DNA of 46,169 bases from an uncultured Marixanthomonas sp. (GTDB lineage: Bacteria; Bacteroidota; Bacteroidia; Flavobacteriales; Flavobacteriaceae): contig NZ_CAXBCK010000030.1 in the NCBI RefSeq assembly GCF_963974425.1, positions 1 to 46,169 of the forward strand, read 5' to 3'. Of the stretch, positions 1 through 46,169 are shown in pieces; the first letter of the stretch is position 1, and every line of letters starts with the position of its first letter. The notes under the pieces are model-generated. The model made no database searches, was not told the origin of the DNA, and was given only the letters and a program-made list of their open reading frames with translations. The position numbers and the translations under genes are program-made.

Positions 1-1
1 A

Positions 2-373
2 AAACAGAATCCCACTATTTTTGTGTTGGAATTAGGTGCCAACGATGGCTTACGAGGTGTGCCTTTATCTGAAACACGGTCTAATCTTCAAGAAATAATA
101 AATACGGTACGAGAAAAAAGTCCAGAGACGAAAATTATCCTTGCCGGTATGCAATTACCTCCAAATATGGGACAAGAATATACACAGGAATTTAAACAGC
201 TTTATGTAGACTTAGCTGAAAAAAATGATCTTGCGTTCATCCCTTTTATTTTAAAAGATGTTGGTGGGATTGCGACACTGAACCAAGCTGATGGCATTCA
301 TCCAACCGTTGAAGGACATCAAATAGTTGCGAATACAGTATGGGAGACCTTAAAACCGATGGTTAAAAGCTAA
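2..373 (+). CDS. SGNH/GDSL-family hydrolase (arylesterase/lysophospholipase L1-like), 5'-truncated by window edge
   Basis: Frame is open from nt 2. It contains the 'LELGANDG' GxND block and the C-terminal 'DGIHPTVEGHQIVA' block (catalytic D..H) typical of SGNH hydrolases. Ends TAA at 371-373. Confidence 0.8.
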   Translation, partial: KQNPTIFVLELGANDGLRGVPLSETRSNLQEIINTVREKSPETKIILAGMQLPPNMGQEYTQEFKQLYVDLAEKNDLAFIPFILKDVGGIATLNQADGIHPTVEGHQIVANTVWETLKPMVKS

Positions 374-533
374 AAACAGCTCTATAACGCCATCAGTTAG
401 CGTACCGCTTTGGAAGTTTGGTAGCGATTTACGAATACGGTGTCTTCGATAGACTCCTCCTACGTCGGAGCACTCAGAGACCTGAATTAGGTGATTGAGT
501 GAATTTGTATCGAAAACACTTAGCAAAAATCAA

Positions 534-1046
534 TTAACTCTCTAGCTGATATAGTTCTAAAAAAAAAGCTTCCACTACTTCTTCAAAATAGTCTACTGGA
601 ATTCGGTGTCCTAGTTGAAAGCGGATGTCGAGATGATATTTGGGACTACTAGAGAACGAGGAGTTTTTTAAAAACGCTACTGTACTATTTGGGGCAATTA
701 CCTCATCTTTTCCACCCACAACTATATATTTAAAGTTCAAGGAAGCAGCGATATTTTGAGGTACTTCTTGTTCTACTGAACGATAAGCAAGAGCCGGGTT
801 GAATAACAAAGCGGGTTGGTTTAGCACATCAGAAACATAATATGCGGCAAACCCACCCATGCTGCTACCGATTACTACATCGATTTCTGGATCGTGGTCT
901 GTATAAGTTGTGAGTAACTGTTCAATAGTGTTTGGGCTATGGCGATACGCTATCGAAGGAGCATAGACGGTTCCATATTCTTCTAAAATAGTACGTTTTT
1001 CTGCACTTAAGCTGCCATCGAGGCCGTGGAGGTAGAGTATATGCAT
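534..1046 (-). CDS. YqiA-like alpha/beta-hydrolase esterase (UPF0227 family)
   Basis: 170 aa. N-terminal 'ILYLHGLDGS', nucleophile elbow 'GSSMGG', overall colinear with E. coli YqiA-type small esterases as recalled. Confidence 0.7.
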   Translation of the reverse strand: MHILYLHGLDGSLSAEKRTILEEYGTVYAPSIAYRHSPNTIEQLLTTYTDHDPEIDVVIGSSMGGFAAYYVSDVLNQPALLFNPALAYRSVEQEVPQNIAASLNFKYIVVGGKDEVIAPNSTVAFLKNSSFSSSPKYHLDIRFQLGHRIPVDYFEEVVEAFFLELYQLES

Positions 1047-1761
1047 AGGGGTTGGTTTAAAATAGAATTACATTGGAAACTTTCAAAATGCACAAGGTGT
1101 AAAAGCACCAAAAACATCAAAGATTTATAAAAATAAGTTGATTTTTCTCAAACATTCTTTCCCTTATGATGCTCTTAACTAGAAATGTTACCATAGGGGA
1201 TAGTTGTTAAATATAACACTTTCTTCAAATGATTTTATTTTAAACATAGCAAATTAAAGCACTTGCACGAAACGTGTTTAGATAGGGGGGAGTTATTCAG
1301 CCAAATGCAAATAAAGGACTGTAAAAGAAAATATTGTTTAAGTTTTTCCTTTTGAATATGAAGTTATGTCGCGTGTTTCTACACAGATAGTAGAAGCACA
1401 GGCATACCGATATTATTTCAAAGCACTATACTTAATCTTGGATTAAACAGTAAATAGGTATGTGTAAAAAAAGATAGAAGAGTTAAATTAAGTTAGATCT
1501 TATTTTAGTTAATAAGCCTCGTGCAAATTAACGTACACTTGCTTTTTTATTCTGAGGAATAGAGTACAGAGACTAAAATAAAACACCTTAAAACTTCAAT
1601 AACTTCTGTATAAGAGTACTACAGTTGTAACTGTCAAAATTGATAAAAATACAGGAACTTGAAAATATAGAAAAGTATAGTTGAGACACTATAAAACCTC
1701 AAACTAATATAATTAATTGTATTATATTTAACGAATTATCATTAATTCTCCAAACCTCATA

Positions 1762-3240
1762 ATGCAATTTAATTTAACGTTTTTTACCTGCTTCATTATG
1801 CTGTTTAGTAACGGCTCTAGTTATACACAAATTTTTAAAGCTAATACCAATGATACAATTTCCTTACAGGATAGAGTAAAAGAAAATCAAAAGTTGATGT
1901 TGACGGACTTAGAAGGAGCTAAAGTTGATATGGAAGAGCTTTTAAAAGAAGCGCTTCGTGTAAAAGATACCAAAGCCGAAATACTTTTACTTGCAAATAC
2001 TTGCAGGTATTATTTTCAGAAAGAAGATGCTTTTGGATTGGTGAAAGCTTCGGATATTCTCTATCAAAAAGCAAAAGAATATGATGAAACTCGTATGCAG
2101 TCCATATCTAAAATGTATTTAGCAGAATCATTAAAGTTTAATAGTTTATATGAAGATGCCTTAATAGAATTGGAAAATGCACTGCAACTACTTGAAGGTG
2201 AAGATGGACAAGATGTGAAGATTATAAATACTAAATCTAATATTTATATCAGTTTTGCTAATACTTATTCTCAATTAAACCAGCCACGTATTGCAGTAAA
2301 AATGATGAAGCGGGGTGGTGAGGAGTTTAATAAAGTTCCAGAAGGGGACTATCGCAATTACTTAAATTACTTATACCATTCTAATCTTGGTATTTATTAC
2401 ATGGGCTATAATCAAGATTCCTCTGCCTATCATGCTCGGAAATCAATTTCATTGCAACCTAAAGGTTTAGAACAGAATGATGTAATTATGTTGCGCAATT
2501 ACCTTTCATTAGGTAAAGTTTATGCACAAAAAAAAGAATATGATAAAGCCACTGAATTTCTTAACAAGTCTGAGGCATTAGCAATAGAAATTGGGGAGAA
2601 TGTCAACCTCAAAGAAACCTATAGCACACTTATTGAGGTTGCTGTTGAAAAAGGAGATGATGCGCTTTTAAAAAAGTATAGGGGTAGACTTCAATCTTTA
2701 AAACTTGAACAAATTGAAGCTAAAAACAAATCCTTACATCAAATTATTGAGAAAAGAAAGTTGAAACAAAGTGAAATTGATAACCAGAATAAGAAGGCTT
2801 TTTCAAAATGGATTCTCATTATTATTGGAATATCGATGGTGATTATAGTACTTGCAATCATACTGTATAGAAATAAAATACATGCCAAATACGAACAATT
2901 AAGTAAGGACTATTTAGAAGATAATGAAATTGTTGAAGAGGATAAACTAGCTATTTATAATGAAGTTATAGAATTGGTTAAAAAGGATGACCCTGCTTTT
3001 ATGGTAAGTTTTAATGATGCATTTCCTCATTTCACAAATAATTTATTAAAAATAAACCATAACCTCGCAAAAGGAGAGGTTGAATTTTGTGCGCTTTTAA
3101 AATTGAACCTTACCACTAAACAAATAGCCCAATATAAAGTACTTCAACCACGAACTGTTCAGAATAAAAAATATCAGATTAGAAAAAAATTAAATATTCC
3201 TAATAATATCGATATTTATAATTGGATTCACGGAATCTAA
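1762..3240 (+). CDS. TPR-repeat / single-TM / C-terminal LuxR(GerE)-type HTH one-component regulator
   Basis: 492 aa. N-terminal signal-like segment, TPR-like helical repeats, a coiled coil, one TM helix (WILIIIGISMVIIVLAIILY) and a C-terminal 'LTTKQIAQYKVLQPRTVQNKKYQIRKKL' LuxR-type HTH. Confidence 0.75.
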   Translation: MQFNLTFFTCFIMLFSNGSSYTQIFKANTNDTISLQDRVKENQKLMLTDLEGAKVDMEELLKEALRVKDTKAEILLLANTCRYYFQKEDAFGLVKASDILYQKAKEYDETRMQSISKMYLAESLKFNSLYEDALIELENALQLLEGEDGQDVKIINTKSNIYISFANTYSQLNQPRIAVKMMKRGGEEFNKVPEGDYRNYLNYLYHSNLGIYYMGYNQDSSAYHARKSISLQPKGLEQNDVIMLRNYLSLGKVYAQKKEYDKATEFLNKSEALAIEIGENVNLKETYSTLIEVAVEKGDDALLKKYRGRLQSLKLEQIEAKNKSLHQIIEKRKLKQSEIDNQNKKAFSKWILIIIGISMVIIVLAIILYRNKIHAKYEQLSKDYLEDNEIVEEDKLAIYNEVIELVKKDDPAFMVSFNDAFPHFTNNLLKINHNLAKGEVEFCALLKLNLTTKQIAQYKVLQPRTVQNKKYQIRKKLNIPNNIDIYNWIHGI

Positions 3241-3655
3241 ATGCATACCCATTCCTGCCTTTTAATTTTATTTACTAAAAAAATACAATCTTACATGTAT
3301 GAAGGTAAGTTTGATTAGCACTACAAAGTAAGACAAGAATTTTTAGTCTTTACTCTGATGTTTTCTAGTAGCTTTATTTGCTTTTTTCTAGTTAACCCTG
3401 CCTTTTATCTACACATATCATCACTGGTTTTTCAATTCTTTTTTAATTGATACTCAATCAACCTCATTATTTGATTTTAAGGTTTTGTGCTTATAATCAA
3501 TAGTTTATATCTTTTTGAGACGGCTTTAAAAGTTAAAAACTAAGAACAAAGTACCTTTTGAGTATGTGGTTTTTTGGTGTAAAAGATCAATCCGTTTATA
3601 ATTGTCAACTCTATTTTTTTTAGAGCAACTCTTATAACTAACTAAAAAGGAACTT

Positions 3656-6280
3656 ATGAAAAAAAAGTACAAAATTCCATTATTATTTTTTGGAATATTA
3701 ATATCAATTAGCGTACATAGTCAACAACCAAATACATTAGATGCTAGGATTTACACTCCTTACCCGCAAACAGCAGGTACACCTTCCTCTACTATTAATT
3801 TTGAAGATACACATATAGGAATTAATAAAAAATCAACTGGTTCACATCAATCTATTACCCATACAAAACAAACTAATACTGTTTATTGTGAACCTGCTTT
3901 TAGTAGCTGTTCAGATTATATAGAAAAAGTCATTTTTTCAGGGATTAATAATGATAGTGAATGTGAAATAGGATTACGTGATTATACAGATCAAGTAGGT
4001 CTTGTAAAAACTGGAGATACTTATACAATTTCGGTTAGAACTCATGCACTTTCGTCACAATATGTATTTGCTTATATAGATTGGAATCAAAACGGGGTAT
4101 TAGATGATGCTGGAGAAATTTATACCATTGCGGCATCTGTTCATCACAACGGTCCCCATACTAAAGAAATAGAAATACCTCAAGATGCTATACTTGGCGA
4201 AACCAGAATGCGAGTTATTATGCAATGGAACAATCCCAATCCAGACCCTTGTATTGTGTATAGTAGTGGAGAAGCTGAGGATTATACCTTACAGGTGGTA
4301 GACGAAATTCCTATTTTACCAGAAGATTGCTCGCAGTTGGTCCCTGCAAGCCAAAACGGGAATGGTCATTTTTTTATGGGCGAAACCAATCAAAAATTAG
4401 CGGTTGATATTGATATACTAGCAGAAAGTAGTTTTGAAGTACAAAGCTTAAAAATTCAAACGTTAGGTCAAGCTACAACATTCGATCTTGTTTTTTATGC
4501 CAATGAGAATGGCGTACCTGGATCTTCACTTATAACTCTTACAGATGTTGCCATTATAGAAGAAGACTTTATTGGCCAAGGAAGTATGTATGATCATTAT
4601 GTTTATACTTTGGATCTGTCATCAGAAAATGTACTATTTGAAGGTGAATTATCGGGAAAAAAATTCTGGATGGAAGTACTATCTGATGCTACTGGCTGGA
4701 ATAATACAACCTTTTCAACACTTGGTAATTTTGGATATTTTTTTAATGACAATTCAAATCAATGGCGTCCTACAGAGGTTGAATATGTTTATGAATTAAT
4801 AGGAACTTGTCTAGGAGATCAAATTCAAGATTTGCCTAACAATGCCTGTTCAAGTGCTTTGCCAATTGTTTGTGGTGATAACGTGTTAGGCACTACAGTG
4901 GGTGCTGATGATTTTGGAGGAAATTCGTCACCGGATGTATTTTATAGTTATACTGGCACTGGACAGCCTGAGAATATTTCTCTCTCTTTATGTAATGGAA
5001 CAGCGTATGATACCCAAATTAGAGTTTTTTCAGATTGTTCCTTATCTAATGAAATTGCTTCCAATAATAATTTTTGTTATGCTCGATCTGTAGTCGACTT
5101 CATTTCAGATGGTACATCTACTTATTACATAATGATAGAAGGAGGCGGTAGTAATGACTTAGGAGATTTTACATTATATTCAAGTTGTTCAGAAATTACA
5201 TTTGAAAACGAAGAGCCTTCTCAAGCTCTTCCATTGGTTTGTGGTGATAGGGTACTGGGTAATACAGTTACTGTAAGTAATACCGCCGGGAATCCTTCTG
5301 GAGATGTGTTTTATAGCTATACAGGTAATGGTGTTGAAGAAGATATAACCGTTTCGCTTTGCAGTATATTTACTGGTTATGATACCGAAATTAGAGTGTA
5401 TGATTCTATAGAGCTTACAAATGAAGTTGCGTTTGTAGATGATAGTTGTGGTCTTTTCTCTCAGTTAACTTTTTATTCGGATGGCGTAAAAACCTATTAT
5501 ATTATGATAGAGGGCTCTGATAGTGATGAGGGGAATTTTGGTCTCTCTTTAAGCTGTTGGGATTATACACCTTATTGCAGTCCATTAAACTTTGTTTACG
5601 TTGAACCCATTACAAATGTTGAAATAGCAGGTATCTCTCATAGAAGTAATGTAGCTACTACCTCCCCTCCCCATGAAGTTTTTACTGATATCATAGGAAC
5701 TATGAATCAAGGTGATACCTATGATATCACATTAGAAGGTTTTACTGGATCTGATGGAGCCTGGGAAAATTTCTTTACTGTTTTTATTGATTGGAATCAA
5801 AATGATGTATTTACTGATTCAGGTGAAATGTTCGAAATTGGATCCATATTTAACTCCACAGGTACTGATGGCAAACAGTTACTAGGAACTATTACTGTGC
5901 CTATAGATGCCCTTTTAGGATCAACAGTTATGAGGGTGCTTAAAGGATATAATGAATCTCCAACAGATCCTTGTGCTAACTATGGTTATGGTCAAGTAGA
6001 AGATTATTCAATTAATGTAATGGCTGAATTAAGTACTGTAGATTATAAAAACCATACTATTAGTTATTACCCAAACCCTGTTAAGGATATATTGAATATA
6101 GAGAGTGATATGCAGTTCTCTAAAGTTACAATCTATGATATCTCCGGAAAGGTGGTATATAATGCTATGCAAAAAACAAATAAAATTCAAAAGGATTTAT
6201 CCTTCTTATCTAGTGGAATTTATTTAGCCAAAGTGATATCAGATCAAGAAGTACATACGATTAAAATTACTAAAGAGTAA
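3656..6280 (+). CDS. Secreted T9SS cargo protein: 2 GEVED-type modules, 2 PPC-like (pre-peptidase C-terminal-like) modules, type-A T9SS C-terminal domain
   Basis: 874 aa. Signal peptide 'MKKKYKIPLLFFGILISISVHSQ'. Two 'FIDWNQN(G/D)V..D.GE...G(E/Q)(A/V)EDY(T/S)(L/I)' GEVED-like modules. Two Cys-framed 'CGD.VLG.TV...SPDVFYSYTG...DT.IRV(F/Y)' beta-sandwich repeats. C-terminal 'YYPNPVKDILNIES...VTIYDISGKVVY...GIYLAKVISDQEVHTIKITKE' T9SS sorting domain. Confidence 0.85.
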   Translation: MKKKYKIPLLFFGILISISVHSQQPNTLDARIYTPYPQTAGTPSSTINFEDTHIGINKKSTGSHQSITHTKQTNTVYCEPAFSSCSDYIEKVIFSGINNDSECEIGLRDYTDQVGLVKTGDTYTISVRTHALSSQYVFAYIDWNQNGVLDDAGEIYTIAASVHHNGPHTKEIEIPQDAILGETRMRVIMQWNNPNPDPCIVYSSGEAEDYTLQVVDEIPILPEDCSQLVPASQNGNGHFFMGETNQKLAVDIDILAESSFEVQSLKIQTLGQATTFDLVFYANENGVPGSSLITLTDVAIIEEDFIGQGSMYDHYVYTLDLSSENVLFEGELSGKKFWMEVLSDATGWNNTTFSTLGNFGYFFNDNSNQWRPTEVEYVYELIGTCLGDQIQDLPNNACSSALPIVCGDNVLGTTVGADDFGGNSSPDVFYSYTGTGQPENISLSLCNGTAYDTQIRVFSDCSLSNEIASNNNFCYARSVVDFISDGTSTYYIMIEGGGSNDLGDFTLYSSCSEITFENEEPSQALPLVCGDRVLGNTVTVSNTAGNPSGDVFYSYTGNGVEEDITVSLCSIFTGYDTEIRVYDSIELTNEVAFVDDSCGLFSQLTFYSDGVKTYYIMIEGSDSDEGNFGLSLSCWDYTPYCSPLNFVYVEPITNVEIAGISHRSNVATTSPPHEVFTDIIGTMNQGDTYDITLEGFTGSDGAWENFFTVFIDWNQNDVFTDSGEMFEIGSIFNSTGTDGKQLLGTITVPIDALLGSTVMRVLKGYNESPTDPCANYGYGQVEDYSINVMAELSTVDYKNHTISYYPNPVKDILNIESDMQFSKVTIYDISGKVVYNAMQKTNKIQKDLSFLSSGIYLAKVISDQEVHTIKITKE

Positions 6281-6310
6281 AACTAACTAACCTTAAACCA
6301 TATAATTTTT

Positions 6311-9300
6311 ATGAAACTTTTTTATTTAATTTTTGCACTAGCATTACCTTTCTTAGGTTTTGGACAACAAACACAGTGCGAGATAGATTATTCTGGAAAT
6401 AACTTTGAAAATGCAGAATTTGGCTTACATGTAAAATATATTGCCAATGATTTTGACATTGCAGAAGGAACAACAATGACTATAGAAAAAATAATTCCTA
6501 CTATCGTTAACAATATTGCAACAGCAGATATTTTTATTTATGAAGACAACAATGGGCAACCCGGAAATATTGTAACAACTTTTAATAATGTGGTCCCTTC
6601 TTCGCAAACACAAGTAAGTAGTAATTTTAACCTTCCTTGGTATGAAGTAGAATTAGATTTTCCCACACCCTTAACTTTAGTTGGTGCTACTGGAGGTTCG
6701 AAATATTGGGTAGGCCTTATTGTAGCTTTTGGAACCGATGCATCTAGTAATTTTTGGGAAGTAAAGTCAAATGGTTCTACGGACGTGATGCACACATCAC
6801 TGGATCAAGGCGTAACTTGGACGCCTAGTTCATCTGGATTTGACGGTGTTTTCCAGCTAATTGGAGTATGTGAGGCGGCAGTTGCAACGGAGCCTTGTGA
6901 AATTGTAGAAGGTGGTAACAATTTTGAAAATGCAGAACTTGGCTTAACTTACAAGTATATAGCAAATGACTTTGATATTGAAGAAGGGGCTATTATTCAG
7001 GTATCTAAAATTATTCCAAACATCGTTTATAATATTGATGTAGCGGATATTTTTATATATGAAGATAATAATGGACAACCTGGAACTCTTGTAACCTCTT
7101 ATACTGATGTTACACCACTATCTCAAACTGAAGTAAGTACAAAATATGGTTATTCGTGGTATGAAGTTGAATTAGAACTTCCTAGTCCCGTATCTCTAGA
7201 AGGACAAGCAGGAGGGTCAAAATATTGGATCGGTCTAACTACCACGATGGGGACGGATAATCAGGCTAATAATTATTGGGAGATAAAATCTACTGGAACA
7301 ACAGCAGCCATTCATTCATCAACCGATCAAGGTGCTACCTGGAGTCCTAATCCCTCAGGAGCTGATGGAGTATTTAAGATTTTGGGAGCTTGTAACGTCG
7401 TAGTTGATCCACCAGAACCATGTGAAATAGTGGAAGAAGGAAATAACTTTGAGAATGCAGAATTAGGCTTGAATGACAAGTATATGGCCAATGATTTTGA
7501 CATTGCAGAAGGTGCCAGTATAGAGATTTCTAAAATAATTCCGAATATCGTTTATAACATTGATGTAGCCGATATTTTTATTTATGAAGATAACAATGGT
7601 AAACCGGGAAATCTTATTACATCTTTTGATGATGTTGTACCAACATCACAAACAATAGTAAGTAATAATTTTAACTATCCTTGGTACGAAGTAGAGTTAG
7701 ACCTACCTACTACAGTAACCTTAGAAGGTGCCGCAGGCGGATCAAAATTTTGGCTTGGTCTTTTTGTTACGATGGGAACAGATAACGTAGGGTTTAATTT
7801 TTGGGAAATAAAATCTAACGGAACAACCGCTCCCACTCATTTATCGGTAGATGAAGGTGTTACTTGGACTCCAAATGTTTCAGGTTCTGATGGTGTTTTT
7901 CAGATTATAGGAAATTGTAGTGGTGATATTACAATTGTAGATGAGTATTGCGAGGTAGCAGTAAATAGTCAAGTTACACCCATTACTAACGTTTCATTTG
8001 CTGATATACAAAACACTACTTCAGCAGATATTACTGCCCCAGCCCATGAATACTATTTAAATTTCGAGGGAAATGTTACTCAGAATAATGAATATGAAAT
8101 TTCTTTAGAAGGAAATACAAATGGAGATTTTAGTGATTATTATACAGCATTTATCGACTGGAATCAAAACGGAATTTTGGATGATGTAGGGGAAGTATAT
8201 GAAATAGGCACTATTACAAACTCAACAGGTAGTGATGGTCAAGTTTTAACGGGTACTATTTCGGTGCCTTTCCATGCTATTACTGGCAATACACGTGTGA
8301 GAATAAATAAAGTTCAAGGAGCATATTCATTAGATCCCTGTGCTTCCATTGAGATTGGACAAATAGAGGATTATACACTCGTTGTTCATGAATTTCAGGA
8401 TACTTATTGTGAAGTGCCAGTAAGTATTACTGTAGAACCTATTACCAAGGTTTTGTTCGCAGGTATTGATAACACAACCTCAGCAGATATATCATCTCCA
8501 GCCCATGAATATTTTTTAAATATGGAAGGAAATGTAGAACAGGGCTTTGCATATACACTAACAGTAGAAGGAAATACTAACGGAACGGAAAGCCAGTATT
8601 TTACAGCCTTTATAGATTGGAATCAAAACGGCGTTTTGGATGATGCAGGTGAAATTTACGAAATTGGCACCATTACTAATTCTACAGGTGAAGATGGTCA
8701 ACAGGCAATAAGAACTATCGATGTTCCATTTGAAGCGCCAATAGGAATTACGAGAGTTAGAATTATTAAATGGCACCTTGATTACCCTATAGATCCATGT
8801 CTTGCAATTGCTTTCGGACAGGCTGAAGATTACGTATTAAATGTTTCTGAGTACGAGAATCCATATTGCGAAATTAGTATTTCAGACACTGTAACGCCTA
8901 TTACAAATGTTACATTTGCAGGTATCGCTAATTTATCATCTGCTGCAACTACTTCTTCAGCTCAAGAAATGTTTATTGAGATTGACGGCACTGTAGAACA
9001 AGGGAATGAGTACATTATTAAATTAGAAGGATTTACTAATGGCGATACTACAAATTACTATACCGCTTTTTTCGATTGGAATCAAAATGGAGTATTAGAT
9101 GATGCCGGTGAAGTATATGAGCTTGGCACCATTACAAACTCTACAGGTACAGATGGAGTAGAATTAGTTAAAAGAATTCAAGTAGATACAGATGCATTAT
9201 TAGGTGAAACCCGTATGAAATTAATTGCGAGTGCAAATGATTATCCCCTAGCCCCTTGTGGGGAGTATACTTTCGGGCAATCAGAGGATTATACAATTAA

Positions 9301-10267
9301 TGTTTTTGAATATTGTCTGCCCGATATTTCTCTTAAAGCACCAACAACCCGAGTGATATTTGCAGATATAGATAATAGTTCTCCTTCAGACCCGTTTACT
9401 GCTCCTGCTTATGAATCTTTTTTAGATATAGAAGCGAATGTACTTACAGGCGAAACGTATGATATAACCGTTCAAGGAAACCCAATATGGGACCTTTGTT
9501 TTGCAGCTTTTATTGACTGGAATCAAAACGGAATTCTAGATGATGCAGGAGAAGTATATCAAATAGATTGTGTAGATTCAATACCAGGAGGAGATGAAGG
9601 ACAATTAGCCTTTGGAACTATTGAAGTACCAGAAACTGCAGTAGTAGGTACAACAAGAATGAGAATTATTAGCAGAGCAGATGGTGCCCCATTAGAAGCT
9701 TGTGGTACATATTATTACGGTCAGGCTGAGGATTATACAGTTATTGTACGGAATACTCCGCTTCCTGTTTGTGAAATAGCGTGTCCTGAAGACATTACTG
9801 CTGAAATTCCGATGGGACAAACCAGTACGGCAATAGATTATGAGGTTTCATTTAGCTGTGATAACTCAGATGGAGTAGTTTTAGAATTAGTTGAAGGTTT
9901 GCCTTCTGGTTCAGAATTTCCTGTAGGAGTGACAAATGTAGTCTATAATCTTGAACATGAAGGTGAAGTTATTAATACGTGCGAATTTACTATAACTGTA
10001 GAAGGTGTATTAATTACAGATAGTTTTAACGAAAACGCTTTTGCCATTTACCCTAATCCAGCTAATAATAATTTAAATATTATATCTTATAACTCACCTA
10101 TTACTAGGGCGATAGTGTATGATATACGTGGTAGAAAAATATTAGAAAAACAATTAAATAAGCAAAATAATGGGATAATCGATGTCTCTAAACTGGATAG
10201 TGCTTTATACTTTGTTTCAATATATACAGCAGATGGTTTTGTGACTAAAAGATTTTTAAGAGAGTAA
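6311..10267 (+). CDS. Giant secreted T9SS cargo protein: 3 x ~175-aa N-terminal repeats, 5 x GEVED-type modules, HYR-like domain, T9SS C-terminal domain
   Basis: 1318 aa. Signal peptide 'MKLFYLIFALALPFLGFG'. Three repeats begin 'CEI(D/V)...GNNFENAE(F/L)GL..KY(I/M)ANDFDI(A/E)EG'. Five 'A(G/D)I.N..S...(S/T)APAHEY.L...G......Y.I...G.TNG....Y.TAFIDWNQNG(I/V)LDDAGE(V/I)YE(I/L)GTITNSTG.DG....G.A/QxEDYT' modules. A 'CPEDIT...GVTNVVYNLEHEGEVINTCEFTITVEG' HYR-like block. C-terminal 'AIYPNPANNNLNIISYNS...ALYFVSIYTADGFVTKRFLRE'. Confidence 0.85.
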   Translation: MKLFYLIFALALPFLGFGQQTQCEIDYSGNNFENAEFGLHVKYIANDFDIAEGTTMTIEKIIPTIVNNIATADIFIYEDNNGQPGNIVTTFNNVVPSSQTQVSSNFNLPWYEVELDFPTPLTLVGATGGSKYWVGLIVAFGTDASSNFWEVKSNGSTDVMHTSLDQGVTWTPSSSGFDGVFQLIGVCEAAVATEPCEIVEGGNNFENAELGLTYKYIANDFDIEEGAIIQVSKIIPNIVYNIDVADIFIYEDNNGQPGTLVTSYTDVTPLSQTEVSTKYGYSWYEVELELPSPVSLEGQAGGSKYWIGLTTTMGTDNQANNYWEIKSTGTTAAIHSSTDQGATWSPNPSGADGVFKILGACNVVVDPPEPCEIVEEGNNFENAELGLNDKYMANDFDIAEGASIEISKIIPNIVYNIDVADIFIYEDNNGKPGNLITSFDDVVPTSQTIVSNNFNYPWYEVELDLPTTVTLEGAAGGSKFWLGLFVTMGTDNVGFNFWEIKSNGTTAPTHLSVDEGVTWTPNVSGSDGVFQIIGNCSGDITIVDEYCEVAVNSQVTPITNVSFADIQNTTSADITAPAHEYYLNFEGNVTQNNEYEISLEGNTNGDFSDYYTAFIDWNQNGILDDVGEVYEIGTITNSTGSDGQVLTGTISVPFHAITGNTRVRINKVQGAYSLDPCASIEIGQIEDYTLVVHEFQDTYCEVPVSITVEPITKVLFAGIDNTTSADISSPAHEYFLNMEGNVEQGFAYTLTVEGNTNGTESQYFTAFIDWNQNGVLDDAGEIYEIGTITNSTGEDGQQAIRTIDVPFEAPIGITRVRIIKWHLDYPIDPCLAIAFGQAEDYVLNVSEYENPYCEISISDTVTPITNVTFAGIANLSSAATTSSAQEMFIEIDGTVEQGNEYIIKLEGFTNGDTTNYYTAFFDWNQNGVLDDAGEVYELGTITNSTGTDGVELVKRIQVDTDALLGETRMKLIASANDYPLAPCGEYTFGQSEDYTINVFEYCLPDISLKAPTTRVIFADIDNSSPSDPFTAPAYESFLDIEANVLTGETYDITVQGNPIWDLCFAAFIDWNQNGILDDAGEVYQIDCVDSIPGGDEGQLAFGTIEVPETAVVGTTRMRIISRADGAPLEACGTYYYGQAEDYTVIVRNTPLPVCEIACPEDITAEIPMGQTSTAIDYEVSFSCDNSDGVVLELVEGLPSGSEFPVGVTNVVYNLEHEGEVINTCEFTITVEGVLITDSFNENAFAIYPNPANNNLNIISYNSPITRAIVYDIRGRKILEKQLNKQNNGIIDVSKLDSALYFVSIYTADGFVTKRFLRE
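6376..7945 (+). repeat. Three in-frame tandem copies (~522-525 bp each, ~75% nt identity) encoding the N-terminal repeat domain of the 1318-aa protein
   Basis: Copies start at about 6376 (tgcgagatagattattctggaaataactttgaaaatgcagaatttggc), 6897 (tgtgaaattgtagaaggtggtaacaattttgaaaatgcagaacttggc) and 7420 (tgtgaaatagtggaagaaggaaataactttgagaatgcagaattaggc). Confidence 0.8.
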
Positions 10268-10290
10268 TTTGAGTTGTAGTAGTTTTTTTA

Positions 10291-10325
10291 ATAAGCCCAC
10301 GCTAGTTAGCGTGGGCTTATGTTTT
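10291..10325 (+). terminator. Rho-independent terminator downstream of the 1318-aa gene
   Basis: Perfect 11-bp stem 'aagcccacgct'/'agcgtgggctt' with loop 'agtt', followed by 'atgtttta'. Confidence 0.6.
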
Positions 10326-10513
10326 AGAGTAAAGTTAGAGGCCAAATGAGTCAATGAACATACAATTTCCATTATGTTTAAAGTTACCTATTATTGCAGG
10401 GTAATTGTTTATAAAAATAAAACCTTATGAACATTTTGTTTACAAGGTTTTCGCATTGACTTGGTAGTCGAAAAGTGAAGCCTTTAGAGATTAGCTGCTA
10501 CAGGTGCTATAAA

Positions 10514-10540
10514 TAAAAGGGGTGAAAACCCTTTTACTGG
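10514..10540 (-). terminator. Candidate terminator hairpin ~120 nt downstream of rtcB (minus strand)
   Basis: 'aaaagggg tgaaaa cccctttt'-type stem flanked by an A-run and T-rich sequence. On the minus strand it reads GGGUUUUCACCCCUUUUAUUUAU. Confidence 0.35.
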
Positions 10541-10656
10541 GGCTCCCTGAAAAGGTAAATTTTCAAAGTTTATAATTTTTTTTAAAAACTATAAAAATCA
10601 AAATCAAAAAACTCTTACAAAATAACATTAAAAACCCGCCATATAGTACCATCTTA

Positions 10657-12220
<1,564 letters not shown>

Positions 12221-13252
12221 ATGGCTATAACTAAAAATGCACTTATACGCTACAAAACCATAGATAAATGTCTGCAAAATAGATATCGTAAATGGGCTTT
12301 AAAAGATTTAATGCAAGCCTGTAGTGATGCTTTATATGAATTTGAGGGGCGTGATATAAATGTGAGCAAGCGGACAATACAATTAGACATACAATTGTTG
12401 CGTAGCGATAAATTAGGATATAGTGCTCCTATAGAGGTATATGACCGAAAATATTATCGATATAGTGACTTCAATTATACCATTACAGATATTCCTCTAA
12501 CGGAAAACGACATGAATGTCCTTACTGAAACAATGAACATGCTCAAACAATTTCAGGACTTTTCATTATTACAGGAGTTTAAAGGAATCATTAATAAATT
12601 GGAGGATAAAATTTTTACCGAGAAAAATAATAAGCCTGCAATTATTCATTTGGACAAAAACACAGACCTAAAAGGGTTAGAGCTGCTAGATGAACTCTAT
12701 CAAGCCATTTTAAAGAAAGTTGTTTTAAAGATCATGTATCAATCCTTCAAGGCTCAGTGTCCTTCTGAGATTATTTTTCATCCTCATTTGTTAAAAGAAT
12801 TTAATAATCGTTGGTTTTTAGTAGGTAGAAAAACGGAGAGTAGCAGAGTTCTAACGTTTGCTCTGGATAGAATCCTGGGGGTGGATTATGACTTTGAAAC
12901 AGAATACATACCTATAGGTTTTAATGCCGATTCTTATTATGAAAACACGATAGGCGTTACTGTTTTTGATCAGCAAAAACCTCAAGAATTAATTTTCAAA
13001 GTAGATAAAAAAAACGCCCCATATATTGTAACAAAACCATTCCATACTACACAAGAACTTGTTAAGGAACATCCCGATGGCAGCATAACTTTTAGTATTG
13101 AGGTGCACCATAACTATGAGTTGGAGCGCTTACTTCTTGGGTTTGGTGAAAGTCTGGAAGTATTAGCCCCTCGATTGCTCAGGAGAAATGTAAAACGAAA
13201 ACTGGAAAAGGCGGCAGGATTATATTATAAGGAAAAACCTTTAAAAATATAA
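12221..13252 (+). CDS. WYL-domain transcriptional regulator (N-terminal wHTH, central WYL domain, C-terminal WCX-like region; YafY/PafBC-like architecture)
   Basis: 343 aa. The N-terminal ~60-70 aa ('...IRYKTIDKCL...TIQLDIQLLRSDKLGYSAP') is assigned as the HTH. WYL-type block 'IMYQSFKAQCPSEIIFHPHLLKEFNNRWFLVGRKTESSRVLTFALDRI' (the RWFLVG here corresponds to the W-Y-L signature). Conserved C-terminal extension. Confidence 0.8.
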   Translation: MAITKNALIRYKTIDKCLQNRYRKWALKDLMQACSDALYEFEGRDINVSKRTIQLDIQLLRSDKLGYSAPIEVYDRKYYRYSDFNYTITDIPLTENDMNVLTETMNMLKQFQDFSLLQEFKGIINKLEDKIFTEKNNKPAIIHLDKNTDLKGLELLDELYQAILKKVVLKIMYQSFKAQCPSEIIFHPHLLKEFNNRWFLVGRKTESSRVLTFALDRILGVDYDFETEYIPIGFNADSYYENTIGVTVFDQQKPQELIFKVDKKNAPYIVTKPFHTTQELVKEHPDGSITFSIEVHHNYELERLLLGFGESLEVLAPRLLRRNVKRKLEKAAGLYYKEKPLKI

Positions 13253-13260
13253 AAATGCAT

Positions 13261-14016
13261 TTATAATGAAGATTTAATTTTTGCAAATTCCTGTTCTAAG
13301 AATTGTAATTTTTCTTCTATCCCGTCTTGAAAGTCGGGAATACGGTGGTAAAAAACATAGCGAATACGCCATAACTCCTTAATTTTTTTTAAGGGAATTG
13401 CGATTTCCTCAACATTCTTATGGTCTGCTCTTAGTACCATTTCTTGACTAGTGATGTATAGCCTTCGTAAGATTAGCTGATTTTCAAATAAGACCAAAAC
13501 TAAAATTCCATTGTTTAACTTTTTAAAGACTTTATTAGGAACGTACTCTCCTATAACTACATCTTTAGGAAAAAGACCTTTGTCATTTTTGCTCATCTCT
13601 AAATTTTCAACGGTATAGCCTCTAAATGTTTTTTCCGGATTGATAGGGAGTTGCAAGCATGGCATTGTATTGACAAATGGATTTTTATCATAAAAGGCAA
13701 TATAGTCTTGGCTGTTTTTTTGAGTAATACAAGGGACGCTTGCAAGTACCTCCTTATTGAGGTCTTTATGATTTGTAGTTAGATTTCCCTTAAACTTTAA
13801 AAGTTTATTGACCGTTAATTCTTTTGTTAGCAAATCATCTATGGGGATGCTAAAATAATTAGCAATTTTAATTATGGTTTCAATTTTTGGCTCACTACGA
13901 CCTTCTTCGTAAGCCCCTAGTGTACCACGCTTTAAGTCAAATAGTTCAGCAAAAGATTGCTGACTCAACGTTTTTACACTTCTTATTTTTCGAATGTTTT
14001 TACCAAAAAAAGACAT
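13261..14016 (-). CDS. XRE-family HTH repressor with C-terminal LexA/S24-peptidase-like domain lacking the catalytic Ser/Lys dyad
   Basis: 251 aa. N-terminal 'IRKIRSVKTLSQQSFAELFDLKRGTLGAYEEGRSEPKIETIIKIANYFSIPIDDLL' XRE HTH. The C-terminus aligns to LexA 'VEGDSM...NGQVVVARIDDEVTVKRL' as 'VENLEM...NNGILVLVLFENQLILRRL', i.e. Ser->Glu and Lys->Arg. Confidence 0.75.
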   Translation of the reverse strand: MSFFGKNIRKIRSVKTLSQQSFAELFDLKRGTLGAYEEGRSEPKIETIIKIANYFSIPIDDLLTKELTVNKLLKFKGNLTTNHKDLNKEVLASVPCITQKNSQDYIAFYDKNPFVNTMPCLQLPINPEKTFRGYTVENLEMSKNDKGLFPKDVVIGEYVPNKVFKKLNNGILVLVLFENQLILRRLYITSQEMVLRADHKNVEEIAIPLKKIKELWRIRYVFYHRIPDFQDGIEEKLQFLEQEFAKIKSSL

Positions 14017-14020
14017 GAAT

Positions 14021-14104
14021 TTGCTAATTTAATTTGCAATTTAAAATAATAATTGTATCTTCGTCTAACAATATTAGCAAAAAGGAATGAATTTAGCTAA
14101 TTTA
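14021..14104. promoter_or_regulatory. Candidate operator/promoter region at the XRE-S24 gene start (divergent from the PspA cluster)
   Basis: Imperfect palindrome 'TTGCTAATTTAATTTGCAA' (14021-14039, 16/19 self-complementary) begins 5 nt upstream of the start codon. A related 'TTAGCTAATTTA' direct copy lies at 14093-14104. Confidence 0.25.
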
Positions 14105-14282
14105 TTGAGCAATTGCTTTTCTTTTTAACGATACCATTCTGTAATATTTTAAAACTCACTGTTATGACTGTATTAATTTCTTGCATTTTGTTAATCTCGA
14201 TTACTTTTTTGTAGTCTTGAATTTTTTTTATTCGTATTATTAACCTCTTTAAAAATTTTAAATTAAACTGAAACACAACATT

Positions 14283-14678
14283 ATGAAAAGCCATTTCAAC
14301 ATTACGAGGGACTTTTTACTCGAACTTAATTTCAATATAACCCAAGAGAATATAGAGGATGGAGTTCTTGTAGTTCAAAAAGAAAACTCAGGAATAAGAA
14401 ACTTAATTTTAGGTGTAGCTCCTCCTATTTTGATTGTAGAACAGTTTATTTTTAAGATTAACAATCAATCTGAAAAGGTTTTTAAAAGTCTACTGCAAAA
14501 GAATCGAGATATTATACACGGTGCTTTTGTTCTGGATGAAACAGGTGAAAAAGTAATTTTTAGGGATACTTTACAAATTGAAAATCTAGATATGAACGAA
14601 CTGGAAGGTAGCCTAAACTCATTAAGCTTGCTTATGAGCGAATACTCAGAACAGATCATTGAATTCTCTAAATACTAA
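14283..14678 (+). CDS. Small cytoplasmic protein, YbjN/YjfI-like (T3SS-chaperone-like fold family) - tentative
   Basis: 131 aa, no signal peptide or TM. Size and alternating beta/alpha character fit YbjN-type domains. It sits 11 nt upstream of pspA. The family call is from memory and weak. Confidence 0.55.
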   Translation: MKSHFNITRDFLLELNFNITQENIEDGVLVVQKENSGIRNLILGVAPPILIVEQFIFKINNQSEKVFKSLLQKNRDIIHGAFVLDETGEKVIFRDTLQIENLDMNELEGSLNSLSLLMSEYSEQIIEFSKY

Positions 14679-14689
14679 AACTCAACATT

Positions 14690-15412
14690 ATGAATATATT
14701 TAAGCGATTATTTAAAATAGGTCAGGCTGAAACCAATTCGGCTATTGATAACATGGAAGATCCAATTAAAATGACCGAACAAGGGATCCGTGATATGAAA
14801 CAAGATCTGGACAAAAGTCTAGAAGCATTGGCGCAAGTTAAAGCATTGGCAATTCGTGCCAAAAATGAACAGGATGAACACCAAAACAAAGCCGATGAAT
14901 ATCAAAATAAGGCAATTACTATTCTAAAAAAAGGGCATAGTAAGGAAATTGAAGCTTCAGAGGCAGATCGATTAGCTAAAGAAGCCTTACTTCAAAAAGA
15001 AAAAGCAGAGCAGCAAGTACTGCGAGCTAAAGAGGAATCTGAGAAGTTTGACAACAATGTAGCGCAATTACAAAAGAACGTTCAGAGTATTAAAATAAAC
15101 ATTGGTAATTGGGAAAATGAACTGAAAACACTTAAAGCACGTGTAAAAGTAAGCAATGCTACTAAAAACTTGAACAAACAAATGGCAGAGCTTGACAGCA
15201 CTGGTACAGTTTCTATGTTAGAGCGCATGAAAGAAAAAGTAGCACAGGAAGAGGCACTTGCTGAAGCTTATGGAGATATTGCAAATGCGTCAAAATCTGT
15301 TGATGAAGAGATTGATAAAGCTGCAGATACTTCAAAGGCAAAAGCTGATGACGAACTGGCTAGATTAAAAGACCAATTAGGATTAAACAATACAAACTCT
15401 AAAGACGCATAA
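14690..15412 (+). CDS. pspA: PspA/IM30/Vipp1-family protein (bacterial ESCRT-III superfamily)
   Basis: 240 aa. N-terminus 'MNIFKRLFKIGQAETNSAIDNMEDPIKMTEQGIRDMKQDLDKSLEALAQVKALA' matches the PspA signature (M.IF.R......N.N..LDK.EDP.KM.EQ.IR.M...L). The rest is long coiled coil. Confidence 0.9.
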   Translation: MNIFKRLFKIGQAETNSAIDNMEDPIKMTEQGIRDMKQDLDKSLEALAQVKALAIRAKNEQDEHQNKADEYQNKAITILKKGHSKEIEASEADRLAKEALLQKEKAEQQVLRAKEESEKFDNNVAQLQKNVQSIKINIGNWENELKTLKARVKVSNATKNLNKQMAELDSTGTVSMLERMKEKVAQEEALAEAYGDIANASKSVDEEIDKAADTSKAKADDELARLKDQLGLNNTNSKDA

Positions 15413-15414
15413 CG

Positions 15415-16131
15415 GTGACAAACCTTTTGAATATACTCTTTTCTGAAGTCAATATGGTCTTGACCATCCTACTTATTTTATTGATTATCTATTGGATTAT
15501 CACTATGATAGGAGGGTTGGATTTTGATTTCGATTTTGATGTAGAGGTAGACATGGACGTGGATGCCGATATAGATATAGATTCTGGTATTGAAGGGGGG
15601 AGCATGGATTTTGAGGACATCTCAAATGCTGAGGTAAATCAAGAAGATGTGGTTGGTAAACGGCGTAAACCCTTAAAATGGTGGCAGGTTTTGCTAATCT
15701 ATTTCAACTTTGTGGGACTGCCCTTTATGTTCACCTTTACCTTTTGGATTTTTATTTGGTGGTTCATAACAGTTTTAACAACAGCCATTACTTTTACATA
15801 TGATAATTTTATTGGGTTTGTGATTATGTTATTGGCATTTTTTCCAGCCTTATTTATTAATAAAATTGTTACCAACCCTTTTAAAGGCTTCTTTAAGAAT
15901 TTAAACAAAGATGGAGATGCGCCTATTGATTATCTGGGGCGCAAAGGAACATTACTTTCTTCAATCTCTGAGGATAAAATGGGAAATGCTGAAATTAAAG
16001 TAGACGGGAATACAATGTCTGTCTATGTGAAATCCTTGACAGGTGAACCCTTACCCTACGGAAGTAGTATACTCATAATCAAACGGTCCTCAGACCATAA
16101 TTATTTTTTAGTACAAACATATAACGATTAA
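15415..16131 (+). CDS. YqiJ/NfeD-like membrane protein (flotillin partner): acidic repeat, multi-TM core, C-terminal NfeD-type OB/beta-barrel domain
   Basis: GTG start 2 nt after the pspA stop. Alternative start ATG at 15454 (MVLTILLILLIIYWII). 'DFDFDFDVEVDMDVDADIDIDS' acidic tract, then hydrophobic helices. C-terminal 'GRKGTLLSSISEDKMGNAEIKVDGNTMSVYVKSLTGEPLPYGSSILIIKRSSDHNYFLVQ' resembles the NfeD short beta-barrel. Position before a flotillin gene matches E. coli yqiJ-yqiK and B. subtilis nfeD-floT. Confidence 0.75.
   Translation: MTNLLNILFSEVNMVLTILLILLIIYWIITMIGGLDFDFDFDVEVDMDVDADIDIDSGIEGGSMDFEDISNAEVNQEDVVGKRRKPLKWWQVLLIYFNFVGLPFMFTFTFWIFIWWFITVLTTAITFTYDNFIGFVIMLLAFFPALFINKIVTNPFKGFFKNLNKDGDAPIDYLGRKGTLLSSISEDKMGNAEIKVDGNTMSVYVKSLTGEPLPYGSSILIIKRSSDHNYFLVQTYND
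15521..15583 (+). repeat. Imperfect GAT-period microrepeat encoding the (D-F/V/M/I)n acidic tract
   Basis: 'gattttgatttcgattttgatgtagaggtagacatggacgtggatgccgatatagatatagat'. Confidence 0.4.
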
Positions 16132-16145
16132 ACACCCAAACATTT

Positions 16146-18212
16146 ATGGAATCAATTTTACCAATTATTGGCATTGGAATAGGTATTTTACTGTTCCTTA
16201 TTATAGTATACTTTGCGATTATTGCGATGTTTTACAAAAAAGTCGCTCAAGGTCAAGCTCTTATCCGAACTGGTTTTGGCGGAACTAAAGTAGCAACCGA
16301 CAAAGGATTATATGTAGTTCCTGTTTTTCACAAGGTGGAAATTATGGACGTTTCGGTCAAAAAAATTCAGATTGAACGCCTCGCTCACGAAGGGCTTATC
16401 TGTAAGGATAATATGAGAGCAGATATCAAAGTTGCCTTTTTTGTTCGTGTAAACAACGATATAGAATACATAAAAAAAGTAGCTCAAACTATTGGTGTAA
16501 ATCGGGCATCGCGAATTGAAACCTTAGAAGATCTTTTTGAGGCGAAATTTTCCGAAGCTTTAAAAACCGTTGGTAAAAAATTCGATTTTATAGAATTATA
16601 TGAAGCTCGTCGTGAATTTCGTGACGAGATTGTAAATATTATCGGGACAGACCTTAATGGATATACATTAGAGGATTGTGCGATTGATTTCTTAGAACAA
16701 ACAGCCGTTACAGCTTTAAAAGCAGATAATATCCTGGATGCGGAAGGGATTAAGAAAATTACCGAGTTGACTGCTGTACAAAATGTAAAAGCCAATTTAA
16801 TCAAGCGAGATGAAGAAAAGACCATCCGTAAACAAGATGTGGAAGCTCGGGAGGCTATTTTGGAATTAGATAAGCAGTTAGCTGAAAAAGAAGAGCAACA
16901 AAAACGAGAGATTGCAAATATAACGGCTCGGGAAGAAGCTGAAACATTAAAGGTTTCTGAAGAAGAACGCTTAAAATCTGAAACAGCACGTATTGCAACA
17001 TTAGAAAAAGTGAAAGTTGCCGAAGAAAACATGGAGCGTCAAATAATCGTTGCGTTCAAGAACAAGCAACGTACTGATGCCGTAGAGACCGAACGAGTTG
17101 AAAAAGACCGTTTATTAGAAGCCACAGAGCGAGAGCGAGTGGTTACTTTAGCTCAAATTGAAAAAGAAAAGGTAGTTGAAGTAGAGAAGAAGAATATTCA
17201 AGATGTAATTCGTGACCGAGTAACACTTGAAAAAGGAGTGGTTGAAGAGCAGGAAAATATGAAGGACATTGAAGCCTTTAAAACTGCAGACCGTGAGAAA
17301 CAGGTGAAAATCACTATTGCTGAAGCTTCTGCTCAAGAAGATCTTATTAAGACTATTAAAGCTGCCGAAGCACAAAAAGAAGCGGCCAAACAAAAAGCCG
17401 AAGAAATTAATATTGAAGCACTAGCACATAAAGAAGCTAGTGAGAAACAAGCTGAAGCCCGTAAGATATTGGCTGAAGCACAAGCTAAAGAAGAAGCAAC
17501 TGTAGGTCTGTCTGAAGCACAAGTAATGCACGCAAAAGCAGATGCTAACGAACGTCAAGGGATTGTAGAGGCATCTATTATCGAGAAAAAAGCAAAAGCT
17601 GAAGCAGAAGGGATTCAAGCCAAAGCTGAAGCAAAACGTAAAGATGGTCTTGCCGAAGCAGATGTGATTAAAGAGAAAGCACTTGCTGATGCTGCCGGAA
17701 TTGAAGAGAAAGCCAATGCAATGAAGAAACTAGACGGTGTAGGAAAAGAACACGAAGAGTTTAAATTGAGATTGGATAAAGAATTACAAGTAGATTTGGC
17801 ACACATCAATATTCAAAAGGATATTGCAGATGCGCAGGCCCAAGTTATCGGAGATGCATTAAAAGCTGCTAAGATTGATATTGTAGGTGGAGAAACTATG
17901 TTCTTCGACCAGATAATCGGACAGATTACAAAGGCCAAAGGATATGACCGACTCGTTGAAAACAGTACCAATGTTCAAGATGTTAAAAATGCCATTTTAG
18001 GCAGCGAAGACGTAAAAGGAAACTTGTTAGAAAAAGTTCGAGAGTTTGCGGATAAATACGGAATCTCTTCCGAAGATATCAAAAACCTGACCATCGCAAA
18101 CCTCTTGTCGAGTTTAAGACAGAAGTCTGATGATACTGAAGAGCATACCATGTTGACCAATTTGACTAACCTTGCAAAAGGATTGGGTATCTCCAATAGC
18201 AAATTGAAATAA
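16146..18212 (+). CDS. Flotillin-family SPFH/band-7 protein (YqiK/FloT-like) with long Glu/Ala/Lys-rich coiled-coil
   Basis: 688 aa. N-terminal TM 'ILPIIGIGIGILLFLIIVYFAIIAMF'. SPFH block 'ALIRTGFGGTKVATDKGLYVVPVFHKVEIMDVSVKKIQIER...'. Extensive 'AEAQAKEEA...KAKAEAEGIQAKAEAKRK' flotillin-type repeats. Confidence 0.9.
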   Translation: MESILPIIGIGIGILLFLIIVYFAIIAMFYKKVAQGQALIRTGFGGTKVATDKGLYVVPVFHKVEIMDVSVKKIQIERLAHEGLICKDNMRADIKVAFFVRVNNDIEYIKKVAQTIGVNRASRIETLEDLFEAKFSEALKTVGKKFDFIELYEARREFRDEIVNIIGTDLNGYTLEDCAIDFLEQTAVTALKADNILDAEGIKKITELTAVQNVKANLIKRDEEKTIRKQDVEAREAILELDKQLAEKEEQQKREIANITAREEAETLKVSEEERLKSETARIATLEKVKVAEENMERQIIVAFKNKQRTDAVETERVEKDRLLEATERERVVTLAQIEKEKVVEVEKKNIQDVIRDRVTLEKGVVEEQENMKDIEAFKTADREKQVKITIAEASAQEDLIKTIKAAEAQKEAAKQKAEEINIEALAHKEASEKQAEARKILAEAQAKEEATVGLSEAQVMHAKADANERQGIVEASIIEKKAKAEAEGIQAKAEAKRKDGLAEADVIKEKALADAAGIEEKANAMKKLDGVGKEHEEFKLRLDKELQVDLAHINIQKDIADAQAQVIGDALKAAKIDIVGGETMFFDQIIGQITKAKGYDRLVENSTNVQDVKNAILGSEDVKGNLLEKVREFADKYGISSEDIKNLTIANLLSSLRQKSDDTEEHTMLTNLTNLAKGLGISNSKLK

Positions 18213-18216
18213 GACC

Positions 18217-18260
18217 CCTGTTGCGGAAGTCACCCTCCTAAAAAACAGGAAAGGTGACTT
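18217..18260 (+). promoter_or_regulatory. Two crossing (mutually exclusive or pseudoknot) stem-loops in the flotillin / ATPase intergenic region
   Basis: Stem A pairs 'cctgtt' (18217-18222) with 'aacagg' (18244-18249). Stem B pairs 'aagtcacc' (18227-18234) with 'ggtgactt' (18253-18260). The 3' arm of A lies inside the loop of B. No strong T-run follows. Confidence 0.3.
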
Positions 18261-18367
18261 TCAAAACTATCTATCGTACGGGTATAAATTCTCGTATAAA
18301 AAAATTGTTACTCTTTTTTAATAAATTGGCACTATAGCGAACATTAAGCAACTAAAATTTTCATCGT

Positions 18368-21300
18368 TTGGAAAAACGACTTGCCATGGCAGAACAACTT
18401 TCAGAAGATAAAAAAAATAAAAACCAATCCTTGGATGGTGGTACTTATGAGATCATCCAGAACCGTTTACAAAAACAAAAAACCGAGCTGCAGGACCGCT
18501 TACAAAAACTTAATGCAGATAGAAAGGATATTTTTGGTTCACTAGAAACCAAATTAATTGCGAACGACCGCATCAATACTGAAAACAATTGTATTGCACA
18601 AGACATCGTTTCTTTAGACAACATCTGTTTGTTTGGATATAATGTGCATTTTGGTTTACGAACAGAGATAACTTTGTCTGATGTGTTTAGTGTCTATGAG
18701 TTTAAAGACAATCGATTTGAACCAAAGCCGTTAGACTTGCTGGATAATGAAACCTTTAAAACTGATTTCACCAATCTATATAAATACTACCGGAACACCA
18801 TTTTCTCCAAGTTCGCCATTATTGGTAACTATTTACATATGGTTTTTCAACTCAGTGAAAGTGTTACTGATATTAAGACTTTTAAGTGGCTCATTAAAGA
18901 AAACAATTTAGAGTACATAGATAATCGGAGTGACCACGAATATAAATTTCCAGCACAACATGAATTTAAGTGGTTAGATGTAACTAGAGATATGCACCGG
19001 TATGGCGTTCATTCACATGTTTCTATTCTTGATCGTATTTTTGTAGAAACCATTAGTGGTGACTTAACAATTAAAATTGAAGACAATACCGAAGATGGAA
19101 AAGGAATCCTTTCAGAACCAGTTGAACATGTAGACCAAACCTTGGACGATGGTCAATACCGTTATGCAGATTTAGGCAATTTAATAGTCTTAGAAATTAA
19201 ACCTTTTCAGGAGTCATCAAGGTATTTTGTGTACAACCACAAACTTCAAGAAGTTCAAAAAATTGAAAGCATTAAGGATGCTTGTGTTTTGTTGCCAGAT
19301 GATCAGGGAATCATATTTCCAACAGGATATTATTTGCAAACAGGAGAGTATAACATTTTTGATAATGCGATTTCCAATGTCAAGTTTGAGCAAAAGATCG
19401 CATCGCCCAATGGGGAAGATTATCTGTATATATTTTATTCGGCACATGAAGGCTTATATAACTTAATGTCTTATAATGTAATAACCCAAAAAATAAATAC
19501 CCCAATTATCTGTAATGGTTTTACAGTCTTAGAAAACGGGGAGTTGTGTTATTTTAAGACAGAAGCAGAGCAGACAAAGCATCATATTATCCAGATTTGG
19601 CAAACTCCATTTTTAAAAGGAGACTTTATGCCTTCACAGCATGAAGATACGCTATTATATAAAATTGGGAATAAGGATGTTGTAAAAGCCATGGCCGAGG
19701 TCAATGGACTAATTAACCTATTGAACAAAGAGGATAATTACGATGGACTTTACAACGATATTTCCAAATTTTCCAAAGATATCCTCGATGCATATTATTG
19801 GCTCCCTGAAAAAGAAACACAAGAATTAAACCAGCCGCTACAGCAAATTAACAAAACGGCCAATGCAGCGATTGATGAGTTTCAGAAAGTAATACAACTT
19901 AAAAGAAATGCTGCCAAACAGACCGAGGAAGTTCGAGAAAAAGCAGAGGCACTGTTTAGTAAGATAAAAAGCACTTCGTTTAAGTCTATTAACGATTTTG
20001 TCTATTTATTGACACAGTTACGTACCTTACGAGGCGAAGTTATTTCACTTAAAGATGTTCGGTATGTGAATATTGAATTCACCAATAAGTTAGAAGAGGA
20101 AATAGCTTTACAAACTCAGAAAATATCCGAGCGCTGTGTCCAATTTCTATTACATGAAAAAGCACTACAGCCATATCATGATGCTATTGCAGAAAAACAG
20201 AACACTTTAGGTAAAGTAAGCAAGGTTATTGAAGCCCGAAAACTGGAAGATGAAATCAACCAAATTGCGGCAGACCTTGAGTTGTTAATTGATATTGTTT
20301 CCAATCTAGATATAGAGGACACGGCACATTCTACAGAGATTATTGATGCTATTTCACTTATTTTCGCAACCATTAATCAATTAAAAGCGGCACTCAAAAA
20401 CAAGAAGAAATCTCTTGGTAGTGAAGAAGCACACGCTGACTTTGCTGCACAGTTAAAATTGATTGATCAAAGTATTATCAATTATCTTGATATTGCAGTA
20501 ACACCTGAAAAGTGTGACGAATTTCAGACCAAAATATCCATTCAATTAGAAGAACTAGAAGGTAAATTCTCAGACTTTGAAGAATTTATTTCCTCGATTA
20601 TCGAAAAACGGGAAGAAGTTTATGCTGCTTTTGAATCTCGTAAAAACTCTTTGATTGAGAAACGAAATAAAAAAGCCTTGGCATTTCAAAATGCTTCCGA
20701 ACGAATTTTGAAAGGAGTCCAGAAGAAAGCTGAAAGTTTTAACACATCTGCCGAAATCAACGGTTATTTTGCTTCAGATCTTATGATCAACAAGGTTCGA
20801 GATATTGTTAAGCAATTAAAGGAATTAGACGATAGTGGTAAAGCTGAAGAAATTGAAACCAGCTTAAAGACCGCTAGAGAAGATGCTTTAAGAAAACTAA
20901 AGGATAAGCAAGACCTTTACGAAGACGGTGATACTATTATCCGTTTAGGAAATCATAAATTTGGAGTTAATAAGCAACCGTTAGATTTGACGATTGTTTT
21001 TAAAAATGGTTCTTTAAATTATCATTTAACGGGTACCGATTTTTATCAAGAACTCACCGATAAAACTTTATTACAATCCCGTCATTTATGGGATCAGGAG
21101 TTTGTTTCCGAAACAAGTGAAATTTATCGTTCTGCTTACCTTGCATACAAATTGTTTAAAAAATTACCCAAAGACCAGATGAAACAAGCTTCAGCCGAAG
21201 CCTTGCTTAAAATGGTACAGGAAGAAAGCCGCAGTGATTATTCCGAAGGATATATTAAAGGGGTTCATGATGTAGATGCTACTAAAATATTGCATGTATT

Positions 21301-23287
21301 AGTTGTAAAACATCATGAATTAGGATTGTTGGGCTGTCGTCCAGAAACACGTGCTTATGCTCAATATTTTTGGAATAGCCTTCCAAACGAAACCCGCGAA
21401 GATTTAGATCAAACAATCAAAGCTTCAGGTGAGGTCTTACAAATTTTCCCCGATACTCAAGAGTACGAGTTTATAATCGAGAAATTGAGTACTCATATTT
21501 CAGCATTTTCTTCGGAAACAGAATTATTCGATGCTATATTGAGTGAAGATATTGCAGCTTATATTTTTGATGAATTGCAGAGTGATTCAGAATTTGTTCG
21601 CAGCAACGTGGCTGTAGATCTTAAAGAAGCGTTTTTGAAAGCGCTTAAAAAACAAAATGCCGACATAAAATTTAAGAGTAGTTTTGAAGCAATTTCTAGT
21701 TTTGAAGGAAAAGTGCGGTTGATTAAACAATGGGTTTCTGCTTTTGTTAATAGTAGGGTTTCTTCAGATAAAGAGATACAGACACCATCAAAAAGACGTT
21801 ATATTGATGAGGTAGTGTGTTGTATATTATTTGAGGACGAATCAGTTTCCAAAGTAAATGCCATTTCACCTTCTGAAACTATTACGGGATTAAATGGAGA
21901 TCATCCATCGATTAATAAAGGAGTGTTTCACTTTAATTATCATGATTTTACCTCAAAGTTAAACGTATTTGCTTCTGAAGATGTACCAGCCTACAATACC
22001 TTTCGAAAAGCTAAACAAGATGTGACCGAGCAATTAAAAGAGGATTTGAGACTTGAAGAGTTTAAGCCCCGAGTCCTTACTTCGTTTGTACGAAATAAAT
22101 TGATAGACCAAGTATATTTTCCATTATTTGGAGACAATCTTGCTAAGCAATTGGGCACAGTGGGCGATACAAAAAGAACAGACCGAATGGGTTTGTTGTT
22201 ACTTATTTCGCCACCGGGGTATGGGAAGACTACCTTAATGGAATACATTGCTAATCGGTTGGGGTTAGTTTTTGTGAAGATAAACGGACCTGCAATTGGC
22301 CACGATGTAACCTCGATTGATCCAACCTCTGCCACTAACTCTGCAGCGCGTGAAGAACTGAAAAAGTTAAATATTGCTTTTGAAATGGGGAGTAATGTTA
22401 TGCTGTATCTAGATGATATTCAGCATTGTAGCCCAGAGTTTTTGCAAAAATTCATTTCATTATCTGATGGTACTCGAAAGATAGAAGGAGTATACAATGG
22501 TAAATCTAAAACATATGATTTGCGTGGAAAGAAATTCTGTGTGATTATGGCTGGAAACCCATATACGGAGAGTGGGGAGAAATTTAGGATTCCTGATATG
22601 CTGGCTAATCGTGCAGATATATACAACTTAGGAGATATCATTGGGGATACTGAGCATTTATTTAAACTGAGTTTAATTGAAAACTCATTGACTGCCAATC
22701 CTATGCTTCATCAATTGAGTAGCACTCATTTTGAAGATGTCTATACCTTAATCGATCGGGTAGAAAATAACACTCAAGATATTCAGTTAAAGGGAAATCA
22801 TAGTACGCAAGAAGTTCAGGATTATATAAATGTACTTGAAAAGGTTATTGCCATACGCAATACCGTGTTGAAAGTGAATGCTACTTATATAAAAAGCGCT
22901 GCGATGGAAGATGAATACCGAACTGAACCTGCTTTTAAGTTACAGGGTTCGTATCGGGACATGAACAAGCTAGTTGCTAAGGTAGTGCCTATTATGAACG
23001 ATGCAGAACTAGATACGCTTTTGCTTTCACATTATGAGAGTGAGTCACAAACGCTAACATCGGCTGCCGAAGCAAATTTACTAAAATACAGAGAGCTTAT
23101 AAACAGTTTGGACGAAAGTCAACAACAACGTTGGTCGAGTATAAAGGAGACCTTTGTAAAGAATAATAAGCTTAACGGGTTTAGTAACAAAAACGAAATG
23201 GCGCAAGTCTTGTCACAGATGATGGAGTTTACTGATAATTTGGAAGGAATTCGAGAAGTACTTGAAAAAGGGTTAAAAAAAGATTGA
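18368..23287 (+). CDS. Giant (1639 aa) cytoplasmic protein with C-terminal AAA+ ATPase module and ~1200-aa uncharacterised N-terminal region (beta-rich N-domain plus long coiled coil)
   Basis: Walker A 'LLLISPPGYGKTTLMEYIANRLG'. Walker B 'NVMLYLDDIQH'. Sensor-1-like 'FCVIMAGNPYTE' and Arg-containing 'PDMLANRADIYNLGD', about 1200 aa from the N-terminus. No TM or signal peptide. Alternative start at 18386 (MAEQL). Confidence 0.85.
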   Translation: MEKRLAMAEQLSEDKKNKNQSLDGGTYEIIQNRLQKQKTELQDRLQKLNADRKDIFGSLETKLIANDRINTENNCIAQDIVSLDNICLFGYNVHFGLRTEITLSDVFSVYEFKDNRFEPKPLDLLDNETFKTDFTNLYKYYRNTIFSKFAIIGNYLHMVFQLSESVTDIKTFKWLIKENNLEYIDNRSDHEYKFPAQHEFKWLDVTRDMHRYGVHSHVSILDRIFVETISGDLTIKIEDNTEDGKGILSEPVEHVDQTLDDGQYRYADLGNLIVLEIKPFQESSRYFVYNHKLQEVQKIESIKDACVLLPDDQGIIFPTGYYLQTGEYNIFDNAISNVKFEQKIASPNGEDYLYIFYSAHEGLYNLMSYNVITQKINTPIICNGFTVLENGELCYFKTEAEQTKHHIIQIWQTPFLKGDFMPSQHEDTLLYKIGNKDVVKAMAEVNGLINLLNKEDNYDGLYNDISKFSKDILDAYYWLPEKETQELNQPLQQINKTANAAIDEFQKVIQLKRNAAKQTEEVREKAEALFSKIKSTSFKSINDFVYLLTQLRTLRGEVISLKDVRYVNIEFTNKLEEEIALQTQKISERCVQFLLHEKALQPYHDAIAEKQNTLGKVSKVIEARKLEDEINQIAADLELLIDIVSNLDIEDTAHSTEIIDAISLIFATINQLKAALKNKKKSLGSEEAHADFAAQLKLIDQSIINYLDIAVTPEKCDEFQTKISIQLEELEGKFSDFEEFISSIIEKREEVYAAFESRKNSLIEKRNKKALAFQNASERILKGVQKKAESFNTSAEINGYFASDLMINKVRDIVKQLKELDDSGKAEEIETSLKTAREDALRKLKDKQDLYEDGDTIIRLGNHKFGVNKQPLDLTIVFKNGSLNYHLTGTDFYQELTDKTLLQSRHLWDQEFVSETSEIYRSAYLAYKLFKKLPKDQMKQASAEALLKMVQEESRSDYSEGYIKGVHDVDATKILHVLVVKHHELGLLGCRPETRAYAQYFWNSLPNETREDLDQTIKASGEVLQIFPDTQEYEFIIEKLSTHISAFSSETELFDAILSEDIAAYIFDELQSDSEFVRSNVAVDLKEAFLKALKKQNADIKFKSSFEAISSFEGKVRLIKQWVSAFVNSRVSSDKEIQTPSKRRYIDEVVCCILFEDESVSKVNAISPSETITGLNGDHPSINKGVFHFNYHDFTSKLNVFASEDVPAYNTFRKAKQDVTEQLKEDLRLEEFKPRVLTSFVRNKLIDQVYFPLFGDNLAKQLGTVGDTKRTDRMGLLLLISPPGYGKTTLMEYIANRLGLVFVKINGPAIGHDVTSIDPTSATNSAAREELKKLNIAFEMGSNVMLYLDDIQHCSPEFLQKFISLSDGTRKIEGVYNGKSKTYDLRGKKFCVIMAGNPYTESGEKFRIPDMLANRADIYNLGDIIGDTEHLFKLSLIENSLTANPMLHQLSSTHFEDVYTLIDRVENNTQDIQLKGNHSTQEVQDYINVLEKVIAIRNTVLKVNATYIKSAAMEDEYRTEPAFKLQGSYRDMNKLVAKVVPIMNDAELDTLLLSHYESESQTLTSAAEANLLKYRELINSLDESQQQRWSSIKETFVKNNKLNGFSNKNEMAQVLSQMMEFTDNLEGIREVLEKGLKKD

Positions 23288-23414
23288 CATTATCTAACTG
23301 TGTTTAAAAAACAATGCTCAATCAAGTATTCTTGTTGGGCATTTTGTGTTTCAATTCACAATAGAGTTGTGAGTGATTGTGGAGCCGGGGAGCTTACAGA
23401 AAAAGTGATCTCCA

Positions 23415-23470
23415 GTGGCTTCCATCCTACAAATGGAAAGCCACGGACTACTTCCAGTTTTTATTGTTTT
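23415..23470 (+). terminator. Strong hairpin followed by a T-rich tract downstream of the giant ATPase gene (also the 3' end of candidate sRNA 1)
   Basis: 'gtggcttccat'-cctacaa-'atggaaagccac' (11-bp stem with one bulge), then 'ggactacttccagtttttattgtttt'. Confidence 0.4.
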
Positions 23471-23803
23471 ATATCATCACTTTAAGCAAGCTCGGTGATT
23501 ACATAAAAAAACCACGCTCAATAAGCATGGCTTTCTATGTATTGTGGAGCCGAAGGGACCAGAACCGGGCTGCTGTTTATACTGTGAATAGGGGGTTCAG
23601 CAGGGGCTATTTATTGTGCGCACCGAATAGGTGACTTTTTAACATTTGGGAGGGATATTTAATATGGTTTACGGTGTTCTGTTCCTTTTTGTAAGAAAAA
23701 TATATATTTTAATTCTTCCCACTTACATTAACATTTTTGTAGATTTAAAATAAAGAAACCTGCATATTAACTTAGTTTCTCTTAAAATTTTAATCGGATT
23801 TTT

Positions 23804-24721
23804 TTAAAAATAGATCCTACATCTTGGTAATGCCGCTTTAATGCGTTCTTGTTCTACTTTACCGAATTTGTTGTTAGTTAAAATAAGTGTTCTTAGTTTT
23901 TTTAGTGCTGAAATTTCTTCTGGTAAATCTTCTAGTTTATTACCAGACAGGATGGCCAATTCTAGATTTTCTAAAGCCGAGAAGCTCGGTGGCATTTCTT
24001 TCAGATTATTATCATTTAGAATCAAAGTTTTTAACTGTTTTAGCAATCCAATGCTGTTAGGAATTTTCTGTAAACGATTGTGCTCCATATTCAATTCTTG
24101 GAGCGTTTGTAAGTTGGCCCATTGAGTATCTAGTTCATAAAATTGATTATACCCCACGTGCAATGTTCTTAGGGATGGTAAAGTAGCCACCGAAGATGGT
24201 AAATAGCTTAATTGGTTATTGTCAAGTTGCAATACTTTCAGACTTTTACATTGATCGATAGTAGTAGGTAAATAGGTCAAGCTATTTCCCGAAAGATATA
24301 AATACTGAAGTTTTTTGAGCATTCTTATTTCATCTGAAATTTTGACTATTTTATTATCTGCTAGATCCAATTTGACTAATTGTTTTAGTTGTTTAATTTC
24401 TTTTGGTATATGGCTAAATTCGTTTGCTTTCAAATTTAAAACTTCTAATTTTTTTAGACTAAAAAGTGCTTCATCCCAATACTCAAAATGATTACCCATG
24501 GCATTTAAAAAAACCAACGCTCTTAAATGCTTGATGTTCTCGGGAAGCTGAAACCACTGTTGGTCACGAATATTGAGTTGCGTAGCTTTTTTATTTTTAG
24601 CTAAGGCAGTATCCACATTATAGAATATTTTTTCAGTGATAGGATTGGCATTTTGAGCCAGCCCTTGAAAAATAGTAATTCCTAATAAAGAGAGAAATAA
24701 AATAAAATTATACCTATTCAT
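23804..24721 (-). CDS. Secreted leucine-rich-repeat (LRR) protein
   Basis: 305 aa. Signal peptide 'MNRYNFILFLSLLGITIFQGLA'. About ten tandem 'L..L..L.L..N.L..LP..I..L..L' repeats of ~23 aa. Confidence 0.8.
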   Translation of the reverse strand: MNRYNFILFLSLLGITIFQGLAQNANPITEKIFYNVDTALAKNKKATQLNIRDQQWFQLPENIKHLRALVFLNAMGNHFEYWDEALFSLKKLEVLNLKANEFSHIPKEIKQLKQLVKLDLADNKIVKISDEIRMLKKLQYLYLSGNSLTYLPTTIDQCKSLKVLQLDNNQLSYLPSSVATLPSLRTLHVGYNQFYELDTQWANLQTLQELNMEHNRLQKIPNSIGLLKQLKTLILNDNNLKEMPPSFSALENLELAILSGNKLEDLPEEISALKKLRTLILTNNKFGKVEQERIKAALPRCRIYF

Positions 24722-24745
24722 TATCTACATACTTTAATTAAAAAA

Positions 24746-24785
24746 AAGACTGACGTAATAAGAATTACATCAGTCTTTTTCTTAT
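24746..24785 (-). terminator. Rho-independent terminator downstream of the PhoX-like gene, A-run/T-run flanked (potentially bidirectional)
   Basis: 'aagactgacgtaat'-aagaa-'attacatcagtctt' (13/14 bp stem with one mismatch) followed by 'tttttctt'. An A8 run sits on the other side. Confidence 0.65.
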
Positions 24786-24797
24786 TTATAAAAAAAA

Positions 24798-27773
24798 TTA
24801 ATTTTGTTTGATGATTTTATAGCTACCAGAATTTTCACCAACGGTTACTTTTACCAATAACATTTGGTTTGCATTTATAAATGGAGCTAAATTTAGAGTT
24901 ACCGTTCTTTTGTTACCAAGTATTGCTGCGTCCTTTTGGGTTACTATATTTTGACCTAACATATTAAATACCTCAACAGTAATTTCTCCTTCTTGATTCG
25001 CTATGTCTACATTTAAAATACCGCTAGTTGGATTTGGGTAAACCGATATAACATCTTTCAAGACATCATCAACCTCTAAGACTTCTTGTACTAAAATGTA
25101 GTTTTCTTTGGTTACTTCGGTTCCTGTTCCAGCAGCATTTGCTACTATGAGGCTTACATTAAAGTTTCCTTCTTCCAAGTAAGCCACCGTTGGACTGGCC
25201 TCTGACGAAGTTGCTGGGATGCCACCTTCAAAAGTCCAAGTCCATGAGTTTGGGTTGTTTGCACTTAAATCGGTAAACGTAATGGCATTTCCTGGAGTAG
25301 TCGTCACTTCCGAAGCAACAAAGTCTGCCACAGGAATCTGCGCCCCTAAGTTTTCTTTCAATGCAAAAACTATGGTTGAGGAGGCATCAAACGTTATATT
25401 GTTAAAAGTAGCATCCTGTTGTGGTTCGTTTGATCCACTTGGATGCTGTACAGAGAAGAAACCGTATTTAAAATCTGGTGTAAAGGTCAGCCCTGTTGGT
25501 TCAGAACCATTCGGCATAGAGGCAAATAATTCAACATTAGGTACGGCTTGTGTATGGTCTGGGCGTACTACCCATATATAATTATTTCCACCATCTTGCA
25601 GAACCCAAAGGTTTCCTTTATCATCAAACGTTAAATTGTCATTGCCGCCACCCCAAGCTTCGTTAAACACACCCGAACCTGTTGTAATGTCATAAGAGGT
25701 ACCACCAACAAATGTCTGGAAATTTGTGATGGTTGAACCATTATCTGTAAAACTGTACACGCGACTTTTTCCTTTAGAAGTAAAATAAATTTCACCTGTT
25801 AATGGATTAATCTCACAGTCTTCTACTCCATTAAAATCGGTTCCACCCAATGCTGCTGCAGCGGCAGTAACGTTGTTACGCTCTGCAGTAGTATTATTAG
25901 GTACTTGCACCCAAGTTGCTGTTGGAGAAGATGGATCGTTTCCTACTAATGGTGAATCCAATTTCAAAACATATAAAGAGCCACTGGAAAGATCCCCTGG
26001 GTTATTTGCAACAAATTTATAGACACAGTCTGTACCTCCATCTTCCCCAAAGTAAGCTGTTTTTAAATCGTGGGAAACTACTACATTTTCGTGTTTCATT
26101 CTTCCCATAGCCCATAACTTTTCTTGGCCGTTTCCATAATCTACCACTTCTGCGGTTGCAGGATCAATTTCTACTAGCCAACCTACATCTTGGTAACCAT
26201 CTGCATTAATATCTCCTCCATTTGTAGATTCTTCGGCAGTAATTATAGTACCCCATGGGGTTATTCCACCAGAGCAATTACGAGTGGTAGTTACCAAAGC
26301 ATTGTTAAAAAAATCTACTGGTTGTGTTTGGGTTACTTCCCACAACAGGGTGTTGTCATTAAGGTTTACATCTGCAATTGTTACCCCTCCAGGTGTAGTT
26401 TCATGATTAATAGCAACATAGCCCCCTGTGCTAGAGTCTTCTATAGGAATATATCCTGTAAAATCATTATTTCCACCTACAGTACCTACTCCAGTGGTAT
26501 AAGGATCACCTTGCTTTACGATTAGTTGAAAACGATGATCGTCTGCAATAATCATTTTTGGAGTTTGTCCCGTTGGTTCTATAGAAGTAAAACAACCAAT
26601 GGTTCCTGTTTCACAAGGGACTGTAGTGGCCTCGTTGTTTATGAACATATCAAACTTTAAATCTGAACTCTGTCCATCACGATTGTGCAACTCTACCGCA
26701 ATTTTATTGATACCTTCAATAAAAAAAGACTTTGCTATGGAATGTGTAAAAAAAGCGTTCTCGTCTTCACCACTTACTGTTGCTTCAGCATTTGTTAAGT
26801 AATCGGTTGGAGGTCCGGGCATATTATCTCTAATAACTTCTACACCATTTATATATACAATAGCCCCGTCATCACGGTTTAGCCCAAGAATTACATTTTC
26901 AGTTAAATCTGCTAGCGTTATAGTTACTTCTTTTACAAAATATGTAGTAATGTATTTATTGTTAGGGTCTGGGCCAAAAGAGATATCAGTGGCAACCGGA
27001 TCTCCATACCCTAATGGGGCAAAACCAGCAGACCATGTGCTAATGTCGTATCCTGCTTCCGTCCAAATTTCATTATCTAAACTTACACCTGTGTCTAGGT
27101 AAGACCAAACAAGACCCGCTTCCATTGGATATGTTGCTGGGCTTGGCTCTGCCGGAATAAAGTCTGTAGCCATATCAAATCCTAAATCTGAGCTACTACC
27201 AGAGCGTTGATGCAATTCTACGGCGATGACGTTATCGCCATTTTGCAATAAATTTTCAACTGTAAAGTTGAAAAAAGTATCTTCATCGTTACCTCCTACG
27301 GTACTATCTGCAAAAGTGTTGTAAGTAATTGTGCCAGATGGCATATTGTCGCGGATAATTTCGGTACCATTAAGATATACTACGGCTCCGTCATCTCTTA
27401 ATAGTTTAAAGATAAGATCACCGTAGATAGAAGCGTCTACAATATTAAACTCGTATCTAAAATAATAGGTAGGATATTTATTATTAGCATCTGGACCAAA
27501 AGACAAGGTAGTTATCTCGTCTGAATCTCCGTATCCTAATTGAGCAGCTCCTGTGGCCCAAGCACTATCATCATACGCCACTTCTCTCCAAGCAGTACCG
27601 AGATCCATCCCGGTATCGTGGTAACTCCATGTGCTTCCGGCATCAAAAGGGAAACCTCCTGATAGTACCATATTACTTTGGCGAGTGTTTATTTCGTCTC
27701 CTGTATTTGCTAAGCCTAAAACGCTTAGTAACATAAGCACTACCACTAAGGGTAAATTTGTTTTCATTTTCAA
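24798..27773 (-). CDS. Secreted T9SS cargo: duplicated ~190-aa N-terminal beta-sandwich-like domains, PhoX-like (DUF839-type) beta-propeller phosphatase domain, PKD domain, T9SS C-terminal domain
   Basis: 991 aa. Signal peptide. Two repeats 'W(S)Y.DTG..L....W.E..YD.S.W..G.A.LGYGD...'. Central 'CSGGITPWGTIITAEES' and 'MGRMKHENVVV' blocks recalled from PhoX/DUF839. 'WTWTFEGG' PKD block. C-terminal 'VYPNPTSGILNVDI...YKIIKQN'. The PhoX assignment is from memory. Confidence 0.75.
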   Translation of the reverse strand: MKMKTNLPLVVVLMLLSVLGLANTGDEINTRQSNMVLSGGFPFDAGSTWSYHDTGMDLGTAWREVAYDDSAWATGAAQLGYGDSDEITTLSFGPDANNKYPTYYFRYEFNIVDASIYGDLIFKLLRDDGAVVYLNGTEIIRDNMPSGTITYNTFADSTVGGNDEDTFFNFTVENLLQNGDNVIAVELHQRSGSSSDLGFDMATDFIPAEPSPATYPMEAGLVWSYLDTGVSLDNEIWTEAGYDISTWSAGFAPLGYGDPVATDISFGPDPNNKYITTYFVKEVTITLADLTENVILGLNRDDGAIVYINGVEVIRDNMPGPPTDYLTNAEATVSGEDENAFFTHSIAKSFFIEGINKIAVELHNRDGQSSDLKFDMFINNEATTVPCETGTIGCFTSIEPTGQTPKMIIADDHRFQLIVKQGDPYTTGVGTVGGNNDFTGYIPIEDSSTGGYVAINHETTPGGVTIADVNLNDNTLLWEVTQTQPVDFFNNALVTTTRNCSGGITPWGTIITAEESTNGGDINADGYQDVGWLVEIDPATAEVVDYGNGQEKLWAMGRMKHENVVVSHDLKTAYFGEDGGTDCVYKFVANNPGDLSSGSLYVLKLDSPLVGNDPSSPTATWVQVPNNTTAERNNVTAAAAALGGTDFNGVEDCEINPLTGEIYFTSKGKSRVYSFTDNGSTITNFQTFVGGTSYDITTGSGVFNEAWGGGNDNLTFDDKGNLWVLQDGGNNYIWVVRPDHTQAVPNVELFASMPNGSEPTGLTFTPDFKYGFFSVQHPSGSNEPQQDATFNNITFDASSTIVFALKENLGAQIPVADFVASEVTTTPGNAITFTDLSANNPNSWTWTFEGGIPATSSEASPTVAYLEEGNFNVSLIVANAAGTGTEVTKENYILVQEVLEVDDVLKDVISVYPNPTSGILNVDIANQEGEITVEVFNMLGQNIVTQKDAAILGNKRTVTLNLAPFINANQMLLVKVTVGENSGSYKIIKQN

Positions 27774-28106
27774 TAATTTTTAGATGATTAATTTCCTTTA
27801 TAAGAATTACTCAAAGCTACTGAGGAAGATTTTGTTTGTAGCGCGTTGAGTTTTATGCTTAGGTCATTGAACTGTTATGAATGTTGAATTTATTTCAACT
27901 GAATATTACGTGATCCAATAAAAAATCCGTCTAATATGAAGATACTTTTACCTTAACGTTAGCTAAAATTTGAAGATTTCGAACCTCAAAATTTTAGTAG
28001 AATAGGTTTTACCGTTGTAACCTGATTGAAAGACTCATTTTGAAAGGCTACTAAGGTTTATTGCTTTTTTACAAAGCCTCAATTTTAAGGACCATAAAAA
28101 TTTGCA

Positions 28107-29936
28107 TTATTGCAACGAAGTTGACGTATCGGTAAGGGAATTCATAAAGGCAATCAAAACATCGATTTCTTTTGTAGATAAATCAAGAGGAGTTTCTGGC
28201 AGCGTTTGGTTGGTTACTTGTAAACCCATACCGCGGCCACCGCCTTGGTTGTAAAAATCCATCACTTGAGATAATGTTTTGTATGCGCCGTTATGAAAAT
28301 AAGGTGCTGTTTTTTCAATGTTTCGAACTGTAGGTGTTTTAAAGGATTTCTCATAAATCCAGGCAGCTTCACTAGCAATCCCGTTTTTCCAGCGTCCTTC
28401 GTCAGAATCCAATTCGGGAACTGTGGAACTAGGATTTTTTAATACACCCAAGATTTCAGTTTCGGTTTCCATATATAAGGGGGGAACTAAGCCCGAAAAT
28501 GTAGGTGCAAAGTGACAGGTTGCACATGCGCCTTTCCCCATAAAAATATTGAAGCCTTCTTTAACTTCTGGATTGATGGTGTTGGTTTCTCTACGAGCAA
28601 AACGATCAAATTCGCTATTGAAAGATTGTAATGAAAGCACAAACGAGCCCAAGGCCTTTGCTAGGTTTTCACGGTTGATGCTTTCTTTTCCAAAAACTTT
28701 AGTAAATCGATTGCGATAGTCTTTTGAGGCACTCAACTTTTGTAAAATTTCGGAATATGCAGTATTAAATTCTTTTGGGTTAAAAATCACGTGTTCTACT
28801 TGCTGTTCTAGGGTAAAGGCGCGGGAATCATAGAAAAACCTCTTTGCATAGACCGCATTCAACAAGGTTGGTGAATTGCGAAGAACGGTAATTCCCTCAA
28901 TATTACTTAATGATTTAGGTTGAGCATCGGTAAAGGCAAGGTTTGGGTTATGACAACTGGCACAGCTCATTTTGTTATCTCCACTAATTAAAGTGTCGTG
29001 AAAAAGCGTTTCTCCTAATTTTTTCAGTTCGTGAGAATCTTCATTCGCTTGCAGTTGTGTATAGAAATAAGGGTCTAAAAAATCTGGGGCAAAAATACTA
29101 GTGCTTTTAGGGTTCCAAGCAGTGTGGTTTTTTAAATTTTCAGTATTGATTTTAATAGGCAACTCTCCCAATGCGGCATATAGCGGATCTATATATTTGG
29201 TAAGAAACGATAGTCTGTCAAAATCTTCAAAAGACGTATCGGCTTTCAGTTGTGCGATGGCACCATCAAATAAAGTAAGTATGTATTTACTTTTTGGATA
29301 TTTCTGGGCGAGTGGTTCTGATTCAATAAGTTCTTTCATTGCTGCTAAAGAAACCGAAGCTTCTTCTAACCCATTTACAGAGCCAGGTGTGTCAAAACCT
29401 GTAATCCCTAAGGTGAAAATACGCACTAGTTGTAATCTAGCTGCCAGCATTAAGTCTTCGGGGGTGGGTTTGGTATGCTGAAGAGCGTTAGCCAATATAT
29501 TAAATTCAGTTTTTACTTTTTTAGAAAGAGCGGCTATTTGTACTTTTTCTTTAGAAGGGTTTTCAGCAAATATCAATTCGTCTAGGGTTTGTAACCCTTC
29601 TGGTGGCACAACAGTTGGTTGATTTCCAGATTTTGAAATTTTCAATAATGGTGCACCGTTTAAATGCTTTCCTGTAAATTCTGGATTGTAGTAGGCTACG
29701 TAAAATTCTACTTTTTTATATGCTATTCGAGCATCGGTCAAAACAGTCTGTAATGAATCTATAATAATTTGATTGCGTTTAAAGGCTGTTGCCATTTCAT
29801 CCAACTTTTCTAATGCAATACTGGTATTATTTAGATAGCTATTAAATTTTTCAGTATTTACGGTGTATTTATCCCCCGAAGTACAACTGCTGAGTACTAT
29901 AATCATAATAAACCCGAGAAAAAAAGTAGAATACAT
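28107..29936 (-). CDS. Di-haem cytochrome c peroxidase (CCP/MauG family) lipoprotein with ~300-aa N-terminal extension
   Basis: Two CxxCH haem sites, 'CASCHNP' and 'CATCHFAP', about 147 aa apart as in bacterial CCPs. Preferred start is 'MYSTFFLGFIMIIVLSSC' (lipobox) at 29936. The longest ORF extends to 29993. Confidence 0.8.
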   Translation of the reverse strand: MYSTFFLGFIMIIVLSSCTSGDKYTVNTEKFNSYLNNTSIALEKLDEMATAFKRNQIIIDSLQTVLTDARIAYKKVEFYVAYYNPEFTGKHLNGAPLLKISKSGNQPTVVPPEGLQTLDELIFAENPSKEKVQIAALSKKVKTEFNILANALQHTKPTPEDLMLAARLQLVRIFTLGITGFDTPGSVNGLEEASVSLAAMKELIESEPLAQKYPKSKYILTLFDGAIAQLKADTSFEDFDRLSFLTKYIDPLYAALGELPIKINTENLKNHTAWNPKSTSIFAPDFLDPYFYTQLQANEDSHELKKLGETLFHDTLISGDNKMSCASCHNPNLAFTDAQPKSLSNIEGITVLRNSPTLLNAVYAKRFFYDSRAFTLEQQVEHVIFNPKEFNTAYSEILQKLSASKDYRNRFTKVFGKESINRENLAKALGSFVLSLQSFNSEFDRFARRETNTINPEVKEGFNIFMGKGACATCHFAPTFSGLVPPLYMETETEILGVLKNPSSTVPELDSDEGRWKNGIASEAAWIYEKSFKTPTVRNIEKTAPYFHNGAYKTLSQVMDFYNQGGGRGMGLQVTNQTLPETPLDLSTKEIDVLIAFMNSLTDTSTSLQ

Positions 29937-31176
29937 GTATTTTTTTTGCACAGCGAGATACGTTTGTCCAAACTTAGAACTTCTACAATTCAAGATTGTT
30001 ACTGGTATATTATGAAATGTTTATTTGAGTGTTGTGCTTTCAGTTGCACAAAATTTTTGTAACATTCAACTTTTTTAGTAGTCTTTAAAGTGTAACTATC
30101 CCTTGTTAAATACGACCTTTGTTAAAATTAGAAACCCCGTTCGAGCCCATTTCCACTCCATTGCATTACAAGAAATGCGCTTCACTATATTGTCTTGGAC
30201 ACAATTCCAAAATTTTATTTCAACAATATTTGGAAAAATTAAAAGATTGTGATTAAAATTTTGAAATAGAGTCCGCTGAGCTTTACTTGTTTTTATAATT
30301 TGTGAATCAATTTACATAGGGAATAGTTTACTCATTAAAATCCAACACCCCGAATCACCATCACCTTCCCTCCACAAATAAATAAAATTTCAAACTAGCG
30401 GACTGCATAACCGGTCGCTCACTCCCTTTTATAAGCCCTTTCCTAATTTTAAATTTTTAAAAATGTATTTCGGAAAGGTAACGGCGAAGGCTCTATAGGA
30501 AGTAAATGGAGATAATTAATAAAAGACAATTTTTCTAGAAGATCTTGTTTTAAAGCTAATTTTAATCGTTTAATTTAAATTAATTGGGAAGGAAAACGCT
30601 CAGGATATAATAAGTGAATGATTTGTTTAAGTGGAGAAAGGATGCAATATTTTTTAAAATAAAAATCTCCGAGGGTTCGAATGTTTATATTAGGGTTCGA
30701 GAGCCAACTCTATAAATTTTTTTCAAGTCTTTTCATTACATTATAATTTTTTTGAGTGACATTCTATAGAATTTAATATACATATATAAATTTCTAAAAA
30801 TGCTTGCTTATCAAAGAGTTCGAGTTTCGCATATAAATCTTAATTTCTCGGATAGAATAACAAATTCTCATTGAGATATTGATGTTTACCTCCGTTTCCT
30901 GCTTTTATCTTTAATACGAGAAGATATTATCTTTCCTAAAGCTTCAAGCGAAACTAATTGGTTTTAAATTGTTATAATAATTTAAGCCTTTTTTTTGGTT
31001 GCCGATAAACAGCTTGATTACAGCGTTATTATTTGTAATATTTAGCTTTAATTAATATGGTTGTTACTATGTTAATGTCGATTGTTATTCAATCACAAGC
31101 ATTTTGATATGTAAAACTTTGTATTTTTATAAAAACATTACTTTTATTTACCAGCTATAAAGTTATTTTCAAATTT

Positions 31177-32832
31177 ATGAGTAAACTAAGATTATTCTTT
31201 TTTTCATTCACTATATTTTTTACAATGCCTTTGGCATATGCCCAAGAAATTAGTGTCAAATATTGTGATAGTATAATTGCTGAAGGGGTAAACTTAATGT
31301 TTGAGAAAGAGCATACCCAATCACTTGAACTATTAGTAAAAGCACAAGCCATGGCTCGTGATAATGATTGGTATAAACAAAGTTTTTTGGCTGTAAACAA
31401 TATAGGTGCTAATTATTATTCCATGCTAGACTATGGAGAAGCACTGGATAATTATTTGAAGGCTTATACTATTGCTATTAAAGAACTTGACGATAAGTAT
31501 GAGATGATTGTGCTTAACAATATTGCTATTTTATATTCAAAAGAAAATGATTTTGAAAAAGCGGAATCATATTTTAAAAAAGCATATTCTATAGCAGTTC
31601 GTAATAAGGATGAGATGAAAGAAGGGTTTTATGCAGTTAATTTGGGGTTGGTGGCTAATAAAACAGGAGAACTAAAACAAGCCAAAGCTTATTTTGATGA
31701 AGCCATACCATTGCTGAAAGATATACCCGAAATTAAATATCAGGCCTATGTAGGTAGAGCGGAAAATTTAATTTTATTTGGAAACTATACTCAAGCCAAA
31801 GATATACTAGAGCCACTATTGCCAAAATTAAATGCAGAGAGTAACCAAGAAGTGAGAACAGACGTTTTATTGTTGTTATCTGAAATTGCTTTAAAACAAG
31901 GGAATAGTAACTTAGCTATTGATCGTGCCAGTACAGTTATATCGCAAACAAAAAGTATAGAAGATCGTCTGGAAGCTTTTCAATTATTATCAAAAATATA
32001 TTCTGAAAATGGGCAACTACAACAAGCACTTATTGCAAAAGATTCAGCTTTGCAAGCAACAGCCGATTGGAATGACATAAAAAATGGACGTCTTTTTGAA
32101 ACGAACCGCGTAAAGTTTGAAATACAGAACTACCGTAGCAAATTACAAGAAAACCAACAAAATCTTCAGTCTGAAAGAAACATGTTCTATACTATCTTAG
32201 CAGCAGCAGTCATTATAATTATACTGATTACGTGGTCGTTACGCAATAGTTATATAAAAGGAAAGCAGCGAAAGATTATCCATACCAGAAGTGAAGAAGT
32301 AATGACATTAGAGTTGGAAAAAGAAAAAAGCGACAACCTATTGCTTGAAAAAAAACTTAAAGAAGAAGAAACCAGGGCATTATTAGAGGAAGAACGACTT
32401 AAAAACGAATTAGAGTCCCGCAATAGAAAATTGTCTGCCAAGGCACTGCATTTATTAGAACGAAATGAATTGCTTACTTCCATTGTTAAAGATTTAGAAG
32501 AATCTCAAGGTTCGCAGCAAGAAACCAACTTAAAAGCCTACATCCGTAAATTAAAAGGCTTAGTGAATTCTGATGATGAATGGGAAGATTTCATCAAACA
32601 TTTTGAAGAGGTAAATCAGGGGTTTTTAAGTGATGTAAAAGAAAAACATCCTGAATTAAATGCAAATGATATTCGGTTTATATCCTATGTTTATATGAAT
32701 TTGACAAATAAGGAAATAGCATCCATATTGAATATCACTTCCGAAGCTTGTAGAAAGCGAAAAGAACGTATATCAAAAAAAATGGATTTAGAAGAAAGCT
32801 CTCAATTATACGCTTATCTATCAATTATTTAA
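31177..32832 (+). CDS. TPR-repeat / single-TM / C-terminal LuxR-type HTH one-component regulator (paralogous architecture to 1762-3240)
   Basis: 551 aa. Signal-like N-terminus and TPR-like repeats. TM helix 'FYTILAAAVIIIILITWSL'. A coiled coil. C-terminal 'MNLTNKEIASILNITSEACRKRKERISKKM' LuxR HTH. Confidence 0.8.
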   Translation: MSKLRLFFFSFTIFFTMPLAYAQEISVKYCDSIIAEGVNLMFEKEHTQSLELLVKAQAMARDNDWYKQSFLAVNNIGANYYSMLDYGEALDNYLKAYTIAIKELDDKYEMIVLNNIAILYSKENDFEKAESYFKKAYSIAVRNKDEMKEGFYAVNLGLVANKTGELKQAKAYFDEAIPLLKDIPEIKYQAYVGRAENLILFGNYTQAKDILEPLLPKLNAESNQEVRTDVLLLLSEIALKQGNSNLAIDRASTVISQTKSIEDRLEAFQLLSKIYSENGQLQQALIAKDSALQATADWNDIKNGRLFETNRVKFEIQNYRSKLQENQQNLQSERNMFYTILAAAVIIIILITWSLRNSYIKGKQRKIIHTRSEEVMTLELEKEKSDNLLLEKKLKEEETRALLEEERLKNELESRNRKLSAKALHLLERNELLTSIVKDLEESQGSQQETNLKAYIRKLKGLVNSDDEWEDFIKHFEEVNQGFLSDVKEKHPELNANDIRFISYVYMNLTNKEIASILNITSEACRKRKERISKKMDLEESSQLYAYLSII

Positions 32833-32940
32833 GAGGTTCATCACACTTTTGCCAAAACATGTCACACTTTTTAGGTCTAGTTTTTTGTTCATTTTAGGTG
32901 TTTTTAGAACATTTGAATTGACAAAAAACAAACAACAGAT

Positions 32941-35247
32941 ATGAAAAAATTACTATTTTATGTAACAGTGGTATTTACACTAGTTACAGGCAGTGTGTCT
33001 GCACAATCTCAAATTACTTTAGAAGGTGCTGAAGATTATGGAAGAATTTATGATATTACGTTTCATCCTACAATAGAAAATAAACTCTATGCGCTTACAC
33101 AAGGGAGTCATCTTATTGAGTCAATTGATAAAGGGGAGAACTGGGACATTATATATAGCTTCCCTGAAAATGGAGTACAGCTTGAACATTTAAGGATACT
33201 TTCTAATAATACGTTAACCTTTATAGCGCAATCCACAGAAGCAATTACTGATAATGCTCTTTATTTTTTTAATACAGACACTAAAGAAATAGCGAGGCAA
33301 TATACACCGCCAATCACTTCTGGTTCTGTAAAGGCTTGGATAGACTCTTATTCCGTGTACGAAGATAACTCAGATATAGCCATAATACATCAGGGGTATA
33401 AAATAGGTATCACTAGCTTTGCTAAAGTATACTATACTGCCGATGGCGGTGATACATGGGAAATGCTATATTATAATGAAGATTATGATGGTGTTTTCCC
33501 TAACAATGTAGCCATTAGCCCAGATAATCCTGAGAAATTATTTATTGCTCGGGGTAATGGTAGAAATACTAGTGGAGGGGGATTGTTTTATTCAGAAGAT
33601 GCAGGAATAACCTGGGAAGAAAAAATTCCTGGCAATGCCTATGGCCCGATAACTTTTAACCCTCAAGACGCTAATACTATTTTAATAGGAACCGACATAG
33701 GATATATTTCTGGACACGAGGAAAACCTATACCGCTCAACAGATGGCGGTGCTACGTGGGATATAATTCCTATTACTTGGGAAGATGTAACACTTGATAA
33801 TATAGTTAGTATTACGTACGATCCCCAAAACCCGGAGACGAGTATAGTATTAGAAGAAAACGAAATTGTTGTCACTCACGATAGTTGGAATACTTGGGAA
33901 AACTATATCCATTCAGTAGATAACCCTAATGGGTATTATTATGGCTTGCATGCTTCCTATAACCCTTTTCAAACAGATGAATTATTTATAAATGCAAACT
34001 ATCATCCGTTATTGTCTCAAGATGGCGGTGAAACTTTTACCCAGCTTTATAATCCGTTCTATCCAGTTACTTCGGCATTGTTGCAAGAAGGAACAGGTAG
34101 TCACTTGTATTATGGTGTACAGCGAGGCTTAATTCATAGAAATATGGAAACCGGAGCAGAAGAGCCGTATGGCCTACTGCCATTGGATTATATTTTCTCT
34201 GGGGATGCACCTACCTATATTGCAGATAAAGTAACAATGGGGCGGGTTTATAAGTATGAAAGTGGTTTTACAGGATCCTCTTTAAATATAAGTGATGATT
34301 ATGGAGAAAACTATTCTTTTTTATATGGTAATTTTAATGACAAAATAATAAACTTAACTACTGACCCTAATAATTCAAATGTTATATGGGCCTGCTTTTT
34401 AAATGAAGGCGGTAAAATTATTGATTTCAGTGATATCAATAATCCAGTTATTACTTCAGTAATATTACCAGAATCAGATATACTAACAGATGTATACATT
34501 GAAGAGGACAATTCAAGTATAGTTTACATAACTGTAGGGGCGCATGTATATCGTTCAGAAGACGGCGGCGATACTTGGGAAGAAAAAAGTAACGGATTAA
34601 ACATTAACCCATCCACAGATATTATTTTTGATATTGAAAAAAGTCCGTTTAATCCAGAAGAGCTTACTGTTACAGCAAGCAATGGTATTTACAAAACTAC
34701 CGACAATGCAGAAAATTGGGAGCAAACGTACCAAGCGGATAACGTTCGGAAGGTAAATTACTCGTCTGTTGATGAAGACCATGCCGTAGCTTCTATTTAT
34801 TCTCATGAATTGGGAGATGCACAACTTTTATATACTACAGATGGAGGGGAAGTATGGCAAGAAGTACCTTTTGAAGCTATAGCCCACGTAGGGTCAGGAA
34901 GTATGACCTATCAATTTCAAGAAGAGAATGTAGATGCTTACTTAGCAACCTACGATTTGGGATTAATTAAATACACTATTGATCTAACAGAATTAGGCAC
35001 AACTGGTTTTGAAGAAAATACGAATCCTTTTGTAGTGTATCCTAACCCTGTAAATTCTATTATTAACATTCAAGAAAACGGAGGTGATGTCGTTTCAGTA
35101 GCAATATTCAATAGCTTAGGGCAGCAGGTAAAAAAGGCTTCTACGGTTAAACAGATTAATATATCGCAGTTGGAAACTGGAGTTTATTTTGTGAAAATAA
35201 AAGATGCAAAAGGAAATTACTTTATAAAGCGAGTTATAAAAGAGTAA
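32941..35247 (+). CDS. Secreted BNR/Asp-box repeat beta-propeller protein (sortilin/Vps10- or glycosidase-like) with T9SS C-terminal domain
   Basis: 768 aa. Signal peptide. At least six Asp-boxes: 'TADGGDTWE', 'SEDAGITWEE', 'STDGGATWD', 'SQDGGETF', 'SEDGGDTWEE', 'TTDGGEVWQE'. C-terminal 'VVYPNPVNSIINIQ...GVYFVKIKDAKGNYFIKRVIKE'. Confidence 0.85.
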   Translation: MKKLLFYVTVVFTLVTGSVSAQSQITLEGAEDYGRIYDITFHPTIENKLYALTQGSHLIESIDKGENWDIIYSFPENGVQLEHLRILSNNTLTFIAQSTEAITDNALYFFNTDTKEIARQYTPPITSGSVKAWIDSYSVYEDNSDIAIIHQGYKIGITSFAKVYYTADGGDTWEMLYYNEDYDGVFPNNVAISPDNPEKLFIARGNGRNTSGGGLFYSEDAGITWEEKIPGNAYGPITFNPQDANTILIGTDIGYISGHEENLYRSTDGGATWDIIPITWEDVTLDNIVSITYDPQNPETSIVLEENEIVVTHDSWNTWENYIHSVDNPNGYYYGLHASYNPFQTDELFINANYHPLLSQDGGETFTQLYNPFYPVTSALLQEGTGSHLYYGVQRGLIHRNMETGAEEPYGLLPLDYIFSGDAPTYIADKVTMGRVYKYESGFTGSSLNISDDYGENYSFLYGNFNDKIINLTTDPNNSNVIWACFLNEGGKIIDFSDINNPVITSVILPESDILTDVYIEEDNSSIVYITVGAHVYRSEDGGDTWEEKSNGLNINPSTDIIFDIEKSPFNPEELTVTASNGIYKTTDNAENWEQTYQADNVRKVNYSSVDEDHAVASIYSHELGDAQLLYTTDGGEVWQEVPFEAIAHVGSGSMTYQFQEENVDAYLATYDLGLIKYTIDLTELGTTGFEENTNPFVVYPNPVNSIINIQENGGDVVSVAIFNSLGQQVKKASTVKQINISQLETGVYFVKIKDAKGNYFIKRVIKE

Positions 35248-35291
35248 GCAAGTTAATGATTAGGTTAGTTAATAGTAGGGGAGGTCTCTAT

Positions 35292-35327
35292 GCTTATAGT
35301 TGTATATAAGCTGGAGGCTTTTTTTTG
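35292..35327 (+). terminator. Candidate terminator after the BNR gene
   Basis: Hairpin 'gcttata'-gttgta-'tataagc', then 'tggaggc' and a T9 run. Confidence 0.45.
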
Positions 35328-35349
35328 TAAGAAAATTATTGTAAGCCTA

Positions 35350-35865
35350 TTATAAAGTATTAACAAAAGCATCTAGTTGACCTTCGTTATATAATACTGG
35401 GCCATGGCCAAAGCATAAGATATTCGGTTTCAAGTCGGCTAATTTCATAACCGACCTATTATTTTCAGCAGTATATTTGGTAAACATTTTTGGTGGTTTT
35501 TTGAGACCGACCTTTGTGGTTATTAAATTCATGTTGATTAACAAATCGCCAACTAGTAAAAGACGGTTTTCTTGCCATATTTTTACTTTATTACCTGTTG
35601 TGAACGACAAAAAATCGGTTGTAAAACTATTAGGTTGATAAAAATTATCGATGGTCTTCTTTCCATTAAATGCTACGTATTCTCGTATATAAACATCAAA
35701 AACAAATTTTACATCCCTTTCTACATCATCTGGCTATAGAATGAACAACCCTTTTTCATATAGAGTCAAAACTTTCGATCAATTCGGTTAGTCCTTCTTC
35801 GCTAAGTACCGTATCTGCTTTTATCATTTGTATTAATAATTTGAAGGGTTTCATTAAATATTTTT
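35350..35865 (-). pseudogene. Disrupted fragment of an MBL-fold (metallo-beta-lactamase-like) hydrolase gene - tentative
   Basis: Intact 86-aa C-terminal piece ending 'LKPNILCFGHGPVLYNEGQLDAFVNTL'. Upstream in the same orientation are a 32-aa ORF (MKPFKLLIQMIKADTVLSEEGLTELIESFDSI*) and frame-shifted continuations. No single ORF spans a full MBL domain. Confidence 0.3.
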
Positions 35866-36327
35866 GCACACCTACAAAGTTATGGTTTTCTGTAATTTTT
35901 AATTTGAGGGACTTTTGAATAAATTCAAAATGCTAAAATTTTAATAGTTAAAACCATTAGGCTGTCTGTTTATTATGTACATCAACTTATCTCGGTTTGT
36001 AAAAACTGGAATCAAATACAATGCAATGCGATGCAAAGCAATAGGTTAAGTTAATTGTCACAACTTTATTAGAGACATGTCACAAAATTTCACACGTTTA
36101 CTATTCAATAGAAATCTTCTTCTATTTAAATTTATCAACAGCTTTTATATTAAAAATGCCTGCTTTATAAAATATCTTACTTATACAGATTAGTCATGAT
36201 ATTTATGATTCAAAATAAGTTAGAAAAATTAAAAACTTTTGAAGAGACACTTTCTAAGCGCATAATCAAGGCCAATTAATTTGATAACCAAGAAAAAATA
36301 ATAACTAATAAAAATAAATATAGAATT

Positions 36328-37836
36328 ATGAAAACAACAACTATAACCAAAGCAATTTTCACAGCTGCTTGTTTAGTGGGTTCTGTAACAACCGCACTGG
36401 CACAATTTACACAAACAGGAAAAGTAGTAAGTCAAGACAGAGAAAGTCGTGCGGAATATGGCACTTCAGTTGATATTAAAGATAATTACGCTATAGTAGG
36501 AGCTTCAAGGGAAACCATTGCAGCGGGAGCGGCTTATATTTACAAAAAAGATAGTGAAGGTATTTGGGATGATGCTCAAAAACTAACAGCTTTCGATGCT
36601 CAAGACATGGCTGAATTTGGAGGGGCCTCTAAGTTTGGCGATGATTACTTAGTGGTAGCATCGGGTAGAGGAGATGTAGAAGGAACCGTTAGAGCCGGTG
36701 CATTATATGTATATAATTTTAATAATAGTAATGATACGTGGGATTTTGAAGTAAAATTACATGCTGCAGATTACAGCGGCGATGCAAAATTAGGGATGAA
36801 CCCTACTTCGTTAGATGTGGAAGAAAATACTATAATAGGTGGTGCTCCGGGAGAGAATGGATGGGTAGGTGCTGCTTATGTTTTTGAAAATGAGTCTGGA
36901 AACTGGACTGAAAAGCAAAAATTGGTTAGCCCCAATACACCTGCAAGTGAAACATTTGGCATAGGGGTTTCTATATCTGGTGATGTAATAGCCATAGGAG
37001 CAAATGAAACAGCCAATCGAAAAGGTTCGGTCTATATATTCCAAAAAAACTCTGAAGGCGTTTGGGAGTATCAACAACAGTTAATGGCGTCAGACGCTAC
37101 AAACGATTCATTTTTCGGAAGTTCAGTTAGCCTATATGAAAATCAATTGGTTGTAGGTGCTTATGGAGCCAATGGAGAGGAAGGAGCAGCGTATATATAT
37201 GAAGAAGATAGTTCTGGTGAATGGCAGGAAGTACAAAAATTAGTAGGTACACCGGCATCTGAAAGTGCACAATTTGGTTGGAGTACCGAAATTAAAGAAA
37301 AGCATTTAGTAGTTAGTGCGCCTCACGCCTATGGTTTTGATCCAGGCGAGCTATATTTCTATAAAAAAGATGTTAATGGAGAATGGATAGAAGAGGAAAC
37401 AATCCAAGGAACTGATACTGCAGGAGAAGATTTTTTTGGTTGGAGTGTAGCTTTATTCAATGATCAAATAATTACCGGTGCACCTTGGGAAGATCATGAT
37501 ACCACAGGTGGTAATGAAATAGATCGAGCGGGCTCCGTCTATATTTTCAGGGATGAATTGTTGTTAGGTAACGAATTTAACGAGAATCAATTAGAAAATA
37601 AAATTGCAGTATATCCTGTTCCGGCTGTTGATGAAATAACCATTCAAAGTAAGGGAAATTCAATTAGTAAGATAGTTTTGATAAATCAATTAGGGATGAT
37701 AGTAAAACAACAAAACGTTCTAGCGAAAAAAGAAAGCACGCTTACTATTTCAGATATTTCTGAGGGGGTTTATTTTCTCAATATTATTGATACCGAAGGA
37801 AAAGTAACTACAAAAAAAATAGAGAAGAGCAAGTAA
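36328..37836 (+). CDS. Secreted FG-GAP/integrin-alpha-like beta-propeller repeat protein with T9SS C-terminal domain
   Basis: 502 aa. Signal peptide 'MKTTTITKAIFTAACLVGSVTTALAQ'. About seven repeats of 'FG.SV.I.G...(V/I)GA......G..GAAY(I/V)(Y/F)' type. C-terminal 'IAVYPVPAVDEITIQSKG...GVYFLNIIDTEGKVTTKKIEKSK'. Confidence 0.8.
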   Translation: MKTTTITKAIFTAACLVGSVTTALAQFTQTGKVVSQDRESRAEYGTSVDIKDNYAIVGASRETIAAGAAYIYKKDSEGIWDDAQKLTAFDAQDMAEFGGASKFGDDYLVVASGRGDVEGTVRAGALYVYNFNNSNDTWDFEVKLHAADYSGDAKLGMNPTSLDVEENTIIGGAPGENGWVGAAYVFENESGNWTEKQKLVSPNTPASETFGIGVSISGDVIAIGANETANRKGSVYIFQKNSEGVWEYQQQLMASDATNDSFFGSSVSLYENQLVVGAYGANGEEGAAYIYEEDSSGEWQEVQKLVGTPASESAQFGWSTEIKEKHLVVSAPHAYGFDPGELYFYKKDVNGEWIEEETIQGTDTAGEDFFGWSVALFNDQIITGAPWEDHDTTGGNEIDRAGSVYIFRDELLLGNEFNENQLENKIAVYPVPAVDEITIQSKGNSISKIVLINQLGMIVKQQNVLAKKESTLTISDISEGVYFLNIIDTEGKVTTKKIEKSK

Positions 37837-37866
37837 AGCTTAATTTTAGTTAACAGTTAATGCTAC

Positions 37867-37905
37867 AAGGGGCTGTCTTTAATTTAGACGGCCTTTTGTT
37901 TTATG
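37867..37905 (+). terminator. Rho-independent terminator after the FG-GAP gene
   Basis: 'aaggggctgtc'-tttaattta-'gacggcctttt' (stem with G-U pairs) followed by 'gttttatg'. Confidence 0.55.
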
Positions 37906-38360
37906 TTAATAGAATAAATTGAACCTTCTTTTTATCATAATTAAATACTATCGGTTTTTTGAGAAACTACACCTTGCCTTTGAGTAAATAATATTTCTTA
38001 TAACAATTGACAATAAATATTTTAAATAACTAATAGTCAATTACCTAAAGCTTCATTATAGGGTCTTGAAGCAATCTGTGCTGAGCCTTCCAAAATAAGC
38101 TATTTTGTTGACACTACTGATTTCTAATATCAATAGCCTATAAACCATCATCTATTTAAAACTTAAGAAAACTGCATATAGCGTACCGTTTAATCTCCCT
38201 GAAAATAGGGATAAATATCTTTTACTATTACAAGATATTTGTATTGATGTTAAAAGGTTGTTGTTAAGTAGTAATACGATTATAGTATATGTCTGCCCCT
38301 TTTTTAAAGAGGAGCTTTATACAGGGTCTCTTAATATCATTAATATTAATAAATAATATA

Positions 38361-40874
38361 ATGAAAATTCAATTCACAATATTTTTACTGTTTTTCACCT
38401 ATTGTAGCGTTTCTAAAGCACAAAACGATACCCTTTGGTTTAATCGTGATTGGAAGGAAACCAATAAAGAAAAGGCTTCTTTTTATAGACTACCCGTAAA
38501 AAAAGTAGGAAAACTTTATAGTATTAAAGATTATTATATTGATGGAACGAAGCAAATGACGGGGTTTTCCAAATACAAGGACTCTGTTCATTTAGAAGGA
38601 AAGGCTGTTTGGTATAATAAAAAAGGAGAGGTAAAAGAATCATTCAACTATAGAGATAACAAACTAAATGGGGTAGGTGTTTTTTATAGATCTGAAGGAA
38701 CAAGGAGAACACCTTATGAAATTACATATAAAAATGACAGGATGTTGTCTAAAACCTACTTTGATACCGATAGAAAAGGAATCCGTTTTAAAAGAATTTA
38801 TGAAGAAACGGGAACTCATATAAAAACGTTGTTTTATGGTAATAATGGAGAGTTAATAGGTACTTATTTCTATTCAGAAAAAGGAGATGCTAAGGGCATA
38901 ATGGTTGACTACTATTCAGATCCTATGCGGGTAGAAAATATAAATGTAATTCAAAATGGCCAAGAGTTTCAAGTTAAATCCTTTTACCCAAATGGGAATA
39001 AACGTAGTGTATTTGATACAATTCAATTAAAAAAAACATATTATAACCTAAAAGGTAAAACCATAGGTGCCATCCAATATGTTGGTAAACTAAGCGAGCT
39101 CTACTATGATAAAGGAAACCTAATTGAATTTTATCATGATGGGCAAACTGTAAAAAAGATAGAAACCTATGAGAATGGCCATAAAACAAACCAAAAAGAG
39201 TTTAACACCTTCGGAATTTTAATACGGGAAGACTATTTTGATGATAATGAACGAATTAAAACGGTAACCTTTACTGATGAAGGTAAGAAAATTGGTGTGC
39301 TTGAAAATAAGAACGATCAATTAAATGGTACTATAAAAATGAGGAGTAACAATATTATTACCTATAAAGATAATGTCGTTACAACCGCAACAATATACCA
39401 CCCCAATACAGGTTTATTGTTCGCAACTTTAAAAAATGCTGTAATCACTTTTTATAATCCTTCAGGAACAAAACTAGGAACATTAAAGGTGAAATTAGAG
39501 CCAGGACGATACTACCAACATGCATTAGAAAACGGCTACTCCCCTATACCTATTGAGGGAACCCTCTATAGCGTGGATTATAACCAAAGGATTTCTGCAG
39601 TGACAGAATATAGGAGTGGAAAAATAATTAAAAAAACAACCTATGACTACGAAGAAACATACGGGAAAAGAAAAGAGGAACGATTTCAAGAAACAAAAAT
39701 ATATGATGAAGAAGAAAAACTTATAAAGGAAATAAAATACTTCAGTAATGGAAATAAACGCACGGAATTCTACTATGATCAAAATGTTGATAATTCCTTG
39801 CAAAAAGGTCTTTTTTATAATAAAAAAGGCGAAAAACTAGCTGAATATGATTATAAAACCAAAACAGGAACCAAGTATAAATACTTCTATCGTTCAGACC
39901 GTATAAAAGCCATTGTTGAAAAAGAATATGGGGAATTTATAAAACAAAAAACCTATCAAAAAGTATATACAAAAAATGCTCGTTCGCACAATATAATATT
40001 AAGGGAAGACATAGATTTCAATGGTGAAGCCAAATTTTACTCTAAAGAGGGAAAACTAATTGCCGAAGCCACTTTTGAAGACGGCGAACCCACCGGGACT
40101 ATTTATAACTTAAAAAAGAGACAGAAAATAGAAGTGCTAAAAGGAGTTAAAAATGGAGTGCGCATTGAATATGAAGACGATGAGAAAACTATTGAAAAAA
40201 AAGGGTTCTATAGAAACGGAAAAAAACATGGAACTTTTATTAATTATTTATACGGAAAAAAAACAAGTGAAATAAACTATAAAGACGACGTAAAAGAAGG
40301 ATATTCCATTTATTATGACAAAGAGGGCAACGAGCTTTCAAAGCTTCTATATAAAGAAGGAGAACCCTACGAAGGAACTAAAAAACCTATGTATGGAAGT
40401 GAGATGGAATATAAACAAGGAAGACTTGTAAAACAGATAAAAAAAAGAGAGAGTTATAGAGAGGTTTTGATATACCCTTCTGAAAATGAAATAAACACTA
40501 CTATTTATGATCTAAAAGAAAACAGGTTGTTGACCTATAGTGAAAAAGAAAATCAAATTCAAGGAAAACTTACTTACTATAAAAACAACGCCCCTTATAC
40601 AACCGCTATTTTTGAAGACGGAAAATTAATAAAAGGGACGGTATGGGTAAAAGTAAGCGGTCGTTATCGCTCTAGTGCTTATTCAAAATTGACTAAAAAC
40701 AACGCTACTATGGAGATAAAGCTGTATAACAAAGAAGATCAACTTATATTTGAAGGTACTATAAATACAATGCTATATAAAAATTATAAAGAAATGATCC
40801 TAAGCTATATAACAGGGGTTGAAGATTATGTTTATAGCCACCAGCTGTTCATTAAAGAGTATAAACAACAATAA
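38361..40874 (+). CDS. Secreted MORN-variant (YwqK-family 'antitoxin/immunity'-type) repeat protein, ~25 repeats
   Basis: Signal peptide 'MKIQFTIFLLFFTYCSVSKAQ'. The longest ORF starts at 38289, but the in-frame ATG at 38361 gives a proper signal peptide. Tandem ~23-aa repeats 'G....(Y/F)Y.NG.(K/L)...(Y/F)..G...G' (e.g. 'GKAVWYNKKGEVKESFNYRDNKLNGVGVFYRSEG'). Confidence 0.8.
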   Translation: MKIQFTIFLLFFTYCSVSKAQNDTLWFNRDWKETNKEKASFYRLPVKKVGKLYSIKDYYIDGTKQMTGFSKYKDSVHLEGKAVWYNKKGEVKESFNYRDNKLNGVGVFYRSEGTRRTPYEITYKNDRMLSKTYFDTDRKGIRFKRIYEETGTHIKTLFYGNNGELIGTYFYSEKGDAKGIMVDYYSDPMRVENINVIQNGQEFQVKSFYPNGNKRSVFDTIQLKKTYYNLKGKTIGAIQYVGKLSELYYDKGNLIEFYHDGQTVKKIETYENGHKTNQKEFNTFGILIREDYFDDNERIKTVTFTDEGKKIGVLENKNDQLNGTIKMRSNNIITYKDNVVTTATIYHPNTGLLFATLKNAVITFYNPSGTKLGTLKVKLEPGRYYQHALENGYSPIPIEGTLYSVDYNQRISAVTEYRSGKIIKKTTYDYEETYGKRKEERFQETKIYDEEEKLIKEIKYFSNGNKRTEFYYDQNVDNSLQKGLFYNKKGEKLAEYDYKTKTGTKYKYFYRSDRIKAIVEKEYGEFIKQKTYQKVYTKNARSHNIILREDIDFNGEAKFYSKEGKLIAEATFEDGEPTGTIYNLKKRQKIEVLKGVKNGVRIEYEDDEKTIEKKGFYRNGKKHGTFINYLYGKKTSEINYKDDVKEGYSIYYDKEGNELSKLLYKEGEPYEGTKKPMYGSEMEYKQGRLVKQIKKRESYREVLIYPSENEINTTIYDLKENRLLTYSEKENQIQGKLTYYKNNAPYTTAIFEDGKLIKGTVWVKVSGRYRSSAYSKLTKNNATMEIKLYNKEDQLIFEGTINTMLYKNYKEMILSYITGVEDYVYSHQLFIKEYKQQ

Positions 40875-40915
40875 TATAAATAGATATTAAACTTTTATAA
40901 CCCTGAAAAAAAAAT

Positions 40916-41569
40916 ATGAAAAAGCTGATAACCTTATTTATGGCAGTGCTTTTGTTGGGGTGCCATCACAACGGGAAAAAACATACCGTTAAAAATGAAA
41001 TCGATAAACAAGGTTTAGAGTCTGAAATAACCATTAAATCAAAGCAAGGGCAAGACACTGCACAAACCGACACTGTGTACGATGAGTACCTCGGAGCAAA
41101 GTTGGCACCCATTCATAAGAATTATAAAAAAATCGATACGATTACAGCTTGGTCAGCTACAGTAACAAAAGCAATCAAGCAATCAACCGAAGGAGGAACT
41201 GCAACCTATTATTACCTCAATAAAATACTTTTAAAAATAGTTGTCACCCATTTTGGAGAGATGGGTAAAATCATTCAGGAATTTTATACCCTAGACGGAG
41301 CGCTATCATTTGTTTTGGAAAAACGATACGAATACAACAGGCCACTAAGCTGGGATGATAGCAGTAAACAAGAAAACAATGACAATGCAGTTTTTGATGC
41401 TGAAAAATCCACGCTTATAGAAGACCGGAGTTTTTTCGAGAAAGGTACGCTTATTCGACAGATAAGCGACTTAAGTTGTGGGGCTCCTTTTGCCCAATAT
41501 TATTTAGATGGAGAACAGAAGCGACTGAAAGATGATTTTAATCAGTTGTTGAAACGAATTAATAAATAA
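40916..41569 (+). CDS. Hypothetical lipoprotein
   Basis: 217 aa. Lipoprotein signal 'MKKLITLFMAVLLLGC'. No recognised domain. Confidence 0.6.
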   Translation: MKKLITLFMAVLLLGCHHNGKKHTVKNEIDKQGLESEITIKSKQGQDTAQTDTVYDEYLGAKLAPIHKNYKKIDTITAWSATVTKAIKQSTEGGTATYYYLNKILLKIVVTHFGEMGKIIQEFYTLDGALSFVLEKRYEYNRPLSWDDSSKQENNDNAVFDAEKSTLIEDRSFFEKGTLIRQISDLSCGAPFAQYYLDGEQKRLKDDFNQLLKRINK

Positions 41570-41638
41570 AAAAACGCCTCTTAGGTATAGTAAAATTCTT
41601 TACTCTGAAATTATAGAAACCATACAATAGCCAAACCA

Positions 41639-41992
41639 ATGAAAACAAAACACTTTATTGTGTATAGCTTATTATTTTGGAGTCTAACAAGCTGTGTCTC
41701 CAGGCTAGAAAGGCATGCGTTATCCGGAGTGATTGTTGACATCAACAAGCAACCCATAGAAAATTGCGCAGTAGCTGAAACAAGAACAGACAGTACAGGA
41801 CATTTTTTTCTTCCTGAGCTGCGATACAATCAATTCTTATTAACTGAATTTCTAATTCATGAGGCACCACCCGTTATGTACACAGAGCCTATTTTAAGAA
41901 ATGGCTTTAAAAACAAAACCATCGAGTTTTTTCACGAATATGGTGGAGGCAAAAAAAAGGAGCCCATAGAGTGTTGGACACCATTTGTTTGA
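41639..41992 (+). CDS. Small lipoprotein with carboxypeptidase-regulatory-like (CarbopepD_reg) beta-sandwich. Probably the N-terminal part of a frameshifted gene continuing in 41971-42381
   Basis: Signal 'MKTKHFIVYSLLFWSLTSC'. 'GVIVDINKQPIENCAVAETRTDSTGHFFLPEL' fits the CarbopepD_reg pattern (G.V.D..G.PI..A.V....TDS.G.F.L). Confidence 0.5.
   Translation: MKTKHFIVYSLLFWSLTSCVSRLERHALSGVIVDINKQPIENCAVAETRTDSTGHFFLPELRYNQFLLTEFLIHEAPPVMYTEPILRNGFKNKTIEFFHEYGGGKKKEPIECWTPFV
41951..41958 (+). other. A8 homopolymer at the junction of two overlapping ORFs (candidate slippage/phase-variation or sequencing-error site)
   Basis: 'ggaggcAAAAAAAAggagcc'. The downstream ORF frame is open upstream through this tract, so a 1-nt change would fuse 41639-41992 with 41971-42381. 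Confidence 0.5.
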
Positions 41993-42381
41993 TGAGGACA
42001 GCCCCATCAGTATCGGAAACAAAAACGCTACTTCAAGGAGTGTGGAAAGCTAGGAACAGTGCGAATAACGACTCCATATTCATGATTAGGAAAAATTTTA
42101 AAAAATACTGTAAAACAGAGCGGTGCAATATATTCAAATACTTTCCATTTGAAAGGGATCATTACAAAAACCCGATGCTTCCAGAAAACCATTTTTATAA
42201 AATCACTTTTAATGTTGATCATTTTAAATCGATATGCCCTATAGATTCCAGTGATGTAAAAGGTGATTGGAAGGTTAAAACCCCACGTATGCTAAAGCTA
42301 AAAAGCCCTTTAAAAAAATTGAACAATAGTTATTATTTAAAAGAATACGATTATTCATATCTGTTATTGGTAAAAACCTGA
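41971..42381 (+). CDS. Hypothetical protein (GTG start) that is likely the C-terminal continuation of the preceding ORF
   Basis: 136 aa. Overlaps the previous ORF by 22 nt in a different frame. No recognised domain. Confidence 0.4.
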   Translation: MLDTICLMRTAPSVSETKTLLQGVWKARNSANNDSIFMIRKNFKKYCKTERCNIFKYFPFERDHYKNPMLPENHFYKITFNVDHFKSICPIDSSDVKGDWKVKTPRMLKLKSPLKKLNNSYYLKEYDYSYLLLVKT

Positions 42382-42457
42382 AAAAATATACCTGTTTTCA
42401 GGGAGGTACAGCTCAGTAGCTCTAAGTACTTTTGATTCCTTAATTTAAAATTAACAA

Positions 42458-43342
42458 ATGATTTCCACTATTAAAAAGAACACAGTTCAATTAGTTTGTC
42501 TTTCACTTTTTTTCTTGTTTGGAGCCTGTAAAGATGGCAAAACTGGTAATGAACAAAAAACAATCTCAATCACGCAACCAAATGATCTAAGTGGTACATA
42601 TATTTTGCATATAGAGCAGAAAAATGGAACTGGTAGTGAATTTATCACGTCGCATAATCCTTCAGTGATAAATCAGGAAGTTGAAATAGAGCTTTTAAAA
42701 AATAAAGACAACACATATAATGTTGAACTTAAACAATTCTCAATAGCAGTTCCTACAGCTATATATAACGTGGTTTATAATACTTTTTTAGATACGACAT
42801 ATATTGAAGGAGAATCATTCTCTGCGACATTTGAAAAGGAAAAACAAGATAAAATTGATACGCTTTTTTCAACCTATAAGAAATTACAAGGGCATACTTT
42901 TTTGTACGAACGAACTGAAGAAGGAAATTTTATGTATGCATCAGGAAAAGTCGATTGGGAAGCTTATGACAAGGACTTAAGCCTTAGGGAGGACCCACAG
43001 GCTGAATTTAAAAAATATATAACACCACACTATTTAACAATGGTGTTAAATGAATCATTTAACTATACGGAGGGAAATTATATTTTGAATGAAGGGTTAG
43101 AGACCATCCAAAAAAGAGAAGAGGTAAAACTTAGGATTGATAAAGGGATGGACCCAGACGAGTATGTTATATACAACACCAATCAACAAAGTAATTTAAA
43201 AACTACGGTTAGAAACATTTTTAAAGGAAAAAAAGCTCAATGGAACAGAAGCGAAATAATTAACACAAAACTTAGTCCTCATAGAATAAAGGGATTAAAT
43301 TCAATTAGCACAACCAGAACAAGTATTAAATATATTGATTGA
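42458..43342 (+). CDS. Hypothetical lipoprotein
   Basis: 294 aa. Lipoprotein signal 'LVCLSLFFLFGAC'. No recognised domain. Confidence 0.6.
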   Translation: MISTIKKNTVQLVCLSLFFLFGACKDGKTGNEQKTISITQPNDLSGTYILHIEQKNGTGSEFITSHNPSVINQEVEIELLKNKDNTYNVELKQFSIAVPTAIYNVVYNTFLDTTYIEGESFSATFEKEKQDKIDTLFSTYKKLQGHTFLYERTEEGNFMYASGKVDWEAYDKDLSLREDPQAEFKKYITPHYLTMVLNESFNYTEGNYILNEGLETIQKREEVKLRIDKGMDPDEYVIYNTNQQSNLKTTVRNIFKGKKAQWNRSEIINTKLSPHRIKGLNSISTTRTSIKYID

Positions 43343-43365
43343 TTTTTTTAAAGTAAAAAACAAAA

Positions 43366-43914
43366 TTGTCGATGAGTACGTATCTAAAAATTAAAAAAGG
43401 CATCTCCAAAACGATTGTACTGCCCGACGCGTTACAAAAACTATGCGACTGGATTGACATAAACGGATATGTAGGTGATTGTTTTGAGCTAAGAGCTGAT
43501 GATGGAGAAACTATAAAGCACTGGTTTGGTTTTGATGATGTTTCCCACCGTTTTGGAACTTTCGGTGCAGGACCAGATGGTTCTATTTTCTCGTTTTGGG
43601 TGAATGATGAAGGAAACCAAATAGTGGTTCATTTAGGTTCAGAAGGAGGAGAGTTGCATACTCTGACAGATACTTTTGTTGATTTTTTAAGGTTGCTGTC
43701 AATAGGTCACGATGAAATAGGATCGGCAGATATGAATGTAGCTCCAAAAGTATCTAACTGTGAAAATGATAAAACAATCAATTCAGACTTCAGAAAGTGG
43801 GTTGCTAAAGAATTTAATGTAACAATACCTGTAAAAGGCAATGAAATCATGAATGTAACCAATTCACTATTTAATGATTGGATGGAAGCACAATTCGAAA
43901 GATATGGGGAATAA
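43366..43914 (+). CDS. SUKH/SMI1-KNR4-like protein (polymorphic-toxin immunity-protein family) - tentative
   Basis: 182 aa, cytoplasmic. 'LPDALQKLCDWIDINGYVGDCFEL...WFGFDDVSHRFGTFGAGPDGSIFSFWVNDEGNQIVVHLGSEGGELHTLTDTFVDFLRLL' resembles the SMI1/KNR4 (SUKH-1) core: LP..Y..F....NG, a central F(G)..G.G..F.F block, a (V/I)V.L.HE block, and a C-terminal hydrophobic F..FL helix. Confidence 0.6.
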   Translation: MSMSTYLKIKKGISKTIVLPDALQKLCDWIDINGYVGDCFELRADDGETIKHWFGFDDVSHRFGTFGAGPDGSIFSFWVNDEGNQIVVHLGSEGGELHTLTDTFVDFLRLLSIGHDEIGSADMNVAPKVSNCENDKTINSDFRKWVAKEFNVTIPVKGNEIMNVTNSLFNDWMEAQFERYGE

Positions 43915-43962
43915 CCCTCCTACAAACTTTTAAATACTGTATTAATTATAAATTTAGCACAA

Positions 43963-44697
43963 ATGAAAAAAACTATTTATATACTCTTGTCTATCATGTT
44001 GGCTTCGTGTAGCAATGATGATAGAGTGCAAACCCCCATTACCCATTTACAAGGTAATTTAGAGATTAACTCCATAAAAGATATAGAAAATGAAGCTATT
44101 CGATCATATAGAACAATTTCTGGTAATTTAATTATAGATTTTACATATGAAATCGAAGATTTAAGTGCGTTGCAAAACTTAGAACAAGTGAATGGTGTTT
44201 TTATTAAAAACAACAAAGGCTTAAAATCGCTAAAAGGTTTAGAAAATATTCAAAAGGTGAAATTTTTATTGATTGAAAATAATGCTGAATTAACTTCATT
44301 AAATGGACTTGAAAATTTAGCTAATATCTCCACTAATTTGAGGATAAAGAATAATGATAAACTTGAAAATTTAGGTTCTTTAGTAAACCTTACACATATT
44401 GGAACTCAATTTTACCTTTTCGATAATTTATCATTATCCTCCCTGAGTGGTTTAGAAAACTTAAATGTCGTATCCTCACTTTTAATTACCAATAATATAA
44501 ATCTAGTATCTCTCAATGGGCTTGAAGGAATTAGTTCGTCTTCCGAAATTAAAATTGACCTTAATGATTCGCTAACTGATTTTTGTGCTTTATCCAGTTT
44601 TCTTGAAGAAGAAAAAGAAAGTATATTTTTTATAGCCAGACAAAACGCTTATAACCCTTCGTTGGATGATATGATCAATGGAGGTTGTTCATTTTAA
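43963..44697 (+). CDS. LRR (BspA-type leucine-rich repeat) lipoprotein
   Basis: 244 aa. Signal 'MKKTIYILLSIMLASCS'. Repeats 'L..L..(V/I)...L.I..N..L.SL.GLENL'. Confidence 0.7.
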   Translation: MKKTIYILLSIMLASCSNDDRVQTPITHLQGNLEINSIKDIENEAIRSYRTISGNLIIDFTYEIEDLSALQNLEQVNGVFIKNNKGLKSLKGLENIQKVKFLLIENNAELTSLNGLENLANISTNLRIKNNDKLENLGSLVNLTHIGTQFYLFDNLSLSSLSGLENLNVVSSLLITNNINLVSLNGLEGISSSSEIKIDLNDSLTDFCALSSFLEEEKESIFFIARQNAYNPSLDDMINGGCSF

Positions 44698-44783
44698 AAA
44701 ATAATTTTAGTCAAGAATCAATTTCAAATAAAATAGAAATAATTGCGTAAAAACTTCCATTATAATAAATTGATGTTGGGCTT

Positions 44784-45503
44784 ATGAAGTGTTGTACATT
44801 CTTATTGTTTGTTGCTTTACCAATATATTTTTACGGGCAACAAACCGACTCCGATATGGTATTGTATCAATCAGATTTATTGTTGATTACAAGCAAAAAA
44901 GCAATCTATAAAAATGACACCATTTATAATGCCAATGTAGAAGAGAAGAAAATTTTAAAAGAAAACAATGCGCAAGAACTAGTAAAACAAGGTATAAGGC
45001 CTTATGTGTATGTTACTTACGCCCCCTTATCTTTAGTAGGTAATGCGCTGTCATATAAACGGAATATGGCTGACTATTGGGGTGGTCACCCAACCGCTTT
45101 TAGCACAATTACTACCATAAACGTAGCAACCCAAGAACCTTATAATATTCTCAATATAGTTGATGAAACTTCTCTGCTTACGGCCATTAAAAATGATCCC
45201 TATGTAAAGAAATTATGTGGAATAGATACGCTTAAGTTACAACAGGCTAAAACGTTCAAAGAGGCTCTCAATTTGTTGAATAATCAAATCCAATATCCAG
45301 AAAATCAGTTCACAGTATATAGTTATACCATACTTGGATACAGTGAGGTTGAAAACAAAGTGGCTTTGAGGCTTATTAGGAAAAAACCTAGAATGGGTAA
45401 CTTCACCCGTTATCTTCAATTAGGACTTAAAGCAACGCCTACCCAAGCTTTTAAGGAAAAACTGCAACAACCTGATGTGTTTTTTCTTGGAACTTATAAA
45501 TAG
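44784..45503 (+). CDS. Hypothetical secreted protein
   Basis: 239 aa. Signal peptide 'MKCCTFLLFVALPIYFYGQ'. No recognised domain. Confidence 0.55.
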   Translation: MKCCTFLLFVALPIYFYGQQTDSDMVLYQSDLLLITSKKAIYKNDTIYNANVEEKKILKENNAQELVKQGIRPYVYVTYAPLSLVGNALSYKRNMADYWGGHPTAFSTITTINVATQEPYNILNIVDETSLLTAIKNDPYVKKLCGIDTLKLQQAKTFKEALNLLNNQIQYPENQFTVYSYTILGYSEVENKVALRLIRKKPRMGNFTRYLQLGLKATPTQAFKEKLQQPDVFFLGTYK

Positions 45504-45554
45504 GGGCGATTAGCGGCTCAAAGTTTTTACAAAGAATAAAATAAAGTAAAAATT

Positions 45555-45806
45555 ATGAAAAATTGGTTGTCCACGAAAGATGTTACACTGCCAGCACATC
45601 AATCAATCTTATTTACCATATCTACTTGCAATATTGAAAACTGGTTGTATTCATTGAATAAATTAAAACCAGAAGATCTCTATCTCACTTTGCGTGTTTC
45701 AAATGACGAATATTGGTTAGTGCAATTAGACAGACCTGATCAGTTATACCAAGTACAATGGCGTCCAAATAACAACCTTAGAGTAGAATCGCAACAGTTA
45801 AAATAA
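45555..45806 (+). CDS. Small hypothetical protein (83 aa)
   Basis: ORF only. Same strand as neighbours. No recognised domain. Confidence 0.4.
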   Translation: MKNWLSTKDVTLPAHQSILFTISTCNIENWLYSLNKLKPEDLYLTLRVSNDEYWLVQLDRPDQLYQVQWRPNNNLRVESQQLK

Positions 45807-45881
45807 TGGCCGGCAGTAGAAAGTCCTGATGATTTTCCGTAATTAATTTACAAGATAGAAGAATCTTTAGGTATCGAATTC

Positions 45882-46169
45882 ATGAAACATGTTGATGTAA
45901 GCTATTTCGATGGCCTGGAAAACCATCTAAACACCGATTCCAAATTGGTTAAGTGGTTGAAAACTGGTGTGGAGACCAGAGGTACCCATATGTCGAGCAA
46001 TACCAAAGAGAATTTAGGCCAATTGCTACAGGAACTACTTGATGAAGATAGGCGACAGTATATGCCTGCTGACCAATACACAATTCCTAAAATAAGGGAA
46101 GAACTCATTGATTTTAAAGACTTCAATTTCGAACTATCTATCATACAAGAACTCATGTATTTTCAAGAG
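45882..46169 (+). CDS. Hypothetical protein, 3'-truncated by window edge
   Basis: ATG at 45882, open to the end of the window (96 codons, no stop). Composition is protein-like (charged/helical: 'LGQLLQELLDEDRRQYMPADQYTIPKIREELIDF'). The opposite-strand ORF 45902-46156 is Ser/Leu-rich and looks like a shadow. Confidence 0.45.
   Translation, partial: MKHVDVSYFDGLENHLNTDSKLVKWLKTGVETRGTHMSSNTKENLGQLLQELLDEDRRQYMPADQYTIPKIREELIDFKDFNFELSIIQELMYFQE

Follow-up and report, generated by a model that had tools for sequence, protein, structure and literature searches.

A 46,169-nucleotide stretch of DNA from an uncultured Marixanthomonas sp. (the window in what follows) carries a row of genes for a small chaperone-type protein, a PspA/IM30 protein, a short NfeD-type membrane protein, a flotillin and a 1639-aa AAA+ ATPase. 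A fundamental question is whether these proteins form one membrane machine and, if so, on which partner does the giant ATPase act? The comparisons below draw on a census of 80 genomic loci, which are the best 80 of at least 585 matches and each at least 44% identical to the query. The closest relatives of the window are Dokdonia and Marixanthomonas, and Dokdonia is the closest cultured genus.

The gene cluster and its divergent regulator

The five ORFs reported by the first-pass annotation are all present on the + strand at the positions it gave, and they lie next to a divergently transcribed regulator:

13261..14016, - strand: divergently transcribed regulator with an N-terminal Cro/CI-type HTH and a C-terminal S24-peptidase-like domain
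14021..14039, no strand: candidate operator, a 19-bp imperfect palindrome TTGCTAATTTAATTTGCAA, 4 nt upstream of the regulator start codon
14283..14678, + strand: CesT/Tir-like small chaperone-type protein, 131 aa, first operon gene (PF22550)
14690..15412, + strand: PspA/IM30 (ESCRT-III superfamily), YjfJ-type, 240 aa (PF04012)
15415..16131, + strand: YqiJ/YuaF-type short NfeD membrane protein, 238 aa (profile match to E. coli YqiJ)
16146..18212, + strand: YqiK-type flotillin, 688 aa (BLASTP match to E. coli YqiK)
18227..18260, + strand: stem-loop AAGTCACC-N18-GGTGACTT, read from the sequence, in the 155-bp flotillin-ATPase spacer
18368..23287, + strand: soluble AAA+ protein of the DUF3686 family, 1639 aa (DUF3686, DUF7902, AAA)
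22175..22777, + strand: AAA+ module, residues ~1270-1470 (Walker A/B, sensor-1)

The shared strand, spacers of 11, 2, 14 and 155 bp (in order) and conserved gene order are the features of a predicted operon, and a terminator scan called no + strand terminator within the intergenic spacers of the cluster. Because the same six-gene layout is found in 30 independent Bacteroidota genomes, the arrangement goes far beyond chance. The proposal that these genes form a module thus holds in the sense of one conserved gene set, with the order kept in 30 of the 40 Bacteroidota loci among the best 80 of at least 585 matches, tiny spacers, and no further neighbour family recurring in more than 8 of the 80. 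The 155-bp spacer contains a stem-loop that has no T-run on its 3' side and was not called by the scan of the + strand; it may act as an attenuator or mark an RNA-processing site, and together the spacer and stem-loop would allow separate or attenuated expression of the ATPase gene. Elsewhere in the census (best 80 of at least 585), the flotillin-ATPase spacer ranges from -11 to 2360 nt, with the 11-nt gene overlap seen in two Clostridia loci, and the PspA-YqiJ spacer, 2 bp here, is as long as 535 bp in some genomes. Next to the cluster in the window lie genes for a WYL regulator and RtcB.

How is the operon likely to be controlled? The regulator matches HTH_19 (E=2e-11) and, at just E=0.046, Peptidase_S24 in Pfam; the divergent gene was listed by Ravi et al. 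as '<-cHTH+Protease' (PMC11237479). Its S24-like domain is probably non-catalytic, judging from a catalytic-Ser motif that is not conserved across the regulator homologues at CesT-PspA loci. These homologues occupy the identical divergent position in 30 of 30 CesT-PspA loci in the census (best 80 of at least 585). The conserved form of the palindrome, TTGCTAAT-N3-ATTTGCAA, matches the window exactly at a single site. When as many as 2 mismatches are allowed, 22 of the 30 loci contain it between the HTH and CesT genes (23 sites in 7.2 kb), and the rest of those loci holds 6 sites in 735 kb. The palindrome is likely the operator that the Cro/CI-type regulator would bind, and through which it would probably control the operon.

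The first-pass annotation had called the 131-aa protein YbjN-like, a label that is acceptable only in a loose sense, since CesT_Tir_1 (PF22550) matches residues 1-130 of 131 at E=1e-56 (190.6 bits, cut-off 27) whereas YbjN reaches E=5e-4, under its Pfam cut-off. Pairwise comparison of this protein with E. coli YjfI found no similarity. Its gene lies 5' of the PspA gene in 30 census loci (best 80 of at least 585). The 240-aa protein matches PspA_IM30 (PF04012) over residues 2-229 at E=3e-43 (148 bits, cut-off 33.9), which confirms the earlier PspA/IM30 call, and it is 27% identical to E. coli YjfJ over its full length (E=2e-9). Membership of PspA in the ESCRT-III superfamily is established (PMC7619361). 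Conserved in 32 PspA orthologues are an amphipathic-looking N-terminal MNIFKRLFKIGQAE and a C-terminal [DE]xLxxLKxxLG motif, the latter found in E. coli YjfJ too. Hydropathy analysis reveals no TM segment in PspA.

The 238-aa protein has three hydrophobic segments by hydropathy, an acidic alternating-Asp linker and a C-terminal OB-like domain, and its homologues carry the database names DUF1449 or OB-fold protein. Searched directly, it has no Pfam match, and direct PDB-profile and shallow-alignment hhalign comparisons were negative or weak; YuaF 2k14 is a weak match as well (E=0.19). The earlier YqiJ/NfeD assignment is nevertheless borne out by a profile of 59 operon-linked homologues whose alignment with E. 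coli YqiJ runs from one end to the other (34 bits, E=1e-12, HMM 7-207, YqiJ residues 2-196). A YqiJ-type gene lies upstream of the flotillin gene in 59 census loci (best 80 of at least 585). The flotillin itself consists of an N-terminal membrane anchor, which is its single hydrophobic segment by hydropathy (residues 1-35), an SPFH domain, and a long Ala/Glu-rich coiled-coil and flotillin region. The 688-aa sequence has no Pfam match, Band_7 included. Its assignment as an SPFH flotillin is upheld by BLASTP to E. coli YqiK (32% identity over 468 aa, E=5e-47) and by many orthologues ~90% identical to it that carry PF01145. Orthologues across genera are 86-92% identical and named flotillin, and a database protein identical to the 688-aa sequence bears the name 'flotillin family protein'.

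The giant DUF3686 protein

Only a C-terminal AAA+ ATPase had been recognised in the 1639-aa protein at first; the AAA+ module is indeed there, but it is not the sole recognisable part, since DUF3686 and DUF7902 match the N-terminus. The Pfam matches are DUF3686 at residues 40-477 (E=1e-178), DUF7902 at 598-682 (E=1e-25) and AAA at 1277-1397 (E=1e-7), and the order of parts is an N-terminal helix, a beta-propeller-like region (~77-433), a helical/coiled-coil region (482-699+), a conserved middle region and one AAA+ module. The model of the N-terminus is of moderate confidence (pLDDT 66), and its structural neighbours are exclusively beta-propellers. No TM segment is seen by hydropathy, and the ATG at 18386 may be the true start. 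The DUF3686 family comprises 1353 representatives at the 50% clustering level with full-length conservation; 27 of 27 diverse members combine DUF3686 and DUF7902 with a single AAA+ module at the C-terminus, in ~1600-1900 aa, and ATPase identity across genera is ~70-80%.

The ATPase motifs, which are invariant across the family, are Walker A SPPGYGKTT (1281-1289), Walker B LYLDDIQH (1346-1353), the sensor-1 residue N1397, and R1415. Walker B has Asp-Asp and not Asp-Glu, and for this reason ATP hydrolysis may be slow or regulatory. The AAA+ model, also of moderate confidence (pLDDT 64), has a beta-hairpin after helix 3 and ahead of the sensor-1 strand, which is a predicted pre-sensor-1 hairpin, and the structures nearest to the model are MoxR, midasin and dynein, with Vps4 at rank 29. 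The classic AAA clade of Vps4, katanin and spastin lacks such a hairpin. No Pfam match to an MIT domain was obtained in the 1639-aa protein or 26 homologues. The lack of MIT, the predicted hairpin and the MoxR, midasin and dynein neighbours suggest that the module is not of the Vps4 type.

Could the protein instead act on DNA? The Pfam description of DUF3686 reads 'ATPase involved in DNA repair', and homologues bear the PGAP name 'DNA repair ATPase'; if these labels were right, a repair enzyme would merely adjoin membrane genes. Weak RuvB_N matches over the P-loop and the LexA/CI-like architecture of the neighbouring regulator point the same way. However, the RuvB similarity is limited to ~45 residues around Walker A, the S24-like domain of the regulator has no conserved catalytic Ser, and the N-terminus is a beta-propeller and coiled coil. 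Nuclease, helicase and DNA-binding domains, the first two of which the first-pass annotation had regarded as contrary to its membrane reading, were found in none of 27 diverse family members. No repair gene recurs in the neighbourhood among the best 80 of at least 585 matches, where linkage to flotillin and YqiJ is near-obligate, and DUF3686 is mentioned nowhere in the literature searched. The database label is without support, and a role in DNA repair is very improbable.

The constant neighbours of the ATPase

Which of the neighbouring genes accompanies the ATPase wherever it is found? Among the best 80 of at least 585 matches, 63 loci show 2.5 kb or more of sequence upstream of the ATPase gene, and in 60 of these a flotillin gene is its direct upstream neighbour. 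The YqiJ-flotillin-ATPase triad spans at least eight phyla, six plasmid/chromosome records included, and stands by itself in Proteus, Vibrio, Halomonas, Streptomyces and Deinococcus. PspA is found in 32 of the 40 Bacteroidota loci, and the CesT and HTH genes in 30 of 40; the fixed order CesT-PspA-YqiJ-Flot-ATPase occurs in 30 loci across several Bacteroidota orders, and most Flavobacteriaceae loci sampled carry the cluster (all among the same best 80). The 22 census loci from Planctomycetota, Verrucomicrobiota, Clostridia and Desulfobacterota have neither a PspA gene within 10 kb nor a CesT-PspA pair with a divergent HTH gene. PspA is near the ATPase in one of the six plasmid or chromosome records, and a YjfI-PspA variant lies upstream of the triad on Pseudomonas fluorescens plasmid pQBR103. 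The triad is therefore an invariant pan-bacterial evolutionary core, and the CesT-PspA-regulator block is a lineage-specific addition in Bacteroidota, joined by the YjfI-PspA variant on the Pseudomonas plasmid. The ATPase is syntenic in related genomes, and the lack of synteny that the first-pass annotation had named as counter-evidence is not seen; its first bond is to the flotillin pair, not to PspA.

This distribution bears on the hypothesis that the ATPase is a functional Vps4 equivalent that mainly disassembles or drives PspA polymers, with flotillin and NfeD merely as a platform. Reviews place PspA in the ESCRT-III superfamily and report no known Vps4 equivalent in bacteria (PMC7619361), and pspA shares the operon in 32 of the 40 Bacteroidota loci (best 80 of at least 585). 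Moreover, PspA joins the triad again on pQBR103 with another chaperone family (YjfI), and the [DE]xLxxLKxxLG C-terminal helix, seen in 32 of 32 PspA orthologues, could be a docking peptide. However, the same motif occurs in E. coli YjfJ, and no DUF3686 gene was found within the E. coli yqiJK or yjfIJ loci examined. The ATPase also accompanies flotillin and YqiJ without a nearby pspA in the four groups named above (0 of 22 loci) and in Proteus, Vibrio, Halomonas, Streptomyces and Deinococcus. Together with the undetected MIT domain, the predicted hairpin, and MoxR, midasin and dynein as nearest structures ahead of Vps4 in 29th place, this argues against a Vps4-like role towards PspA, which had been the specific claim of the first-pass annotation and which we regard as rather unlikely.

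The opposite hypothesis is that a cesT-pspA stress pair sits by chance upstream of yqiJ-flotillin-ATPase, as independent units with no physical cooperation. The two blocks are indeed found apart in many lineages, and their spacer widens to 535 bp in some genomes. This idea is improbable given a spacer of 2 bp here, the five-gene order fixed in 30 loci of several Bacteroidota orders (best 80 of at least 585), PspA beside the triad on pQBR103 too, and a likely equivalent Pseudomonas operon that is co-transcribed and co-regulated (PMC10948618).

Published operons and a proposed mechanism

The gene order is widespread in Bacteroidota (30 of 40 loci, best 80 of at least 585), but the first-pass annotation's alternative that it might be functionally undescribed does not hold. 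The gene cluster is real and represents a widely conserved, predicted membrane-stress operon, and was previously known as a comparative-genomics observation (2020/2024): Ravi, Anantharaman, Aravind, Gennaro et al. (mSystems 2024; bioRxiv 2020) described the same operon together with an ESCRT-like membrane-dynamics reading, gave Dokdonia donghaensis ANH61663.1 as prototype in text and supplementary table, and already mention 'abbreviated operons' (PMC11237479). Agreement extends to all five genes and the order in which they stand, to the divergent 'cHTH+protease' gene and to the occurrence in Flavobacteriaceae, and also to the functional inference of an ESCRT-like, chaperone-assisted membrane-dynamics system; there are no essential differences, and the window holds another member. 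The idea of a joint membrane machine in one conserved module thus coincides with that of Ravi et al. (PMC11237479), and it is the specific Vps4-like role towards PspA that finds no support. Our analysis adds a quantified census, the operator motif, the structural neighbours of the AAA+ module and the flotillin triad as the constant partner of the ATPase.

Experimental work exists for a likely equivalent operon by analogy, bacABCDEF of P. aeruginosa (PA3732-PA3727 / PA14_16140-16200), which encodes a CesT-fold chaperone (BacA), PspA, a short NfeD protein, a flotillin and an ATPase. RT-PCR established co-transcription of its six genes, BacB (PspA) is induced by osmotic shock, and loss of BacA raises BacB-F levels 6- to 13-fold, so that BacA exerts negative control of the other proteins in Pseudomonas (PMC10948618). 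BacC is the short NfeD protein and BacD the flotillin PaFlo3, whose deletion lowers biofilm by merely ~20% (PMC13086221). BacE (PA14_16190) carries the annotation 'ATPase involved in DNA repair' (PMC8855297), and by this matching annotation it may belong to the DUF3686 family. The operon differs in that BacA belongs to the DUF2170/YjfI family and not CesT_Tir_1, in a sixth gene, bacF, and in a promoter reported to be sigma-54-dependent, as opposed to the predicted HTH repressor here.

Taken together, we put at about 0.6 the probability that the cluster is the Bacteroidota form of the published envelope-stress operon (cesT-like, pspA, yqiJ, yqiK-type flotillin and DUF3686 ATPase, under control of the regulator), the mechanism proposed below included. 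A role of the cluster in anti-phage defence or abortive infection, with flotillin, PspA and the ATPase sensing or answering phage-induced membrane damage, has quite a low probability. Flotillin (86-92%) and ATPase (~70-80%) are conserved across genera to an unusually high degree, and defence genes as a rule diverge more quickly. Most sampled Flavobacteriaceae loci contain the module, and the flanking genes are neither conserved nor defence genes (best 80 of at least 585); PADLOC defence models gave nothing beyond marginal matches to mad8 (E=1.4e-3, P-loop) and JetC (E=0.0098, coiled coil). Such a role would accord with the adjoining WYL regulator and RtcB, with homologues on megaplasmids and a patchy distribution in Pseudomonas, and with the link of PspA to CBASS in the literature (PMC11153139).

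What, then, might the ATPase do in an envelope-stress operon? The NfeD-flotillin gene pair resembles E. coli yqiJK, for which YqiJ and YqiK homology was tested directly, and B. subtilis yuaF-floT, where the NfeD gene likewise precedes that of the flotillin, but the E. coli yqiJK locus has no adjacent ATPase, PspA or CesT-like gene. HflK/C-FtsH, and prohibitin with the m-AAA protease in eukaryotes, pair an SPFH-family membrane cage with an AAA+ machine, and HflK/C-FtsH comes closest, as a precedent, to a flotillin that works with an ATPase. In contrast to FtsH, an AAA protease of the classic clade that is anchored in the membrane, the 1639-aa protein is soluble, has no protease domain, carries a beta-propeller and coiled-coil N-terminus, and probably has another AAA+ type. 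The ESCRT-III/Vps4 system likewise has an ESCRT-III-superfamily polymer protein as its counterpart to the PspA encoded beside an AAA+ ATPase here; the present ATPase differs from Vps4 in that no MIT domain is detected in it, in the non-classic-clade features of a predicted pre-sensor-1 hairpin and MoxR/dynein-like nearest structures, and in that many phyla have it with no PspA gene close by.

We hypothesize that flotillin, anchored in the membrane, joins its NfeD partner to form an SPFH cage or patch at the inner membrane, on the side facing the cytoplasm, and that the soluble ATPase would dock on this structure through its beta-propeller and coiled-coil arm. The lack of a TM segment in ATPase and PspA, combined with the membrane anchors of flotillin and YqiJ, would permit these proteins to meet on the cytoplasmic side. 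By analogy with HflK/C and FtsH, the ATPase would spend ATP to assemble, remodel or clear the flotillin scaffold or its clients. In Bacteroidota, the CesT-like chaperone would restrain PspA, which would be made from the same transcript, be recruited to the same damaged membrane sites, and possibly be a second ATPase substrate. Gene neighbourhood cannot reveal the substrate of the ATPase, and we hold only tentatively, as a possibility, that the DUF3686 protein is a dedicated ATP-driven remodeller of flotillin/NfeD cages and, in Bacteroidota and some Pseudomonas, of PspA polymers. If true, bacterial SPFH and ESCRT-III-like membrane repair would have its missing source of energy in this protein, which would have evolved from a MoxR/dynein-like AAA+ lineage, independently of Vps4. 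PspA is also encoded with an SPFH protein in B. subtilis pspA-ydjGHI (samGHI), which differs in SPFH subfamily, in its TPM and zinc-ribbon partners and in having no AAA+ ATPase; there, the SPFH protein recruits PspA to the membrane (PMC8581546, PMC9239133).

Gene identities and the published operon type

The five open reading frames of the first-pass annotation were recovered at exactly the coordinates it had given, all on the + strand and separated by spacers of 11, 2, 14 and 155 bp. The 131-aa protein had been called YbjN-like; its full-length match is to CesT_Tir_1 (E=1e-56), and YbjN is sub-threshold. The 240-aa protein is PspA/IM30, as named (E=3e-43), and E. coli YjfJ is 27% identical to it over the whole length. 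The C-terminus of this PspA (window 15340-15412) carries [DE]xLxxLKxxLG, a motif that 32/32 operon-linked PspA proteins retain and that looks like the YjfJ terminus; judged from sequence, it could act as a docking peptide.

The 238-aa and 688-aa proteins gave no matches of their own in Pfam, NCBIfam and PDB sequence searches, and for this reason their proposed names, YqiJ/NfeD-like and flotillin, had to be tested. A shallow 20-sequence profile, used for family assignment of the two, found no match to PDB, Pfam or E. coli YqiJ. A deeper, cross-phylum profile of 59 homologues from the same gene position in other genomes aligns end to end with E. coli YqiJ (E=1e-12), and the 238-aa protein, which has three hydrophobic regions, is YqiJ-type. 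BLASTP against E. coli YqiK identifies the 688-aa protein as a flotillin (E=5e-47, 32% identity, 468 residues), and an identical database protein, labeled uncultured Marixanthomonas, bears that name. Homologues ~90% identical to this flotillin carry Band_7 (precomputed PF01145); in the window protein (16146-18212) Pfam-A Band_7 is absent even at E=10, such that domain-based pipelines would overlook the gene. Residues 36-56 of the YqiJ-like protein (window 15520-15585) form a very acidic linker with alternating Asp, DFDFDFDVEVDMDVDADIDID, in which most Asp vary little or not at all across 20 homologues. This linker, which has only a weak counterpart in E. coli YqiJ, may be a cation-binding segment.

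The module is real and conserved, but it has been described before, and the cluster itself is no discovery. Ravi et al. (mSystems 2024; preprint 2020; PMC11237479) reported an operon group with CesT/Tir-PspA (example ANH61663.1) that includes a 3TM YqiJ/YuaF protein, and they also noted abbreviated operons without PspA. Their supplementary table places the example in Dokdonia donghaensis DSW-1, with a divergent ‘cHTH+Protease’ gene on its upstream side. The source of the window is a marine flavobacterium. The bacABCDEF operon of Pseudomonas aeruginosa matches the same operon type, with BacE likened to the DUF3686 ATPase by matching annotations. BacC is a short NfeD and BacD the flotillin PaFlo3 (PMC13086221). 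The six genes are cotranscribed, as seen by RT-PCR over every junction; osmotic shock raises BacB (PspA), BacB-F levels climb 6- to 13-fold when BacA is lost, and mutants in either bacA or bacB show defects in biofilm, rhamnolipid production and virulence (PMC10948618).

Neighborhood of the ATPase across phyla

Which gene does the ATPase keep company with? Species-representative genomes were scanned with the ATPase; of at least 585 confirmed matches, the 80 best loci were analyzed by calling ORFs and running iterative searches with profiles seeded from the window proteins.

Neighbors of the ATPase gene among the best 80 of at least 585 matches (flotillin counted in the 63 loci with at least 2.5 kb of upstream sequence visible)
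Flotillin immediately upstream of ATPase, all phyla: 60/63
Flotillin immediately upstream, Bacteroidota: 38/40
Flotillin immediately upstream, Planctomycetota: 7/7
Flotillin immediately upstream, Verrucomicrobiota: 10/10
Flotillin immediately upstream, Clostridia: 4/4
Flotillin immediately upstream, Desulfobacterota: 1/2
PspA, Bacteroidota loci: 32/40
PspA, other four phyla: 0/22
CesT-like gene and divergent HTH gene, Bacteroidota: 30/40

YqiJ stands alongside flotillin in 59 of these best 80 loci, and the distance between the flotillin and ATPase genes runs from an 11-nt overlap (Clostridia) up to 2.4 kb. A tblastn search of plasmid records added 13 ATPase homologues, with a solitary YqiJ-flotillin-ATPase triad in Proteus, Vibrio, Halomonas, Streptomyces and Deinococcus. 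On pQBR103 of P. fluorescens (locus L084, 83452-106326), YjfI, PspA and polyamine genes are followed by co-directional YqiJ, SPFH protein and ATPase genes. Together, the census counts and plasmid loci establish the flotillin pair as the constant partner of the ATPase, to which Bacteroidota, and Pseudomonas in another form, have added PspA and a CesT-fold chaperone.

The upstream block of pQBR103 is a complete yjfIJKLMC-like PspA/polyamine operon, including a rhomboid protease gene, with the triad fused behind it. Megaplasmids thus bear the triad, which suggests that the module spreads horizontally; plasmids of Hymenobacter, Streptomyces and Deinococcus are among the homologue records.

All-against-all clustering of the 80 loci revealed no further family in more than 8, and therefore the module runs from the HTH gene to the ATPase gene. 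Just upstream (window 10657-13252) lies a divergent pair, RtcB (- strand) and a WYL/WCX regulator (+ strand). Band-7 proteins have been tied to rtc loci in the literature, e.g. PaFlo8 of P. aeruginosa; here membership is ruled out, since RtcB is near in 3/80 loci and WYL in 0/80.

The ATPase and its likely partner

The first-pass annotation considered a C-terminal AAA+ ATPase to be the only recognizable part of the 1639-aa protein. The single AAA module (residues 1277-1397) stands, and the N-terminus is recognized as well, as domains of unknown function only: DUF3686 at 40-477 (E=1e-178) and DUF7902 at 598-682. The protein has no hydrophobic segment and is 80% identical to Dokdonia proteins. 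Its family comprises 1353 representatives at 50% clustering (421 with E<1e-30), typically of 1600-1900 aa, with alignment spanning the whole N-terminal 1200 residues; of 10 distant representatives retrieved by cluster look-up, only Vibrio and Streptacidiphilus members were named. DUF3686, DUF7902 and AAA are common to 27/27 diverse members tested. Invariant across 27 homologues with 28-48% identity are Walker A SPPGYGKT, Walker B DDIQH (Asp-Asp), sensor-1 GNPY, a PDML.NR motif and a distal QGSYR motif, and this invariance argues for a working nucleotide site. None of the 27 diverse members contains a nuclease or helicase domain, which leaves unsupported the label ‘DNA repair ATPase’, a misleading name spread over at least several hundred database proteins. 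A literature search found no papers on DUF3686. The ORF is listed from TTG 18368, with an in-frame ATG following 18 nt later, at 18386; homologue N-termini are variable, so either codon may be the true start.

AlphaFold models built on a shallow alignment are of moderate confidence (pLDDT 64 and 66); the N-terminal one places a helix at 24-55, a beta-rich region at 77-433 and long helices at 482-699. Foldseek neighbors of the beta-rich region are beta-propellers without exception (among them tricorn, WD40 proteins, prolyl oligopeptidase and TolB), with low TM-scores, and a propeller fits the description by Ravi et al. The models lean tentatively toward an AAA+ module from pre-sensor-1-insert lineages, against a Vps4-type origin.

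According to reviews, bacteria have no known Vps4-like ATPase, and the control of PspA assembly is still a question (PMC7619361); the assembly and clearance of flotillin cages is an equally unsettled question, and this operon sets one ATPase beside both. A Vps4-like role on PspA had been proposed for the 1639-aa protein. That analogy is weakened, since the flotillin pair is the constant neighbor and PspA is missing from all 22 loci of the other four phyla. The nearest precedent for pairing an SPFH scaffold with an AAA+ machine is HflK/C-FtsH rather than ESCRT-III/Vps4, and PspA may still be a secondary substrate.

The gene identities, conserved order, evolutionary core and ATPase motifs established here are joined by topology, the ATPase being soluble and flotillin and YqiJ membrane-anchored. 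We hypothesize a membrane scaffold made of flotillin and YqiJ. On it the ATPase would dock via its propeller and coiled-coil arm, and it would then remodel the scaffold or its clients. PspA would be held back by the CesT-like protein, co-produced and recruited, and the HTH protein would keep the operon repressed until stress. The value of the operon is as a tractable experimental system, e.g. in Flavobacterium, Dokdonia or with P. aeruginosa bacE, and the census puts flotillin/YqiJ ahead of PspA as the ATPase partner to test first.

Regulator, DNA elements and flanks

The divergent gene encodes a 251-aa protein with a Cro/CI-type HTH and a weakly S24-peptidase-like C-terminal half (E=0.046). 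A self-cleaving LexA-type regulator is ruled out, as the Ser of its GDSM-like motif is unconserved among 30 orthologues. DNA elements in and beside the module, in window positions, are as follows.

14021-14039: 19-bp palindrome, TTGCTAAT-N3-ATTTGCAA, beside the 5' end of the divergent HTH gene
~14073-14083, 14093-14112 and 13847-13865: GCTAAT-containing boxes near the palindrome and, within the HTH ORF, a 3-mismatch copy of it
18227-18260: stem-loop between the flotillin and ATPase genes, in their 155-bp spacer (8-bp arms, 18-nt loop, no T-run)
23376-23640: ATTGTGGAGCCG twice, ~165 bp apart, downstream of the ATPase gene, overlapping an unconserved 85-aa ORF; no Rfam match

In the window the palindrome reads TTGCTAATTTAATTTGCAA and sits 4 bases upstream of the start codon of the regulator. 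With two mismatches or fewer, it recurs in the HTH-CesT intergenic region of 22/30 loci, at a density of 23 sites in 7.2 kb of intergenic sequence versus 6 in 735 kb from other parts of these loci. This distribution makes it a strong candidate for the operator to which the regulator would bind. Rfam returned zero matches in the whole window, and a sigma-70 promoter scan, with a tool that does not cover Bacteroidota promoters, gave no excess (36 sites versus 32 in shuffled sequence). The stem-loop could be an attenuator or RNA-processing site. Farther out, big type-IX-secretion cargo genes, each with a Por_Secre_tail, occupy both flanks (6311-10267, GEVED/HYR; 24798-27773, PhoX/PKD); they are ordinary in Flavobacteriaceae and unrelated to the module.
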